Positions 1 to 64,000 of a stretch of 64,000 bases of DNA are shown piece after piece (position 1 is the stretch's first letter; each line of letters starts with the position of its first letter). The stretch is taken from contig JBFXJJ010000003.1 of NCBI GenBank assembly GCA_050175015.1, forward strand, positions 1 to 64,000. The letters run 5' to 3'. The position numbers were made by a program, and so were the translations under genes. A model generated the notes under the pieces. It ran no database searches. It worked only from the letters and a program-made list of their open reading frames with translations, and was not told where the DNA came from. The stretch comes from Alphaproteobacteria bacterium. GTDB taxonomy: Bacteria; Pseudomonadota; Alphaproteobacteria; JBFXJJ01.

Positions 1-1531
1 TGTTGCCACCCAAATCACTCCAATCTTCATAAGCTTTATAAAAGTCTAATAGTGAAAAAAACCATTTATCGGGATAATTTACAAAAAGCTCATCTCTAGA
101 CATTAATATTTTTATAAAGCCTATATCAAAAGCATCTTGCACGAGAATTGGCATATCCTCATCAGGATATAGTTTTTTGTATGCTGTGTTTAAGATGTCA
201 ACGTCTGTTATTCCTTCAACAAATAATATTGGTTTTATAGAAGTGCGAATAACATTGTTTATCAAGAGTTTGCTTTCATCTTCTGAATATTGAATTATGC
301 TGTTTGACAGTTCATTTATAATTTCTTTTTTTGTTTTTCTTTCGCAAACAACATCAGAGTTTTTAATAGTAAATAGGTTTATATTTTTTTCTTCTACGTT
401 ACAAAGCGTTGAAGCACTATGGCTACACATTAAGATATGATTATTTTTTGTTGCGGTTTTTGAAATGTCAAAAACTTGTTTTAAAAAATCAAATTGCCAT
501 TCTGGGTGCAAAAAGGCATCTGGTTCATCAAGAAGGGTTATACAGTTGCGGTCTTTGAAAATTTCTGCAATTGAATAAATATAAACAGATTGAAACTGTC
601 CGTCACTGAAATGTGGGATAATTTCATCAGGAATACCATTAGCATCATTATATAATAGATTAATGTCTTCTAGCATTCCGATAGTTTCTAAATTGTCAAG
701 CTGTCGGAAAAAGTCTTGAGCGGAATAATCTGAAAATTTTTCTCTAATTTTTGCTATATCATAATAATTTATATATTTGTCATCGACTGGCAAAAGACCT
801 TCTGCTCTGGCAGGACTTGAGCCATCTATCGATAAGCACTCCTCTAAGAGGTCAAGAAAGGCTTTTGTGTTTCCTTCTGCTTTCCAATAAGCGGTGCTTT
901 CATCAAATCTATCAACATTATACACATCTTTTTTTGTTGCATAGTCTGGTCGTTTTAAGGTTAAGCGTATTTCCTTTGCTTCTTTTACAATCCCTAATCG
1001 GTTGCAAACATAATTTTTTGCGGGGTTATTAGGTGGTAGAAGTAACAAAACAGAAAGTAACAACCTTTTGTTTTCAGCTCCAACCCCTATTAGTTTACGA
1101 CTTTCTTCAAAGTCAGCTTTTTTTATTTTTGATTTAAAATCTATCTTATAATTTTCAATAAGTTCTGTTACGGCTTCGTTATGCCCAGAATAATAAATTA
1201 TCAGATTGTCGGGTAAAGGTGTTTCCCCCATTTTCTTGCGGTCTTTACCATCTATTTTTAGTTCATACTCTTCTTTTTTGTTCTTTTCCCATGATATATT
1301 TATGCTTTTTCTGTCAATGTCGTAGATTAGTTTATAGTTAAAATTAGGATTGGCGGTTTCTTCTGTATCTTCGTATAAGTGGTGAAAGATTTTTATAATT
1401 GCTTCAAAAAGGTTTGATTTGCCAGAACCATTTTTGCCGACAAAAACATCAAGGAAGCTATCGCTTTCAAAATTTAGCTCAAAATTTTTGAGGTTTTTAT
1501 AATCGCTTATGTAAACATATTTTAAACGCAT
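1..1531 (-). CDS. ABC-type (AAA_15/21-like) ATPase with C-terminal TOPRIM-like domain, OLD-like; runs off the window edge
   Basis: Manual translation from ATG 1531 (missing from the ORF track): MRLKYVYISDYKNL, Walker A GKNGSGKS, signature FSDGQ, Walker B LLDEPDAFLHP, H-loop SHS, TOPRIM-like FVEGITD. Starts 8 bp after the hsdS stop. Confidence 0.8.
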   Translation of the reverse strand, partial: MRLKYVYISDYKNLKNFELNFESDSFLDVFVGKNGSGKSNLFEAIIKIFHHLYEDTEETANPNFNYKLIYDIDRKSINISWEKNKKEEYELKIDGKDRKKMGETPLPDNLIIYYSGHNEAVTELIENYKIDFKSKIKKADFEESRKLIGVGAENKRLLLSVLLLLPPNNPAKNYVCNRLGIVKEAKEIRLTLKRPDYATKKDVYNVDRFDESTAYWKAEGNTKAFLDLLEECLSIDGSSPARAEGLLPVDDKYINYYDIAKIREKFSDYSAQDFFRQLDNLETIGMLEDINLLYNDANGIPDEIIPHFSDGQFQSVYIYSIAEIFKDRNCITLLDEPDAFLHPEWQFDFLKQVFDISKTATKNNHILMCSHSASTLCNVEEKNINLFTIKNSDVVCERKTKKEIINELSNSIIQYSEDESKLLINNVIRTSIKPILFVEGITDVDILNTAYKKLYPDEDMPILVQDAFDIGFIKILMSRDELFVNYPDKWFFSLLDFYKAYEDWSDLGGN

Positions 1532-1539
1532 AATATCCC

Positions 1540-3231
1540 CTATATTTTAGCCATTATGGTGTTGAGGAGGGTTGATTTTTGGTTGGTAGAAAGATTGATT
1601 TGTTTTTCAAGCTCGTCACAACGAGCCATAAGCTCATCAACTTTGGCAACTATCCGCTTTTGCTCTTCTAGGGGAGGAAGTGGTATTAGAAAATTATTAA
1701 TTAAATCCATTGAAATATTATCATTTGTAGAATTCTTAGATTTTTTTATAATTGCTTGTATTGCAGGCGATAATATAGCAATGTTTACAAAAAAAGACTT
1801 TATCGTTTGGTAAACTTTTATAGTCGCAACTCGTTGATTTGATACTAGTATTTCACTTACATTTTTTACATGATAGCTCTTGCCAACAGTTCCTCCAGTC
1901 ATTGCTATTATTATGTTATTTTTTTCAATTAAATATTGCGATAAACTTTTATTGTATTCATATCTAACAATCTTATCATCTTTAAAGCCAGTTTCATCAA
2001 AATCAGAAATTCTTATAACCCGAACCCCTTTATTAGTGTAAAGGTTACTTTTAAAAGCAAAACCACCATTGATATTTGAAATTTCTCCTAGCCTTACCCA
2101 TTGCCAGTTTTTGGGGATTTGGTAGGGGATTTCGTCAGGTTTGATTTCGGGCAATGGTTTTGGTTTTTTGATTTTGCCTTCTTTGATTAGTTTTTGTTTT
2201 TCGGCTTCAATTTCTTTTAACAGTTCTTTTGCTGGTTTATCGTTTTCGTCTTGCGGAACAAGTTTGCCCTGCATGGCAAGTTGCAAAATTGCTTTGCGGA
2301 GTTCGGCAACATTTTCATTAACGCTATAAAGCTCATCAAAATTTTTGCTAATAAAATGCCAAGATTTTTTGAAATCACCCTCTTTGTTTAAAAGATGATA
2401 AATTGCGTAAGCGTGAACATTTAGTCTTTTTTCTTCTAACGCTTGTTTTTGCTTTTCAAGTTCATCACAACGAGCCATAAGTTCATCAACTTTGGCAACA
2501 ATCCGCCTTTGCTCTTCTAGTGGTGGAAGTGGTATTGGTTGATTAACAATAGTTGATGTATTTAACTCAATTTGATTAGTAGTTCCTGAAGCATTTTTCT
2601 CTATGTTAGACTGTATTACTGGACTCATTAGAAACATCAACAAAAAGTAATTTGAGATGTTTATTGGGCGGACAATGGTTACATGAGAATCTGCTACAAC
2701 ATATTTGAACTCATTTAATTCATCATTGTAAATATTAATTCTGCCAATTGTTCCTGTGCCAGTTGAATTCCAAAGCAAATCACCTGTTTTAATAAACCGT
2801 TCATCTTGGTATTTATCTAACGATTTTGGGTCAATAAATCTAACTACATTTTTATCAAAACCGCTCCATTGAATGCTTTTTTGTGAAATTATGGGTATTT
2901 GTTCTATTTCTGAATAAACAGGACTTTTTCCTCTTTGGATATATTTTGCAACATCTCTCAGTCTTACCCATTGCCAGTTTTTGGGGATTTGGTAGGGGAT
3001 TTCGTCAGGTTTGATTTCGGGCAATGGTTTTGGTTTTTTGATTTTGCCTTCTTTAATTAGTTTTTGTTTTTCGGCTTCAATTTCTTTTAACAGTTCTTTT
3101 GCTGGTTTGTCGTTTTCATCTTGCGGAACAAGTTTGCCCTGCATCGCAAGAGCTAAAATAAGCTCTCTTAATTTTTTTATACCGTCAGGGGCATCAAAAG
3201 CGGTATCAAAATGTTTTTCTAACAAATCCAT
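1540..3231 (-). CDS. hsdS: Type I restriction-modification specificity subunit
   Basis: Two TRDs, repeated conserved regions IPKNWQWVRL and PLPPLEEQxRIVAKVDELM, in an hsdRMS operon. Confidence 0.95.
   Translation of the reverse strand: MDLLEKHFDTAFDAPDGIKKLRELILALAMQGKLVPQDENDKPAKELLKEIEAEKQKLIKEGKIKKPKPLPEIKPDEIPYQIPKNWQWVRLRDVAKYIQRGKSPVYSEIEQIPIISQKSIQWSGFDKNVVRFIDPKSLDKYQDERFIKTGDLLWNSTGTGTIGRINIYNDELNEFKYVVADSHVTIVRPINISNYFLLMFLMSPVIQSNIEKNASGTTNQIELNTSTIVNQPIPLPPLEEQRRIVAKVDELMARCDELEKQKQALEEKRLNVHAYAIYHLLNKEGDFKKSWHFISKNFDELYSVNENVAELRKAILQLAMQGKLVPQDENDKPAKELLKEIEAEKQKLIKEGKIKKPKPLPEIKPDEIPYQIPKNWQWVRLGEISNINGGFAFKSNLYTNKGVRVIRISDFDETGFKDDKIVRYEYNKSLSQYLIEKNNIIIAMTGGTVGKSYHVKNVSEILVSNQRVATIKVYQTIKSFFVNIAILSPAIQAIIKKSKNSTNDNISMDLINNFLIPLPPLEEQKRIVAKVDELMARCDELEKQINLSTNQKSTLLNTIMAKI
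2093..3150. repeat. About 185-bp near-identical direct repeat inside hsdS (2093-2280 vs 2963-3150); second looser pair at ~1604-1687 vs ~2453-2536
   Basis: Direct sequence comparison; offset 870 bp with only a few mismatches. Confidence 0.9.
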
Positions 3232-4680
3232 TTAGTTTGCCCCTAGTACTTTTATCAGTTCATTTTTTAGGGCATCTCTGGTTGCTTGAAGCGAGCTTGC
3301 TATTTTATGATATTCTTGCATCAGTTCTTCAGGGTCTAAAATTTTTTCAACTTCTTGATGAGGGTTTTTAATATCAAGATTATAGTTTTTATCTTTAATT
3401 TCTTTTGCAGAAACTTTCCAAGCATGTTCATTGGTTTTGCGGTTGTTCCACCAGTTTTTTTCTAAATCAAATTCTTCAATGGTTAGAGGCTTGCTCCTTG
3501 AATAAGACTTATACCCTTCTGGATAGGGGTGTTCAAAAAACCAAATGTCCTTAGTTTTATCGCCTTTTTCAAAAAATAATAAATTGGTGTTTATGCTTGT
3601 ATAGGGGCTAAAAACACCTTTAGGCAATCTTACAATCGTATGAAGGTTAAATTCTTCTAACAATTCTCTTTTAATGGTAGTTTTTACGCCTTCGCCAAAC
3701 AAAAAGCCATCTGGTAAAACTAATGCTCCCCTGCCTGTATCGTGTTTTAAAAGATACATGATAAGTGCTAAAAATAAATCGGCGGTTTCCCTTGTTTGAT
3801 ATTTTTTAGGAAAATTCTTTTCTATGCCGTCTTCTTCCATTCCACCAAAGGGCGGATTGGTTATAACAATATCAACTCTATCTTTGGGACTGTAATCTTT
3901 TAATGGTCGGCTGAGTGTGTTGTCGTGCCTAATGTTGGTTGGAATATCAATGCCGTGTAACATCATATTAGTCATTGCCAGCATATGAGGAAGGGGCTTT
4001 TTTTCTACGCCGTAAATTGTATCTTGCAGTATTTTTGAATCTTCGGCGGTTTTGGTTTGTTTTTTTAGATGCTCAATAGCACAAATTAAAAAACCACCCG
4101 TTCCGCAAGCTGGGTCTAAAATGGTTTCGCCAAGTTTGGGGTTAATTATGTCAACCATAAATTGGGTTACGGCTCTTGGGGTGTAATATTCGCCTGCGTT
4201 GCCTGCGGATTGTAAGTCTGCCAAGATTTTTTCATAAATATCGTTAAATAAATGGCGGTCTTTTGAAGAATTAAAATCAACATCGTCTTCAATGGTGTTT
4301 ATTACTTGCCTTAGCAGTGTGCCTGATTTCATGTAGTTATAGGCATCTTCAAAAACTGAGCCGACAATTCTGCCATGAGGGGAAATGCCTGCTTGGGTTG
4401 CCAGTTTTTTAAAGGCTGGGAAAAGGTCATTGTTTACAAAATCAATCAGCTCTTCGCCTGTTATGCCCTCTGAATCTTTTGCCCAATTAGACCAGCGGAA
4501 ACGACTTTGCAAAGGTGATTTATAATTAGGGATTGTAACTTGCCATTCTTGCTCTTTGTCATCAAAAATCTTTAAAAACAAAAGCCAAACTATCTGGCTA
4601 ATTCTTTGTGCATCGCCATCAACGCCCGTGTCTTTTCGCATTATGTCTTGAATGACTTTTATTAAAGTTGAAATTGGCAT
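3232..4680 (-). CDS. hsdM: Type I RM N6-adenine methyltransferase
   Basis: GEYYTPR, DPACGTGGFL and NPPF motifs. Confidence 0.97.
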   Translation of the reverse strand: MPISTLIKVIQDIMRKDTGVDGDAQRISQIVWLLFLKIFDDKEQEWQVTIPNYKSPLQSRFRWSNWAKDSEGITGEELIDFVNNDLFPAFKKLATQAGISPHGRIVGSVFEDAYNYMKSGTLLRQVINTIEDDVDFNSSKDRHLFNDIYEKILADLQSAGNAGEYYTPRAVTQFMVDIINPKLGETILDPACGTGGFLICAIEHLKKQTKTAEDSKILQDTIYGVEKKPLPHMLAMTNMMLHGIDIPTNIRHDNTLSRPLKDYSPKDRVDIVITNPPFGGMEEDGIEKNFPKKYQTRETADLFLALIMYLLKHDTGRGALVLPDGFLFGEGVKTTIKRELLEEFNLHTIVRLPKGVFSPYTSINTNLLFFEKGDKTKDIWFFEHPYPEGYKSYSRSKPLTIEEFDLEKNWWNNRKTNEHAWKVSAKEIKDKNYNLDIKNPHQEVEKILDPEELMQEYHKIASSLQATRDALKNELIKVLGAN

Positions 4681-4696
4681 TTTTGTTTCCTAGTTT

Positions 4697-7066
4697 TTAA
4701 GCACTATAAAGTTGTTGCTCTAATTCTTGTATCGCTTTTTGATATTCTTCCATTCCGCCAAAAGCTCTGATTATTTCAATCGGTGTGCCTAACTTGTTAA
4801 GAGGCGATATGGTTAAAATCTGGGTTTCTTCGATATGAATAATTCCTTCATCAGAATATTTATCAAGCAAGGCTTCTAATACCTTTCTTGCTTTTTCACC
4901 ATATTTAGTAAAGTAGTTGCGTTTTTTGACGTTTTCAGCCCTTTCTTTGCGTGATAATGGAGGCATATCCCAAGCTATATGGCAAATTAAATCAAAAGGG
5001 TCAAAATCTTTGCCGACTTCTTCAGCCAAAGCGTCAAGAAAAATCCCATGTTTGTTTAGTTCTTCAATAACTGCTTTCTTTTTATCGGTTGATTTCCAGC
5101 ATTTTAAAAAATCATCTAATGAGGTAAATTCTTTTTCTAAAGCTTTTTTGGTGTAGTCTTTTAGAGATTCTGTAATTAGCTTGCCGTTAGTATCAAAATA
5201 TTGAATACGTTCAGAAGCAACCTTAACTGCAACATTATCAACGATATAACGCTTAATTTTTGTTGGTTCTTCATTTGCCCAGTCGTTACCCTCTTCTGGT
5301 ATCCATTCATCAGGGTTTTGAGGTGTTGTTGTTGGGTTTTGTTCTTCAGTTTCGTCATCTGGCGGAACTGGTGAATCTTCTGGTCTTGGCGTATAAATCT
5401 GCACAGGGTCGCCATCAAAATCAGGGTCGGCAAAAAGCTCAGTTGCTTTTTTAAAATCTATAATCGTGAAATAATATTTACCGTAATCCTCATTTATCCT
5501 AGTGCCTCTGCCGATAATCTGCTTAAACTCCGTCATTGATTGAATGTTTTGGTCAAGAACAATTAATTTGCAGGTTTGAGCATCAACCCCTGTTGACATT
5601 AGTTTTGAAGTGGTTGCAATTACAGGGTATTTTGATTCAGGGAAAATAAAGTTATCAAGCTCAGCTTTACCTTCGTCATTATCGCCAGTAATTCGCATAA
5701 CATATTTTGAATTTTGTTTTACTAAATCGGCATTTTCATTAACAAGGGCTTGTCTGGTTCGTTCTGCGTGGTCAATGTTTTCACAAAAAACAATGGTTTT
5801 ATCAAAACGATTAGTTTCTTTTAAATATTCTGAGATTTTTTTAGCAACAAGTTCAGTCCTTTTTTCTAAAACCAGCGTTTTATCATAGTCTTTTTGATTG
5901 TAAATGCGGTCTTCAATCTCATTGCCGTTTTTATCAAGCATACCTTTTTCTGGTCGCCAACCTGATAAGTCTTTATCTATATCAATTCTAACAACCTTAT
6001 AAGGGGCTAAAAAGCCGTCATCAATGCCTTGCTTTAGCGAATAGATATAAGTAGGTTCGCCAAAGTAATCAATGTTTGAAACTTCTCTGGTTTCTTTTGG
6101 AGTTGCTGTTAAACCAATTTGCGTTGCTGAAGAAAAATATTCTAAAATCTCTCGCCATGCAGAATCTTCTGCTGCACTTCCTCTGTGACATTCATCAATA
6201 ATAATTAAATCAAAAAAGTTAGGACTAAATTGTTTGTAAATGTTTCGTTCTTCTTCATTGCCTGTTACCGCCTGATATAGCGACAAATAAATTTCATAAG
6301 ATTTGTTGACTTGCCGTTTTGAAATTTTAGTCATAGCAGAGCCAAATGGCTTAAAATCATTAGTCATAGTTTGATCAATGAGGATATTGCGGTCTGCTAA
6401 AAACAAAATACGTTTTTTTGTTTTGGATTTCCACAATCGCCAAATAATTTGAAATGCCGTAAAGGTTTTGCCTGTTCCTGTTGCCATAACTAGCAAAATG
6501 CGGTCTTTGCCTTTGGCAATAGCTTCAATAGTTTTGTTAATGGCCAAAAGCTGATAATAACGAGGGGTTTTATCTGTGCCATCGCTATAATAATCTTGGG
6601 TAACAATATTTTCTTCCTGCTCGGATAAGCCCTTGTGTTCTGCCCATAATTTCCAAAGCTCTTCAGGTGATGGAAAAGCATCAAGGCTGATTTCTTTTTC
6701 TATCTTGCCGTCTTTTGCAATTTTGTTATGAAATAAAAAGCCTTCGCCATTAGAGCTAAAGGCAAAAGGAACATCTAGCATTTCGGTATAGTTTATTGCT
6801 TGTTGCATTCCGTCTGCGATTGTGTGGTTGTTGTCTTTGGCTTCAACTATGGCAATTGGAATATTTGGTTTATAAAACAAAACGTAATCGGCTCTTTTGT
6901 TTTCGCCTCTTGTATGAAGTTTGCCCCTAACAATTACTCTGCCTTTTGTGAGTGAAAACTCTTCTCGAATCTGGGTGGTAATGTTCCAGCCTGAGTTCTC
7001 TAAAGCTGGAGTTATAAACTTTGTGCAAATGTCTCTTTCGCTTAGTTTGCTCTTATCCATTACCAA
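4697..7066 (-). CDS. hsdR: Type I restriction endonuclease R subunit (EcoAI-like)
   Basis: SERDICTKFITP N-terminus, ADYVL..VEAK nuclease motif, MATGTGKT, DECH, QIIGRGTR. Confidence 0.97.
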   Translation of the reverse strand: MVMDKSKLSERDICTKFITPALENSGWNITTQIREEFSLTKGRVIVRGKLHTRGENKRADYVLFYKPNIPIAIVEAKDNNHTIADGMQQAINYTEMLDVPFAFSSNGEGFLFHNKIAKDGKIEKEISLDAFPSPEELWKLWAEHKGLSEQEENIVTQDYYSDGTDKTPRYYQLLAINKTIEAIAKGKDRILLVMATGTGKTFTAFQIIWRLWKSKTKKRILFLADRNILIDQTMTNDFKPFGSAMTKISKRQVNKSYEIYLSLYQAVTGNEEERNIYKQFSPNFFDLIIIDECHRGSAAEDSAWREILEYFSSATQIGLTATPKETREVSNIDYFGEPTYIYSLKQGIDDGFLAPYKVVRIDIDKDLSGWRPEKGMLDKNGNEIEDRIYNQKDYDKTLVLEKRTELVAKKISEYLKETNRFDKTIVFCENIDHAERTRQALVNENADLVKQNSKYVMRITGDNDEGKAELDNFIFPESKYPVIATTSKLMSTGVDAQTCKLIVLDQNIQSMTEFKQIIGRGTRINEDYGKYYFTIIDFKKATELFADPDFDGDPVQIYTPRPEDSPVPPDDETEEQNPTTTPQNPDEWIPEEGNDWANEEPTKIKRYIVDNVAVKVASERIQYFDTNGKLITESLKDYTKKALEKEFTSLDDFLKCWKSTDKKKAVIEELNKHGIFLDALAEEVGKDFDPFDLICHIAWDMPPLSRKERAENVKKRNYFTKYGEKARKVLEALLDKYSDEGIIHIEETQILTISPLNKLGTPIEIIRAFGGMEEYQKAIQELEQQLYSA

Positions 7067-7301
7067 TTATACCGTTTTGCAAAATCAAAGATGTTTTAAA
7101 ATATACCTAATTTTTAATAGCATAAACCGTTTGTGATTTCTATTTATAATGTCTGGTTGTGGGTTAATATCGTTGGAGGTATAGGCATTTTTCTTAAATT
7201 TTATGCCATATATAAACTTTTGGTATGACTGTGGGTGTGTTTTTAAGAAGTTTTTAGTTTTAGCTATTGTTTTTTCTTGAATTTTAAGCTATAAATAAAC
7301 T

Positions 7302-8066
7302 ATGGGTATATTAAAAGATAAAAAATTAAGAAGTGTTATGCAAAACTGGCAATCAGGATTTGTTGCTACAACATACTGGTTTAAAAGCTTATCTGTGTCT
7401 CCTCAACTAGTTCAAAAATACATAAAAAGCGGGTGGATAGAAGCTATCGGCAGGGGAGCTTATAAAAAGCCTAAAGATACGATAAATTGGTATGGCGGGC
7501 TTGCGTGTATTCAGCAACAGCTTAATGTTCATTTAGGTGGGGCGACCGCTCTTAGCATAAGGGGCAATTCTCACTATGTTCGTTTTGGTAAAGAAAAAGT
7601 GTTTTTGTTCTCTGATATAAACCAAAAACTTCCAAAATGGTTTTTAGATTATGACTGGGGCAATCCCATAGAGGTTATAAAAACTTCTTTTTTGCCTCAA
7701 AATCTTGCCATAAATCCCTATGAATTTAATAGTTTTAGTATTGAGGCATCTTCTCCTGAAAGAGCAATATTGGAATGCTTATATCTAAGTCCTGATCATT
7801 TTGATTTGCTAGAATGTTATCAAATATTAGAAGGTTTGAACAATTTAAGACCAGATGTTTTGCAGGATTTGTTAATCGGGTGCAATTCTATAAAGGTAAA
7901 AAGGTTGTTTCTTTATATGGCAAAAAAAGCAAAATTGCCTGTTTTAGAATATATCGATTTAGATAAAATAGATTTAGGCTCTGGAAAAAGATATTTAACC
8001 AAAAAAAGTGTTTATGAAAAAGAATTTAAAATAAGCATACCAAAGGAACTTGTTGATTATGTTTGA
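7302..8066 (+). CDS. abiEi: Type IV toxin-antitoxin antitoxin, AbiEi family
   Basis: N-terminal wHTH-like region (GWIEAIGRGAY), SSPERAILE, SIKVKRLFLYMA, IDLGSGKR; overlaps the abiEii start. Confidence 0.88.
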   Translation: MGILKDKKLRSVMQNWQSGFVATTYWFKSLSVSPQLVQKYIKSGWIEAIGRGAYKKPKDTINWYGGLACIQQQLNVHLGGATALSIRGNSHYVRFGKEKVFLFSDINQKLPKWFLDYDWGNPIEVIKTSFLPQNLAINPYEFNSFSIEASSPERAILECLYLSPDHFDLLECYQILEGLNNLRPDVLQDLLIGCNSIKVKRLFLYMAKKAKLPVLEYIDLDKIDLGSGKRYLTKKSVYEKEFKISIPKELVDYV

Positions 8067-8961
8067 AGTTTATAAAGAAAAAGTTGCTCTTTTGCTCAAA
8101 GTTTTGCCTCTTGTTGCAAAGGAAGAATGTTTTGCTATTCACGGAGGGACTGCGATTAATCTTTTTGTTAGAGATATGCCAAGACTATCGGTTGATATTG
8201 ATTTGACTTATGTTTTTATTGAAGATAGGGAAACAACGCTTAAAAAAATTGATGAGACTTTGCAAAGAATTAAATCAAGCATAGAAAAGTCAATTAAAAA
8301 CAGCAGAGTAACTTATAAAGATAATGTTGGAAAACTGCTTATTTACCTTGGCAATGCCGATATTAAAATTGAGGTTAATCTGGTTAATCGTGGACTTTTA
8401 TCGGAAGCATTGAAAATGCCTTTATGCAAAAAGGCTCAATCTAATTTTGAAGCATTTGCAGTTATGCCTGTTGTATCAATAGGACAACTTTATGGGGGCA
8501 AAATTTGTGCGGCGTTGGATAGGCAACACCCAAGAGACTTATTTGATATTAAATATCTTTTAGAAAATGAGGGCTTTTCTGAGGATATTAAAAAAGGTTT
8601 TTTGTTCAACCTCTTGTGTAGCGATAGACCGATTAACGAAGTGATTTTTCCTAACTTTCAGGATCAAAAGCAAACAATGGATAACAAATTTGTTGGTATG
8701 AGTGAAGATGCTTTTTCTTATGATGATTTTGAAGCAACCAGAGAAAAGCTTGTAAAAACTATCAATACAAATTTAACTGATTATGATAAGGCTTTTTTGC
8801 TTAACTTTAACAGCTTAATGCCCGATTGGTCGGTTTATGATTTTGCAAAATTCCCTGCTATTAAGTGGAAGCTTTTGAATCTTGAAAAACTTAAAAACCA
8901 ATACCTTGAAAAATACAATTTGCAAAATGAAGCATTGAAAAAAGCTCTTCTTGATAAATGA
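8059..8961 (+). CDS. abiEii: Type IV TA toxin, AbiEii nucleotidyltransferase
   Basis: HGGTAINLF..PRLSVDIDL and GKICAALDRQHPRDLFD motifs; ATG at 8059 preferred. Confidence 0.92.
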   Translation: MFEVYKEKVALLLKVLPLVAKEECFAIHGGTAINLFVRDMPRLSVDIDLTYVFIEDRETTLKKIDETLQRIKSSIEKSIKNSRVTYKDNVGKLLIYLGNADIKIEVNLVNRGLLSEALKMPLCKKAQSNFEAFAVMPVVSIGQLYGGKICAALDRQHPRDLFDIKYLLENEGFSEDIKKGFLFNLLCSDRPINEVIFPNFQDQKQTMDNKFVGMSEDAFSYDDFEATREKLVKTINTNLTDYDKAFLLNFNSLMPDWSVYDFAKFPAIKWKLLNLEKLKNQYLEKYNLQNEALKKALLDK

Positions 8962-9505
8962 TGTTATATGTTCTTTAGGTGTTAAAATATGACACCTAGC
9001 GGACGTATAAAACTTTCTTATTTTCAAACTCGTTGAGCAATGGAATTGCGAATAAGAATATCCCCATTTAATGGGCAGGAGAAAAGTGATATTACTTTTC
9101 ATGTCCTGCCTTCTTAACCTAATTAGAAACAAGTGCAAACATTGAGAAAGAGGTGGAATAATTGATAAATTTTGCGGAAGATGTGCAAAGCCTTTGTTTG
9201 CGTGGGTTTGCGTTGGTTCTGTTGTTCAAAAATTGAGAAAGAACAGGACATTTTGAGACAGAATAACAAAAATTGAAAAACTTTTAGAAACTCCTAAACC
9301 CTCTTAAACTAGCAGATAAAATATGATAATTTTTGAGTAAAGCCTTGTTTTTCAAGGGGTTTAGAGCATTAAAAACATTTTCCGAAAGTGAAAACTTGCG
9401 GAATAAAAGGCTAAAAAATGAGGAATCTTAGGGAAACAAGCGGAAAGCATTTGTTTTCAAGCATTAAGCCTGTTTTTCCAGAAGAGACGCTCTGGTTGAT
9501 AAAAT

Positions 9506-9976
9506 TCAACAGTTCTTTATTTTTGAGATTTTGGTTCTAAATGAGCAAATCATATTTAAAAGGGCTTCACTTTTTTCTTTATCAATTGCAAAAGTAGATG
9601 TTTCAAAAGTTCCCCCTGTTGCTTTTTTATCTATCTCATTCCAGTCGTTTTGTAGTTCGGATACAAGGCTTGTTTTTATATGTTTATTTCCTAGTGCTGT
9701 TATATTATCTCTGACCTTTTTTATTTCGCTTTTTAGTGTGTTGCCACAGTTAATACGTTCATCTTTCTTTAAATTCTCACTCCAATATTTGCAAGCATTA
9801 CGTACGCATGAATCACAACACATCAATAATTCCGAAGTAAGATAATTAAAATTATTATTATTTTTATTTTTTTGAAAATAACAGTAGCTAACAACAGTGT
9901 TTATCACAAAAATAAATAGGTTTGCTATAATGCTATACCAAGCTATATCTAATTTATTTGACACATTATACCCCAC
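9506..9976 (-). CDS. Hypothetical protein with N-terminal TM helix; last gene of the HATPase-STAS module
   Basis: 156 aa ORF with a hydrophobic N-terminus; overlaps the STAS gene stop. Confidence 0.7.
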   Translation of the reverse strand: MGYNVSNKLDIAWYSIIANLFIFVINTVVSYCYFQKNKNNNNFNYLTSELLMCCDSCVRNACKYWSENLKKDERINCGNTLKSEIKKVRDNITALGNKHIKTSLVSELQNDWNEIDKKATGGTFETSTFAIDKEKSEALLNMICSFRTKISKIKNC

Positions 9977-10289
9977 TTGCTTCTTTTATATAACTCCAGA
10001 TAAGATCGCAAATAGAGTTATCTTTGCAGGTCAGTTTTAATTTCTGTTTTATTTCTTCATATTTCATTTGGTTAACAAGAATCAATCCAGCAAAAGCTTC
10101 ATCCCAAAAAGATGAGCCAACCCCTTCTAAATCATCAAGATTAATTTCTAGCTCTATTATATTTTTATCTTTGAGATTTGGGGTTAAAAAGTTGTTTCTA
10201 AATTTTTCTCCATTAAAAATTCCATCACTTTCATAACGACCTGCTGGTTCTGGCGAAAAATCCTGAGCTATTGATATTGTTTTTTTCAT
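9966..10289 (-). CDS. STAS-like (DUF4325-type) protein
   Basis: IAQDFS.EPAGRY..DG.FNGEKFR..L and INLDDLEGVGSSFWDEAFAGL (phosphoacceptor-like SS). Confidence 0.85.
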   Translation of the reverse strand: MKKTISIAQDFSPEPAGRYESDGIFNGEKFRNNFLTPNLKDKNIIELEINLDDLEGVGSSFWDEAFAGLILVNQMKYEEIKQKLKLTCKDNSICDLIWSYIKEASGV

Positions 10290-10307
10290 ATTTTTTCTTT
10301 TTCTCCT

Positions 10308-10460
10308 CTAAATTGGAACTTGCCATTGGATATATGTCCCATTAATTTCCTTTTCATTGTTTTTAACAAATTCCCCTTTATTTTTGTAAACATATTGCCC
10401 TTTCAAGCTATAAATTTGTAATTCTGCACCTAGTTTGTTAACTTTATTTATATAATTTTT
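10308..10460 (-). pseudogene. 3' fragment of the HATPase gene split by IS1595
   Basis: Reads KNYINKVNKLGAELQIYSLKGQYVY...INGTYIQWQVPI*, in frame with 12591-13483 once the IS and one TSD copy are removed. Confidence 0.88.
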
Positions 10461-10538
10461 CACATATATCCCTTTACGTACTTTAAATAATTTTATATAC
10501 TATATATAAAGTACAAAATTATATTAAAGGAATATATT

Positions 10539-11462
10539 ATGAATTTTTTTGATTTTATTAAAAAATTTCCAACAGAAGAAGCTATTATAGATTATTTTAT
10601 AAAGATTAAATATGGCGATGAAATAGTTTGCCCTAAATGTGGAACTAACCATAAAATTTATCAAAAAACAACTCGTAAAAAAGTATTTGATTGCAATTCC
10701 TGTCATAATTCTTTTTCAATTTTTAAAGGAACTATTTTTGAAAAATCTTCAACAGATTTAAGGAAGTGGTTTTATGCTATTCATTTAATGTTAAATTCGA
10801 AAAAGGGTATATCTGGGTTACAACTTCAAAGAGAAATAGATGTAACTTATAAAACAGCTTGGAGAATGCTTAAACAAATTCGTATTGCAATGGGAAACGT
10901 TGATAATAATTATTTTGAAGCTATGGTTGAAATTGATGAAACATATGTTGGGGGCAAACCAAGAAAAAATAATAAACATAAAAATGACGATGATGACTTT
11001 GATGACCATATACCAAACAAAAGGGGTAGAGGGACTAATAAAACTCCTGTAGTAGGATTGAAAGAAAGAAATACAAATAAAGTTCAAATGTTTGTTGCTT
11101 TGCCAAATCAAAAACAACATAAATTATCAGGAAATCAACTTCTTGGTATGATTGATAAAGTATGTAAAAAAGGTTCAACTATAATTAGTGATGAATTTAG
11201 AGGTTACAATATTTTAGATAGAAAAGATAGCAACTATGTTCATTTAAGAATTGACCACACAATTATGTATGCAGATGGTAATATACATACTAATGGAATT
11301 GAATCAGTATGGTCATTAATTAAACGTGGTATCTATGGAATATATCATCACGTTAGTATAAAACATCTTCAAAATTATTTAAACGAATATCAATTTAGAT
11401 TAAATAATAGAACTGAATCTAAAATGTTTGATATTTTATTAAAACAATGTGTAATTGGTTGA
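10539..11462 (+). CDS. IS1595-family DDE transposase
   Basis: Zn finger CPKC..CNSC, SKKGISGLQLQR, VEIDETYVGGK, SDE, HTNGIESVWS, YLNEYQFRLN. Confidence 0.95.
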   Translation: MNFFDFIKKFPTEEAIIDYFIKIKYGDEIVCPKCGTNHKIYQKTTRKKVFDCNSCHNSFSIFKGTIFEKSSTDLRKWFYAIHLMLNSKKGISGLQLQREIDVTYKTAWRMLKQIRIAMGNVDNNYFEAMVEIDETYVGGKPRKNNKHKNDDDDFDDHIPNKRGRGTNKTPVVGLKERNTNKVQMFVALPNQKQHKLSGNQLLGMIDKVCKKGSTIISDEFRGYNILDRKDSNYVHLRIDHTIMYADGNIHTNGIESVWSLIKRGIYGIYHHVSIKHLQNYLNEYQFRLNNRTESKMFDILLKQCVIG

Positions 11463-11492
11463 AAAGGTTAATAGTGCTAACCTTTTCAACCA
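11456..11492. terminator. Hairpin between the convergent transposase and TM2 genes
   Basis: TGGTTGAAAAGGTTA / TAACCTTTTCAACCA perfect 15-bp inverted repeat. Confidence 0.6.
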
Positions 11493-11497
11493 TATAA

Positions 11498-11830
11498 TCA
11501 ATTACGTAACATTTTATGTTCTGCTAAGATGTTCTTTGATATTATATCATTTTTTGTTTTAACTAGACTTGATAATAAAAACAAATCAACAATCCACCAT
11601 ATAATACCAATAAAAACAGCAAATAAAACCCATTGTAGAAACTGCATAGAAATACGGTCTACATAAAATCTATGACAACAAATAAACCATAAGCATATAG
11701 CTCCTAACAAGGTTTTCCTCTTCTTCCCATATTCATCAGCAAACATTTGCCTAACAGCATCATCTTCTTTGACTAATTGAGATTTAACTATCATTGAAAG
11801 TTCTTTTTCAATTTCTGCGTAAGATGTCAT
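11498..11830 (-). CDS. TM2-domain membrane protein (IS passenger)
   Basis: KKRKTLLGAICLWFICCHRFYV...GIIWWIVDLFLL resembles the TM2 G-x-HRFY / W-x-x-D pattern. Confidence 0.75.
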   Translation of the reverse strand: MTSYAEIEKELSMIVKSQLVKEDDAVRQMFADEYGKKRKTLLGAICLWFICCHRFYVDRISMQFLQWVLFAVFIGIIWWIVDLFLLSSLVKTKNDIISKNILAEHKMLRN

Positions 11831-11884
11831 TCTTTTCTAAACTCCCATTTTTAATTTAATAAAAAACCACCAGTTTTTAAGTGG

Positions 11885-11966
11885 TGGTTGGGAGTTAGTA
11901 GAACCGTATTCCGAAAACGGTGCAGTGCTTTCAAGCATACACCTTTATAACACTGCCTCCCAACCA
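11885..11966 (-). ncRNA. C4-type antisense RNA (P1 c4 / P4 CI-like)
   Basis: Outer stem TGGTTGGGAG..CTCCCAACCA enclosing two inner hairpins (GCAGTG..CACTGC and ACCGT..ACGGT) and an unpaired TTCTACTAA; followed by a U-tailed hairpin at 11861-11888. Confidence 0.7.
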
Positions 11967-12025
11967 TAATGGTTTAAGAGACAATATTTATTTTTCGACC
12001 TAATGCCTTTGGTCGTCAGAATAAA

Positions 12026-12064
12026 GGAGCTACTAAACTCCAGAATGTAGATTTTGCTACATTC
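12026..12064 (-). promoter_or_regulatory. c4 a1/b1-like target hairpins, downstream of a putative promoter (TTGTAT-17-TAATCT, ~12072-12102)
   Basis: Minus strand GAATGTAGCAAAATCTACATTC-TGGAGTTTAGTAGCTCC: GCAAAATC-loop hairpin followed by a hairpin complementary to the C4 loop. Confidence 0.65.
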
Positions 12065-12155
12065 CGAAAGTTAGATTAATTTAATTATTGATAAAATACA
12101 AGTTAAAGAAGATAATTGTATTTTATTCATATACTTTTTTAGAAAGGGTAAGAAA

Positions 12156-12392
12156 ATGGGACCGCTTACATTTGAATATTCTAAAGATGTTGATGTTAAT
12201 CCTGTTATGCATCATATTTTAATTAAAAAAGAAAATGGCGAAGCATTAACATTATTTACATCACCAGAGCTCGAATTAACTAAATTTAATGTAAAATCAG
12301 CAATGAGAATGCTTAAATATTTTGATGTAATAGATGAAGAAGATTATTTTCTTGGTAACCAAAAGTTAGATTCTTTTACATCAGAAGAATAA
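12156..12392 (+). CDS. Hypothetical protein (IS passenger)
   Basis: 78 aa ORF preceded by an AAGGG RBS-like sequence. Confidence 0.55.
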   Translation: MGPLTFEYSKDVDVNPVMHHILIKKENGEALTLFTSPELELTKFNVKSAMRMLKYFDVIDEEDYFLGNQKLDSFTSEE

Positions 12393-12499
12393 CTATTAAT
12401 ATATGCTCTAAGAAGTACTCTAGCAAATTCTGGATTGTTACTTTCTTCAAGGTAATATAATATATCTTTAAGATTTTCTACCGTATATATTGTTTTCAT
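12344..12499 (-). CDS. Small hypothetical protein, 51 aa (IS passenger)
   Basis: MKTIYTVENLKDILYYLEESNNPEFARVLLRAYINSYSSDVKESNFWLPRK*, AGGAG RBS; below the ORF-track cutoff. Confidence 0.45.
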   Translation of the reverse strand: MKTIYTVENLKDILYYLEESNNPEFARVLLRAYINSYSSDVKESNFWLPRK

Positions 12500-12590
12500 T
12501 TTTAACTCCTATATAATTTTTTTTATTCATTATTATTTATATTTATAAATAACTATATATTGAGCAAAAGTATGTTAAGGGATATGTGTG

Positions 12591-13483
12591 TAATTTTTTA
12601 TATCTAACAAACCTCTGCCCCTATTTGTTTTCTTTGTTGAGGTTCTTTTGGTTCTGGTTGCAGCCTGTATAATTTCGGCATCTCCTGTGAACCCAGCAAT
12701 AGATTTGAACAACTCAGGCCATGTTTTTGGCAACGTTTTAGGAATTCCTACCCCTTCATCATAAAACATAACAGTTAAAATTTTGTTTCTTAAATTAATA
12801 GATGCAGACATCCACCATAATTTCTCTTTTATCATATTATTTTGTAAATATTCTATAGGATAAGCGTGGTGTATTGAGTTGGTCATAGCTTCTGTTAGCC
12901 CCGCTTGTAATTGTTGCCCCTCAGGAAAGTATGTCAATTCAGATATAAGTTTTTTTAATTTTGTTACATCTTCCCCTGAAGCCATATAACCAGATTGAAA
13001 TTTTAAGAATATTTCATCTGTTTTATTTTCAATATTATTGAAATTTTGAGGAACATTTTTTACATCTAAAATTTCAAACATTCCCATATCTCGCAGTTGT
13101 AATTTAACATTTTCATTCCATGATTCAAAATCAAGAACAGATAAGTTAAATTTTTTAAATAATCGTGTTTTTTTAATTCTATCGATTTCGGCAGTAAAAA
13201 TTAGAGCTGCTGCTGGAGATATGTTTTGTATTTTTGTAAAGTCGATTTTAAAAGGAGATGTTCTGTCTGTACAGAGTTTCCTTAATTTATTAAAAAAAGT
13301 AGCGGTTTCTTCGTAGTTTTCTTGCAAATTCATATTTGTTGGAGCGACTAAAACTCTATTTTGGGTTCTTTCAGTAATTGCTTTTAATGTAATATATTTA
13401 TACTTCCTTTTAACTCTATTACAAAATGATCTTTTGGCATATTCTACCCAATATCTTTTTTGTTTTTCAGAAAGTTTTTTCAT
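12591..13483 (-). pseudogene. STAS-like + GHKL/HATPase protein, 5' part, interrupted by IS1595
   Basis: N box LTEAMTNSIHHAY, G1 FYDEGVGIPKTL, G2 NRGRGL; the ORF-track tail THIP* is IS IR sequence. Confidence 0.88.
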
Positions 13484-13587
13484 CTTTAGTTCGAAATTAG
13501 ATTTTAAAATATGTTTAAAATAATAAGTTATCTGAATTAATATTTTTTACAATCTATAAATTAAAATAAATAACTTTTTATTCATAT

Positions 13588-15150
13588 TCACATACTCATA
13601 CCGAAGCCGTAGCCTTTACTTTTAGAAAGGGCGAGTTCTTTTTCTTTTAGGTGTTCTTTATAGCTTTGGTGCATTTTTTGATAAAATTCATCGTTGGTTT
13701 TTAGGGTTTCTTTGATGGCTTTATAAGTTTCATCATCTTTTTTAAGTTCAGTTTTTAGCTCTTTCATCATATCATCAATGGTTTTGCTTTTAGTTCTTTC
13801 TGCATTTAGCGTATCAGATATTTTATCATAAACAAAAGAGGGGATACTTACTTTTCCTCCAAGCTCTTCAATGGCAATAACTTTTGATACAGCATATTTG
13901 CCATCTTCAAGATAATAGAATTTGTTTTTATTATCATATTTAGCAATCGCTTTGATTGCTTCTTGAGCTTCTGGTTTTTGAGGCATTTCAACATAAAAAA
14001 TTGCAGGTTCTACGGTTGGCTTAACGTCAGCTTTAATTTTTGGTTTTGTTTGAGACCGTATTTCTGTTTTAAAGCTTTTTATTGTGGGTTGGCTTTTTTT
14101 ATCAGCATTTAGAAATAATGCGTTTATTAGTTTCTTCTGGGCAACAATAACTGCCATTGCAAATGGATCTTTTAAGGCTTCTGCCATTAAAAAATCTTTC
14201 CAAGTATAAAAAGCTTTTTTGAGTAAGGATTGCTCTTTGGTTTTTGCTTTTGGTTTCTTTTTAACTTCTTGATATTTTTGCCATAAAATAGGCGTGTTAG
14301 GGTGTTTGGTTAAGGGTTTTTCGGTATAGGTTCTTTTGGGTTCAACTATATGAGCAGATTCCTCAAATTTACCCAGTCTTTTTTCAAGAGCATTTTTAGA
14401 AAAAGTCCTGTCTAAATCAGAAGCCTTAATCGCAATCTTTTTATCTTTAGATACGATAGCTAAACCATTGCCTCGTTTTTTAAGAAGCAAACCAACTTCT
14501 TCAAAAGCATTATGTATGTCTTGCCATTTTTGAGCTTGGTTTAATGCTTTGGTTAAGGGTTCTTTTTGCTCTTTAACATAAGAATAAAAACTTTGTTGCC
14601 AAGTTTTAGCTTCAAAGTCTCTCGCTTTCTCGTGAGGCTTTTCATAATTTGGCTCTTTAGTTTTTTCAATGCCATTATCAACTTTAAGATTATACTTCTT
14701 CTCCATATCTCGGCAGACTTTTGAGCGTTTGTAATAATCGTTTGATAAGGTCGCAACTTTAAAGGTTTCTGGGTTTATTTTATTATAGGCAATATGCATA
14801 TGAAAGTTATCAGTGTTTTGATGAGTGCCGACAACTCTTTGATGAGTTTCTATACCAAGTGCTTTGGCAAATTCTTTCTCAATTTCTTTTAGGGTTTTTA
14901 AGTCGGGCTTTTCATTTTTAAAAGATACTAATAAATGATAAGTTTTATCAACCCTGCACCGGGTATTTCGGCTTTGAGTGTTTTCAATATCAATGATGGC
15001 TAATTCTAAATCATCAAGAGTTTCTCCAGCATCAGAGTTGACAATCCAAAAATCAGATAGTTTTTCGCCATCGTCTTCAGCTCCTGCGATATATTTAGCA
15101 AGCCTTCTAAAACTGCTTTTAGTTGTTCTTGGAATATGTTTAGAAATCAT
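13588..15150 (-). CDS. MOBP-family relaxase
   Basis: LAKYI (catalytic Tyr), YHLLVSF, HQNTDNFHMHIAYN; basic C-terminal tail SKSKGYGFGMSM. Confidence 0.9.
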   Translation of the reverse strand: MISKHIPRTTKSSFRRLAKYIAGAEDDGEKLSDFWIVNSDAGETLDDLELAIIDIENTQSRNTRCRVDKTYHLLVSFKNEKPDLKTLKEIEKEFAKALGIETHQRVVGTHQNTDNFHMHIAYNKINPETFKVATLSNDYYKRSKVCRDMEKKYNLKVDNGIEKTKEPNYEKPHEKARDFEAKTWQQSFYSYVKEQKEPLTKALNQAQKWQDIHNAFEEVGLLLKKRGNGLAIVSKDKKIAIKASDLDRTFSKNALEKRLGKFEESAHIVEPKRTYTEKPLTKHPNTPILWQKYQEVKKKPKAKTKEQSLLKKAFYTWKDFLMAEALKDPFAMAVIVAQKKLINALFLNADKKSQPTIKSFKTEIRSQTKPKIKADVKPTVEPAIFYVEMPQKPEAQEAIKAIAKYDNKNKFYYLEDGKYAVSKVIAIEELGGKVSIPSFVYDKISDTLNAERTKSKTIDDMMKELKTELKKDDETYKAIKETLKTNDEFYQKMHQSYKEHLKEKELALSKSKGYGFGMSM

Positions 15151-15461
15151 AATTCCTCAATCTTTGCCCTTAAAATTGCTCGTAAATCTGCAATAGCGTT
15201 AATGTGCTTGTTTAACTCTTCAGGATAAAAATCTTCATCAAGAGCCATTTTGAACAAATTACCTAGCCTTGCTAAATCAGCATTGATTTTAAGAAGGTTT
15301 TTTATAGTTTCGATTTTTTCAGGAGCTTGACGAACCAACGTTCTTAAGAAAGCCGACATTGATAAATCATGCCTTTTAGCTCTTTCACTAAAAGTATGTT
15401 TTTCTATTAATGTAACTCTAACTAAAATATTAGCAGTTTTTTTGTTAAATTCAGGCTTCAT
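15147..15461 (-). CDS. mobC: MobC/TraJ-like relaxosome accessory protein
   Basis: RHH-like VRVT..EK....A....LSMSAFLR and LLKINADLARLGNL; overlaps the relaxase start; start chosen at MKPEF. Confidence 0.8.
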   Translation of the reverse strand: MKPEFNKKTANILVRVTLIEKHTFSERAKRHDLSMSAFLRTLVRQAPEKIETIKNLLKINADLARLGNLFKMALDEDFYPEELNKHINAIADLRAILRAKIEEL

Positions 15462-15714
15462 AATTTTAAGCTTTATTGGTTTAAAATAACTCTTAGAATT
15501 ATATGCCATTTGCCTTGAAAAACCTAATTTTATGGCGTTTTTTTATAGCCTCTTTTTTGCAATTTTTTGTCGTTTATTAAGGCTGATAAAAGCCCCAAAA
15601 ACTACTTATATATTTTGGTAAAGAATAGACGAGAATCGAGTTGAGAAATATCTTTTGATATAAAATTATTTTTACGATACTATTTTGCTAAAATTTATTT
15701 GAAGAAATTATGCA

Positions 15715-16104
15715 ATGAAACCAAAAGAAATCGGTCCTCATGAGGGTATAGAACTAGATTTAATGCTAGAAAACAAAAAGCCATTAGCTTTTTTTAGTGG
15801 TTTAGGCGATGAAATCAAATTATTTCCCATAGATGCCTTTGATAACTTGGTTAAACAAAACAGGCTTGTTTCTAAAAAATATTTTTTTAAGAAAAACGTT
15901 TATGGCAAAGAATTAGATGAATTTTTAATTTATTATGCACTTCCCAATGAAACCCACAGAATAGATAAACTTAATAAAATCATGTTAGATTTAAGAGAAA
16001 ATCCTAGATTTGATAAAGATATAGAGCAAGAAATCGGTCTTTTACTAGGCTACAGCAAACATGAAATAAGTGTTTATATTAAATGGGCTACCGAAAAAGC
16101 TTAA
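15715..16104 (+). CDS. Hypothetical protein convergent with the PG-binding gene (candidate immunity/partner)
   Basis: 129 aa, IGPHEGIELDLML..KKPLAFF and IGLLLGYS; stop overlaps the partner stop by 4 bp. Confidence 0.75.
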   Translation: MKPKEIGPHEGIELDLMLENKKPLAFFSGLGDEIKLFPIDAFDNLVKQNRLVSKKYFFKKNVYGKELDEFLIYYALPNETHRIDKLNKIMLDLRENPRFDKDIEQEIGLLLGYSKHEISVYIKWATEKA

Positions 16105-16562
16105 GCATTTGCTTTAATAAAGCACCAATGACATAAATTTGGAGAATAAACTCCTCCATGTATTGCCCCACATTTAGAGCAAACGTAATAAGCTAAATCT
16201 TCTTCGTCTGATTGTTCTGTATCATTCTCGATTTGGTCGTGTGGCTCATATTCGTTTACATAATAATTCGATGCATTTGCTAAGAGTTTTAATTTGTTTT
16301 CTGTTTCTCCTTCAGGTTTCATAATGCTATCTGGAAAAAGAGAATTCTTTTTTTGAAATTCTAAAATAGAATCAAAAAGCTCTTGATTTGGAATAGAGGA
16401 TATTTTTCCTAGGTTGTTTTCTACTTTTGTCGGTTTATACATTCCTATTGAAGCTAGAGCTTTCTTAACATTCAAAACATCATCTTGGTTTACATTAGCA
16501 TTGCTAGCTAGGTAATCTTTTAGACCTTTAAAAGAATACAAATTGTTTTTTTGTGAGTTCAT
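16101..16562 (-). CDS. Peptidoglycan-binding-domain protein with C-terminal Cys4 Zn-ribbon
   Basis: DDVLNVKKAL..FDSILEFQKKNSL.PD.IMKPEGETE; CSKC..CHWC tail; ATG 16562 has an AGGAG RBS; clearly homologous to the N-terminus of 37696-39177. Confidence 0.75.
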   Translation of the reverse strand: MNSQKNNLYSFKGLKDYLASNANVNQDDVLNVKKALASIGMYKPTKVENNLGKISSIPNQELFDSILEFQKKNSLFPDSIMKPEGETENKLKLLANASNYYVNEYEPHDQIENDTEQSDEEDLAYYVCSKCGAIHGGVYSPNLCHWCFIKANA

Positions 16563-16688
16563 TTCTAATTCTCCTATTTTGTTAAAAAAGGAAAACATAC
16601 CACAAAATAGGAAAAAAATCAAGGGTGCTTAGGAATATTTTCTTAAACTCAAAACAAGTATAAAATTACCAATCTACACAATTAAAAA

Positions 16689-17753
16689 TCACCCATCGCC
16701 CAAAAACTTTTTGTTCATTCGTTCTAAAACGCCTGCGGTGTGGGCTTCGGATAGGTGTGAGTATCTTTTGACCATAGCAAGAGTTTTATGTCCCAATACC
16801 TCTGCAATCTCTGCTAGGGTTGCTCCGTTCATAGCAAGATAAGATGCGGTTGAATGTCTTAAATCGTGGAATCTAAAATCTTCAATGCCAGCTTTTTCAA
16901 CAGCAGTTTTCCAGCTTGTGGTTATATTGTTAGGTTGTTTAGGATTGCGAGGACTTGGAAAAACTAAATTAGTATCTATTCTTCTAATTTTTGAATATTC
17001 AAGCATTAAATCATAAGCACTGCCGACTAAAGGCAAAAGTCTGATTTCGCCATTCTTAGTTTCATATAACGTAATAACTTTACGGTTAAAATCTATTTGT
17101 TCCCAAGTAAGATTGATTATCTCACCAAATCTTGCCCCTGTGCTTAATGCCAAAAAAACAACGTGATACAAATGAGAGCTGGAACTTTCTTTGCAGGCAT
17201 TTAACAAAGCTTCTTTTTCTTCTTCTGATAAGTAACGGACTCGTCCCCTTGGTTCTTTCAATTTTTTTAGTTTTAACATAGGGTTGTTTTCCAGCCATTC
17301 CCATTCATTAACCGCAACATTGAGAACTGTTGTTAAGGCTGTTGTATATCTGTTTACCGTTGAGTTAGAACGTTTGCTGCCTTTTTCAGTAGGTGTTTCA
17401 ATAAGCTTTTGTCTGGTTTGAGATATTAAAGATGTGGTTAAATCAGCTAAAGTATATATCCCTATTTGCTGTTTCCACCAGTTAAGTTTAGGAACAGCGT
17501 CTTTTGCTCTTTTAGGTTTATTTGCTAAAACTTCTTTGATATACCGCTCTATTAAATCTGATACGTTTCTTTTTCTAAGTTCATTAGTTGGAAAATATCG
17601 ATTGTTTAAAATAGCACTTTCAATTTCGTTAGCCCAATTTTTAGCATCAGTTAAACGAGAAAAGGTAGCCGTTTGAGTCGGGAAGCCTTTTTTACGGACT
17701 TTGACTCGATATTGGATACCTTTGTTAGTCTGCCGTTTCTCAATGTTTGCCAT
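16689..17753 (-). CDS. int: Tyrosine recombinase / integrase
   Basis: TGARFGEI (R), TKNG (K), FHDLRHSTAS (HxxR), LGHKT..MVKRYSH (H, Y). Confidence 0.95.
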   Translation of the reverse strand: MANIEKRQTNKGIQYRVKVRKKGFPTQTATFSRLTDAKNWANEIESAILNNRYFPTNELRKRNVSDLIERYIKEVLANKPKRAKDAVPKLNWWKQQIGIYTLADLTTSLISQTRQKLIETPTEKGSKRSNSTVNRYTTALTTVLNVAVNEWEWLENNPMLKLKKLKEPRGRVRYLSEEEKEALLNACKESSSSHLYHVVFLALSTGARFGEIINLTWEQIDFNRKVITLYETKNGEIRLLPLVGSAYDLMLEYSKIRRIDTNLVFPSPRNPKQPNNITTSWKTAVEKAGIEDFRFHDLRHSTASYLAMNGATLAEIAEVLGHKTLAMVKRYSHLSEAHTAGVLERMNKKFLGDG

Positions 17754-18121
17754 AATAAACCCTTTTAATCTCTACAAATTATAAGCAACCGAAAGATGAT
17801 ATATCATTGCATCATAAATATCAACTTGATATTTAGACCGTTGGCTTATTAGATTATTTGCTTGTTTTTCAATATATTAGGCTTTTACATTAAAATATAA
17901 GGGGCATTTAGGGGCAATACAATAAAAAGACAGGCATAGATATATTTCAATTAAGCTTATTATTCCTAATTATTTTTTAAAATTATATGGGCGTATTATT
18001 ATTGTTAATTTTTATGTTTCGTTGGCATTTTTTGAAATTAATTGCCCCTAGATTGCCCCGCAAGTGTTTTTTATGGTATTTTATTACCGATTGATTTTTG
18101 TGATAAAGCTATTGGATTTAC

Positions 18122-18211
18122 TGGCGGAGAGAGAGGGATTCGAACCCTCGGAACCCGTAAGAGTTCAACGGTTTTCGAGACCGCCCCGTTCGACCACTCC
18201 GGCATCTCTCC
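18122..18211 (-). tRNA. tRNA-Ser(CGA)
   Basis: GGAGAGATGCCGGAGTGG..CT-CGA-AA, long variable arm, GGTTCGAATCC..CCGCCA. Confidence 0.96.
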
Positions 18212-18431
18212 TTAATCGTTCATTTTATTTTATAAGGCATCGTTTTTTGCGAAGCTATATAAGATTTTAATTTTGTAGTATATATTTAAGGTTTTATAAT
18301 TATTGTTGTATTCAAATACAAGCTTTCAATCATAAAGCTATAAAAATATTTCATTAATTTTATCTTATACAACTTTACTTATTGCTAGGCAACAACGCTT
18401 TTATTAAATTGTTTTATAGTAAAATTTACTG

Positions 18432-18854
18432 ATGCGTATAAAAAGTTTAAACGCCTGCTCTTTCATAATTGTAAAAAAACTTTCTGATAGAGATGCGCCA
18501 TTAACCCCTCTTTTATGGTTTGTCTTTGGAAATATGTTCATATATGCACCGTTTGCTTTTTATTATTGGGAACCTATGAATATGATAGGCTTTTTTCTGG
18601 TGTTTTTAATTGCAGTTTTAGGAACACTGGCTCAATTTTTTGTAATAAAGGGATACTATTTAGAAGATGCAAGCTTTTTAAATTCCATAGAATATACCAA
18701 ATTGGTTTTTGCAAGCATTTTGGGATTTTTAGTTTTTAATGAAATTCCTACATTTCATATTATAATTGGAGCTGGTATTATTATTTTTTCTAATTTTGTG
18801 ATTTTATCTACAAAACAACCAGAATATAAACTAAAACCTAAACAAAAATGTTGA
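18432..18854 (+). CDS. EamA/DMT transporter, single repeat only (possibly truncated)
   Basis: AQFFVIKGY..EDASFL..IEY.KLVFA..LGFLVFNEIP..IIGA.III is the C-terminal EamA half. Confidence 0.6.
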   Translation: MRIKSLNACSFIIVKKLSDRDAPLTPLLWFVFGNMFIYAPFAFYYWEPMNMIGFFLVFLIAVLGTLAQFFVIKGYYLEDASFLNSIEYTKLVFASILGFLVFNEIPTFHIIIGAGIIIFSNFVILSTKQPEYKLKPKQKC

Positions 18855-18940
18855 CTCTATAAAAAAAAGCTGTATAACTTTTCTTTTCTTGGACACTATT
18901 TTTATAGTGTTGGTTTAATCCTGAACTAATGGTGGGATCA

Positions 18941-19243
18941 ATGTATGCAGTCATAAAGACCGGTGGCAAACAGTATAAAGTTGCAAGCAACGACGTAATT
19001 AAAGTCGAAAAACTTATTGCTGAAGTTGGCTCGGAAGTTGTTTTTGATGAAGTTTTATTGGCAGGCGATAAAATCGGCGAGCCTCTTGTTAAAGGTGCTA
19101 AAGTTACTGCGGAAGTACTTGAGCAGAATCGTGCAGATAAAATTCTCGTTTTTAAGAAAAGAAGACGTAAAGGTTATCGCCGTACACAAGGACACAGACA
19201 ACATCAAACAGTTGTTAGAATTAAAAATATAGCTACTGCTTAA
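18941..19243 (+). CDS. rplU: 50S ribosomal protein L21
   Basis: [25 protein letters not shown]. Confidence 0.98.
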
Positions 19244-19285
19244 TTAATAAGAAGCAGAGTTTGGTAAACATTTAGGAGTTTAGTC

Positions 19286-19543
19286 ATGGCTCATAAGAAA
19301 GCAGGTGGCAGTTCTAGAAACGGACGCGATTCGGAAGGTCGTCGTTTAGGACTTAAAAAGTTTGGTGGAGAACACGTTATCTCTGGCAATATTATTGTAC
19401 GTCAAAGAGGTACAAAATATCACCCAGGAGACAATGTTGGTATCGGAAAAGACCACACAATCTTTGCTGTTAAAGAGGGTGTTGTTTCTTTTAAAACCAA
19501 AGCTAAAGGCAGAGTCTTTATTTCAGTTGATGCCGCTGTTTAA
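19286..19543 (+). CDS. rpmA: 50S ribosomal protein L27
   Basis: [16 protein letters not shown]. Confidence 0.98.
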
Positions 19544-19551
19544 TTTTTTAG

Positions 19552-21776
<2,225 letters not shown>

Positions 21777-21791
21777 ATTTTGAGAAAAATT

Positions 21792-23060
21792 ATGAGTGAA
21801 ATAGATATCAAAAATATAGTTTTAGATTTAGGAAAAAGAGCAAAAAAAGCTTCTAAAGAATTAGCCTTAGCTAAATCAGAAGTTAAGAATGCGGTTTTAA
21901 GAGAAGCCAGCAAAAACTTAATAGAAAGAGCTGATTTTATTCTTCAAGAAAACGCTAAAGATATAGTAAATGCAGAAAAAAAACAGTTGTCATCTTCAAT
22001 GAAGGACAGACTGCTGCTGACGAAGGAACGCATTAAATCTATGGCTGATGGTTTGCTTATCGTTGCCGATTTAGAAGATCCCGTCGGAAAAGTTCTTTTA
22101 TCTTTGGACAGGCCAAGCGGTATTAATATCACCAAAGTTTCAGTTCCTTTGGGTGTTATTGGAATTATATACGAGAGCAGACCAAACGTTACGGCTGATG
22201 CGGCAGCATTATGTTTGAAATCTGGCAATGCTTGCATCTTGAGAGGAGGCTCCGAAAGCTTCTTTTCTTCGAATGCTATTATGGAATCAATAAAAGATGC
22301 TTTAGAAAAGGCTGGGCTTACCACAGATTGTGCCTTGATGCTGCCTATAACGGATAGAGAAGCTGTTGGGGAAATGTTAAAGCTGGATAAATATATAGAT
22401 GTTATAATTCCAAGAGGCGGAAAATCTCTGATAGAAAGAATAACAAAAGAAAGTAAAATTCCTTTATTTAAGCATTTAGAAGGAATTTGTCATACCTATA
22501 TAAATTCTAAAGCTGACTTGGAAATGGCTAAAAAAGTTATTGTTAATGCCAAAATGAGAAGAACAGGCATCTGCAATGCAACGGAAACGATGCTGATAGA
22601 TAAGTCTATATTAAATTCGCATTTGATACCGATATTAGATGTTTTAATTGATGCCGGCTGTGTGATAAAAGGAGATAAACATATCACATCTTTAGATAAA
22701 AGAGCGGTTCCTGCGGTTGATGAAGATTGGGATACCGAATATTTAGATGCTATAATATCGGTTAAAGCTGTCGAAAACGTAGAAGAAGCAATCGCTCACA
22801 TTGCAAATCATAGCTCGGGGCATACTGAATCTATCATAACTGATGATATTAAAATTGCAGAAAAATTTTTAAACGAAGTTGACAGTGCGGTTGTAATGCA
22901 CAACGCTTCTACTCAGTTTTCTGATGGCGGAGAGTTTGGTATGGGAGCAGAAATTGGAATTTCGACAGGTAAATTGCACGCAAGAGGGCCTGTTGGGGTC
23001 GAACAGTTAACTAGCTTTAAATATCTTGTTAAAGGGCAAGGTGCAATAAGAAAAGGTTAG
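21792..23060 (+). CDS. proA: Gamma-glutamyl phosphate reductase
   Basis: VPLGVIGIIYESRPNVT, CNATET, NASTQFSDGGEFGMGAEIGIST. Confidence 0.97.
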   Translation: MSEIDIKNIVLDLGKRAKKASKELALAKSEVKNAVLREASKNLIERADFILQENAKDIVNAEKKQLSSSMKDRLLLTKERIKSMADGLLIVADLEDPVGKVLLSLDRPSGINITKVSVPLGVIGIIYESRPNVTADAAALCLKSGNACILRGGSESFFSSNAIMESIKDALEKAGLTTDCALMLPITDREAVGEMLKLDKYIDVIIPRGGKSLIERITKESKIPLFKHLEGICHTYINSKADLEMAKKVIVNAKMRRTGICNATETMLIDKSILNSHLIPILDVLIDAGCVIKGDKHITSLDKRAVPAVDEDWDTEYLDAIISVKAVENVEEAIAHIANHSSGHTESIITDDIKIAEKFLNEVDSAVVMHNASTQFSDGGEFGMGAEIGISTGKLHARGPVGVEQLTSFKYLVKGQGAIRKG

Positions 23061-23063
23061 ATT

Positions 23064-23678
23064 ATGGCTCTTAATTTTTTGACATCTCATTGGGGAGAAA
23101 ACAAAAATATGAAAATCGGCTTGCTTGGCGGATCTTTTAATCCTGCTCATAAAGGTCATATTTATATTAGTGAGATGGCGTTAAAAAAAATGAATCTTGA
23201 TGAAGTATGGTGGCTGGTTTCTCCTCAAAACCCCCTGAAATCATCTCAAGGAATGGCATCATTTGAACAACGGTATGATTATGCTAAAAAGATAATAACC
23301 AACTCTAAAATTAAAGTTTCAAATATAGAACAAGAATTAGGAACAAGGTATACTGTTGATACGATTTCAAGGTTAAAACAAATTTATAAAAGCTATAAAT
23401 TTGTATGGATTATGGGAGCAGATAATTTAGAACAAATTCCTAAATGGAAAAACTGGAAAAAGATTTTTAATTTAGTTCCCATTGCAGTTTTTGATAGAAA
23501 CCAATATTCTTTACGGATAAAATTTCTAAAAGCGGCAAAAACTTTTAAAAAACAAAAGATAGAGGGAGCAAAACTTTTTCGTTTATGTTATTTTAAAGCT
23601 CCAGCTTGGGGTTTTTTTAGAATAAAGAATAATCCATTATCATCAACCGATATTAGAAAAAACAACTTTCATTATTAA
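23064..23678 (+). CDS. nadD: Nicotinate-nucleotide adenylyltransferase
   Basis: GGSFNPAHKGH, WIMGADN, SSTDIR; synteny. Confidence 0.93.
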   Translation: MALNFLTSHWGENKNMKIGLLGGSFNPAHKGHIYISEMALKKMNLDEVWWLVSPQNPLKSSQGMASFEQRYDYAKKIITNSKIKVSNIEQELGTRYTVDTISRLKQIYKSYKFVWIMGADNLEQIPKWKNWKKIFNLVPIAVFDRNQYSLRIKFLKAAKTFKKQKIEGAKLFRLCYFKAPAWGFFRIKNNPLSSTDIRKNNFHY

Positions 23679-23700
23679 ATTTTTTTAAGGAGAGCAACTA

Positions 23701-24222
23701 TTGTCAGATACTAAAACATTAGACACAAAGAAAAAAGCAGTTAAACCTGCTAAAAAAACGTCAACAACCAAAACCGCAGCAGCAAAAAAAACAACAACAA
23801 AGACTGCAAGCAAGAAAACAGAAACGGTTAAGATTGTAAAAGCTGCTAAAAGTGTCAAAGCTATAAAATCAAATACCGAATTTGATTTATCTGTTGTTAT
23901 TAAAAGTAGTCTTGAAGATGGCAAGGCCGAAGACTTAGTTGTTATTGACTTAAAGGGCAAAACCAACATTGCTGATTATATGATTGTCGCTTCGGGAACA
24001 TCTAGCCGCCACGTTTTATCTTTGGCGGATAATTTGGTAACAAAATTAAAAAAATATAAAATAGTTCCTAGAGTTGAAGGCAAGCAGCAAGCTGACTGGG
24101 TTTTAATCGATGCCGGCAATATCATCGTTCATCTCTTCCGCCCTGAAGTAAGGCAATATTATAATCTTGAAAAAATGTGGAGTTTTGCTACAGACATCAG
24201 GAATGAAAGCTTGGTTGGTTAA
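23701..24222 (+). CDS. rsfS: Ribosome silencing factor with Lys/Thr/Ala-rich N-terminal extension
   Basis: KAED..IDL..IADYMIVASG.S.RHV, DWVLID, RQYYNLEKMW. Confidence 0.92.
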   Translation: MSDTKTLDTKKKAVKPAKKTSTTKTAAAKKTTTKTASKKTETVKIVKAAKSVKAIKSNTEFDLSVVIKSSLEDGKAEDLVVIDLKGKTNIADYMIVASGTSSRHVLSLADNLVTKLKKYKIVPRVEGKQQADWVLIDAGNIIVHLFRPEVRQYYNLEKMWSFATDIRNESLVG

Positions 24223-24683
24223 TGAAGGTTACTATTTGTGCAGTTGGCAAATTGAAAAGCAATGCGCCGGAAGTCGCAATTTTTGAAAAATATGCCAAGA
24301 TGCTGAAATGGGACGTAGAAGTAAAAGAAGTTCTTGAAGCTAAAAATTTACCATTAGAAAAGCTTATTGCAAATGAAGGTGAAAAACTTTTAAAAGTTAT
24401 TCCCAAAGATGCCTTTAAGGTTGTGCTTGATGAAACAGGAAAGATGCTTTCAAGTGTTGAATTTGCAGAGGAGATATCTAAAATCAGAGATCAAGGGAAA
24501 TCTGATATAGCTTTTTTGATAGGTGGCGCTAATGGTCATGCTGAAAGTATAGTTAAGGAAGCGGACTTAGTTTTATCATTGGGAAAAATGGTTTGGCCGC
24601 ATTTTTTAGTAAGACCAATGTTGATGGAACAGATTTATCGCGCTAAAACAATTATAGAGGGACATCCCTATCATAGGGATTAA
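24222..24683 (+). CDS. rlmH: 23S rRNA pseudouridine-1915 methyltransferase
   Basis: FLIGGANG, EQIYRA..I..GHPYHR. Confidence 0.95.
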   Translation: MKVTICAVGKLKSNAPEVAIFEKYAKMLKWDVEVKEVLEAKNLPLEKLIANEGEKLLKVIPKDAFKVVLDETGKMLSSVEFAEEISKIRDQGKSDIAFLIGGANGHAESIVKEADLVLSLGKMVWPHFLVRPMLMEQIYRAKTIIEGHPYHRD

Positions 24684-24705
24684 AAAAACAAAAGGGAATT
24701 TGATA

Positions 24706-26247
24706 ATGAGTGAAAAATTAGAAAAAAGACCAGTTATGTTATGTATTTTAGACGGCTGGGGTTACCGTGAAGCAAAAGAAGATAATGCAATAGCAATAGG
24801 AAATACACCAAACTGGGATAGGCTTTATACTTCTTGCCCAAAGAGTTTGATTGAAACTTCAGGTCTTGATGTTGGTCTTCCTGTTGGACAGATGGGTAAT
24901 TCTGAAGTTGGACATATGAACATTGGCGCTGGCCGAGTTGTAATGCAGGAGCTGCCTAAAATTGATGCGGCCGTTGCCGATGGCTCTATAGCTAAAACCG
25001 AAGCTTTAGTTGACTTAATTGCTAAGTTAAAAGAAACAAAAGGTTGTTGTCATCTTATGGGACTTATGTCTCCAGGCGGAGTTCACTCTCATCAGGAACA
25101 CTTCTTAGCAATGGCAAAAATTTTAGATGCGGCTGGAATAAAAGTTAAGATTCACGCTTTCCTTGATGGCAGAGATACGCCGCCAACATCTGCTAAAGAA
25201 TACGTTGAATGGTTTATGAACAATTCAAAAGATTTAGCAAATACAGAGTTTGCAACGGTTGCTGGGCGTTATTATGCTATGGATCGTGATAAACGCTGGG
25301 ATCGTGTCGAAAAAGCCTATAATGCTATGATGATGGCTGATGCTAAGCGTTTTGATTGTCCTATTTGTGCGATTGAAGAATCTTATAAAGAAGGCGTTAA
25401 TGATGAATTTGTTCTTCCTGTTGTTATTGGAGACTATCAGGGTATGAACGATGGCGATGGTGTCTTAATGGTTAATTTCCGTTCTGACCGTGCCAGAGAA
25501 ATCTTAAATGCGCTATGCAATAAAAGTTTTGACGGGTTTCCTCGTAAAAAACAGTCTAGTTTTGCAGCTCAAGTTGGAATGACAGAATATTCTGAAGAGC
25601 ATAGTAAATTTTTGAAAACAATGTTTCCACAACACTCTTTAGTTAATATTTTTGGAGAGATTGTTTCCAGATCTGGTCTAACTCAATTAAGAATAGCTGA
25701 AACCGAAAAATATGCTCACGTAACATTTTTCTTCAATGGCGGCGAAGAAAAAGAATTTGCTGGCGAAGAACGCATTCTTGTTCCAAGTCCTAAAGTTGCT
25801 ACTTACGATTTGCAACCAGAAATGTCGGTTTACGGCATTACAGAAAAATTAACGGAAGCTATTCGTTCTCAGAAATTTGATGTGATTATTGCTAATTTTG
25901 CCAATGGAGATATGGTTGGTCATACAGGTATTTTGGACGCAGCAGTTAAAGCTGTTGAGGCTGTCGATAAATGCTTAGGCGAAGTTGAAAACGCAATCAA
26001 AGAAGTTAATGGCGTTTTGTTGGTAACCGCAGATCACGGTAACTGTGAGCTTATGAAAGATCCTGTAACGGGCAAACCTCATACCGCTCATACGGTTGGT
26101 AAAGTTCCAGCTATTTTAATCAATGCTCCATCTTGGGTAAAAGGCATTAATGACGGCAGGCTCGCTGATTTAGCTCCAACTTTACTAGAATTTTTAAAAA
26201 TAGCCCAGCCTAGTGAAATGACAGGTAAATCTATTTTAAAAAAATAA
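24706..26247 (+). CDS. gpmI: 2,3-BPG-independent phosphoglycerate mutase
   Basis: LDGWG, QMGNSEVGH, AETEKYAHVTFF, DMVGHTG, TADHGN. Confidence 0.97.
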   Translation: MSEKLEKRPVMLCILDGWGYREAKEDNAIAIGNTPNWDRLYTSCPKSLIETSGLDVGLPVGQMGNSEVGHMNIGAGRVVMQELPKIDAAVADGSIAKTEALVDLIAKLKETKGCCHLMGLMSPGGVHSHQEHFLAMAKILDAAGIKVKIHAFLDGRDTPPTSAKEYVEWFMNNSKDLANTEFATVAGRYYAMDRDKRWDRVEKAYNAMMMADAKRFDCPICAIEESYKEGVNDEFVLPVVIGDYQGMNDGDGVLMVNFRSDRAREILNALCNKSFDGFPRKKQSSFAAQVGMTEYSEEHSKFLKTMFPQHSLVNIFGEIVSRSGLTQLRIAETEKYAHVTFFFNGGEEKEFAGEERILVPSPKVATYDLQPEMSVYGITEKLTEAIRSQKFDVIIANFANGDMVGHTGILDAAVKAVEAVDKCLGEVENAIKEVNGVLLVTADHGNCELMKDPVTGKPHTAHTVGKVPAILINAPSWVKGINDGRLADLAPTLLEFLKIAQPSEMTGKSILKK

Positions 26248-26268
26248 GTAAAAGATGGTAATTCTAAG

Positions 26269-27540
26269 GTGTTGTTATCAAAAATAAGCAAAAAGTATAA
26301 ATTTTTTAGCATCTTATTTTTAATGGTTGCTTTGCTTTTTTCGGCTATGCCATTGGCAGCTAAAGAAAGCAAAGCAAACAACACTCCAAGCAGTGAAGAT
26401 CTAGCTAAACTTGAAGAACAAGCTGCTGCTGAAAAAGAAGAAAGCAAAACACTGAAGAAAAAAGCAGAAAGTATCGGCAAAGAAATAAAAGAAACCCGCC
26501 AGAAAATGATTGGTGTCGCAAGAGAAATTCAAGGTCAGGAAGAAATTCTTTCTAATCTGGAAACAAAATTAGATTCATTAGAACAAGAGCAAAAAGATTT
26601 AATCACAAAGCTTACTAAAAATGATAAACGTTTAATTAAACTGATAGGAACGTTAGAAAGCTTAGCAATGAATCCTACCGAAACCATTATTGTTCAGCCT
26701 CTTGAGCCAATTGACATTATAAGAAGCATAGGTTTAATGAAGGATTCCATTCCTTCGATTGAAGCCTATGCCGACAGTATCAAAGATGATTTAAAGACCT
26801 TATCAAGCTTAAAAGCTATGATACAAGCTCAATACTCACGTATATCCTTTGTTAGAACCAATTTAGATATTGAACACGAAGAAATGCAAAAACTTCATAA
26901 ACAAAGGTTAGAACAGAAGAAGGCTACAGAAACAGAAGGAAAAAAAGCGGCTGCAAGGGCTAAAAAACTTGCTGAAAAGGCTGATGATTTAAGAGATCTT
27001 TTAAAAGTTTTAGAAGAAGAAAAAATAAAAAAAGAGAAAGAAAGACAAGCAGAGCTTGCAGCTAAAGCGGTCAAAGACAAAGAAAAAATTAAAATTAAAG
27101 AAAATCTAGCAAATAAAATTATTGATGATACAATAAGCTTTGCTAAGGCAAGAGGCAATTTGCCCTCTCCCGTAAGAGGAAAAATTGTTACTGTATATGG
27201 GGAAACTACCAAGTCAGGATCTCATGCCAGAGGCATTACAATAGAAACTAGAAGTAATGCTCAAGTTATTGCTCCTTTTGATGGGACTGTTTTGTTTGCA
27301 GGATCATTTAGGGGCTATGGGCAACTTTTGATAATAGAACATGGAGGAGGTTATCATACGTTGCTGGCAGGAATGAATCGTATTGATGTTAGCGTCAATC
27401 AAAGCCTGCTTGCCGGAGAACCTGTTGGTCTTATGTCTAAAGACAAAGCCCCAGACCTCTATTTAGAACTTAGGAAAGATGGACAGCCGATTAATCCTCT
27501 TCCTTGGCTCTCTCGTGGTAATAATGATGGGATAAGTTAG
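26269..27540 (+). CDS. envC: EnvC-like murein hydrolase activator (M23 domain)
   Basis: Signal peptide, coiled coil, degenerate M23 domain (YGQLLIIEHG, LYLELR..G.PINP). Confidence 0.85.
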   Translation: MLLSKISKKYKFFSILFLMVALLFSAMPLAAKESKANNTPSSEDLAKLEEQAAAEKEESKTLKKKAESIGKEIKETRQKMIGVAREIQGQEEILSNLETKLDSLEQEQKDLITKLTKNDKRLIKLIGTLESLAMNPTETIIVQPLEPIDIIRSIGLMKDSIPSIEAYADSIKDDLKTLSSLKAMIQAQYSRISFVRTNLDIEHEEMQKLHKQRLEQKKATETEGKKAAARAKKLAEKADDLRDLLKVLEEEKIKKEKERQAELAAKAVKDKEKIKIKENLANKIIDDTISFAKARGNLPSPVRGKIVTVYGETTKSGSHARGITIETRSNAQVIAPFDGTVLFAGSFRGYGQLLIIEHGGGYHTLLAGMNRIDVSVNQSLLAGEPVGLMSKDKAPDLYLELRKDGQPINPLPWLSRGNNDGIS

Positions 27541-27542
27541 TA

Positions 27543-28820
27543 ATGAAGAAAATATTTTTAGCCTTAGTTTTTACGTCTTTTTTATTTAATGCAAACGCTT
27601 TTGCCGAAACTGAAAAGACCGAAGAAATCTCTCTTGAGACATATAAATTGCTCAATCTTTTTGGTGATGTTTTTGAAAGAGTCCGCAAGGATTATGTTGA
27701 TGAAGTAACCGATAAAAAGTTGGTAGAACAAGCCTTAAATGGTATGCTATCATCTTTGGATCCCCATTCTGGATACTTGGACGCTGACGGTTTCAAAGAT
27801 ATGCAGACACAGACCAGCGGTCAGTTTGGCGGTCTTGGCATTGAAGTTACTCTGGAAAACGGTTGGGTTAAAGTTGTTTCTCCTATGGACGATACTCCCG
27901 CATATAAAGCAGGTTTGCAGCCTGGTGATTTCATTACTCATTTAAATGGCGAGAACGTTATGGGTATGACCCTTATGGATGCCGTTAAAATAATGCGGGG
28001 CAAGCCTAAAACCAAAATTAAACTAACAATTAGAAGAGGAACTAAATCTCCTTTTGATGTAACGCTTGTTAGAGATATTATCCGTTTAAAATCAGTCAAA
28101 TATGAAATAGAACGCAATAACTTGGGCTATATCCGCATAACATCATTTAATGAAAGCACAGAAAAAAATGTCAAAGAAGCTGTTGCTAAAATTCAGGAAA
28201 AAGTCGGCAAAGATTTAAAAGGGTATGTTATTGATTTAAGAAACAATCCTGGAGGTCTTTTAGATCAGGCCATCAGCGTAAGTGACCTTTTCTTAAACAA
28301 AGGAGAAATAGTTTCGACAAGAGCTAGAAATGAAAAAGATACCCAAAGATTCAACGCTGTTGATGGTGATATTGCTAATGGCTTGCCCATTGTTGTTTTG
28401 ATTAACGAAGGTTCAGCCTCAGCCGCAGAAATTGTGTCAGGTGCTTTGCAAGATCACAAACGTGCGGTGCTTGTTGGCGTAACAACTTTTGGCAAGGGTT
28501 CTGTTCAAACGATTATTCCAATTCCAGATCACGGTGCAATAAGATTAACAACAGCTCGTTATTATACTCCGTCAGGACGCTCAATTCAGGCTAAAGGAAT
28601 TGTTCCTGATATTGAAATAAAACAAGCGGAAATTAAGCTTGTTGAAACATATAGTTATGGAGAATCTGAACTTCATAACGCTTTAGTTAATGAACAGTCT
28701 TCTGAAAAAGCTGATTCTAAAAAAGAAGAAAAAGAAGAAAAAAGTGACTACCAGCTTGAAAGAGCTTTAGACATTCTTCAAGGGCTAGTTATTTATTCTG
28801 AAAGCAAAGCTGATCTTTAA
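27543..28820 (+). CDS. ctpA: S41 carboxyl-terminal protease
   Basis: LDPHS, PDZ FGGLGIEV, DLRNNPGGLL, SASAAEI, GKGSVQ. Confidence 0.95.
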   Translation: MKKIFLALVFTSFLFNANAFAETEKTEEISLETYKLLNLFGDVFERVRKDYVDEVTDKKLVEQALNGMLSSLDPHSGYLDADGFKDMQTQTSGQFGGLGIEVTLENGWVKVVSPMDDTPAYKAGLQPGDFITHLNGENVMGMTLMDAVKIMRGKPKTKIKLTIRRGTKSPFDVTLVRDIIRLKSVKYEIERNNLGYIRITSFNESTEKNVKEAVAKIQEKVGKDLKGYVIDLRNNPGGLLDQAISVSDLFLNKGEIVSTRARNEKDTQRFNAVDGDIANGLPIVVLINEGSASAAEIVSGALQDHKRAVLVGVTTFGKGSVQTIIPIPDHGAIRLTTARYYTPSGRSIQAKGIVPDIEIKQAEIKLVETYSYGESELHNALVNEQSSEKADSKKEEKEEKSDYQLERALDILQGLVIYSESKADL

Positions 28821-28841
28821 TTTAAAAAATGAGGATTAACA

Positions 28842-30857
28842 TTGTCAGAAGATTTGGACAATCAGGAAGAAGGAGCTGAAAGTAGCGACAATCAGGCTAA
28901 CCCTAGTCTGAAAGGTCGTGCTTTCGGCCTTATTTCTGGTTTGAAAAATAAAATTCCTTTTTTAAAGAAAAAAGAAGGTGCTAAAAATTTTGATTTATCT
29001 TCAGAAGGATCATTATTAGAAAATATTGAGGCTGAAGAAGCAAACGAGGCTAAAGCTAAATTTCGCAAAAAAATTATCGGCTTTGGTGTTTTGCTTGCTA
29101 TTTTGCTTATCTTAATTCTTTCCTTATTTTCTTGTGTTTTTAGTGGGGATTCAGAAGATGGCGGTTTGTTGGCATTCTTGAAAAAAGATAAAAAGTTTGC
29201 ATACTTTGATAGAGAAATACCATATGTACTTATGCCTATGCCTCGAGACAAAGAAGAAGATGCTTTTCTAGAGCAAAAGCCAGAAGAAATTTTAGAGGAT
29301 TTTCCAGAAGTTTTTAAAGCGTTAAAAACAATCGAGCATAATCAAAGTCTTTTAGATAAAAAAAATGAAAAGAGAGATGTTAAAGATGAAGATGCTGAAA
29401 TTAGTATGCTGGATAAGGTAATTAAAGAGGCTAAACTTATAAAAGAAGATATTTTAGAAGAAAAAAAAGCTCAAAATAAAGGCGATATTAAATCTCAAGA
29501 TGAGGCTAACAAAAACATTATAGAAGAAAACAGCGGCAAGGTTTCTAAAGCAGAAATTATGAGCTTTAATGCGCCAAAATTAGATGAGTCTCCAGTAGAA
29601 GAAAAAAAAACCGTAACAACAGAAAATGAACAAGAAGAAAATATATCTCAAAAAGTTGATGCACCTAAAGAAGATGCTTTATCTATAAGTAAAAAAGAGG
29701 CTCAAAAATCTAAAGAACCAGAGATGCAGGATCCGCCGCAAGATTTTTCAAAAAATGAAGCAAAAAATGTTTTAGAAAAGACGGTAAAAAACGAGGCTAA
29801 AAACACGATCGAACATACAGAAAAGAATGTTGTAGAAACCACAGATAAATCTAAAGAAAATACGGTCACAGATAGTTGTGAAGAGCAAAAAAAGAAGAGT
29901 AAAGAAGATATAAAAATTATTGAATCCAGCCTTCCAGATTATAAACAGCCATTATCACCATTAAGAAATCACGAAGAAAACGTTTTATTAAAAACGCCTA
30001 GCGTAAAATCAATAACTATTCCCGATGATCCTATAGCTCCTATTCTTCCTATAATTGAAGCTCAGTCTGAATATTTAGAAAAAAAAGGGAATAAATATTA
30101 TCCTAAACCATCTGATAAGGGCATAAGTCCTTGGCAGGCATATGCTGGTCCCTTTACTACCAAATCAGGATATTACCCTGTTGCGGTTATTATTTCAGGA
30201 TTAGGGCTTGATGATTTAGTTACAGATGTTGCTATTAAGGGATTTCCTCCAGAAGTTACGCTTGCGTTTTCTCCTTATGACCGTAAGCTTAGCGAACATA
30301 TTAAGCAGTCAAGATTTTTTGGGCATGAAGTTTTAATTGAACTTCCAATGGAACCTTACAACTATCCTCTATCAGATATGGGGCCAAAATCCCTGCTTAC
30401 TATTTTGACACCACCCGATAATATCTCAAGACTAGAGAAACTTTTAGCTACTGATGGGGCTTATTCTGGCTTTCTAGGTTCTGCAGATACCGTTTTTGGT
30501 TCTTCTCCCATTCATATGAGACCTATTTTAGAGAGAATAAAAAAGAGTGGTTTAATTTATGTTGATAATACCAATGGTAAAGGTATCTTGCCTAACAGAG
30601 ATACTAAAGTTCCTATGAAAATAGTTGATTTAAATATTGATAGAAACGATTTTGCTCTTACGGTTGATGCTAAATTAGAACATTTTGAAAAACTTGCTGA
30701 ATACCGAGGGCAAGCGTTGGCAATCGTCCCTCCTAATCAGGTGACTTTGTTAAAACTGATGGATTGGATTAAAACTTTTTATAACGTAATTCCTGCAGAA
30801 AAAGAAATTCCTCAACCCTATGTTTTAGCACCAATTTCAGCAATTGTTACGGAGTAA
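28842..30857 (+). CDS. Divergent polysaccharide deacetylase family protein with long charged linker
   Basis: TM helix, E/K-rich linker, C-terminal PPEVTLAFSPY and GHEVLIELPMEP; usual position after ctpA. Confidence 0.8.
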   Translation: MSEDLDNQEEGAESSDNQANPSLKGRAFGLISGLKNKIPFLKKKEGAKNFDLSSEGSLLENIEAEEANEAKAKFRKKIIGFGVLLAILLILILSLFSCVFSGDSEDGGLLAFLKKDKKFAYFDREIPYVLMPMPRDKEEDAFLEQKPEEILEDFPEVFKALKTIEHNQSLLDKKNEKRDVKDEDAEISMLDKVIKEAKLIKEDILEEKKAQNKGDIKSQDEANKNIIEENSGKVSKAEIMSFNAPKLDESPVEEKKTVTTENEQEENISQKVDAPKEDALSISKKEAQKSKEPEMQDPPQDFSKNEAKNVLEKTVKNEAKNTIEHTEKNVVETTDKSKENTVTDSCEEQKKKSKEDIKIIESSLPDYKQPLSPLRNHEENVLLKTPSVKSITIPDDPIAPILPIIEAQSEYLEKKGNKYYPKPSDKGISPWQAYAGPFTTKSGYYPVAVIISGLGLDDLVTDVAIKGFPPEVTLAFSPYDRKLSEHIKQSRFFGHEVLIELPMEPYNYPLSDMGPKSLLTILTPPDNISRLEKLLATDGAYSGFLGSADTVFGSSPIHMRPILERIKKSGLIYVDNTNGKGILPNRDTKVPMKIVDLNIDRNDFALTVDAKLEHFEKLAEYRGQALAIVPPNQVTLLKLMDWIKTFYNVIPAEKEIPQPYVLAPISAIVTE

Positions 30858-30859
30858 TT

Positions 30860-31333
30860 ATGACAGAAATGTACCGTGTTAACATTGGAATAATGTTGGT
30901 AAACAACGAAGGCAAAGTATTTGTTGGCAAACGAGTTGATACTTCAAACGCTGCATGGCAGATGCCGCAAGGAGGAGTAGACGAAGGTGAAGAGCCAGAA
31001 ACAGCCTTATTTAGAGAAATGTATGAAGAAGTTGGCATAGAAAAAGACAAGGTCGCTCTTATTTCGATTGCAGATGAATGGCTGAGTTATGATTTTCCTC
31101 AAGATGTTAGAACCAAGCTTTGGGAAGGGAATTATAAGGGGCAAAAGCAAAAATGGTTTTTATTACATTTCATTGGAAATGACAGAGATATTAATCTTAA
31201 TACCAGTGAGAAACCTGAATTTTGTGAATATAAGTGGGTAGATCCCAAAGAACTGCCAAGTCTTGCGGTAAGCTTTAAAAAAGATGTTTATCAAAGACTT
31301 TTAAACCTTTTTCAAGAAGATTTAGGTTTATAA
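30860..31333 (+). CDS. rppH: RNA pyrophosphohydrolase
   Basis: YRVNIGI, WQMPQGGVDEGE..A..REMYEEVG, GQKQKWF. Confidence 0.93.
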   Translation: MTEMYRVNIGIMLVNNEGKVFVGKRVDTSNAAWQMPQGGVDEGEEPETALFREMYEEVGIEKDKVALISIADEWLSYDFPQDVRTKLWEGNYKGQKQKWFLLHFIGNDRDINLNTSEKPEFCEYKWVDPKELPSLAVSFKKDVYQRLLNLFQEDLGL

Positions 31334-33298
31334 AAAGCTATAAGGATCAATATCAATCTTAATCTTGACATTAGCGGGTATCTTTAATCTTTTAAGCCAC
31401 TTCGAAATAATTTTCTGTGGCATATCGTCCATTTTTGTTTTGATTAAAAAGCGAAAACGGAAACGCCCTCCAAGCATATAAAAAGGGGCTTGAGTTGGTC
31501 CTAGTATGGTATATTCTTCATTATATGGAGCCACCTGAGCAAGTTCTCTTACAAATTGAGTTATTCTTGCTTCATTTTTTCCTGAAATAATAAGAGAAGC
31601 AAGCTTGCCAAACGGGGGCATAAAAAGTCTTTGCCTATCCTTTACTTCATTATTAATAAAATTCGTTTTATCATTATTTTTTAGTGCAATCATTACAGGA
31701 TTTTCACTCTGCCAAGTTTGAATTAAAACCCTGCCTTTTTTTTCGGCTCTTCCTGCTCTTCCCGAAACCTGATTCAAAAGCTGGAAAACCCTTTCAGATG
31801 CTCTAAGATCTCCCCCCGAAAGTCCAATGTCGGCATCAACAATCCCAACCAAAGTAAGCATAGGAAAATGATGACCTTTAGCTAATATCTGGGTTCCGAT
31901 AACAATATCAGTTTGATGGTTTTCAAGTTTTGCTACAATATCGCTAAAACCATTTTGAGTATCCGTAATATCGCTTGCCGCCAAATTGATACGTGCTTCG
32001 GGAAAATAACTTTTTATTTCTTCATAAATACGCTCTATTCCAGGTCCACAGGCGGTAAAAGATTCAAGCTCTCCACATTCGGGGCATTTCTCGGGGTATC
32101 TAATATTATAGTTGCAGTGATGACAAACCAACCGATTTTGAGAACGATGTTCAACCAACCACGCAGAACAATTAGGACACTGCATACGATGACCACACGA
32201 GCGGCATAAAGTCAAAGGAGCATAGCCTCTACGGTTTAGAAAAAGCAGCGTTTGCTCTTGCTGTTCCAGATTTTGGCAAATGGCCTGCTTTAATGGTTCA
32301 GAAATCCAAACGTCCCGTTTGGTCGGATATTTCTTTAAATCTATCAATTGAATTTCTGGCATAGAGGCGCCAGCAAAGCGCTCAGGCAGGGTTACTTGAG
32401 AATATTTTTCTTTTTGAACATTTACGATTGTTTCAATAGATGGCGTTGCGGAAGAAAGCAATATTGGAATTTTATTGATGCTGGCTCTAACAATTGCCAT
32501 ATCCCTTGCATTATAAATATTTCCTTCTTCCTGTTTGAAAGATGGGTCGTGTTCTTCATCAATAACAATGAGACCTAAATTGTTAAAAGGCAGAAATAAT
32601 GCTGAACGTGCGCCGGAGACAACTTTAATTTCACCAGAAATAATACCCTGCCATGTCTCCCGCCGCATTTTATTGGTAAGATTTGAGTGCCATTCGCAAG
32701 GCATTATGCCAAATCGTTTTTTAAACCGTTCTTTCCACTGAACACTTAATGATATTTCTGGCAGAAGAACTAGCACCTGTTTTTTTTCTTTTAATGTTTT
32801 GGCAATCGCTTCAAAATAAACTTCCGTTTTGCCAGAACCTGTTACGCCATCAATTAACGTTGCCGAAAATTCATTTACCAATTTGTTTTCTAAATTTTTA
32901 ACAGCTGTTTCTTGTTCCGTAGAAAGCGCTATAGTATCAAAATTTTCTTCTGGCTGCGGAAAGATGGTTTTTTTAGGAATGTCGAATATCTTAGGCGGCG
33001 ACATCATCATTTTCAGAACTAGTCCCTTATCAATCATATTATATGAAGATACCCAATCAACAAATTTTATGTTTTCCAGCGTTAGTGGCTGATTTTCTAA
33101 AATATTTATAATCGGTTTGACTTTGTCTTGAGGAATGTCTGAAAAACTCTCACTCCAAACAACGCCTGTTTTTATGCTTTTACCAAATGGAACCTGAACA
33201 AAATCGCCAATGTTAACCTCAAGATTATCTGGAACCAAATAATCAAAAGCTTTATTAAATGGAAGCGGCAATAAAACTGCGATTTGTTTCTTTTCCAT
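31328..33298 (-). CDS. priA: Primosomal protein N'
   Basis: GVTGSGKTEVY, DEEH, two Zn fingers, QVSGRAGR. Confidence 0.97.
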   Translation of the reverse strand: MEKKQIAVLLPLPFNKAFDYLVPDNLEVNIGDFVQVPFGKSIKTGVVWSESFSDIPQDKVKPIINILENQPLTLENIKFVDWVSSYNMIDKGLVLKMMMSPPKIFDIPKKTIFPQPEENFDTIALSTEQETAVKNLENKLVNEFSATLIDGVTGSGKTEVYFEAIAKTLKEKKQVLVLLPEISLSVQWKERFKKRFGIMPCEWHSNLTNKMRRETWQGIISGEIKVVSGARSALFLPFNNLGLIVIDEEHDPSFKQEEGNIYNARDMAIVRASINKIPILLSSATPSIETIVNVQKEKYSQVTLPERFAGASMPEIQLIDLKKYPTKRDVWISEPLKQAICQNLEQQEQTLLFLNRRGYAPLTLCRSCGHRMQCPNCSAWLVEHRSQNRLVCHHCNYNIRYPEKCPECGELESFTACGPGIERIYEEIKSYFPEARINLAASDITDTQNGFSDIVAKLENHQTDIVIGTQILAKGHHFPMLTLVGIVDADIGLSGGDLRASERVFQLLNQVSGRAGRAEKKGRVLIQTWQSENPVMIALKNNDKTNFINNEVKDRQRLFMPPFGKLASLIISGKNEARITQFVRELAQVAPYNEEYTILGPTQAPFYMLGGRFRFRFLIKTKMDDMPQKIISKWLKRLKIPANVKIKIDIDPYSFL

Positions 33299-33411
33299 CT
33301 TTTTACTTTCTACAGATATGCTATTATCAAAATGTTAATTTAAAGCCCTTATAAAGACTTAATGTAAATTAAAAAAGACTATAACAAAAATTATAAAAAG
33401 AGGATAGAATT

Positions 33412-34071
33412 ATGAAGTTTTTTGTTGATACCGCAGATATTGAAGACATTAAAGAATTAGCAAAAACAGGAATGGTAGACGGCGTTACTACGAATCCAAG
33501 CCTTGTTGCCAAGTCGGGTGCTAATATGAAAGAGTTAATTGCAGAAATCTGCAAAACTATTTCTGGACCTGTCAGTGCTGAAGTTACGGCTCTTGATTTT
33601 GAAACAATGATGAAAGAAGCTAATGAGCTTAGAAAGATTGCCAAGAATGTTGCCATTAAAGTTCCATTAACAATGGACGGACTTAAAACCTGCAAAACCT
33701 TAAGCTCAGAAGGAACTATGGTAAATGTTACGCTGTGCTTTACCGCAGGTCAGGCAATTTTAGCCGCCAAAGCTGGAGCAACTTTTGTTTCACCTTTTGT
33801 CGGCAGGCTCGATGACTTAGGTGTCAGTGGTATGCAGTTGATTGATGATATAGTTGGCATTTATGAAAACTATGAGGCTTTTAATACGGAAGTTTTAGTT
33901 GCTTCTGTAAGAAGTGTTGAACACGTAGTTGATGCCGCTCGTTATGGAGCCCACGTTGTAACTGTTCCTCCTAAGATTATTAAACAATTATTCCACCACC
34001 CGCTAACGGACAGCGGTATCAAAACCTTTATGGAAGATTGGGCAAAAACAGGTCAATCAATTTTAAAATAA
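33412..34071 (+). CDS. tal: Transaldolase / fructose-6-phosphate aldolase family
   Basis: [26 protein letters not shown]. Confidence 0.9.
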
Positions 34072-34081
34072 CTGAAGAAAA

Positions 34082-35056
34082 ATGAATCAAGACCTTGAAA
34101 AAAATAAAGCAATTTATTTTTGCGGCGATGAGAAACTTAAAGCTCTTATTGCCGCTTGGCTTGATTGGCTAAAACTTGAAAAAAGAGTATCTCTTCATAC
34201 GATTGATGGGTATGCCAGAGACTTAGCCGCTTTTTTAGGTTTTGCCTGTGAACACACAGGAGATCTTCCCACAATAAAAATTTTAAATAATCTTAAAATC
34301 GCAGATTTTAGGGCTTTTCTTTCCTTAAGACTGGCAAGTGGCATCTCGCGCTCTTCTATGGCAAGAGCGATGTCCAGTCTGCATAATTTTTATAAATGGG
34401 GACGCAAAGAGAAAAAACTTTTTAACGATAATATTAAGGGTGTCAAAGCACCTAAAGTGCCTAAGTCTGTTCCCAAACCTTTAGCCAAAGATGAAGCTTT
34501 TGATGTTATCGAAATTGCTAAAGAGCTTTATGATGAACCGTGGCTGGCTAATCGTGATGCCGCTATCTTTACGCTGCTCTATGGCTGCGGTCTTCGTATC
34601 AGCGAAGCACTCTCTCTTGATATAAAAGATATTCCTGACAGTTCGTTTTTAAAAATTAGAGGAAAAGGTGATAAGGAAAGAATAGTTCCTGTTTTGCCTG
34701 AAGTAAAAGAAGCCATCTTGAAATATTATAACAGCCGCCCTTTTACTAAAGAAAAAGATGAGCCTCTTTTTGTTGGTCTTAGAGGCAAAAGACTTGATCC
34801 TGGGGTTGTGCAGAGACAAATGAGAAAAATCAGAGCCTATGCTGGGCTTCCAGAAACGGCAACGCCGCACGCTCTTAGACATAGTTTTGCGACGCATCTT
34901 CTTGAAGGCAGCGGAAACTTGCGAGCGGTTCAAGAACTTTTAGGACACTCGTCATTATCAACAACGCAAAGATATACCGAAGTTGATACAGGAATGATGC
35001 TTAAAATTTATAATAAGGCTCACCCTAGAGCAAAAAAAACAAAAGAAGATGAATAA
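34082..35056 (+). CDS. xerC: Tyrosine recombinase XerC
   Basis: LYGCGLRISEAL, GKGDKER, TPHALRHSFATHLL, LGHSSLSTTQRYT. Confidence 0.92.
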   Translation: MNQDLEKNKAIYFCGDEKLKALIAAWLDWLKLEKRVSLHTIDGYARDLAAFLGFACEHTGDLPTIKILNNLKIADFRAFLSLRLASGISRSSMARAMSSLHNFYKWGRKEKKLFNDNIKGVKAPKVPKSVPKPLAKDEAFDVIEIAKELYDEPWLANRDAAIFTLLYGCGLRISEALSLDIKDIPDSSFLKIRGKGDKERIVPVLPEVKEAILKYYNSRPFTKEKDEPLFVGLRGKRLDPGVVQRQMRKIRAYAGLPETATPHALRHSFATHLLEGSGNLRAVQELLGHSSLSTTQRYTEVDTGMMLKIYNKAHPRAKKTKEDE

Positions 35057-35119
35057 ATTTGTATTTGATTATTGCCAAAATAAAATGAATAAGCTAAAAG
35101 ATAAAAGCTTTCTTTGAAC

Positions 35120-35210
35120 GGAGAGGTGGCCGAGTGGTCGAAGGCGCACGATTGGAAATCGTGTGTGCGGCAAAACCGTACCGAGGGTTCGAATCCCTCT
35201 CTCTCCGCCA
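35120..35210 (+). tRNA. tRNA-Ser(GGA)
   Basis: GGAGAGGTGGCCGAGTGG..TT-GGA-AA, long variable arm, GGTTCGAATCC..CCGCCA. Confidence 0.96.
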
Positions 35211-35848
35211 ATTTACAATCCAATAAAATTTGCTAAAGTTTATCAAGCCCGCAGAAAAAAGAGTTTTTTAAGCGGGTTTTTGTTTGTTTAAATCCGATGC
35301 AATTCATTGACATCTAAAAAATGGGGGTACATTTAGAGGTGTGTTTTAAGAACCAATTAGGATATATCGCTATAATTTTCATGGGTGTCTTCATATTTTG
35401 TATAAGATAATGTAATTCTATTACGAAGAACTTATCTCCACTCTAAACAAAAGGTTAGTTCTGTTCTGAAAAACGTGGAGCTTTTGCATAAAGTTGACAA
35501 TGCCTAATTATATAGTTTTTTTAATTTTCTAAAAGTTCGCTTTTGATTGTTAGTTTAAAATCAGGATACCAGAAAGGTTGGTTCTTAAACTGCACTTGTT
35601 TTGTTTCTGCAGCACTATCAGGTTTCTCTTCTAAATCGCTGGGCGATTAGAAATAAAAAGAATAGAAATGACGCATAAAATAATCTTTCGTTTGTCCAGA
35701 TTTTACCAACGATATTTTGATTAAACAACAAATTATGAAGTAAGAACAAAGCATTTATTGTCAATGAATACTATTATATGTATTATTAAGTATAATACAG
35801 CGTTTACTTTTAATTATTTTAGAAAATTTTTGTAAAAGGAAGTGGTAT

Positions 35849-37447
35849 ATGACAACACTTGATATGTTTTGTTTGACGATTTACTTTGTATTAGTTGCCA
35901 TCGTTGCTATATGGACTGGACGAGGTAGTCGCAAAGACAGTAAATCATTTTTTCTAGCAGGAGGGTCCATTGGCTGGGTAGCTATTGGTGCCAGCATTTT
36001 TGCCAGTAATATCTCTACAGAACATTTTATTGGTTTGGCTGGAACTGGAGCGAGTTCTGGTTTGGCTGTAGCCCAATTTGAAATTTTAGCCTGTTTGATT
36101 CTGTTATTGTTAGGTTGGTTGTTTGTGCCGTTTTACCTGCGTACGGGTGTTTTTACTATGCCTGAATTTTTAGAAAGACGTTTTAATTCCAAATGTCGAA
36201 CCTATCTTTCTGGAATTTCGATTGTAGCTTATGTGTTTACCAAGGTCAGCGTGGCTGTCTATGCTGGAGCATTGGTGCTGAACACCATGCTTGGCTGGAA
36301 TATGTGGCTAGGCGCTATAGCTCTTATTTTGGCAACAGGGGTATATACTGTTTTTGGTGGTTTGAAAGCGGTTATTTATACTGATTTCTTCCAAGCTTTT
36401 GTATTGGTGCTAGGTGCTGCTATCTTGACTGGCATTGCTGTAACTAAGGTAGGGGGCGTCCATGAATTACTAATCCAAACACCACCAGAATTTATGAGCC
36501 TGTGGAAAAGCGCATCAGATCCTGATTTCCCGTGGACAGGAATTATTTTTGGCGCACCTCTGCTTGGAATTTGGTATTGGTGTACTGATCAAATGATTGT
36601 ACAACGCACGCTGGCTTCAAGAAATGTTGACGATGCTCGCAAAGCAACGGTTATGGCGGGCTTTTTAAAAATCCTGCCAATGTTTCTGCTAGTGCTTCCT
36701 GGTTTGGCTGGAAGAATTATTTATCCTGATGTCGCTCCAGATGCTATATATGCGACTATGGTTAATAACCTGCTCGTACCAGGAGTGAAAGGTTTTGTGG
36801 TTGCAGCCTTGCTTTCTGCCCTGATGAGTTCGCTGTCGTCAGTATTTAATAGTGGTGCAACTCTTATGGTTATGGATTTTTACAAAAGGTTTAAACCTGA
36901 AACACCAGAAAAAAAACTGGTACATGTTGGACAAGCAACAACAGGATTTTTGATTCTAGTCAGCTTGGCGTGGCTGCCGTTTATTGGCGTTATGAGCAAC
37001 CAGCTTTATGTATATTTACAATCAGTACAAGGTTATATTTCTCCACCAATTACCGCTGTATTTCTTTTGGGCGTATTGTGGAAGAGGGCTAATGGAAAAG
37101 CGGCTTTTGCCGCACTGATTACGGGTTTTATTGTGGGAGCCGCTCGCTTTCTTACGGAAGTATTGGTTAAATCAGGCATCTTGTCTCATAGGTTTTTTAC
37201 CCTGTTTGCTGGGATTAATTTTCTTCATTTTGCCTTTTTCCTGTTCGCATTATCTTTATTGGTAATTATTGTGGTTAGCTTGCTTACAGCTCCACCTACA
37301 AAAAATAATTTATCTATTTTTGCGCAGACTAAAGATACTGGTGAAGTAGTTGCTAAGCCGCAAGCCCTAACGGTAATGCTCAGTATATTGTTAGGTTTTG
37401 TAGTTATCGGCATTTGGCTAATTTTTAGTCCTCTGGTTTTTAATTAG
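35849..37447 (+). CDS. Sodium:solute symporter (SGLT-like, sugar or inositol)
   Basis: FFLAG, ASNISTEHFIGLAGTG, TMPEFLERRF, WYWCTDQMIVQRTL; many TM helices. Confidence 0.92.
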   Translation: MTTLDMFCLTIYFVLVAIVAIWTGRGSRKDSKSFFLAGGSIGWVAIGASIFASNISTEHFIGLAGTGASSGLAVAQFEILACLILLLLGWLFVPFYLRTGVFTMPEFLERRFNSKCRTYLSGISIVAYVFTKVSVAVYAGALVLNTMLGWNMWLGAIALILATGVYTVFGGLKAVIYTDFFQAFVLVLGAAILTGIAVTKVGGVHELLIQTPPEFMSLWKSASDPDFPWTGIIFGAPLLGIWYWCTDQMIVQRTLASRNVDDARKATVMAGFLKILPMFLLVLPGLAGRIIYPDVAPDAIYATMVNNLLVPGVKGFVVAALLSALMSSLSSVFNSGATLMVMDFYKRFKPETPEKKLVHVGQATTGFLILVSLAWLPFIGVMSNQLYVYLQSVQGYISPPITAVFLLGVLWKRANGKAAFAALITGFIVGAARFLTEVLVKSGILSHRFFTLFAGINFLHFAFFLFALSLLVIIVVSLLTAPPTKNNLSIFAQTKDTGEVVAKPQALTVMLSILLGFVVIGIWLIFSPLVFN

Positions 37448-37513
37448 AGCGTATGTTGTTTAATCGGAATTATTCTGACGGAATAAAAAACGCCATATGT
37501 ACTCTTTTTGTTC

Positions 37514-37542
37514 TTGACATTTGGAGCTTTTTCCCTTATAGT
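37514..37542 (+). promoter_or_regulatory. Sigma70 promoter upstream of the toxin gene
   Basis: TTGACA-17 bp-TATAGT. Confidence 0.7.
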
Positions 37543-37588
37543 GATTTTTAATAATCCTTAAGGATAACTTATATTATCGATTTAGTAT

Positions 37589-37664
37589 AAGCCCTGTTTG
37601 AATACTTTTTTAAAGTTGTGTTTTGTTTGCAGCTTTAGGAGATTTTCGAACAGGGCTTTTTTTT
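37589..37664 (+). terminator. Long U-tailed hairpin in the toxin-gene leader
   Basis: AAGCCCTGTTTGAA...TTCGAACAGGGCTT followed by a T-run; extended inner pairing. Confidence 0.65.
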
Positions 37665-37695
37665 ATGTTTTAAAATATTATGAAGGGATAAAAAA

Positions 37696-39177
37696 ATGTC
37701 TAATGAGAATATTAAAGAAAATAGTTTGTTAAAAAATACTTTAGCTGAGAACTAAAGTTCTGATTTAGAAGATGTTGTAAAGGTCAAAACCATTTTAGGA
37801 AACCTTGGTTTTTATGAACCAGAAGAAAGGATAGGAGAAAGCAGCGCTAATATATCACCCTATCCTAATGCTAATTTGTTTAACGGGATTAGAAAATATC
37901 AAAAAGCCAAGGGATTAACCATTGACGGAGTTATGAAGCCAGATGGAGAAACAGAAAACAGTTTAAAAGATATTCTCTCAGGAAGAATTTTTCCTATAGA
38001 GGGCGTTTCTAAAAATAAGCAGATCTTTGAGAATGGTGCATTTAAGGGTTTGAACGATTATATAAGTTCGAACAGTTCCGTTAATAATGATGATGTTTTA
38101 AATGTCAAGAAGGTGCTGGTTAAGGCAGGGCATTATGAACCGAACAGCCGAGCAGGAGAAAGTGTCTCTAACTTAAGCGGTTATCCTGATGAGACTTTTT
38201 TTAATGCTATAAAGAGCTTTCAGAAAGACAAAGGTTTATTAGTTGACGGAGTAATGAAGAAAGGCGGTGAGACCGAGAGCGCATTGATGAACAGTTTTAT
38301 GGAACCAAGTGAGAAAGAGAAAGCAAGGTTAAAAAAAGCTGGGATTTATAACAAAGTAAGATTTATGACTGAACCTGTTGCCAACAAAGATAACTCTCAA
38401 GAAAACAAAAGCTCAATAACACAGGCTCAAGAAACAAACTCTCAAAATAAAGATGTTAACAAAACGCTTTCTAAAGAAAACAGTATAGATGCCGACAAAC
38501 TAACCATAAATGATTTTGGAAAAAAGGGAGAAAAATGTATAAATATTAATACGTTTCAAAATACTTTTCCTAACAAAGCCAGTGCAGAGGCTCAAAGACA
38601 AGGTATTGTTTATCGGGAAGTAAATCCTGATGCTGGAAAGAACACGGCTATTTACATGGCAAATGAAATGAATAAAAATTCAAAGGAAGTACAGACTGAA
38701 ACCTATAAACAAAATTCAAGTTTTTATAGTGATGTTAATGACAATAAGAAATGGGATCATAAACCTCAAATCAAAAATGAAATTACCAATGGCTTAAATG
38801 TTGAGATCAAAAAGCCTAGAGATGGAAACCCTAATATCCAGCCTCCTGTTAACTATAGATCTAAAGATGGTACTTTACATAATGTAACAACAATCAAAGG
38901 CGATGATAAGAATGTATACGATCATGACATCTGGTCTAATGTGCATTATGGTTATGTTGGCAGAGCTAATGAAAGTTCAAAAACTTTTTTAAAAGTAGGA
39001 AGCTTTGTAGAAGACTTGGTTAAAAACAGAAGTTTTGAGCTCAAAGACTTAGAAGCTGTTAACCTTGGTTCGAAACTTTGGGATAAATACGGTTCAAAAG
39101 GAATAGATATAACTCCTGAAATTTTAAATGAAGAAAGCATAAAAAATAAAGATAAATTAAGCACTTACCCTAGATAA
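37696..39177 (+). pseudogene. Polymorphic toxin: two PG-binding-like repeats + linker + Ntox44-like predicted RNase; in-frame TAA at codon 20
   Basis: ATG 37696 with AAGGGA RBS, MSNENIKENSLLKNTLAEN*SSDLEDVVKVK.. in frame with ORF 37876-39177; C-terminal WDHKP..YDHDIWSNVHYGYVG..D..AV.LG..LW. Confidence 0.75.
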
Positions 39178-39715
39178 CACAAGTTAAAACAAACATAACA
39201 AAGGCTGTAAGAGATAGGGATATACTCTTATCTTTATCTCTTACAAGCATAAATATATTATAAATATATATAATAGGAAAAATATATTGTATATAATAAA
39301 AAGGGGCAGTAATTAACATAACAAGTCGTCCTACAGAACGCTCTATTGTTAGATAGAAAAAAAACCATATGAAAAACTTTATTAATTGAAAAAAAATCAG
39401 AAGGAATATTGCTTGTTTTTGATAGGTATTCCAATTTTTTAATTTTAAATAACTATATAAATAAAATAATATTATCAAAGATAAAAATATGCAAAAACAA
39501 AAACCAGTCCAGACTATGATATTATGATATTGGTAATTTTGAACTATATATGAACCTATAAAGTGAATCATATAAAATATAGGGCCAAAGATAATAGAAC
39601 TGATATAATAATGCAAACCAACAACATATCTATCATTAAGAATAAAAAACTGTATCAAAGCTAGAAGAGCAATAACACCGACTTTAAACCATTTATTTTG
39701 AAGAATTTTTAACAC
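39170..39715 (-). CDS. Multi-pass membrane protein, cassette copy 1 (candidate immunity)
   Basis: GTG start with AGGA RBS, about 5 TM helices; stop overlaps the toxin stop. Confidence 0.75.
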   Translation of the reverse strand: MLKILQNKWFKVGVIALLALIQFFILNDRYVVGLHYYISSIIFGPIFYMIHFIGSYIVQNYQYHNIIVWTGFCFCIFLSLIILFYLYSYLKLKNWNTYQKQAIFLLIFFQLIKFFIWFFFYLTIERSVGRLVMLITAPFYYIQYIFPIIYIYNIFMLVRDKDKSISLSLTAFVMFVLTCVI

Positions 39716-39923
39716 TTAACGCTTTTTCCTAAAGTTCAATATAAAATCACTTTTTAAAATCTTAACAATGATATTATAATTAAACAACAAAATCTTTTTT
39801 TAAAGATACCTATGCCGAAGCCGTTAAACTTTTAGGATAAATATGGTTCAAAAGGAATAGATATAACTCCTGAAATTTTAAATGAAGAAATCATAAAAAA
39901 TAAAGATAAATTAAGCACTTACT

Positions 39924-40460
39924 CTAGATAACACAGGTTAAAACAAACATAACAAAGGCTGTAAGAGATAGGGATATACTCTTATCTTTATCTCTTACAA
40001 GCATAAATATATTATAAATAGAAACAAGATAAAAAGGAAAACGAATATAGTAAAAAGGAGCGATTATCAGCCATAATCCTCTTCCTAATGAATACTTTTC
40101 TGTTAAATATATAAAAATACAAATAAAAAACTTTATTAATTGAAAAGTAGAAAAAAGAAATATCGCTTGTTTTTTGTAAGTTTTCCAATTTTTTGATCTT
40201 AAATATTTATATAAGTAAAACAGTATTATCGAAGCCAATATTATAGATACACAAAAACCTATCCAACCTATTGGATAAGCGTAAGGGCGGTAATTTTGAG
40301 TTACATAAGATGCTATATAAAAAGCGGGAGAAAAGATAAGATAACTAATAAGAAGATGAAAACCTAAAATTAAGTTATTATTATAACAAAAAGACGGAAT
40401 TATAGTGATGAAAACAATGAAGCCTATTTTAAACCATTTATTTTGAAGAATTTTTAACAC
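39924..40460 (-). CDS. Multi-pass membrane protein, cassette copy 2
   Basis: Paralog sharing MLKILQNKWFK and ..SISLSLTAFVMFVLTCVI; divergent middle. Confidence 0.75.
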   Translation of the reverse strand: MLKILQNKWFKIGFIVFITIIPSFCYNNNLILGFHLLISYLIFSPAFYIASYVTQNYRPYAYPIGWIGFCVSIILASIILFYLYKYLRSKNWKTYKKQAIFLFSTFQLIKFFICIFIYLTEKYSLGRGLWLIIAPFYYIRFPFYLVSIYNIFMLVRDKDKSISLSLTAFVMFVLTCVI

Positions 40461-40668
40461 TTAATGCTTTTTCCTAAAGTTCAATATAAAATCACTTTTT
40501 AAAATCTTAACAATGATATTATAATTAAACAACAAAATCTTTTTTTAAAGATACCTATGCCGAAGCCGTTAAACTTTTAGGATAAATATGGTTCAAAAGG
40601 AATAGATATAACTCCTGAAATTTTAAACGAAGAAATCATAAAAAATAAAGATAAATTAAGCACTTACC

Positions 40669-41208
40669 CTAGATAAAAAACTTATACATTATAAATGATG
40701 TAAGAGATAAAGATATGCTTTTATTTTTATCTCTTATTATCATAATAGCATTGTAAATATATATAATCGGGAGAATATATTGCATATGATAAAAAGAAAA
40801 TATAATTATCATAGCACGTCGTCCTACAGAACGTTCTATTGTTATATAGAAAAAAAGCCATATGAAAAATTTTATTAATTGAAAAAATGAAAAGAAAAAT
40901 ATTGCTTGTTTTTGATAGTTTTTCCAGCTTTTCGATTTTAAATATTTATATAAATAAAACAATATTACTAAAGATAAAAAAATACAAAAATAAAAACCAG
41001 TCCAGACTATGATATTATGATATTGGTAATTTTGAACTATATATGAACCTATGAGATGTAATATATATAGCGGAAGGGAAAAAAGATAACCACTAACAAA
41101 GATACCAAAGCCAAAGAACAATTCATATTTAAAGAAATAAAACTGTATCAGAGCTAAAAGAGCAATAATCCCTATTTTAAACCATTTGTTTTGAAGAATT
41201 TTTAACAC
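40669..41208 (-). CDS. Multi-pass membrane protein, cassette copy 3
   Basis: Paralog sharing IGSYIVQNYQYHNIIVWTGF with copy 1. Confidence 0.75.
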   Translation of the reverse strand: MLKILQNKWFKIGIIALLALIQFYFFKYELFFGFGIFVSGYLFSLPLYILHLIGSYIVQNYQYHNIIVWTGFYFCIFLSLVILFYLYKYLKSKSWKNYQKQAIFFFSFFQLIKFFIWLFFYITIERSVGRRAMIIIFSFYHMQYILPIIYIYNAIMIIRDKNKSISLSLTSFIMYKFFI

Positions 41209-41416
41209 TTAACGCTTTTTCCTAAAGTTCAATATAAAATCACTTTTTAAAATCTTAACAACGATATTATAATTAAACAACAAAATCTTTTTTTAAAGAT
41301 ACCTATGCCGAAGCCGTTAAACTTTTAGGATAAATATGGTTCAAAAGGAATAGATATAACTCCTGAAATTTTAAATGAAGAAATCATAAAAAATAAAGAT
41401 AAATTAAGCACTTACC

Positions 41417-41505
41417 CTAGATAACACAGGTTAAAACAAACATAACAAAGGCTGTAAGAGATAGGGATATACTCTTATCTTTATCTCTTACAAGCATAAA
41501 TATAT
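41417..41505 (-). pseudogene. 3' remnant of a fourth cassette gene
   Basis: Encodes MLVRDKDKSISLSLTAFVMFVLTCVI* only. Confidence 0.8.
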
Positions 41506-41576
41506 ATAATAGCTACTATAAATGCTGAAATATTTTTAATAAAGAGTTTTGTAAAAGCAAGTATGATTAAGAAAAA

Positions 41577-42554
41577 CTATGGCATTAAAACGATGTCTGC
41601 AAATATAGGTCGGTGGTCTGAGAAAAGAAAATCACCAACATCATAATTAGTCGTTTTTATTTTGCTAGAAGTTAAAATATGATCGATTGCTAAGCCAAAT
41701 ACTTTGGGGAATGGTATGCCTCTAATTGACCAACTGTTTTTTATTCCAAATCCCGTCATCGCACTTTTTAATTTAGAATTTTTTAGCAGTTTTCGAAAAC
41801 GATAATTGTAAGGTGTTATATTAAAATCACCGACGAGCAGTTTATATTGATTGTCATCTTTTTTTACTACATCTGCGATATATTCAAGTTCTTTAGTGTT
41901 ATTAAGCCAATAATTTTTTGTCGCAGGTGGAATAGTGTGCAGCCCAAACCATCTAATATCTTTATTATGAAATTTTATCGTTGCCGCTAAATATTTATTC
42001 CAATGCTGCGGAATATTATTAGAGCTGGTATTGACCAACTCATAACGGCTCAACAATGCAAATCCAAAGTTTCCGTTTTCTAAAACCATAAATTGATAGG
42101 GATATTTTTCTTTTAATCTATCTAAAAGGTCTTTTTGTTTAGGAGTAATTTCTTGAAATTGGATAACATCAAAAGACTTATCATTATTAATAATCCAATT
42201 ATAAATCGCATCAATTTTTTGATTTTCATAATACATATTAAATTGAAGAACAGATAGTTTTTCATCATCATTATTCTTTACTGAATCTTTTATATAATAT
42301 GGAAAAATCAGCAGAAAATTAAACAGTAATAAAGCCAAAGCCAAAATTACATATCTTTTTTTATTAATATAAAAAGAAAATAAAAAGACAAAGACGGAAG
42401 CCCAAAAATATTGCCAAACAAAGTGTGAAAATAAATCAAAGAACCAAAACCAGCGTCCTAATAAACCAATCAAATTTACGTATAGTAACAGGCGGATTAA
42501 TCCTGATAATTCCTTATTAGCTAGTTTTTTTATCTTGTCGTTAATACAAATCAT
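41577..42554 (-). CDS. Membrane-anchored endonuclease/exonuclease/phosphatase family protein
   Basis: Three N-terminal TM helices, QFN, FQE, GDFN, IDHIL, SDHRP. Confidence 0.9.
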   Translation of the reverse strand: MICINDKIKKLANKELSGLIRLLLYVNLIGLLGRWFWFFDLFSHFVWQYFWASVFVFLFSFYINKKRYVILALALLLFNFLLIFPYYIKDSVKNNDDEKLSVLQFNMYYENQKIDAIYNWIINNDKSFDVIQFQEITPKQKDLLDRLKEKYPYQFMVLENGNFGFALLSRYELVNTSSNNIPQHWNKYLAATIKFHNKDIRWFGLHTIPPATKNYWLNNTKELEYIADVVKKDDNQYKLLVGDFNITPYNYRFRKLLKNSKLKSAMTGFGIKNSWSIRGIPFPKVFGLAIDHILTSSKIKTTNYDVGDFLFSDHRPIFADIVLMP

Positions 42555-42615
42555 TTAAAGCCTTTTTTTTAGATTTATTTGAGTGTTAAAAGGGTATAAA
42601 AGAAACGTCATAAAA

Positions 42616-44790
42616 CTATTTTTCTAAAGCGTGTAGCAATCTTGCTATTGCAATAAGTAAATGTCCATCGGTCATCGTAAAGAGTTTTTCTTTAATTTCA
42701 TCAAGCGGTACAAAATCATAAGGCAAATTTTTATTGATATTAACAGGGACAACAAAAGGATAGACTCTTTCTGGAGTTATGCCTGCACTTGGAAAATAAG
42801 GCGCTCCTAGCGGAGAGATCGTATTTTTATCAACTTTAAAATGAGCTGCAATTTTAGTTTTGGCGTCTTCTATGGTTTTGATGCCAAATTCCAAGCGCCA
42901 AGCTGGAAGCGTAAGTAAGCGGGCGTTATGTTCTTGTTTTTGGGGTACAGGAAGCATTCTCGTTTCTAAACCGACGTGAATCTCAGGTATAGCGCAAATC
43001 GGGACAGCCAAGATAGTATTAACACTGGAATGATTAGGAATTGCAAATTCCAATTCTTGCTCAGCTAAAGTTAAAGGTTCATCGTTTTGGATTGTTTGAT
43101 CGGCAAAGACAGATCTTACCAAACGCATATAATCAGCGCTTTTTTTTGTTTTAATATATGGTGATTGAGGAGGCAGCATTAAAAGCTGCTCTAAATTTTT
43201 CAGTTTGAGTTTTCCTTTGTGATTATTATTCGGAATAACAGGTTTTTCTCCAAAATAAGCTTCTTTGACAAGACCTAACTGCGTCATCAAAAAATGAATT
43301 CCAAGTTCCAATCGAGCCTCAGAAAGCACGCCAACCTGCGCTGCACGAAGAAGATTTTGCGCATCAAATTCTCGAACGCTGCCCGCCGTGCTAAATCCAG
43401 AAATATCTGCGGGAATAAAAGTTTCCTTTACGGGAGAGGCAATTTCAACAAAGTTAGAAAATATAACTTCATCAATGCCGCCTGGAGATGGGAAAAAATG
43501 TGGGCCAGATTTTATAGAAAGAATATCTTTAGCATTAATGCCAGCTCTTTGAGTTAAGACATCAGCAATATTTTCGTTCTTAGATTTTTTGTTAAGCATA
43601 GCGGTAAGAGGCTCAATCAGGTAGCCGCCCCATTGGGCGTTATCAATCATAACGGGGCCTCTAGGCATTGCGGTTGTAATTGGTCTTGGATAGCCGTGTC
43701 TTGCTACAATTCTAAGTCGTCCTTCGTGAATACGCCAAGGAAGAACATCACAAACAGGAAAAGGGCGTCTTATAACATCGTAGACAATATCTTTTCCTTT
43801 ATCTGACATTTTAAAAGATGATTTTTGTAGAAAAGAAGATTTTTTAGATGCAGGGCAGCGTTCTTTAAAACAAAGGCTGTCATTAGTTTCTACTTTTTGA
43901 GCAACGGCAACAAAGTTAGTTGCTGGCCAGTCTAATCTAGCCCCAGTTTCATCAAAAAAGTTAAACTTATTAACAAAGCGGTTTGCTATAATCCAAGGAT
44001 TATAATAGGGATTAGCGCACAAGAGCCGTCCGCCTGCTTTTCTAATTTCTTCCGAAAATTGCTGCGGCGAAAAGTAGCAGTATTCTTCCAAAAGTTCTAC
44101 GTCCCAATCTTCACGATAGTCTTTGCGCAAGACAAATTCGACTGCCCATTTATAAGGTAAACGAAAACGCCGGCTTCTTTTTTTATGAGAGCCAAGCTCT
44201 TCCATAAAAAAACCACTGCCGCATCGTTCATCGAGAGGTCGTGCTGTTTGAGCAAATTTGCTTAAAAGTTCGGCATCATCATTATTATAAAGCTCAATGA
44301 TGATACACTCTTCAGAGGCGGGTCGAACAAAATCCCGTAAGACAAAAATGCCGCCATTTTTGAGGCACGCAAGATGACTAGCGAGGGCTTGACGTACAGC
44401 ATTAATGCTGTAGCCGTTAAAAGTATAAATATGGTGAAGTGTTGAAGAGCTTAGTATGCCATCAAGCGGGTCTTGAGCAAAAATTGGTTCAGAAACATCT
44501 CCGATTTTAAATTCAAGGTTAGGTAATTTGTAGTGTTCTTTAGCAAAATTGATTGATTCGGGATTAATATCAACTCCAATTACATTAATTTGAGGGTTAA
44601 GCAATGCTAGCTGGTATGCCCCAGTTCCAGAGCCGCAACCCATATCCGCTATTCTGGAATTGGGGTCAAGCAGTAAATGTGCGCCTAAAAAAGCGAGCTT
44701 TTGCTGCATAGTCGTATCCATACCAGTGTAGTAATGCTCGTAATTGTTTTTGCCCCCACGGTCTTGTGCGGTATAACTATTGTTATTCAT
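42616..44790 (-). CDS. Class I SAM methyltransferase fused to two degenerate Nudix-like domains
   Basis: DMGCGSG, GVDI, SSTLHH, LRDF; two C-terminal repeats with FFPSPGGIDE and YFPSAGITPE resembling the ADP-ribose pyrophosphatase SPG-xx-E motif. Confidence 0.7.
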   Translation of the reverse strand: MNNNSYTAQDRGGKNNYEHYYTGMDTTMQQKLAFLGAHLLLDPNSRIADMGCGSGTGAYQLALLNPQINVIGVDINPESINFAKEHYKLPNLEFKIGDVSEPIFAQDPLDGILSSSTLHHIYTFNGYSINAVRQALASHLACLKNGGIFVLRDFVRPASEECIIIELYNNDDAELLSKFAQTARPLDERCGSGFFMEELGSHKKRSRRFRLPYKWAVEFVLRKDYREDWDVELLEEYCYFSPQQFSEEIRKAGGRLLCANPYYNPWIIANRFVNKFNFFDETGARLDWPATNFVAVAQKVETNDSLCFKERCPASKKSSFLQKSSFKMSDKGKDIVYDVIRRPFPVCDVLPWRIHEGRLRIVARHGYPRPITTAMPRGPVMIDNAQWGGYLIEPLTAMLNKKSKNENIADVLTQRAGINAKDILSIKSGPHFFPSPGGIDEVIFSNFVEIASPVKETFIPADISGFSTAGSVREFDAQNLLRAAQVGVLSEARLELGIHFLMTQLGLVKEAYFGEKPVIPNNNHKGKLKLKNLEQLLMLPPQSPYIKTKKSADYMRLVRSVFADQTIQNDEPLTLAEQELEFAIPNHSSVNTILAVPICAIPEIHVGLETRMLPVPQKQEHNARLLTLPAWRLEFGIKTIEDAKTKIAAHFKVDKNTISPLGAPYFPSAGITPERVYPFVVPVNINKNLPYDFVPLDEIKEKLFTMTDGHLLIAIARLLHALEK

Positions 44791-44799
44791 TTTATTTTC

Positions 44800-45519
44800 T
44801 TAAATGGTTCGATTAAAAAATATGGTAGAAAAACCGTCCTTAAGACGGTAAAGCTGAGCAGGACGATTGCTCGCAGAACGTTTTTCGCCATCTATTGGTT
44901 CTACAAAATCTAACTCTGCAATTCGTTTGCGAAAAGCCGACTTATCAATTTTTCGCCCCAAAATTTGTTCATAAACTTCTTGTAAATCGGGCAAAGTAAA
45001 TTTTTCTGAAAGAAGATGAACAGGAAGTGTCGTGTATTCCACTTTAGCCCGCAAGCGTTTTACGGCACAGTTGATAATTTGGCTATGATCAAAAGCTAAG
45101 TTTGTCATCTGCTCTTGATTGTCAATTTTAAACCAGTTTACGGCAGCAGCGTTGCCCCCTTCCTTAAGCAGCATTGTTTCAGAAGAAACCAACGCAAAAT
45201 AAGTAAAGGTTGCCGTCCAACCTCGAGGATCTCTTTCGTTATCCCCAAAGCTGCCTAATTGTTCAATATAAGGAGGAGTTATTCCTGTTTTGCTTTTAAG
45301 AATTCGTAAAGCAGCGGCATCAAGATTAAGATCTTCTTGAGGGTGAATATAGCCCCCAGGAAGCGCCCAATTTTCTTTAAAAGGTTCATTTTTGCGCTGC
45401 ATTAACAGGACATAAAGCTCACCATCTCGTAAGGTCAATATAACAACATCGATAGTTGCAAAAGGTTTAGGATAACCTGCGTCTAAATCATCAAAATTTT
45501 TATCTTTATTTTCAATCAT
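44800..45519 (-). CDS. nrtR: NrtR-family regulator (Nudix + wHTH)
   Basis: TIDVVILT, WALPGGY with a degenerate Nudix box, RDPRGW, LAFDH, FTLPDLQEVYEQIL..DKSAFRKR, RPAQLY. Confidence 0.92.
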   Translation of the reverse strand: MIENKDKNFDDLDAGYPKPFATIDVVILTLRDGELYVLLMQRKNEPFKENWALPGGYIHPQEDLNLDAAALRILKSKTGITPPYIEQLGSFGDNERDPRGWTATFTYFALVSSETMLLKEGGNAAAVNWFKIDNQEQMTNLAFDHSQIINCAVKRLRAKVEYTTLPVHLLSEKFTLPDLQEVYEQILGRKIDKSAFRKRIAELDFVEPIDGEKRSASNRPAQLYRLKDGFSTIFFNRTI

Positions 45520-45536
45520 TTAATATCCTATAGTAT

Positions 45537-45592
45537 CTTAGTTGTTATTTTACACTAACTTAGTTGACAAATACAACTAAGTGGGTTATAAC
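45537..45592. promoter_or_regulatory. Tandem NrtR-like operators overlapping a sigma70 promoter
   Basis: Perfect palindrome ACTTAGTTG-N7-CAACTAAGT (45558-45582); adjacent imperfect copy CTTAGTTGTTATTTTACACTAAC (45537-45559); TTGACA(45564)-17-TATAAC. Confidence 0.8.
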
Positions 45593-45670
45593 AGAATTAT
45601 AGCATATATTTCAGTTTAAAAGATATAGGCTTTATTAAGACTAAAATGTCATTTTTAAGGAGTAGCTCTA

Positions 45671-46681
45671 ATGTTAGGATTCAAATTTGCTAAAGCCCAG
45701 CCAACAGATTATGTTATTGAGTTTAAAAATGGTAAGCCACGTCGTGAAGGAGCAGGTTTATCGGTCATATATTTTGCTCCGACAACCTCGTTAATGGTTG
45801 TTCCAACCTCAAGTATGAATGAACCTTTTATTTTTGAAGAAGAAACTCTTGATTATCAAAGTCTAACCGTGCAAGGACAGATAACGTATCATATTTATAA
45901 ACCGCATCGTGCTGCTGAAATGCTTAATTTCACGCTAGCTCCTAATGGGAAATATGTTTCGGAAGATCTCAAGCTGCTTCCTCGCAGGGTTTTAGAGCAG
46001 GTTCGAGTTGTGCTAAAAGCAGAAATCAGGGCGATGAATTTGAAGCAGGCGTTATCTAGTGCTGATAATCTTGAGAGCAAGGCTATGGTGGCGTTAGGTA
46101 AGAGCAGTATGTTTGAACGTTATGGTATCGAATTACTGGGGTTATCTATTTTGGCTATTAAAGCTAAGCCTGAAACTGCAAAGGCTCTGGAAGCCGATGC
46201 CCGTGAAAATCTTTTGCGGATTGCTGACGAAGCTATTTATGCCAGAAGGAATGCGGCGGTAGAACAAGAACGAGCGATTAAAGAAAATGAACTTAATACG
46301 GAAATCGCAATCAAGAACAAAGAACGAGAAATTACCGAAGTTAAGATGCAGACTGAAAAAGAAAAAATAAAGCTTATGCAGCAGATAAAAGAAGAAGAAA
46401 TGGCAGGTAAGATTAAACTCGAGGAGCAAAATGGTGAACTGATTAAATTATCGACAGCTAATGCCAAAGAACAATCTGAGGCTCAGGCTTATGGCATAGA
46501 GATTGTTATGAAAGCTTTTGCAACAAGCGATGCGTCGGTTTTGCAATCGCTGGCTAGTATCGGTATGAAACCAGGGCAGATGATGGCTTTAGCTTTTAGA
46601 GATATTGCTGGAAATGCAAATAAAATCGGACAGTTGAATCTTTCTCCAGATCTTTTAAGAGAAATTATGGCTTCAAAATAA
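45671..46681 (+). CDS. SPFH/Band-7 domain protein with coiled coil
   Basis: P.DYVI...GK..REGAGLS..YFAP, TLDYQ.LTVQGQITY, EAIYARRNAAVEQERAIKENELNTEIA, KIGQLNLSPDLL. Confidence 0.88.
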   Translation: MLGFKFAKAQPTDYVIEFKNGKPRREGAGLSVIYFAPTTSLMVVPTSSMNEPFIFEEETLDYQSLTVQGQITYHIYKPHRAAEMLNFTLAPNGKYVSEDLKLLPRRVLEQVRVVLKAEIRAMNLKQALSSADNLESKAMVALGKSSMFERYGIELLGLSILAIKAKPETAKALEADARENLLRIADEAIYARRNAAVEQERAIKENELNTEIAIKNKEREITEVKMQTEKEKIKLMQQIKEEEMAGKIKLEEQNGELIKLSTANAKEQSEAQAYGIEIVMKAFATSDASVLQSLASIGMKPGQMMALAFRDIAGNANKIGQLNLSPDLLREIMASK

Positions 46682-46699
46682 GCAAAGGGAGGCTTCCAT

Positions 46700-47638
46700 A
46701 TGTCAAAATCGTATGAACGTAAAATAGTGCTAGTTGTTCGTCCAACCAGACTTGATGAACTAATTGCAAGGTTCAATACGGAACAGCAGGCTCAGTTCTA
46801 TGTTGAGCATATGGGAGCCGACTTTTCTGATTATCTAATGGAACATAAAAAGTATAAGGAGGCAGTTGTTAATGTCGAATCCGTCCTGCGCTCTTATGGA
46901 ATTGTTCAGAATTTGGAGCGAAGATTTTTGCCTAATTATACTTTTGGATTGCAGGATATTGTCGTCGTTTTAGGACAGGACGGGTTGGTTGCCAATACCA
47001 TAAAATATTTAAACCAGCAAAGAGTCATCGCCCTTAATCCTGACCCTAAACGTTGGAACGGAGTTTTAATGCCGTTTGAAGTCAAAGATTTACATAACAT
47101 TATAAAGGAAGAAGTAACAGCACCTCGTTTGGTAAAAAAAATTACTATGGCAAAGGCTTCGCTTAATGATGGACAGGAGCTTTATGCTGTAAATGATTTT
47201 TATATAGGGCAAAAAACTCACGTTTCTTCTCGTTATGTTTTACGTCTTGGTCAAAATGAGGAAAGCCAGTCCTCAAGCGGAATTATTGTTTCAACAGGAT
47301 TAGGCTCAACTGGTTGGTTAAAGAGTATTTATGCTGGTTGGAAAGCCGCATCTAAGTGGCTGGTGCAAAAGGATTTTGAACAAATCGGCGATGGTTCTTT
47401 TGCTTGGGATTCGGACATTTTAAATTATTATGTGAGAGAGCCTTATCCCAGCGTTAACACCAAAGCCGAAATGGTAATGGGGCGTATTAATAATAAAGAA
47501 AAAATAACCATTGTTTCCCAGATGTCTGAAAATGGCGTGATTTTTAGTGATGGAATTGAAAATGATTTTTTGGAATTTAACAGCGGCAGTAAAGTCGATA
47601 TAGGAATTGCTGAGCGCCAAGGTTTGCTGGTAGTGTGA
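46700..47638 (+). CDS. NAD-kinase-like protein
   Basis: VVVLGQDGLVAN (GGDG variant), AVND, SSSGIIVSTGLGSTGW. Confidence 0.85.
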   Translation: MSKSYERKIVLVVRPTRLDELIARFNTEQQAQFYVEHMGADFSDYLMEHKKYKEAVVNVESVLRSYGIVQNLERRFLPNYTFGLQDIVVVLGQDGLVANTIKYLNQQRVIALNPDPKRWNGVLMPFEVKDLHNIIKEEVTAPRLVKKITMAKASLNDGQELYAVNDFYIGQKTHVSSRYVLRLGQNEESQSSSGIIVSTGLGSTGWLKSIYAGWKAASKWLVQKDFEQIGDGSFAWDSDILNYYVREPYPSVNTKAEMVMGRINNKEKITIVSQMSENGVIFSDGIENDFLEFNSGSKVDIGIAERQGLLVV

Positions 47639-47926
47639 TTATAACAGCATATTTCATTTGAAACGGTATCATTTTAATGAGATTAAGAAAGCTTTCTAAG
47701 GTCTAAAAATTTATTGAGACAAAATCAAAGAGCAGTTTTATAGCTTTTATAAATAAAATATCGGCAAATAATAATATTAAAAGTGTTTTTTAGTGGACAA
47801 TAATAGTTTGTTTTGTCTATGATAATTGGCATATAAAGATATTAATAATTTTTAGTCTTTATTTTGGTTGCAAAAAATTTTATAGAAAACATTACAAAAG
47901 ATATTTTTTAAGGAAGAATATAGAAA

Positions 47927-49048
47927 ATGGCAAAAGCAAAATTATCTCTTCTTGAAGCATTTGACGCCACAGCTCCTAGACGTGGGGGATTAAAGCAAAA
48001 TCCAGCAAAACCAATTCATGAAATGAAAATTCCTGGAGCAGAAAGACCTTTAAGAATTTTAGGTAATGATAAGGATTTTAAAAAAATAGAGAGAATGTTA
48101 ACTCGAATTGTAGAAACCAGCCCTTCTTCTTTAGAAAATATAAAATGTGCGACAGATGCAGGTTATACGGTTGAATTTACCCATGTTCCAGGGGCAGGCG
48201 GGGAATGTACGCAAGATGGCAGATTTATAACTTTAGCGCCAAATTGCGATGAAAAAGACTCTATTTTCACCTTGCTGCATGAAATGCGTCATGCTTATCA
48301 ATTTGAGCACGGCTGCGATGAGGTGTTTGGAAACAGAAACATAAAGTCAGAAATAATGTATACAAGACTGACTGAAGCTGATGCAAATGTTGCAAGTGTA
48401 AACGGTGTTTACGAGATGTCAAAGGGTGGAGATAAAATAAGCTTAAACGATTTTGTTAGATCCCATTATACTGTTGTTGAGCCGTTTTTGGCTGAAATCG
48501 AAAAAAATCCAGATCTCATAAACAAGGCTAAGACAGAAAGCTTAAAAGGTTTTTGTGATGGTATCTATGTTATAGATTTTTATGAAAAAGGTTATATAAC
48601 AGGAGATATGATTGATTCATATAAAAATGATAAAGCAGATAAGAAAAAATATAATATCAATGTAATACCGAAAGAAGCTGTTGATTTAGTTTGCCATACT
48701 GATAATGGAAATTATTTTTATGGTGATCCAGACGTTATGGGGCAAGGTAAGTTTGTACAGGTTGGTGAAGATAATAAGAAAATATGGGAAGAATACTTTG
48801 ATTGGCGGGAAAAACAATATGGACTTCCTAAAGATGAGTCATTTAAGGACTTGCCAACAAGATCAGCATTGACTAGACCTTGGATATACTATGATGAGAA
48901 AGACGTAACGTTTGCTTTAAAACCAGATGTAGGAATTCCTAAAAGGCAACAGATTGCGGCAGAACGTATTAAAAGTAAAAAGCAAGAGCAAAAACAGCCT
49001 CAAGATGCTGTTATTAGCAAAATCGCTCAGAATAAAGGGAGAGGTTAA
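47927..49048 (+). CDS. Putative zincin metallopeptidase (HEXXH), possible secreted effector
   Basis: LLHEMRHAYQ..EADA; basic C-terminal tail ..ISKIAQNKGRG. Confidence 0.65.
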   Translation: MAKAKLSLLEAFDATAPRRGGLKQNPAKPIHEMKIPGAERPLRILGNDKDFKKIERMLTRIVETSPSSLENIKCATDAGYTVEFTHVPGAGGECTQDGRFITLAPNCDEKDSIFTLLHEMRHAYQFEHGCDEVFGNRNIKSEIMYTRLTEADANVASVNGVYEMSKGGDKISLNDFVRSHYTVVEPFLAEIEKNPDLINKAKTESLKGFCDGIYVIDFYEKGYITGDMIDSYKNDKADKKKYNINVIPKEAVDLVCHTDNGNYFYGDPDVMGQGKFVQVGEDNKKIWEEYFDWREKQYGLPKDESFKDLPTRSALTRPWIYYDEKDVTFALKPDVGIPKRQQIAAERIKSKKQEQKQPQDAVISKIAQNKGRG

Positions 49049-49050
49049 CT

Positions 49051-49653
49051 TTGGTATTTAACTGGAAAGAAATTGATGGAACAGAAAAATCTGTTCTAAT
49101 AAAAAGAGCAAACGATTTACACGACCATCCTTTTTTTGCAGATGATAATACTGATGTATATATTTCTGTCCTACCTTTTTATGAAAGAATACAGCTCCTT
49201 GAGTTAAGAGGCGGCTTTGGTAGAATGCGAAAAAAAATGCAGTTTCTTTTTAATGATGAACTCATCATAAAAGTAAACGGAGACCAAGCGTCTATATATG
49301 ATGCCAACATTGCTGGTGGTGTGAAACTCAATCTAGAAAACGCTTTTGATTATACCAAGTTTTTTGTGGAATCGTTAGCAACAGAAGGCGGAGAATTTAA
49401 AATAATTGAAAAATTTGAAGATGTAAAATTTACTAACGAGCCTTCTAAAGAAATTATAGAAAAATTGCCTTTGTTAATAAAAAAAGCCGATGTAAAAGAG
49501 CTGGATGATCATTATAAATTGGTCTTTTGCGTTTTTTATGACAACAATCTTTTTGAAACAACCGCTGTTTTGAAAAAAGATGGTAATTTGCAATTAGTAA
49601 AAGAAGACTTGCTCTTGGAAGATGTGCCGACTAAAAATATATTATATATGTAA
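49051..49653 (+). CDS. Hypothetical protein
   Basis: 200 aa ORF starting 2 bp after the peptidase stop. Confidence 0.7.
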   Translation: MVFNWKEIDGTEKSVLIKRANDLHDHPFFADDNTDVYISVLPFYERIQLLELRGGFGRMRKKMQFLFNDELIIKVNGDQASIYDANIAGGVKLNLENAFDYTKFFVESLATEGGEFKIIEKFEDVKFTNEPSKEIIEKLPLLIKKADVKELDDHYKLVFCVFYDNNLFETTAVLKKDGNLQLVKEDLLLEDVPTKNILYM

Positions 49654-49857
49654 TTATCAAGAATCTTAGTAGTTGCAGTTTAAAAATGTAAGTTCTAACC
49701 TTGCATAGCAGTTTCAAAAATATAAGATAAACCAAAAAACAAATTAACTTTGGCATTAACGTTAAAGAGCAAGTTATTATTGCTTTTAAGCGATTAATGT
49801 TAATAATAGCCTTAAAGTTTAAATTATATAGTTTTTAGAAACTTTGGGAGAACTTTT

Positions 49858-51132
49858 ATGAGATTTGCAACAAAGGCATTACATGCGGGGCATAATCCTG
49901 ATAAATCTAACCATTCAATCACCGTTCCGATATACTCTAATACCGCGTTTAGTTTTGAAGATTTAAATCACGCCGCTGATTTGTTTGATTTAAAAACGAG
50001 TGGGGATATTTATACAAGAATCTCAAATCCAACAAATAATATTCTTGAAGAGAGATTAGCGGAGCTTGAAGGCGGGGTTGGGGCTTTGGTGGTTTCGTCA
50101 GGACAGTCGGCATCTTTGCTTTCAGTTTTGAATATTGTTTCGGCTGGTGATGAAATTGTTGCTTCATCTTCATTATATGGCGGTACGACTAATCTGTTTG
50201 CGGTAACGCTTAAAAAACTAGGAATTAAAACAACTTTTGTTGCTTCTGAAAATCCTGAAGATTATGCAAAGCATATCACAGATAAAACCAAATGTATTTA
50301 TACCGAGTTTATAGGTAATCCAAAATTAAATATTGCCGATGTTGAAGGTTTAGCCAAAGTTGCTCATAGATACGATATTCCTCTGATTGTTGACAGCACG
50401 GTTGCGACCCCTTATTTATCAAGACCATTTGAATTTGGAGCCGATATTGTTATTCATTCGACCTCCAAATATATTGGCGGACACGGCAATTCCCTTGGCG
50501 GGGTTATTATTGATTCGGGGAAATTCGACTGGAGTAAATCGGCAAAATTTAAAGAACTTGTTGAGCCAGATCCGAGTTATCACGGAATGAGTTATGTTGA
50601 AAGCTTTAAGGAAGCGGCATATATCACTAAAGCGAGGGTTCAGCTTATTCGAGATTTAGGAACGACGCTAAGTCCTTTCAATGCGTTTTTAATTTTGCAG
50701 GGAATAGAAACGCTTAATCTTAGAATGGAGCGTCATTCGCAAAATGCTTATGATGTTGCTAAATTTTTAGAAAACCATTCTGCGGTTGAATGGGTGAATT
50801 ATCCCAAAATGAAAAATTCTCCTTATTATGATTTAGCTCAAAAATATTTTCCTAAAGGCGCATCATCTTTAGTAACATTTGGGATAAAAGGCGGGCAGGA
50901 GGCTGGAGCCAAATTTATTGATAGTATTAATTTGCTTATTCACGCTACCAATATTGGTGATTCTCGCAGTATTATTACCTATCCTGCTCTTACGACCCAT
51001 CGTCAGCTTAATTTGGAACAGTTAAACGCTTGTGGAATTTCTTCAGGTTTTATGAGACTGTCAATCGGGCTGGAAGATGTTCAAGACATTATTGAAGATA
51101 TAAATCAGGCATTAAACAAATCTCAAGGATAA
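49858..51132 (+). CDS. metY: O-acetylhomoserine aminocarboxypropyltransferase
   Basis: [19 protein letters not shown] (PLP Lys), [15 protein letters not shown]. Confidence 0.92.
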
Positions 51133-51137
51133 GAAAT

Positions 51138-52265
51138 GTGGTTGAAAATGCGGGATCTGTAGGAATTGTCGAAACCAATTACTATAAAATAGAAGAACCA
51201 ATCAGGCTGGAGTGCGGCAAAGAACTAGCCCCGATAACAGTTGCATACGAAACTTATGGCGAGTTGAATGAGGCAAGAGATAACGCCATCTTAGTTTTGC
51301 ACGCTCTAACTGGCGATGCTCACGCTGCGGGTTACTATAGTGATGATGAAAAAAAACTAGGCTGGTGGGACGTTATGATTGGCCCAGGAAAAGCCTTTGA
51401 TACCAATAAGTTTTTCATAATCAGCTCAAATATATTAGGCGGTTGTAAAGGAACGACGGGGCCAAGTTCGATAAATCCTAAAACCAATAAAGAATATGCG
51501 CTTGATTTCCCCATTATTACGATTGAAGACATTGTAAGAGTCCAAAAAAAACTGATAGATTTTCTTGGCATTACAAAACTGTATAGTGTTGCCGGCGGTT
51601 CTATGGGCGGTATGCAGGCTATGGAGTGGGCGATAAGTTATCCTGATATGGTTGGTTCTTTGATTTCTATCGCATCAACGACTAGACTTTCGGCGCAGAG
51701 TATTGCGTTTAATGCGGTTGGTAGAAACGCCATTATATCAGATCCAAATTGGCATAATGGTAAATATTACGGCAAAAATTCTCCGCAAAAAGGGCTTTCT
51801 ATAGCTCGTATGATTGGTCATATTACTTATCTTTGTGAAGAATCTATGCATTCAAAATTTGGCAGAAAATTGCAGGATAAAGAAAAGCCTGATTTTGATT
51901 TTAATATCGATTTTCAAGTAGAAAGCTATCTTGCGCATCAAGGTCAGACGTTCGTTGATAGGTTCGATGCTAACAGCTATTTATATATTACTAAAGCCGT
52001 AGATTACTTTGATGTTGCAGGGAAATATGGTTCTTTAGAAAAAGCTTTTGAGGCTTCTCGAGCTAAGTTTTTAATTATGTCATTTTCTTCAGATTGGCTG
52101 TTTCCAACATCTCAGTCGAAAGAGTTGGTTAATGCTTTGATTAAACTGGGAAAAGATGTTTCATTTTGTGAAATAGAATCTCCTTGTGGGCATGATGCTT
52201 TTTTGTTGGAGCATAAAACTCAAACTAAAATAATCAAAAGTTTCTTAGGAGACATTAATGAATAA
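51138..52265 (+). CDS. metX: Homoserine O-acetyltransferase
   Basis: HALTGD, GGSMGGMQ, RFDANSY, GHDAFL. Confidence 0.95.
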   Translation: MVENAGSVGIVETNYYKIEEPIRLECGKELAPITVAYETYGELNEARDNAILVLHALTGDAHAAGYYSDDEKKLGWWDVMIGPGKAFDTNKFFIISSNILGGCKGTTGPSSINPKTNKEYALDFPIITIEDIVRVQKKLIDFLGITKLYSVAGGSMGGMQAMEWAISYPDMVGSLISIASTTRLSAQSIAFNAVGRNAIISDPNWHNGKYYGKNSPQKGLSIARMIGHITYLCEESMHSKFGRKLQDKEKPDFDFNIDFQVESYLAHQGQTFVDRFDANSYLYITKAVDYFDVAGKYGSLEKAFEASRAKFLIMSFSSDWLFPTSQSKELVNALIKLGKDVSFCEIESPCGHDAFLLEHKTQTKIIKSFLGDINE

Positions 52266-52881
52266 TCATAGTTTAGAGGCAAAACTTTTTCATCTTAATT
52301 ATGCAATAATCACGGATTTTATAGAAGAACATTCCAAAGTATTGGATTTAGGGTGCGGCGATGGCAGCCTTATAAAAATGCTTATAGATGAAAAGCAAGC
52401 TAGAGCTAGAGGTGTTGATATTAGTCAGGAAAATGTCATCAAATGTATTGAAAAGGCGCTATCTGTTACCCAAGGCAATATAGATGATGGTTTGTTGGAA
52501 TTTGCCGATAAATCTTATGATTACGTTATCTTAAACCAAACGCTTCAATCGGTTCGAAAACCTGATTTTGTTATTGAGGAAATGCTGAGGGTTGGCAAAA
52601 AAGTTGTTGTTAGTTTTCCTAATTTTGGATATTGGAAAATTCGATTCTATTTATTTTTTAAAGGGAAAATGCCTAAATCTAAAATTTTGCCGTTTTCTTG
52701 GTATGATACGCCCAATATTCATCTTTTAACAATTAAAGATTTTTTTGATTTTATTAAGGGAAATAATATAAAAAATTTGAATTCAATATATATGACCAAA
52801 GGAAAAAAATATAAGAGTTTACTTGTAAAAAAGACAGCAAATTTTTTGGCAGAAGAAGTTATTTTTGTAATTTCGAAGTAA
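52258..52881 (+). CDS. metW: Methionine biosynthesis protein MetW
   Basis: LDLGCGDG, VSFPNFGYW, WYDTPNIH. Confidence 0.93.
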   Translation: MNNHSLEAKLFHLNYAIITDFIEEHSKVLDLGCGDGSLIKMLIDEKQARARGVDISQENVIKCIEKALSVTQGNIDDGLLEFADKSYDYVILNQTLQSVRKPDFVIEEMLRVGKKVVVSFPNFGYWKIRFYLFFKGKMPKSKILPFSWYDTPNIHLLTIKDFFDFIKGNNIKNLNSIYMTKGKKYKSLLVKKTANFLAEEVIFVISK

Positions 52882-53008
52882 GTTGTTTGCGTAGTTTTTT
52901 TGAATTTAATTTTTTCTTAGCTAAGTTGATGGGTTGACTTGTATTATTTTTTATGTTAGGCAAGAAATAATATGTTTAGTTAATTTTTTAATTTTAAGTT
53001 GAATTAAT

Positions 53009-53071
53009 ATGGTTTATTTACCAAGTTTTTCTAACCTACTACTTAGCGTTCTAGTGATTAGACTCACGTAG
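53009..53071 (+). CDS. ilv/leu attenuator leader peptide MVYLPSFSNLLLSVLVIRLT
   Basis: 20-aa ORF with 10 Leu/Val/Ile codons upstream of a terminator and ilvB. Confidence 0.8.
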   Translation: MVYLPSFSNLLLSVLVIRLT

Positions 53072-53103
53072 TAGGGGTATGGCTTGGCTATAAAAAGCAA
53101 GAC

Positions 53104-53136
53104 AAAAAAGACCCCGTTTTTACGGGGTCTTTTTTT
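53104..53136 (+). terminator. Attenuator terminator
   Basis: AAAAAAGACCCCG-loop-CGGGGTCTTTTTTT; upstream GGGGT (~53074) can pair with ACCCC as an antiterminator. Confidence 0.85.
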
Positions 53137-53203
53137 ATCTACCATTTAAGGTAACACCAGTATGTAAGTTTTATATTAATTAAGAAAAAAGAAAGGTATA
53201 TAG

Positions 53204-54913
53204 ATGACAAAAATGACAGGGGCTCAAATTCTTATTCAATCTTTGATTGATTTAGGTGTTGATACTGTATTTGGCTATCCTGGAGGAAAGGTTATCCTTC
53301 TTTACGATGAACTTTATAAGCAGTCGAAAATTCGCCACGTCCTTATGCGCCATGAGCAGGCGGCGGTTCACGCTGCGGAAGGATATGCCCGTTCAACTGG
53401 TAAACCTGGTGTCGTTATTGTTACATCTGGTCCTGGTGCTACCAATGCCGTAACAGGGATAGGAGATGCTGCCTTAGATTCTATTCCTATCATATGTATC
53501 ACGGGGCAGGTTGAAACTAATCAGATAGGAAGCGATGCTTTTCAAGAAGGCGATACTTTAGGCATAACAAGGTCAATTACTAAGCAGAATTATCTTCTTA
53601 ATGATGTTAATAAAGTTCAATACACGGTGCAGGAGGCTTTTTATTTAGCAACAAGCGGCAGGCCAGGTCCGATTGTGATTGATTTTCCATCAGATATTCA
53701 AGCGGATAAAGGTCAATATCAAAAGAATGTTTTTTCTCCTCGTAAATCATACAATCCTCAAATGGAAGGTGATGAAGAGCAAATATCAAAAGCTATAGAG
53801 CTTATGAAAAACGCTGAACGTCCTATTTTTTATTGTGGCGGAGGCATTATCAGTTCTGGAGAGGGGGCTTCAGAAAAATTAATACAGTTAGTAAGAGCTA
53901 CAGGGTTTCCCATTACTTTAACATTAATGGGACTTGGAGCTTATCCTTGTTCTGAAGATGATTTATTTCTTGGAATGCTGGGAATGCACGGGACTTATGA
54001 AGCTAACCTTGCTATGCATAAATGTGATGTAATGATTTGCATCGGGGCAAGATTTGATGACCGTATCACAGGCAAGTTATCAGAGTTTTCTCCAGATTCA
54101 AAAAAGATTCACGTTGATATTGATCCATCATCAATTAATAAAATTATCCCTGTTGATGTTGATATTATAGGTGATGCTGAGAATGTACTTTCGAGTTTTC
54201 TCAGAGAATGGAATAAAATAGAAGAAGACGAAAAGCCAAATTTAACAGAGTGGTGGGAAAAGATTAATTCTTGGAGAGATAAGAAATGTCTTTCTTATAA
54301 GAAATCAGATAGCGAAATAAAACCACAAGAAGCAATAGAATGTCTTTACAATTTAACAAAAGATGATGATATTTACGTAGCTACAGATGTGGGACAACAT
54401 CAAATGTGGACAGCGCAGTACTATAAGTTTAATAAACCTCGTCAGTTTATGACATCTGGAGGCTTTGGAACAATGGGATACGGAGTTCCCGCTGCGATTG
54501 GTGTTCAGGTCGCACACCCAGACAAATCGGTTGTTTGTATTTCTGGAGACGGGTCTTTTATGATGAATATGCAAGAAATTGCTACCGCTGCTTATTATCA
54601 AATTCCAATAAAAGTTATGATTTTAAATAATGTTTATCTTGGTATGGTTAGACAGTGGCAAGAGCTGTTTTTTGAAAAGCGTTATTCTGAAACCCATTTT
54701 GAAAGACAGCCTGATTTTGTAAAATTGGCAGAAGCTTTAGGCGCAAAAGGAAAAAGAATAACAACGCCCGCAGAATTAAATGAAGGTATTTCCGAAATGC
54801 TTTCATCAAAAGAGCCGTTTATTTTGGAGGTTTGTGTTTCTAAAGAAGAAAATGTCTTTCCTATGATTCCAGTTGGAAAAGGGCATCACGAAGTTTTACT
54901 CAGAACGATTTGA
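53204..54913 (+). CDS. ilvB: Acetolactate synthase large subunit
   Basis: [33 protein letters not shown]. Confidence 0.96.
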
Positions 54914-54930
54914 TTTAAGGATAAAGAATA

Positions 54931-55500
54931 ATGAATGCGATGAAAGGACCTATTGAAAAGCGTACACTTTCTCTTCTTGTGGATAGTGAAGCGGGTGTTC
55001 TGGCAAGAGTTGTCGGTATGTTTTCTGCTCGAGGCTACAACATTGAAAGCTTGAATGTTACAGAAATAGATGCCAACGAGAAGCTTGCCAGAATTACGAT
55101 TGTAACCAAAGGCTCGCCAATGATACTTGAACAAATAAAAGCGCAGCTTTCCAGAATCATAACCGTTTACCTAGTAAAAGATTTGACGGTTGACTGCCAG
55201 TCAGTGGAGAGAGAATTAGCTTTTGTTAAAATAAGAGGCAGAGAAGCGACGAGAAATAAATCTTTGGAGGTTGCCGAAAATTTTCAGGCTCGCCCAATAG
55301 ATTTAAAGGAAAAGGCCATTATTTTTGAAATAGTTGGAACATCTGAAAAGATAGACCGCTTTATAGAGGAAATGACCCCGCTTGGAGTTATAGAAATAGG
55401 AAGAACTGGCCCTCTTGCTATGGAAGAGGGACCAAGAACATTAAGTTATGAAGAAGAAAGACATATTGTTTTAAACAATACTGATGAAGTAATTGATTAG
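54931..55500 (+). CDS. ilvN: Acetolactate synthase small subunit
   Basis: GVLARVVGMFSARGYNIESL (ACT domain). Confidence 0.93.
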   Translation: MNAMKGPIEKRTLSLLVDSEAGVLARVVGMFSARGYNIESLNVTEIDANEKLARITIVTKGSPMILEQIKAQLSRIITVYLVKDLTVDCQSVERELAFVKIRGREATRNKSLEVAENFQARPIDLKEKAIIFEIVGTSEKIDRFIEEMTPLGVIEIGRTGPLAMEEGPRTLSYEEERHIVLNNTDEVID

Positions 55501-55505
55501 GCTAA

Positions 55506-56558
<1,053 letters not shown>

Positions 56559-56795
56559 GCTTTAAGGATAATATAAAAAAGCGATTGTTTTTTATACGAA
56601 CGAGTAGTTAAAAGCTAAGCACAGCTTTTTGTAAGTGGTTCATCAGGAAGAAGCTTATTTAAAAAAGTTTCTTTCTGGTGGCTCTTAAAACACTTGGTAT
56701 GAATAAAAAATGATTTAACAGTTACGAATTTAAGGTTTAAAACCACCTTTAAATTAGCCATAAAAAGTGGATTAGAACTAAAAGAGGAAGAAACA

Positions 56796-58325
56796 ATGGC
56801 AAATAATCGAATTATTATTTTTGATACAACTCTTCGTGATGGAGAGCAATCTCCTGGAGCAACAATGACACAAGAAGAAAAATGTCTTATTGCTGAATCA
56901 CTAGATAAGCTAGGAGTTGATGTTATCGAAGCAGGTTTTGCTATTGCCTCTAAAGGTGATTTCGAGTGTGTTCAAGCGGTTGCTAAAAAGGTAAAAAATG
57001 CGGCGGTTTGTAGTTTGGCTCGAGCCAAAGAAGCTGATATTGAGGCTGCGGCCAAAGCAATTGAATCTGCTAACAGAGGGCGTATCCATACGTTTATTTC
57101 TACAAGTCCAATACATATGAAACACAAGTTGAAAATGGACGCCTCATCAGTATTAGACGCCGTAAAACAAAGTGTTGCATATGCTCGTAATTATATTGAT
57201 GATGTTGAGTGGTCGGCAGAAGATGCAACTCGTACTGATATTGATTTCCTTTGCCGCTGCGTTGAAGCAGCTATTAATTCTGGCGCAACAACAATCAATA
57301 TTCCCGATACCGTTGGCTATACTACTCCTTTTGAACACCAAGCACTTTTTAAACAGTTAATAGAGCGTGTTCCAAATAGTGATAAAGCTATTTTTTCTGC
57401 TCACTGTCATAATGATTTAGGTATGGCAACCGCCAATTCTCTTGCCGCTATTAGCGCGGGTGTTCGGCAAGTTGAATGCACTATTAATGGTCTTGGTGAA
57501 AGAGCTGGAAATGCGGCTCTTGAAGAAATTGTTATGACAATTAAAACAAGGCACGATGTCTGTCCTTATGAAACAGGCATTGACACCTCTTATATTACAA
57601 GAGTTTCAAGATTAGTCTCAACGCTTTCAGGTTTTTCGGTTCAAAGAAATAAAGCAATAGTTGGCGCCAATGCTTTTGCTCATGAATCAGGGATTCATCA
57701 AGATGGAATGTTGAAGTCTAAAGAAACCTATGAAATTATGACCCCAGAATCTATAGGACTTAAGAAGTCTGAACTGGTTTTAGGGAAACACTCGGGAAGA
57801 GCGGCTCTCCGAGATAAACTTAAAAGTCTTGATATTGAATTATCAGAAGAACAATTTGAAATCGTATTTCAAGGAGTTAAGAACTTAGGCGATAATAAAA
57901 AACACATTATGGACGAAGATATTATCGCAATTATTGATGAAAGCTTTTTGCATGAAGATAATAACATAAGCTTTGTCTCTTATGAAGTTTCAGGCTGTTC
58001 TAACCAAGATAAGACGGCAACCGTAACAATTCGTCAAAACGGCAAAGATAAAAAAGTAACATCAAACTCTGTCGGTTTTATGGACTCTGTATTTGGTGCA
58101 ATCAATACGTTAACTAAGAAGAATCCTATACTTGAACAATATGATGTGCATGCAGTTACATCTGGAATAGATTCTCAAGCAGAAGTCAGCATTATGCTTT
58201 CTTATGATAATTTAACGTTTACGGGGTCTGGCAGAGACCTAGATACCATAACAGCATCTGCAAAAGCTTATATAAGTGCTGTTAACAAGATTATGAAATA
58301 TGAACAAAAGCAAAAAAGGAAATAG
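56796..58325 (+). CDS. leuA: 2-isopropylmalate synthase
   Basis: [35 protein letters not shown]. Confidence 0.95.
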   Translation: MANNRIIIFDTTLRDGEQSPGATMTQEEKCLIAESLDKLGVDVIEAGFAIASKGDFECVQAVAKKVKNAAVCSLARAKEADIEAAAKAIESANRGRIHTFISTSPIHMKHKLKMDASSVLDAVKQSVAYARNYIDDVEWSAEDATRTDIDFLCRCVEAAINSGATTINIPDTVGYTTPFEHQALFKQLIERVPNSDKAIFSAHCHNDLGMATANSLAAISAGVRQVECTINGLGERAGNAALEEIVMTIKTRHDVCPYETGIDTSYITRVSRLVSTLSGFSVQRNKAIVGANAFAHESGIHQDGMLKSKETYEIMTPESIGLKKSELVLGKHSGRAALRDKLKSLDIELSEEQFEIVFQGVKNLGDNKKHIMDEDIIAIIDESFLHEDNNISFVSYEVSGCSNQDKTATVTIRQNGKDKKVTSNSVGFMDSVFGAINTLTKKNPILEQYDVHAVTSGIDSQAEVSIMLSYDNLTFTGSGRDLDTITASAKAYISAVNKIMKYEQKQKRK

Positions 58326-58330
58326 AGGAA

Positions 58331-59218
58331 ATGGGTACACACAATCAAAAGCCTATTGACCAAATGGACGGCTATATATGGGTAGATGGAAAATTTGTTC
58401 CGTGGAAAGAAGCAAATATTCATTTTTTAACACACGGTTTGCATTACGGCAGTTGTGTTTTTGAAGGAATAAGAGCATATAACGGCAAAGGTTTTAAGCT
58501 TACCGAGCATAACAAACGTTTGTTAAAATCAGCTAAAATAATGGATATAAGAGCAGATTATTCTGTTGAAGAATTGGATAAAATTGTAGTAGATGTTTTA
58601 TCCAAAAATAACCTCAAAGATGCTTATATTCGTCCCGCTTTCTGGCTTGGTTCTGAAACTATGGGAATTTTTTCTCGTAACAGCAAAGTTCATCTCGCGG
58701 TAGCTGCTTGGGAATGGCCTTCTTATTTTGGAGATGAAGCATTAAATAAAGGTATTAGTCTTTGCTGGTCAGATTGGCTCCGTCCGCACCCTAAAACCGA
58801 ACCTACTGAGGCTAAAGCTTCAGGGCTTTATATGACTAGCATTATAAGCAAAAATAAAGCTGTAGATAAAGGTTTTGACGATGCCTTAATGAAAGATTAC
58901 CGAGGCTATATTGCAGAATCTACAGGTTCAAACGTATTCTTTATTATTGATGGTGAAGTCTATACTCCAGAAGCAGATTGTTTCTTGAATGGTATTACCC
59001 GTCAAACCGTTTTAGAGGTTGCTGAAAAGAACGGCTACAAAGTTCACGTTGCTCATTTAGATCCAGAAGATACACTGGCAAGAGCGCAGGAAGTTTTTGT
59101 AACAGGGACGGCAGCTGAAATTACGCCCGTCGGCAAAATCGAAGATAAAGTATATACGGTTGGTTCTGTTACAAGAGACTTGAGAGAAAAATATCTTAAG
59201 TTAGTCAAAGGAGAGTAA
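58331..59218 (+). CDS. ilvE: Branched-chain amino acid aminotransferase
   Basis: [33 protein letters not shown]. Confidence 0.95.
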
Positions 59219-59222
59219 AATA

Positions 59223-60611
59223 ATGTCTCAAGCTACAACTCTTTACGATAAAATTTGGAATAGTCATATTGTTGAAGAGCAAGATGATGGAACTTGTTTG
59301 ATTTATATCGATCGTCAATTACTTCACGAAGTTACAAGTCCACAAGCTTTTGATGGGCTTCGTCAAGCAAAGAGAATTATTCGGCACAAAGAAAAAAATC
59401 TTGCGGTTGCTGATCATAATACTCCAACTAAAAATATTGATGGTATAATAGAAAACGATGCTTCCCGCATTTCCCTAGAAACGCTAGCCAAAAACACTAA
59501 AGAGTTTGAGCTTGAGTATTATCCTTTGGGGACGTCTTATAATGGTGTCTGTCACGTTATTGCTCCAGAGCTAGGTTTCACTCTTCCTGGGGTTACGTTT
59601 GTTTGTGGCGATTCCCACACGGCTACCCACGGAGCGTTTGGAGCAGTAGCGTTTGGCATTGGAACATCTGAGATAGAACACGTTTTTGCAACGCAGACGT
59701 TACGTCAAAGAAAAGCTAAAAATATGAGAATCACGATTAATGGCACTTGTAATCCTTGCGTTACGCCTAAAGATATAATTCTTCATATTATTGGCAAGAT
59801 AGGAACCGCAGGTGGAACCGGATATGCTATTGAGTATACGGGCGATGTTTTTAAAAATATGTCTATGGAAGGCAGAATGACGGTTTGCAATATGACCATA
59901 GAGGCTGGTGCCAGAGTTGGTATTGTTGCTCCCGATGACAAAACATTTGCTTATATAAAAGATAATCCTAAAGCTCCTAAAGGGGAACTTTGGGATAAGG
60001 CCGTGTCTTATTGGAAAACACTAAAAAGTGATGACGATGCGGTTTTTGATGAAGAACTTTTGATTGATGCCAAAGAAATTGTTCCTAATGTTACTTGGGG
60101 AACTTCGCCAGAAGACACAGTAGCTGTTACAGGTGTTGTTCCTGAGCCTAAAAACGAGACCAAAAAAAGGGCATTGGATTATATGGATCTTAAACCAGGT
60201 ACTCCTATGACCAGCATTAAAATTGATCGGGTTTTTATTGGAGCTTGTACCAATGGCCGCTTAGAAGATATTGCCGCCGCAGCTCAAATTCTAAAGGGGA
60301 AAAAGGTTGCGCCTCATGTTAAGGCTATTGTTGTTCCTGGCTCTGCTTTGGTGAAAAAAATATCTGAAGAAAAAGGATATGACATTATTTTCAAAGATGC
60401 AGGTTTTGAATGGCGCCACCCAGGTTGTTCGATGTGTCTTGCGATGAATGAAGATAAGGCTGCCGCAGGTGAGCGGGTAGCATCAACCTCTAACCGCAAC
60501 TTTGAAGGACGACAGGGACGAGGAAGCCGAACTCATTTAATGAGCCCAATAATGGCAGCAGCGGCTGCAATTAAGGGGTATATTACCGATGTTCGAGAAA
60601 TCGTAGATTAA
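59223..60611 (+). CDS. leuC: 3-isopropylmalate dehydratase large subunit
   Basis: [41 protein letters not shown]. Confidence 0.97.
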
Positions 60612-60644
60612 GATTTAGTAATAAATGTACATAAGGAAATAAAT

Positions 60645-61241
60645 ATGCAGGCTTTCCAATCACTCACGGGCATTATGGCTCCGCTTCTAATTGATAATAT
60701 CGATACGGATATGATTATTCCTAAGCAGTTTTTAAAAACAATTACAAGAACAGGTCTTGGCAAAAATCTATTTGATGAAATGCGTTATGATGAAAACGGC
60801 AATAAAAAAACCGACTTTATTTTAAATCAAGAACCATATAATCAAGCTTCAATTCTTTTATCTAGCCATAACTTTGGCTGTGGCTCTTCCAGAGAACACG
60901 CTCCTTGGGCATTATTAGATTTTGGAATCAGATGCGTGATAGCGGTTTCTTTTGCCGATATTTTTTATAATAACACTTTTAAAAATGGCATTCTTCCTAT
61001 TCAGTTGCCACTCGAGGTTATTAAAGAATTAGAAGCGGTTGCCAAACGAAAAGAGAAGATTACCGTGGACCTTCAAAATCAACTGATTAAAACCGCTGAA
61101 AAAGATATTCCGTTTAAAATAGATTCTTTTAAAAAAGAATGCCTTTTAAAAGGGCTGGACGATATAGATTATACTCTTCAAAGAGAAGAACTTATCAAAA
61201 ATTTTGAGCAGAAACAAAAAAAGGAGTGCCCATGGCTGTAG
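60645..61241 (+). CDS. leuD: 3-isopropylmalate dehydratase small subunit
   Basis: NIDTDMIIPKQFL, NFGCGSSREHAPWAL. Confidence 0.97.
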   Translation: MQAFQSLTGIMAPLLIDNIDTDMIIPKQFLKTITRTGLGKNLFDEMRYDENGNKKTDFILNQEPYNQASILLSSHNFGCGSSREHAPWALLDFGIRCVIAVSFADIFYNNTFKNGILPIQLPLEVIKELEAVAKRKEKITVDLQNQLIKTAEKDIPFKIDSFKKECLLKGLDDIDYTLQREELIKNFEQKQKKECPWL

Positions 61242-62767
61242 CTCCTAAAAATATTGAGATTATGGATACAACACTTCGAGATGGCGAACAAACCGATGGT
61301 GTTTCTTTTACTTCTCAAGAAAAAGTGATGATAGCAAAAAGCCTTCTTGCTGACGTTGGAGTTAATCGTATTGAAGTCGCAAGTGCTAGGGTCAGCAAAG
61401 AAGAAAAGAAAACGCTCTCAGCCATTATGGCTTGGGCTAAAGAGAATAATTTTTCTAATCAAATTGAAGTCCTTTCTTTTGTTGATGAAAAAAAATCGAT
61501 TGACTGGCTAGATGGTACTGGCTGTTACAATATTAATCTTTTAACCAAAGGCTCTGAAAACCATTGCGTTAAACAACTTGGGAAAACGCTTAAAGACCAT
61601 TTAAAAGATATCGAAAAAACAATAGACTATGCTAAAAGCCGAGGGTTTAGCTGTTCGGTTTATTTAGAAGATTGGTCAAATGGCATTATCCATTCCCCTA
61701 AGTATGTATGGGATATGCTAAAGGCTTATCAAGATTTTGCTTTCAAGCGGGTTTATTTGCCAGATACTCTCGGAATTTTGTCTCCTGATAAGGTTTATCA
61801 ATATATTTCTGAGACCGTTCAAAAATTTCCTGATGTTCATTTTGAATTTCATGGTCATAATGACTATGGTCTTGCGGTTGCCAATACCTTAGCCGCCGTA
61901 AACGCTGGAGCAAAAGGTATTCACGTAACCGTTAATTCCTTAGGCGAACGGGCAGGCAATACTGATTTGGCAGCAACTGTTGCATCACTCAAAGATCACG
62001 CTAATGCTGATGTCTCTGTAAAAGAAGGCAAGCTAAAAGAAATAAGCACTCTTGTTGAAACGTTTAGCGGCAAAAGAATTTCTTCAAACTCTCCCATTAC
62101 TGGTCAGAATGTCTTTACGCAGACAGCTGGAATTCACGCTGACGGAGATAAAAAAGGCGACTTATATAAAAGTCTTTTATCTCCGAAAAGGTTTCAACGA
62201 GATCAAATTTATGCTTTAGGCAAGCTTTCGGGAAAAAGCAATATAGATATGAATTTGGAAAAACTCGGCTTTAAGTTGTCCGAACAGCAGAAAAAAGATC
62301 TTTTAGAAAAAATAGTTGAGTTGGGAGATAATAAGAAAAAAATAACAACTGAGGATTTGCCGTTTCTTATTACGGATCTTTTCGAAGAATATGAAGAAAA
62401 AATATTTTCGATTGAAGAGTGTGTTATCACAACAAGTATTTCGATGAAGCCTGTTGCCAATATTCGTGTTCGCTATAAAGGAAAAGAATATGAAGAAATT
62501 GCGAACGGAAACGGTGGTTATGATGCTTTTATGGAAGCGTTAAGAAAGATTTTCAAAAAGGAAGGACTAACCCTTCCCTTATTGAAAGACTTTGAAGTTC
62601 ATATTCCTCCTGGTGGTAAGACCGATGCGTTGGTTGAAACGATTATTATATGGGACGAAAATATTAGAACGCACGCTGTTGCAAGCGACCAAGTTTTGTC
62701 GGCACTGAAAGCAACAGAGCGAATGATAAATTTAAGAGAACATAAAAAACAAAAGGAAGTAAAATAA
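61232..62767 (+). CDS. cimA: Citramalate synthase (LeuA paralog, Leptospira/Bacteroidota-like)
   Basis: [66 protein letters not shown]. Confidence 0.8.
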
Positions 62768-62769
62768 TG

Positions 62770-63867
62770 ATGACAAAAGAAATACTTCTCCTTGCAGGAG
62801 ATGGTATCGGACCAGAAATTATGCAGGAAGCAAAAAAGGTTCTTTCCTTTTTTTCTAAGGAAGGGGTTGTTGACTTTAAGCTTTCAGAGGGATTTTTAGG
62901 CGGTGCCGGTTATGATGAAACAGGAGATCCACTGCCTTCAGAAACCGTAAAAAAAGCTAAAGAAGCCGATGCGGTTTTATTAGCTGCTATTGGTGGTCCT
63001 AAGTGGGATAAAGTTCCTTTTGAAAAACGTCCCGAGGCTGGACTTCTTGGTATTAGAAAAGAAATGGGCTTGTTTGCAAATTTGCGTCCAGCCATTGTTT
63101 TTGAAGAACTAGCCGAAGCATCAACCTTAAAAAAAGAAATTGTCTCAGGTCTAGACATTCTCATTTTAAGAGAATTGATTGGTGGAATATATTTTGGGAA
63201 GCCTGCGGGCATAGAAGAAGAAAATGGGGTTAGAAAAGGTTTTAATACTTTAGTATACAGCGAACCTGAAATTAAAAGAATTGCAAAGCTTGCTTTTGAG
63301 CTGTCTTTAAAAAGAAACAAGAAACTTTGTTCGGTTGATAAAGCCAATGTTTTACAGGTTATGGTTCTTTGGAGAGAAGTAGTTGAATCCCTTGCCAAAG
63401 ATTATCCTGAAGTTTCGCTTTCTCATATGTATGTTGATAATGCGGCAATGCAGCTTGTAAGAAATCCTAAGCAATTTGACGTTATCGTAACAGGAAATAT
63501 GTTTGGCGATATTTTATCAGATTGTGCTTCGATGTTAACAGGCTCGCTTGGAATGCTGCCATCAGCATCTTTAGGAGAAGTTGATGCTGCGGGAAGACGG
63601 CTTGCTCTTTATGAACCAGTACATGGCTCTGCTCCAGATATTGCAGGCAAGGGCATTGCTAATCCTTTGGCTCAGATTCTTTCGGTTGCGATGATGTTTA
63701 AATATTCTTTAGATATGTCTAAAGAGGCCGAACAGCTTGAAAATGCTGTTAAAGCGGTTTTAAAACAAGGACTTCGCACTAAAGATATTATGCAGAAAGA
63801 CTGCAAGGAAGTTGGAACCGTAGAAATGGGCGATGCCATTATAAAAGAGCTTGAAAAGGCTGAGTAA
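62770..63867 (+). CDS. leuB: 3-isopropylmalate dehydrogenase
   Basis: [38 protein letters not shown]. Confidence 0.97.
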
Positions 63868-63910
63868 AATAAGTCTGATGAAGTTTAAGTATTAAGAGAG
63901 AGCTAAGGAA

Positions 63911-64000
63911 ATGACAAATTACAAATCTTCAATTTTTAAAAAGCGTGAAATGGCAGGGGCAAGAAGTCTTTGGAATGCGACTAACCGGCAATATGATCCA
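63911..64000 (+). CDS. ilvD: Dihydroxy-acid dehydratase, 5' end only
   Basis: MTNYKSS..REMAGARSLW.AT resembles the IlvD N-terminus (RNMAGARALWRAT); AAGGA RBS; operon context. Confidence 0.7.
   Translation, partial: MTNYKSSIFKKREMAGARSLWNATNRQYDP

Follow-up and report, generated by a model that had tools for sequence, protein, structure and literature searches.

Siguier, Gagnevin and Chandler are said to have described, in 2009, insertion sequences (IS) of the IS1595 family that carry passenger genes. The title of Chen et al. 2011 reportedly terms sRNA-Xcc1 a trans-acting RNA. The sRNA-Xcc1 of Xanthomonas campestris is a discrete RNA with a length of 88 nt (PMC2996969), and in integron cassettes it precedes symE, a toxin gene (bioRxiv 10.1101/2025.06.18.660453). 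For the C4 RNA, RNase P cleaves a longer precursor at a GGW site, and the RNA uses its a′ and b′ segments (PMC5320573). No report of a C4-type RNA as cargo of an IS was found in the literature searched.

The window, a 64,000-nt stretch of a contig (JBFXJJ010000003.1) from an uncultured, soil-type alphaproteobacterium, contains an IS1595-family element with an RNA cassette ahead of a TM2-domain gene. Among sequencing runs, one DNA run of a landfill metagenome, possibly the source, contained the stretch, and no RNA run did. We consider, with a probability of roughly 60%, that the cargo of this element is a complete C4/sRNA-Xcc1-type antisense-RNA cassette, which represses the TM2 gene by the mechanism proposed below. 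All the parts that an earlier sequence-only reading had listed (promoter, two hairpins, branched RNA, terminator and TM2 ribosome-binding site, RBS) were found on the minus strand, and they are arranged as follows.

12073 to 12101, minus strand: putative sigma-70-type promoter, with −35 TTGTAT (12101-12096), a 17-nt spacer and −10 TAATCT (12078-12073).
12042 to 12065, minus strand: leader hairpin of 9 bp with the loop CAAAAU.
12026 to 12041, minus strand: a1 hairpin, GGAG-UUUAGUAG-CUCC, 4 bp with an 8-nt loop; 12041-12030 pairs with a′ in the four-way junction.
12016 to 12023, minus strand: b1, UAUUCUGA, in alignment with the b1 of phage P1.
11996 to 12015, minus strand: short conserved hairpin, CGACC...GGUCG.
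11970 to 11988, minus strand: 5′ arm of a long G·U-rich hairpin, which in the precursor masks the 5′ strand of the C4-like closing helix.
11885 to 11966, minus strand: C4/sRNA-Xcc1-like three-way junction of 82 nt, with fold and covariation in 16 relatives.
Within this junction, minus strand: closing helix (11966-11957 with 11894-11885), hairpin 1, and hairpin 2 with the stem CCGU/ACGG.
11907 to 11916, minus strand: b′, the loop of hairpin 2 and partner of b1 in the four-way-junction fold.
11889 to 11903, minus strand: a′, the strand UUCUACUAACUCCCA, which can switch between three partners: a1, a2/RBS and the 5′ strand of the closing helix.
11860 to 11889, minus strand: intrinsic terminator with an 8-bp stem, a 9-nt loop and a U run (stem 11889-11866).
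11835 to 11847, minus strand: a2, the RBS region of the TM2 gene, UGGGAGUUUAGAA, complementary to a′.
11498 to 11830, minus strand: gene for a probable TM2-domain membrane protein, 110 aa, presumed regulated cargo.

The putative promoter was weak by consensus and stayed below the promoter-scan threshold; its position is the one at which relatives carry TTGAC(G/T)-17-TAnnnT. The exact CAAAAU loop was seen in 5 of the 17 family members, including four copies of one genome, and it is also the loop of the c4-a1b1 and isrK consensus. The a′ strand UUCUACUAACUCCCA was complementary to both the upstream GGAGUUUAGUAG and the TM2 RBS.

A covariance model made from the single window sequence (R1) detected a relative at E 8e-12. 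Covariance models gave about 30 relatives in 10 of 151 class-sampled alphaproteobacterial genomes (own genome counted; genome count by R2, the model of the whole unit), and with R2 two further copies came to light in the genome that holds the window. On 150 phylum-sampled genomes R2 showed 0 matches. The BLAST-level search returned the window copy alone from its own genome and nothing from 60 class-level relatives, plasmids and phages. A 25-nt match elsewhere in the same genome (G000:C1:172658) was rejected as an unrelated terminator-like stretch.

Two alternative folds were found and both covaried, a four-way junction in which a1 and b1 pair with a′ and b′, and the 82-nt three-way junction at 11885-11966. 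For the four-way junction 88.7% of the cells were paired, compared with 61.8% after shuffling (0 of 500 shuffles as high), in a 17-sequence alignment that was fitted to the model's own structure and holds a three-genome set and a four-copy paralogue set that are not independent. Here 48 of 54 pairs varied on both sides, and slid controls were 41-46% paired. Helix 1 (a1:a′) showed covariation at 10 of 11 pairs, and helix 3 (b1:b′) at all 8 pairs with 100% pairing. The three-way junction was assessed with a structure-blind MAFFT alignment of 16 sequences, which gave 92.7% pairing against 79.3% (0/500 shuffles), with 14 of 21 pairs varying on both sides; RNAalifold returned the same three helices. 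Three of the 17 sequences had CCAU/AUGG in place of CCGU/ACGG as the stem of hairpin 2. The cloverleaf-like RNA noticed in the sequence-only reading is thus a covarying three-way junction at exactly 11885-11966.

The 218-nt RNA folded at −80.1 kcal/mol, compared with −44.6 ± 4.0 kcal/mol for shuffled sequences (n = 200), giving a z of about −8.8 with none of the 200 as good. The isolated stretch 11966-11885 folded into the three-way junction at −41.4 kcal/mol (z −4.95). Duplex energies of a′ were −16.1 kcal/mol with a1, −16.2 kcal/mol with the RBS and −19.0 kcal/mol with the closing strand. In the intact transcript the four-way junction was more stable than the C4-like fold by 14 kcal/mol, which indicates that the C4-like form would need processing. 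In the read-through RNA the Shine-Dalgarno sequence was predicted to be unpaired with a probability of 0.01 or less, and a′ was its predicted partner at p 0.61. The sequence-only reading had described the a′ segment as exposed and the RBS as near-complementary to it. The folds and the complementarity were real, but a′ is not exposed in the intact transcript, where it is paired with its upstream partner, or with the RBS in the read-through RNA.

The two folds also bear on the strongest alternative, which we regard as possible although clearly less probable than the antisense cassette. The RNA would be a purely cis-acting two-state leader, similar to an attenuator or riboswitch, in which some ligand, protein or physical cue would move the RNA from one fold to the other and so change terminator read-through and RBS access, with no processed trans RNA. 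Both folds covary, some unpaired positions are invariant, and the closing helix of the three-way junction shares five nucleotides (11889-11885) with the 5′ arm of the terminator, as such a switch would have it. Two copies in one further genome (L185 and L189 of G023) leave no room for a terminator, so that there the RNA is a simple 5′ UTR, with the RBS about 10 nt and the start codon 23-24 nt past the RNA. However, the 14 kcal/mol gap between the folds in the intact RNA argues against this alternative, and the variable 'address' helices a1:a′ and a′:RBS are typical of antisense pairing and not of a ligand pocket. The cargo is also very diverse, unlike a metabolite regulon. The downstream genes code for a DNA methylase, a restriction enzyme, outer-membrane barrels, pilin-like proteins, HTH proteins and TM2; they are mutually unrelated, and the functionally coherent set of regulated genes by which a metabolite riboswitch is recognized was not found.

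The pairing between a′ and the RBS was stronger for cognate partners (−12.5 kcal/mol) than for permuted ones (−9.0 kcal/mol), and none of the 20,000 permutations among 11 representatives reached the cognate value. The window copy ranked first of the 11 (−15.6 kcal/mol). A b2 site was not supported, as b′ against the target region gave −3.8 kcal/mol for cognate and −4.6 kcal/mol for permuted partners, with 19,569 of 20,000 permutations equal or better. In 14 of the 17 loci the start codon followed the RNA at a distance of 52-63 nt. The a1b1-RNA-a2/RBS layout claimed in the sequence-only reading is therefore real and conserved, with covariation for a1:a′, b1:b′, the three-way junction and a′:RBS.

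These two results, the cognate complementarity above all permutations and the fixed distance to the start codon, stand against a second alternative, in which the RNA is an independent trans-acting small RNA gene with targets elsewhere and its adjacency to TM2 is incidental. Its own promoter-like site and its own terminator would suit such a gene, and the third copy in the same genome (L204) has no ORF directly behind it; the reported trans-acting nature of sRNA-Xcc1 points the same way. On balance we consider this alternative improbable.

The cassette lies inside an IS1595-family element of 2,130 bp (10461-12590). The transposase domains, the inverted repeats and the 8-bp duplication confirm that the module sits in such an element, as had been proposed. 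The element carries a DDE_Tnp_IS1595 transposase with a zinc ribbon, terminal inverted repeats that agree in 23 of their 30 nt and, at both flanks, a target duplication of 8 bp (TAATTTTT), by which it belongs to the IS1595 family; a duplication of this length is typical of the family. In-silico excision of the element restored a 345-aa ORF. Its own 2.5-Mb assembly held a single copy of the element, and evidence of mobility in the form of several copies was not found. Besides the cassette and the TM2 gene, it has the following features.

10453 to 10460, no strand: left target-site duplication, 8 bp, TAATTTTT.
10461 to 10490, plus strand: left terminal inverted repeat, with a 23/30 match to the right end.
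10539 to 11462, plus strand: transposase, 307 aa, DDE_Tnp_IS1595 (E 4e-35) and Zn_ribbon_IS1595 (E 3e-8).
11456 to 11492, no strand: perfect inverted repeat of 15 bp at the point where the transposase and TM2 genes converge, likely a two-way terminator hairpin.
12156 to 12392, plus strand: ORF of 78 aa, without a family match and of uncertain coding status.
12344 to 12499, minus strand: ORF of 51 aa with a strong RBS, AGGAGUUAAA (12510-12501), without a family match.
12561 to 12590, minus strand: right terminal inverted repeat.
12591 to 12598, no strand: right target-site duplication, TAATTTTT.

The best relatives of the transposase were 60-65% identical. Among 160 related transposase loci (80 metagenomic and 80 from viral contigs), tblastn and blastn found no relatives of the passenger genes or of the RNA. 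The RNA cassette was seen in 0 of 44 of these loci with R1 and in 0 of 160 with R2 (E ≤ 1). As none of the 160 related IS loci carries the cassette, the IS acquired it singly. The claim that the IS had captured the switch is thereby borne out, with the cassette lying between the inverted repeats and missing from the related loci; the survey of related IS that the sequence-only reading had suggested yielded no further carrier.

The same survey leaves very little room for a third alternative, in which the RNA serves the IS itself by regulating the transposase or by acting as a guide or bridge RNA for transposition. The RNA does sit between the inverted repeats of the IS, but it is absent from the 160 related loci, it is directed away from the transposase gene and separated from it by the TM2 gene, and the 16 other copies of the RNA family that were checked had no relative of the transposase within about 1.5 kb. 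Least credible of all was an element that works as DNA (such as a recombination site or an origin), or hairpins clustered by chance in an AT-rich region. The plus strand does fold well too (−64.5 kcal/mol, z −6.1), but with eight G·U pairs the minus-strand fold is better by 15.6 kcal/mol, covariation retains G·U pairs on one strand only, and the position from promoter to terminator is conserved.

The Rfam models for C4, c4-a1b1, c4-2, sRNA-Xcc1 and isrK gave no match to the window copy even at E ≤ 10, neither on 1,001 nt nor on 231 nt, and a gathering-score scan of the whole window showed no C4 (RF01695) match. The Infernal hit to C4, c4-2 or c4-a1b1 proposed as a check of the C4 reading was accordingly not obtained for the window copy. 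Genome-wide runs of RF02221 (sRNA-Xcc1) and RF03163 (c4-a1b1) missed it as well. In five genomes RF03163 gave only noise (best E 0.75), with controls positive in 14 of 14 genomes, and RF02221 gave further sub-threshold matches with none over the cut-off. The relatives of the window RNA scored 28-44 bits against sRNA-Xcc1 (RF02221) in 12 of 15 loci, all below the 53-bit gathering score.

When the family model R2 was run on 49.8 kb of phage P1, its best match was 3251-3404, the annotated a1b1-c4 (25 bits, E 1.9e-4), and the next match had 11.8 bits. This match was in register with the annotation, and the a1:a′ and b1:b′ helices coincided. In APSE-1 the C4/isrK/c4-a1b1 locus was rank 1, but with E 0.19, and at the C4 locus of P4 R2 found nothing. 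R3, a covariance model of the 3′ half alone, gave 9.1 bits on the P1 c4 (E 2.7, rank 4 of 19), which is not significant.

Judged from its sequence, the window RNA is probably a divergent C4/sRNA-Xcc1-type cassette, because the folds and the a′:RBS pairing covary, the relatives score below threshold against sRNA-Xcc1, and the best P1 match of the family model is a1b1-c4. The sequence-only reading had named absence of an Rfam match together with absence of covariation as the outcome that would speak against a C4-type switch. The first half alone turned out true; covariation is present, and the reading is not refuted. Its C4 assignment was largely right, with the P1-register alignment and the c4-a1b1-like hairpins in its favor, although b2 is missing, a terminator is added and R3 misses the P1 c4.

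The TM2 ORF gave 26.5 bits against Pfam TM2 (PF05154), compared with a cut-off of 27.9 (E 7.7e-6), and it matched four PHROG families of similar size and unknown function (best E 3.9e-8). A word-indexed protein search for close relatives of the protein returned only itself, and viral contigs held none. Seven distant TM2 genes (Dialister, Fusicatenibacter) were all without such an RNA. According to the sequence-only reading, the protein may be toxic or of an exclusion type and would be kept off until the element is established in a new cell or a phage RNA titrates the switch, a role that is a putative one.

The cassette most likely keeps the TM2 gene behind it off, a direction of control that we infer. 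One promoter would drive a transcript made up of the leader hairpin, a1 and b1 as decoy sites, a pair of hairpins and a core with the terminator at its end. Most transcripts would end there and take up the four-way junction, with a1:a′ and b1:b′ paired. Read-through transcripts would include the TM2 RBS (a2), which is complementary to a′ and would be held shut by it. The 3′ 82 nt could refold into the three-way junction, which resembles a tRNA. If the parallel with P1 C4 holds, cleavage in the loop of the long hairpin, between UUAU and GGU, may free this form, which may then act in trans too. The net result would be low TM2 translation, and the a1b1 decoy, competing for a′ at near-equal energy, would set a threshold.

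A wider reading, which we offer tentatively and regard as rather unlikely, is that phage C4 immunity gave rise to a general gene lock, portable and 'self-addressed', and that such cassettes are this lock. Every copy would have its own address (a1 = a2, read by a′), and the self-masked precursor would be armed only by processing. The product of a gene new in a naive cell, here the IS-borne TM2, would be made for a short time, until the antisense RNA has accumulated, and the gene would then be silenced. In genomes that have ten or more copies with different addresses ahead of paralogous surface proteins, this logic could choose the expressed paralogue.

The results place a whole C4-type control unit (decoy sites, antisense core and target) outside phages, in an alphaproteobacterial IS and ahead of a membrane-protein gene. 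They point to a large RNA family that is absent from Rfam and precedes surface, restriction-modification and regulator genes, and they tie it to a mechanism worked out in P1. This gives a testable model for dozens to hundreds of unannotated leaders and may explain why sRNA-Xcc1-like RNAs ride mobile DNA. The cassette could also serve as a compact repressor, retargetable by editing about 12 nucleotides.

Compared with the known systems, the IS resembles the IS1595-family elements with passengers in its extra genes between the ends, its zinc-ribbon DDE_Tnp_IS1595 transposase, its terminal repeats and its 8-bp duplication. It differs in that its passenger is a regulatory RNA cassette with a membrane-protein gene, absent from the 160 related loci.

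The RNA shares with sRNA-Xcc1 the same three-way junction and the conserved GCCGU...ACGGUU hairpin. sRNA-Xcc1 likewise rides mobile DNA, upstream of the toxin-type gene symE (bioRxiv 10.1101/2025.06.18.660453, accessible text). In contrast, the Rfam model of sRNA-Xcc1 corresponds to the 3′ half alone, whereas the window unit includes a conserved 5′ half (a1, b1 and two hairpins); sRNA-Xcc1 has been described as acting in trans on targets that are not known, and the window copy is without any RF02221 match. The multicopy C4-like sRNAs of Acinetobacter baumannii are similar in their many chromosomal copies, their excision from longer transcripts and their variable a′ (PMC5320573, in the excerpt at hand). 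Unlike the window RNA, they are recognized by the Rfam C4 model, and that excerpt does not describe them as leaders of the next gene (PMC5320573). For isrK (RF01394, Salmonella Gifsy-1), the model spans the same stretch as c4-a1b1 in P1, P4 and APSE-1, namely a hairpin with the loop GCAAAAUC, a second hairpin and a terminator, and the counterpart of this stretch is window 12065-12026. The window differs by having no isrK match and no terminator after b1.

The closest likeness in layout is to the immI region of P1/P7 (C4 RF01695 and c4-a1b1 RF03163, clan CL00128), with the same order of parts and similar spacing (promoter - a1 b1 - c4 - a2 b2 - icd/ant). Both have a leader hairpin with the loop GCAAAAUC and, directly after it, a hairpin of 4 bp whose 8-nt loop contains a1, where window 12065-12026 and the c4-a1b1 consensus were compared by eye. 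Both have a three-way junction in which hairpin 2 carries b′ in its loop, while a′ lies in the junction ahead of the closing strand, and both cores begin with UUAUGGU(U/G)GGG. The target and the RBS of the following gene overlap; in P1 this gene codes for a small harmful protein. The window differs in its closing helix of 10 bp, compared with about 17 in P1/P7, in a longer hairpin 1 with an internal loop, in the intrinsic terminator between RNA and target, which P1 lacks, and in having a2 alone without b2. Instead of a phage immunity operon, an insertion sequence carries it, in an alphaproteobacterial host. The C4-like type of RNA was known before, but in the literature searched it had not been reported inside an IS.

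The RNA cassette lies on the minus strand of an IS1595-family insertion sequence (IS), upstream of a TM2-domain gene. The features of the element are as follows.

10461-10490 and 12561-12590: terminal inverted repeats of the IS, 23/30 positions match
10539-11462: transposase, DDE_Tnp_IS1595 with zinc ribbon, 307 aa
12101-12096 (TTGTAT) and 12078-12073 (TAATCT), minus: weak promoter-like site, 17-nt spacer
12065-12042, minus: leader hairpin, 9 bp, loop CAAAAU
12041-12026, minus: small hairpin GGAG-UUUAGUAG-CUCC
3' limit 11891, minus: branched structure
11889-11866, minus: stem of an intrinsic terminator, followed by a U run
11847-11835, minus: ribosome-binding site (RBS) region a2, UGGGAGUUUAGAA, 12 nt past the terminator
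11830-11498, minus: TM2-domain ORF, 110 aa, start codon after UGGGAGUUUAGAA

The 218-nt stretch 12075-11858 folded at −80.1 kcal/mol, against −44.6 ± 4.0 kcal/mol for 200 shuffles (z −8.8). The opposite strand reached only −64.5 kcal/mol, and 8/73 pairs of the fold were G.U; these results therefore indicate a minus-strand RNA and not a chance cluster of hairpins. The 110-aa ORF matched the TM2 domain with an E-value of 7.7e-6 at 26.5 bits, just below the Pfam cut-off of 27.9, and four PHROG families of similar length and unknown function. In a word-indexed protein search the TM2 protein was an orphan.

The sequence-only reading had proposed a C4-type antisense switch, and on the Rfam test such a reading would fail, as the Infernal check was negative on the window copy. 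The Rfam 15 scan at gathering thresholds gave zero matches in the cassette region, and C4, c4-2, c4-a1b1, sRNA-Xcc1, and isrK gave no match at E ≤ 10 on either 1,001 nt or 231 nt. The window copy was likewise missed when RF02221 and RF03163 were run genome-wide, and BLAST-level searches of 60 class-level relatives, plasmids, and phages found nothing.

We therefore describe relatives as found by our own covariance models. R1, built from the window copy alone, matched a relative in G002, another alphaproteobacterial genome, at 54.9 bits, and weakly a relative in G119. R2, a three-sequence model of the whole unit containing no phage sequence, matched in 10/151 class-sampled genomes (the window's own included), with four copies in G002, three in G023, two in G055, and a second one in the genome of the window itself; it had no match in 150 phylum-sampled genomes. 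Fifteen further places with sub-threshold RF02221 matches were fetched and rescored with R2, giving 12 more copies at E < 0.01 and one at E 0.036, among them a third own-genome copy. The further copies of the own genome are L180 (G000:C45:2295-2476) and L204 (G000:C1:281050-281216). All 17 copies examined in detail shared one plan, in which a sigma-70-like promoter is followed by a hairpin immediately next to the first helix and by the branched RNA. In 14/17 the start codon stood 52-63 nt past the RNA, leaving space for a terminator hairpin with U run and then an RBS; such terminators were seen in the flanking sequences inspected.

Two alternative folds were supported by these copies. In the naming of P1 C4, a1 and b1 are upstream sites, a' and b' the antisense strands in the RNA, and a2 and b2 the downstream target sites. 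Fold A is a four-way junction with a1:a' and b1:b' paired, closed by an outer stem (12041-12030 with 11901-11891) and an inner stem (12023-12016 with 11914-11907). Over 17 sequences 88.7% of its cells were paired, compared with 61.8% in shuffled alignments (0/500 as high) and 41-46% in slid controls, and both sides had changed in 48/54 pairs; these statistics lean towards structure because the alignment was fitted to the model. The inner stem was paired in 100% of cells, with 8/8 pairs covarying. Fold B is a three-way junction like that of C4 and sRNA-Xcc1. In its closing helix the 5' strand is 11966-11957, the long hairpin's 3' arm, which pairs with 11894-11885. The other parts are a second stem and a hairpin whose closing stem, CCGU/ACGG, became CCAU/AUGG in 3/17 sequences. 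In a MAFFT alignment of 16 sequences, made with no structure fitting and excluding L180 for its 40-nt insertion, 92.7% of fold B cells were paired, compared with 79.3% shuffled (0/500) and 36-63% in slid controls, and both sides had changed in 14/21 pairs. RNAalifold predicted the same three helices. The 'cloverleaf' at 11885-11966 in the sequence-only reading is the exact span of fold B, and the isolated 3' fragment folds so. In the intact transcript, fold A was favoured over fold B by a computed 14 kcal/mol.

The switching strand a' (11903-11889) can pair at nearly equal energies with a1 (−16.1 kcal/mol) and the RBS region a2 (−16.2 kcal/mol), and at −19.0 kcal/mol with the closing strand of fold B. 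In the modelled read-through transcript, the RBS GGGAG had an unpaired probability of ≤0.01, and its main partner was a' (p 0.61). Among 11 representatives (each genome represented once, with the second own-genome copy added), a' paired with its own RBS region at a mean of −12.5 kcal/mol, compared with −9.0 kcal/mol for those of other genomes; 0/20,000 permutations reached the own-region mean, and the window copy ranked 1/11. The corresponding cognate test of the fold B closing helix gave −15.3 vs −11.8, with 6/20,000 permutations as good. The cognate/permuted test found no b2 site near the start codon matching the loop of hairpin 2 (b'). The RBS of a 51-aa ORF within the IS is AGGAGUUAAA (12501-12510), and the identical string is the RBS behind each of the four G002 cassettes. 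Its complementarity to a' extends over 7 nt, which may mark another target of the RNA or be a chance match.

The genes behind the relatives were diverse: a DNA methylase, two outer-membrane beta-barrel proteins, one lipoprotein, small HTH_31 proteins, and in G002 a family of small unknown proteins. The second own-genome copy preceded a Mrr_cat_2-ResIII restriction enzyme, and L204 had no ORF directly behind the RNA. G023 carried at least 10 paralogous pilin-like proteins (L185, L189, L190, L193, L195, L197-L200, L206; N-terminus MNRTQKGS..VEA), each behind its own cassette and each cassette with a different a1/a' sequence, which looks like addressable control of a surface-protein gene family. 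In G055, two near-identical cassettes (L182 and L188; G055:C23, 3556-5440) are separated by 1.7 kb; an HTH_31 protein of 80 aa comes after each, with a tRNA gene just downstream. This diversity of cargo fits a portable antisense lock and speaks against a metabolite riboswitch.

The carrier IS is 2,130 bp long and is present once in the 2.5-Mb assembly. Besides the transposase, TM2 gene, and RNA, it has two small unassigned ORFs. It is flanked by TAATTTTT on either side, and because this 8-bp duplication is perfect, it suggests a recent insertion into an ATPase/DUF4325 two-gene module. In-silico excision turned the interrupted ORF of 302 aa into one of 345 aa. This ORF (9966-10289 and 12575-13483, minus strand), a histidine-kinase-like ATPase homologue with a weak match to HATPase_c_2, is broken at its 3' end and lies directly upstream of the adjoining DUF4325 (STAS-like) gene. 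A MobA/VirD2 relaxase with TraI middle domain (13588-15150, minus strand) adjoins the IS, which thus lies within a mobilisable island. Also seen were two tRNA genes whose variable arms are long (18125-18211, minus; 35120-35207, plus). The RNA was absent from all 160 loci with related transposases, and no IS1595-type transposase relative was found within ~1.5 kb of 16 other RNA-family loci checked; the IS therefore acquired a single cassette together with its cargo.

We count as established the parts, the two folds, the four covarying pairings, and RBS masking in the modelled read-through RNA. RNase P is described as releasing C4 from a longer transcript by cutting at a GGW site, and C4 as binding its target through a'/b' (PMC5320573). 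By analogy with P1, the precursor would be in fold A and be cut within the long hairpin's loop; its 3' product would then switch to fold B, leaving a' partly exposed, and would repress the RBS both in cis and in trans. The terminator would restrict read-through, and the a1b1 decoy would rival the target for a' at equal energy. Xanthomonas sRNA-Xcc1 was mapped as a discrete 88-nt RNA (PMC2996969), and in integron cassettes sRNA-Xcc1 precedes symE, a toxin gene (bioRxiv 10.1101/2025.06.18.660453); both fit the proposed mechanism.

RF02221 scored the relatives at 28-44 bits in 12/15 loci, over their 3' halves and in fold B, all below the 53-bit threshold. The immI region of phage P1 is annotated as promoter, a1, b1, c4 RNA, a2, b2, and icd, and Rfam detected C4, c4-a1b1, and, below threshold, isrK there. 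The c4-a1b1 consensus has a hairpin loop GCaAAAUC and then a 4-bp hairpin with the 8-nt loop UUUGGCAG; at the two corresponding positions the window reads CAAAAU and UUUAGUAG. The core starts with UUAU|GGUGGGG in P1 c4 and with UUAUGGUUGGG in the window. The top R2 match in 49.8 kb of P1 was 3251-3404 (25 bits, E 1.9e-4; next 11.8 bits). In this alignment a1:a' and b1:b' of P1 correspond to the outer and inner stems, and the 5' strand of the helix closing c4 corresponds to the long hairpin's 3' arm. The highest-scoring R2 match in APSE-1 lay over the C4/isrK/c4-a1b1 locus and was not significant (13 bits, E 0.19); R2 had no match in phage P4, and R3, the 3' half model, did not detect c4 in P1 (9.1 bits, E 2.7, rank 4). 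The isrK and c4-a1b1 models fall on one and the same stretch upstream of C4 in P4 (L207, 1616-1706) and APSE-1 (L208, 28185-28276), and overlap in P1 too; isrK, outside the C4 clan, and c4-a1b1 may describe one element.

The architecture of the window cassette agrees with P1 part for part, and common descent with C4 is plausible, with weak statistical support. C4-like RNAs on mobile DNA have been known before, and for Acinetobacter, C4-like sRNAs in multiple copies have been described (PMC5320573). In the titles and abstracts searched we found no report of a C4/sRNA-Xcc1-type cassette as IS cargo. Three points are new here: the cassette lacks a b2 site, its parts map one by one onto the sites annotated in P1, and it sits within an IS1595-family element alongside a TM2 gene.

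Follow-up and report, generated by a model that had tools for sequence, protein, structure and literature searches.

Polymorphic toxins, MuF-linked toxins and colicins are already known kinds of toxin, and the locus described here resembles each of them in part. For the MuF toxins, packaging into phage particles has been proposed. In the polymorphic toxins, as far as the accessible text of Zhang et al. 2012 (PMC3482391) goes, a constant N-terminus is joined to variable tips, Ntox44 among them, and both tip replacement and orphan cassettes occur; Ntox44 stands in the toxin table of that work with DxK, GNxxxG and DxxxD motifs and with no immunity family. For colicins whose target is the membrane or the synthesis of peptidoglycan, the accessible parts of two sources (PMC6668396, PMC5821083) describe an immunity gene that typically lies on the opposite strand; the envelope-acting ones (colicins M and Z and the pore-forming type) have a SOS box at the toxin promoter, an opposite-strand immunity gene downstream, and membrane immunity proteins that include the multi-helix types PmiA and PmiC. 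Burroughs et al. 2025 (PMC12419801), in the accessible text, list among the Lipocone toxins a prok-SAA protein fused to a PGBD, accompanied by TM and Imm-SAA and sporadic in Pseudomonadota (supplement file 2), and give membrane proteins or lipoproteins as the immunity proteins of Lipocone toxins. This fusion probably corresponds to the SAA-tipped members of the family treated below, but in that source it is one table entry for one tip, with no defined system; its main text and five searchable supplements do not name Ntox44. A definition of the present repeat family, of its LexA control or of its link to a phage-like module was not found in the literature, nor was one of the T7-like module itself, few subscription papers being among those covered.

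The window analysed is a stretch of 64,000 nucleotides from an alphaproteobacterial genome, in which a toxin-like gene lies at 37696..39177 on the forward strand. It encodes two PG_binding_1-type repeats (37726-37980 and 38038-38304), a polar linker rich in N, S, K and E that can be seen in the sequence, and an Ntox44 tip (38722..39174, +) with WDHK, N-x-H-Y-G and D-x6-G motifs. An earlier note on this DNA had read the same anatomy from the letters, and Pfam agrees with it: the two repeats of about 85 aa match PG_binding_1 in two stretches (E 1.9e-11) and are 46% identical to each other, the second (38038..38304, +) being an intact domain, and the Ntox44 match at 38722-39081 reaches E 1e-10 and 42.3 bits against a cut-off of 24, the DxK, NxxxG and D..G motifs of that family (PF15607) being present. 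PG_binding_1 and Ntox44 were the only Pfam families at E<=0.1; RHS, PAAR, LXG and CDI regions are absent at that threshold, as the note had said, and so are Tol/TonB translocation and receptor-binding families. Pfam gave no known trafficking family, and the absence of a signal peptide, on which both readings agree, was judged by eye only. Xanthomonadales T4SS effectors are marked by a C-terminal VirD4-binding (XVIPCD) domain; Pfam shows no end of this type in the window protein, in which Ntox44 extends to the C-terminus. Word-based searches returned almost no homologues, and the closest relatives of the host genome among the genomes compared are no nearer than its class.

The repeats, the tip and the overlap with the next gene are real, but the gene carries an in-frame TAA at codon 20 (37753..37755, +), within repeat 1, that had been overlooked. 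The frame is open from 37756 to the end, with possible restarts at TTG 37876 and ATG 37933. An altered genetic code was ruled out, TAA terminating 849 of about 1300 long ORFs of the genome. A sequencing error is unlikely because the stop is found in both genomic copies of the gene and in a 27x contig with no variants; this one contig, of run X1 (labelled landfill metagenome, and possibly the source sample), shows no alternative letter at the site, although contigs drop rare variants, and its depth is 27 over the part common to both copies against about 15 for single-copy parts (about twofold). The gene at 37696 is thus probably silent or yields a shortened product; were translation to resume upstream of repeat 2, the build would be a normal one, since 52 of 140 homologues have a single repeat.

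Upstream of the gene, TTGACA-17-TATAGT at 37514..37542 (+) is the best sigma-70-type promoter candidate of the region, with 11 of 12 matches in a scan whose site total was at chance level, and directly abutting its -35 hexamer is a LexA-type box, GTAC-N7-GTTC (37499..37513, +), which the first reading had also passed over. The GTAC half-site is a variant of the alphaproteobacterial LexA motif. That motif is given as GTTC-N7-GTTC in the accessible text of PMC8565304. About 0.007 boxes are expected per 260 nt; the genome has 48, of which 14 are intergenic. Among these are the boxes in front of recA and lexA, of the two genes with two repeats, of two further toxin-like loci and of the gene that opens a phage-like module. 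The LexA box at the toxin promoter known from colicins is, at the level of the motif, present here. Of 50 family genes, 9 are preceded by a strict box, as against 5 of 209 other genes; the remaining 41, among them the family gene at 16101-16562 of the window, have none. Between promoter and gene, a long leader hairpin followed by a U-run (37589..37666, +) resembles a terminator or attenuator (z = -5.2; none of 200 shuffles as stable) and is confined to the two paralogous loci of the host genome.

A profile search with the repeat gave 1593 cluster representatives at E<=1e-3, a number that falls to 413 at the stricter limit of E<=1e-10. With a broader profile (E<=1e-7) the family was detected in 34 of the 401 genomes compared within the class, several of which carry many copies; repeat 2 found no match in 50,697 GenBank phages. 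Tips were surveyed in the best 150 of the repeat matches, less 10 multi-repeat generic proteins. Within these 140 the domain begins no more than 45 aa from the N-terminus in 135, two repeats are present in 88 and one in 52, and the 115 tips of at least 80 aa sort into 66 groups. The earlier note had proposed a constant N-terminal repeat bearing interchangeable toxin-like tips, and a repeat HMM with a tabulation of C-termini as one way to check it; the C-terminus is indeed not constant, as the 66 groups and a tip swap within the host genome (below) both indicate. Pfam names could be given to SAA (5), GH108 (3), Tlde1 (3), pesticin (2), M23 (2), Ntox44 (2), SLT (1) and lysozyme (1) tips, counted over 137 scanned hits and two genomic copies. 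Most tips have no Pfam name, so the label 'toxin' rests on the minority of named tips and on context. Relative to the colicins, the family has PG_binding_1-type repeats in place of known translocation or receptor domains and a far wider variety of tips. It also departs from the polymorphic toxins: in the accessible text of Zhang et al. 2012 (PMC3482391) PGB1 is named only as an adhesion domain, T2SS, T6SS and T7SS are given for Ntox44 and no repeat-defined class was found, and the partners of the present family are often convergent.

Modular endolysins also combine PG_binding_1 with GH108, lysozyme or M23. The family could accordingly be imagined as enzymes of self-lysis or wall remodelling within the SOS and prophage programme, with partners that are unrelated or that limit self-damage, and the GH108, lysozyme, SLT and M23 tips, the missing signal peptide and the co-regulation and linkage with a lysis module would suit such enzymes. 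We regard this as improbable: toxin systems are where Ntox44, Tlde1, pesticin and SAA domains are known to occur, and tip swapping, left-over cassettes and diverged partner arrays are unexpected for endolysins.

The host genome carries three different tips on the family N-terminus, and both tip replacement and orphan cassettes are seen in it. On contig C7, 884 bp of leader and N-terminus are common with the window locus, with 9 differences; the coding part differs by 6 non-synonymous changes and 1 synonymous change, which would be compatible with decay, and the codon-20 TAA is carried as well. The tip at C7 is a Tlde1/YkuD domain with the H and C motif present, and downstream of it come a co-directional 147-aa membrane gene and then a left-over Ntox44 tail with a convergent partner, 47% identical to the window partner. 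Judged from its sequence, the C7 locus is the record of a tip swap, in which a new tip was acquired and the old Ntox44 tail and partner were retained. The Tlde1/YkuD tip is shared with the Tlde1 T6SS effectors; unlike these, it is fused to the repeat, its membrane partner is unrelated, and the host genome (99% complete) has no match to VipB.

The third copy lies in the window itself, at 16101..16562 (-), in an integrase/relaxase element that adjoins tRNA-Ser and also bears restriction genes; for this element no att duplication was found beyond a second tRNA-Ser. Its domain is 46% identical to repeat 2 of the window gene; the tip, a short CxxC..CxxC stretch, matches nothing in Pfam. A convergent gene for a 129-aa soluble partner (15715..16104, +) overlaps it by 4 bp, and the pair of CxxC tip and partner recurs convergently in genome G387 and in viral contig L167, with partner identities of 34-44% at E<=4e-14. 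The earlier note had described a recurrence of the N-terminal domain here, and the paralogous domain, the different tip and the convergent overlapping partner all stand, but the copy has one repeat, not two.

The partner of the window gene, at 39170..39715 (-), is convergent with it and overlaps its stop by 8 bp, as had been observed. Its product is a polytopic membrane protein of 181 aa with six hydrophobic segments, a candidate cognate immunity protein, with no family assignment in Pfam, PHROG or NCBIfam and with ESM Atlas matches at or below 0.80. No homologue outside the host genome was found in the loci searched, and the coupling of this partner to Ntox44 therefore rests on two loci of one genome. 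A scan for promoters and terminators, at chance level overall, yielded no clear promoter candidate for it (best 9/12). The convergent gene had been recognised, but not the tandem paralogues that follow it: downstream of the toxin gene stand three units of about 750 bp and then a stub, each unit being made of the last ~100 bp of the toxin gene, a partner paralogue and the partner upstream region. The duplicated toxin 3' tail lies at 39831..39931 (+) and again at ~40576-40676 and ~41324-41424 (96-98% identical), the paralogues at 39924..40460 (-; 178 aa, 64% identical to the first) and 40669..41208 (-; 179 aa, 68%), and the stub, the 3' end of a fourth partner copy, at 41413..41505 (-). Tail and upstream flanks are 96-99% identical among the units and the coding core 65-79%. 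The tail belongs to the Ntox44 domain proper, because it can be aligned with the distant homologue P0031. A candidate membrane immunity protein encoded on the opposite strand is a point of likeness with the envelope-acting colicins, one of arrangement only; in contrast to them, the family is chromosomal and alphaproteobacterial, has no adjacent lysis gene and forms tandem partner arrays.

Cassettes of this kind might instead serve stress-induced suicide or defence against phages, acting on the producer in the manner of toxin-antitoxin pairs. Control of the SOS type speaks for it, as do the positions of family genes inside a phage-like module and on an integrative element with restriction genes, yet exported or membrane partners, diverged arrays and orphan partners fit protection from incoming variants, and a domain that binds the cell wall finds nothing to bind in the cytoplasm; we consider it quite improbable.

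The earlier note had set the convergent partner against the usually co-directional immunity genes of polymorphic toxins. Convergent immunity has precedents, being the typical order in colicins directed at the membrane or at the synthesis of peptidoglycan (PMC6668396, PMC5821083, accessible parts). The expected enrichment of convergent partners was found. Orientation was counted with our own gene caller in 40 fetched regions, a part of the stronger family matches, and in the earlier loci; 51 family genes were called, and G187, G261 and one of the G386 regions, in which no family gene was called, stand outside the counts. The downstream neighbour is convergent for 30 of 49 family genes and co-directional for 19; within 70 bp the figures are 27 of 41 and 14, as against a convergent baseline in the host genome of 542/2032 overall and 160/1135 for tight pairs, and of 29/85 for flanking genes. 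At least one tight convergent neighbour occurs in 13 of 18 genomes, genes within a genome not being independent, and some convergent neighbours are housekeeping genes (two: secA and a ribosomal-protein gene). By chance, too, a single gene landing at a random place would point towards its neighbour in roughly half of all cases. Most partners start with a hydrophobic segment, and Sel1 repeats were found in 14 of the 36 scanned, all 14 convergent; direction varies with the tip, the partners of Tlde1 tips and of three of the four SAA-like tips examined being co-directional. Recurring pairs of tip and putative partner are stronger evidence than these orientation counts.

The earlier note calls Ntox44 a family of predicted RNases, and the tip could on that ground be a cytoplasmic RNase neutralised by its convergent partner. 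The match lies above the Pfam cut-off and polar residues are invariant in the 54 aligned sequences (N, G, D and G, with D and K near-invariant), as would suit an enzyme of this sort, and the family is listed in the toxin table of Zhang et al. 2012 (PMC3482391, accessible text). A model built from the 54-sequence alignment is mainly helical with a pLDDT of 85.6, a single-sequence attempt having given 33; Foldseek with this model returned nothing at E<=0.001 in PDB or BFVD, the best VIA match had a Z of 4.7, no RNase fold and no SAA or Wnt chain stood among the matches listed for it, and no solved relative was found by sequence. Membership of Ntox44 among the Lipocone (SAA-like) enzymes, which the spacing of motifs had suggested by eye, found no support, hhalign giving probabilities of 0.1 and 0.3 from shallow alignments.

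The neighbours of Ntox44 point elsewhere than to RNA. At 21 places in 13 genomes of the phylum, the product of the gene that follows Ntox44 starts with a hydrophobic segment 18 times; in metagenomes, 43 loci less 8 duplicates or broken ones gave 35 distinct loci, of which 24 have a neighbour with a hydrophobic segment (15) or a lipobox recognised by eye (9). Both counts allowed several candidate frames per locus and had no random-gene baseline. The closest relatives in the class are also flanked by polytopic membrane genes. The label 'RNase' is doubtful because these neighbours are mostly membrane proteins or lipoproteins. In the accessible parts of the colicin sources, moreover, nuclease bacteriocins co-express small soluble immunity proteins (PMC5821083), and opposite orientation goes with membrane or peptidoglycan targets (PMC6668396). 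With a partner of six hydrophobic segments, mostly membrane-anchored neighbours and no RNase fold among the matches listed, the cytoplasmic RNase that the earlier note had seen in the tip must be rated very improbable.

A phage-like module was found on another contig of the host genome, C2, at about 163-177 kb. It comprises a CI-like repressor, portal, scaffold, capsid, tail tubes, fibre, an internal protein, holin, two lysins and terminase, and neither replication genes nor large internal proteins were seen in it. A LexA-type box precedes the module in four of the five genomes examined. Pairs of family gene and partner lie within it in four genomes and in 3/3 IMG/VR contigs found (L167-L169): in G365, G088 and G098, the last with six in tandem, between the scaffold and capsid genes, and in G009 after SleB. 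The module portal occurs in 86 of 401 genomes, namely 25 of the 34 that bear the family against 61 of the 367 that do not; where the family matches are strongest, 16 of 18 genomes have it. Physical linkage is seen in only 4 of the 25 genomes that have both, and the co-occurrence is confounded by ancestry. One genome, G238, has five family genes and no portal match. None of the three family genes of the host genome is inside the module, and the window locus lies outside the phage head module. A profile of the scaffold C-terminus matches P0018 and, at E 3.5e-7 to 2.8e-6, three family proteins of G039; the window protein is not among its matches. A MuF domain is present in two family members, P0042 and L059, in one of them internally; neither this domain nor a scaffold-like motif occurs in the window protein.

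These observations bear on the main rival of the colicin-like account, namely that family proteins are cargo of a domesticated T7-like particle, injected into the periplasm of related cells, with the repeat as loading or anchoring signal. The pairs inside the module, the portal distribution, the scaffold-profile matches, the two MuF members and a host module with head, tail, fibre, lysis and terminase genes but no visible replication genes all favour it. The low linkage, the place of the three host copies outside the module, the window protein's lack of either motif, the confounding by shared ancestry and the portal-free genome with five family genes weigh the other way, and phage modules are hot spots of accessory genes in any case; we regard it as unlikely. 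The comparison with MuF toxins runs along the same lines, some family members standing among portal, scaffold, capsid and terminase genes and two bearing MuF, whereas most are located away from the phage module, MuF is missing from the window protein, and the module in question, a conserved T7-like unit in which no replication genes were seen, has a LexA-type box. A broader statement can be offered only tentatively, as rather doubtful: that many alphaproteobacteria may keep a domesticated, SOS-controlled T7-like module as a weapon, which would package envelope toxins marked by the repeat (or by MuF or scaffold-like motifs) and carry them into the periplasm of related cells, with opposite-strand immunity, and that Ntox44 would be an envelope toxin of unsolved fold and not an RNase.

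The reading we prefer, with moderate confidence, is that the locus belongs to a family of SOS-induced, lysis-released, colicin-like bacteriocins with interchangeable tips that would attack the cell envelope. We hold to it because of the SOS-type box, the absence of a signal peptide and of T6SS, the envelope-type tips, the opposite-strand membrane partners and the diverged arrays. LexA would repress the toxin promoter until DNA damage occurs. Secretion-related genes of the host include ATPases of the T2SSE type and, in a pilus cluster, one VirB4-like gene. As the protein has no signal peptide and the genome no T6SS, release would come with lysis of the cell, for which the holin and endolysins of the LexA-boxed module are the most likely agents; this module is separate from the two-repeat copies in the window and on C7, neither of which has a lysis gene beside it. 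The PG_binding_1-type repeat may concentrate the tip on the peptidoglycan of a rival, and the Ntox44 tip may act outside the cytoplasm on the membrane or on a cell-wall precursor, rather than on RNA. The partner would be transcribed constitutively from its own opposite-strand promoter, so that uninduced siblings would be protected. Duplication through the conserved tail and promoter flanks may have produced the array, whose diverged cores would cover related tips. The bacteriocin reading leaves unaccounted for the passage of a protein of such size across the outer membrane. Since both two-repeat genes carry the early stop, the host strain probably makes little or no toxin while being immune to it, unless a restart of translation ahead of repeat 2 rescues the product.

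Taken together, these data describe a candidate bacteriocin class, defined by one N-terminal domain, for alphaproteobacterial lineages that have no T6SS. The family is tied to a conserved, replication-less T7-like module through a common LexA-type box and repeated physical linkage. The RNase label of Ntox44 becomes testable, the evidence from its neighbours predicting a periplasmic or membrane target, and the dozens of unnamed tips carried by the repeat are leads for new antibacterial enzymes that act on the envelope.

Downstream of its promoter and ahead of its start codon, the window's Ntox44-tipped gene has a long hairpin with a U-run (37589-37666), a leader feature restricted to the two paralogous loci, namely this gene and the two-repeat copy with a Tlde1 tip on contig C7 of the same genome (G000); it may represent an attenuator or the end of a small RNA. 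The C7 copy is adjoined by four co-directional genes for helical proteins of 306, 302, 815 and 410 aa (L001:583-6073), after which comes an autotransporter-like gene. There was no significant Pfam match, and by eye the four-protein set looks like a multi-component pore-forming toxin cluster. The window also carries an integrative element at a tRNA-Ser (1-18211), whose content, assigned partly by eye, includes an integrase, a relaxase, a MobC-like gene, type I restriction-like genes, a toxin-antitoxin-like pair and an IS-like gene.

In genomes G329, G159 and G018, Ntox44 is N-terminal (proteins of loci L096, L097, L099 and L101), which is an inverted toxin architecture, and polytopic membrane genes flank each of these genes. 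Their C-termini appear by eye to be LysM-like and MuF-like or broken-hairpin-like domains.

Other loci of G000 have LexA-boxed promoters. On C2 (156105-159760; L182 and L170:67-1761), such a promoter is followed by a tandem array of three paralogous genes for signal-peptide proteins and by the gene of a 564-aa protein, and the locus may be a further toxin-immunity array; Pfam, PHROG and NCBIfam searches returned zero matches. By eye, the 564-aa protein resembles a lysozyme-type domain joined to a wall-binding stretch at the C-terminus. On C4 (169625-171975; L181), the LexA-boxed promoter is directed towards the gene of a 465-aa unnamed protein, toxin-like by context only; the interval holds two small genes for membrane proteins, encoded on the other strand.

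A possible export route is encoded on C9 (15500-30700), where VirB4-like and VirB3-like genes diverge from a pilus-type cluster; secretin-like, ATPase and platform genes were recognized by eye in the latter. C2 also harbors a conserved, replication-less T7-like head-tail-lysis module (about 163400-177600; L170), which includes a CI-like gene and has a LexA-type box. Its portal has homologues (E<=1e-130) in 47 of the 401 class genomes searched, with about 50-60% identity between families. In G098 (C1 1534400-1546600; L082), six genes of the window gene's repeat-and-tip family are stacked inside such a module, in the scaffold-capsid interval, five of them with convergent partners, four of which have Sel1 matches. 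The C2 module may represent a gene-transfer agent, or a particle for protein delivery, of a kind not yet described.
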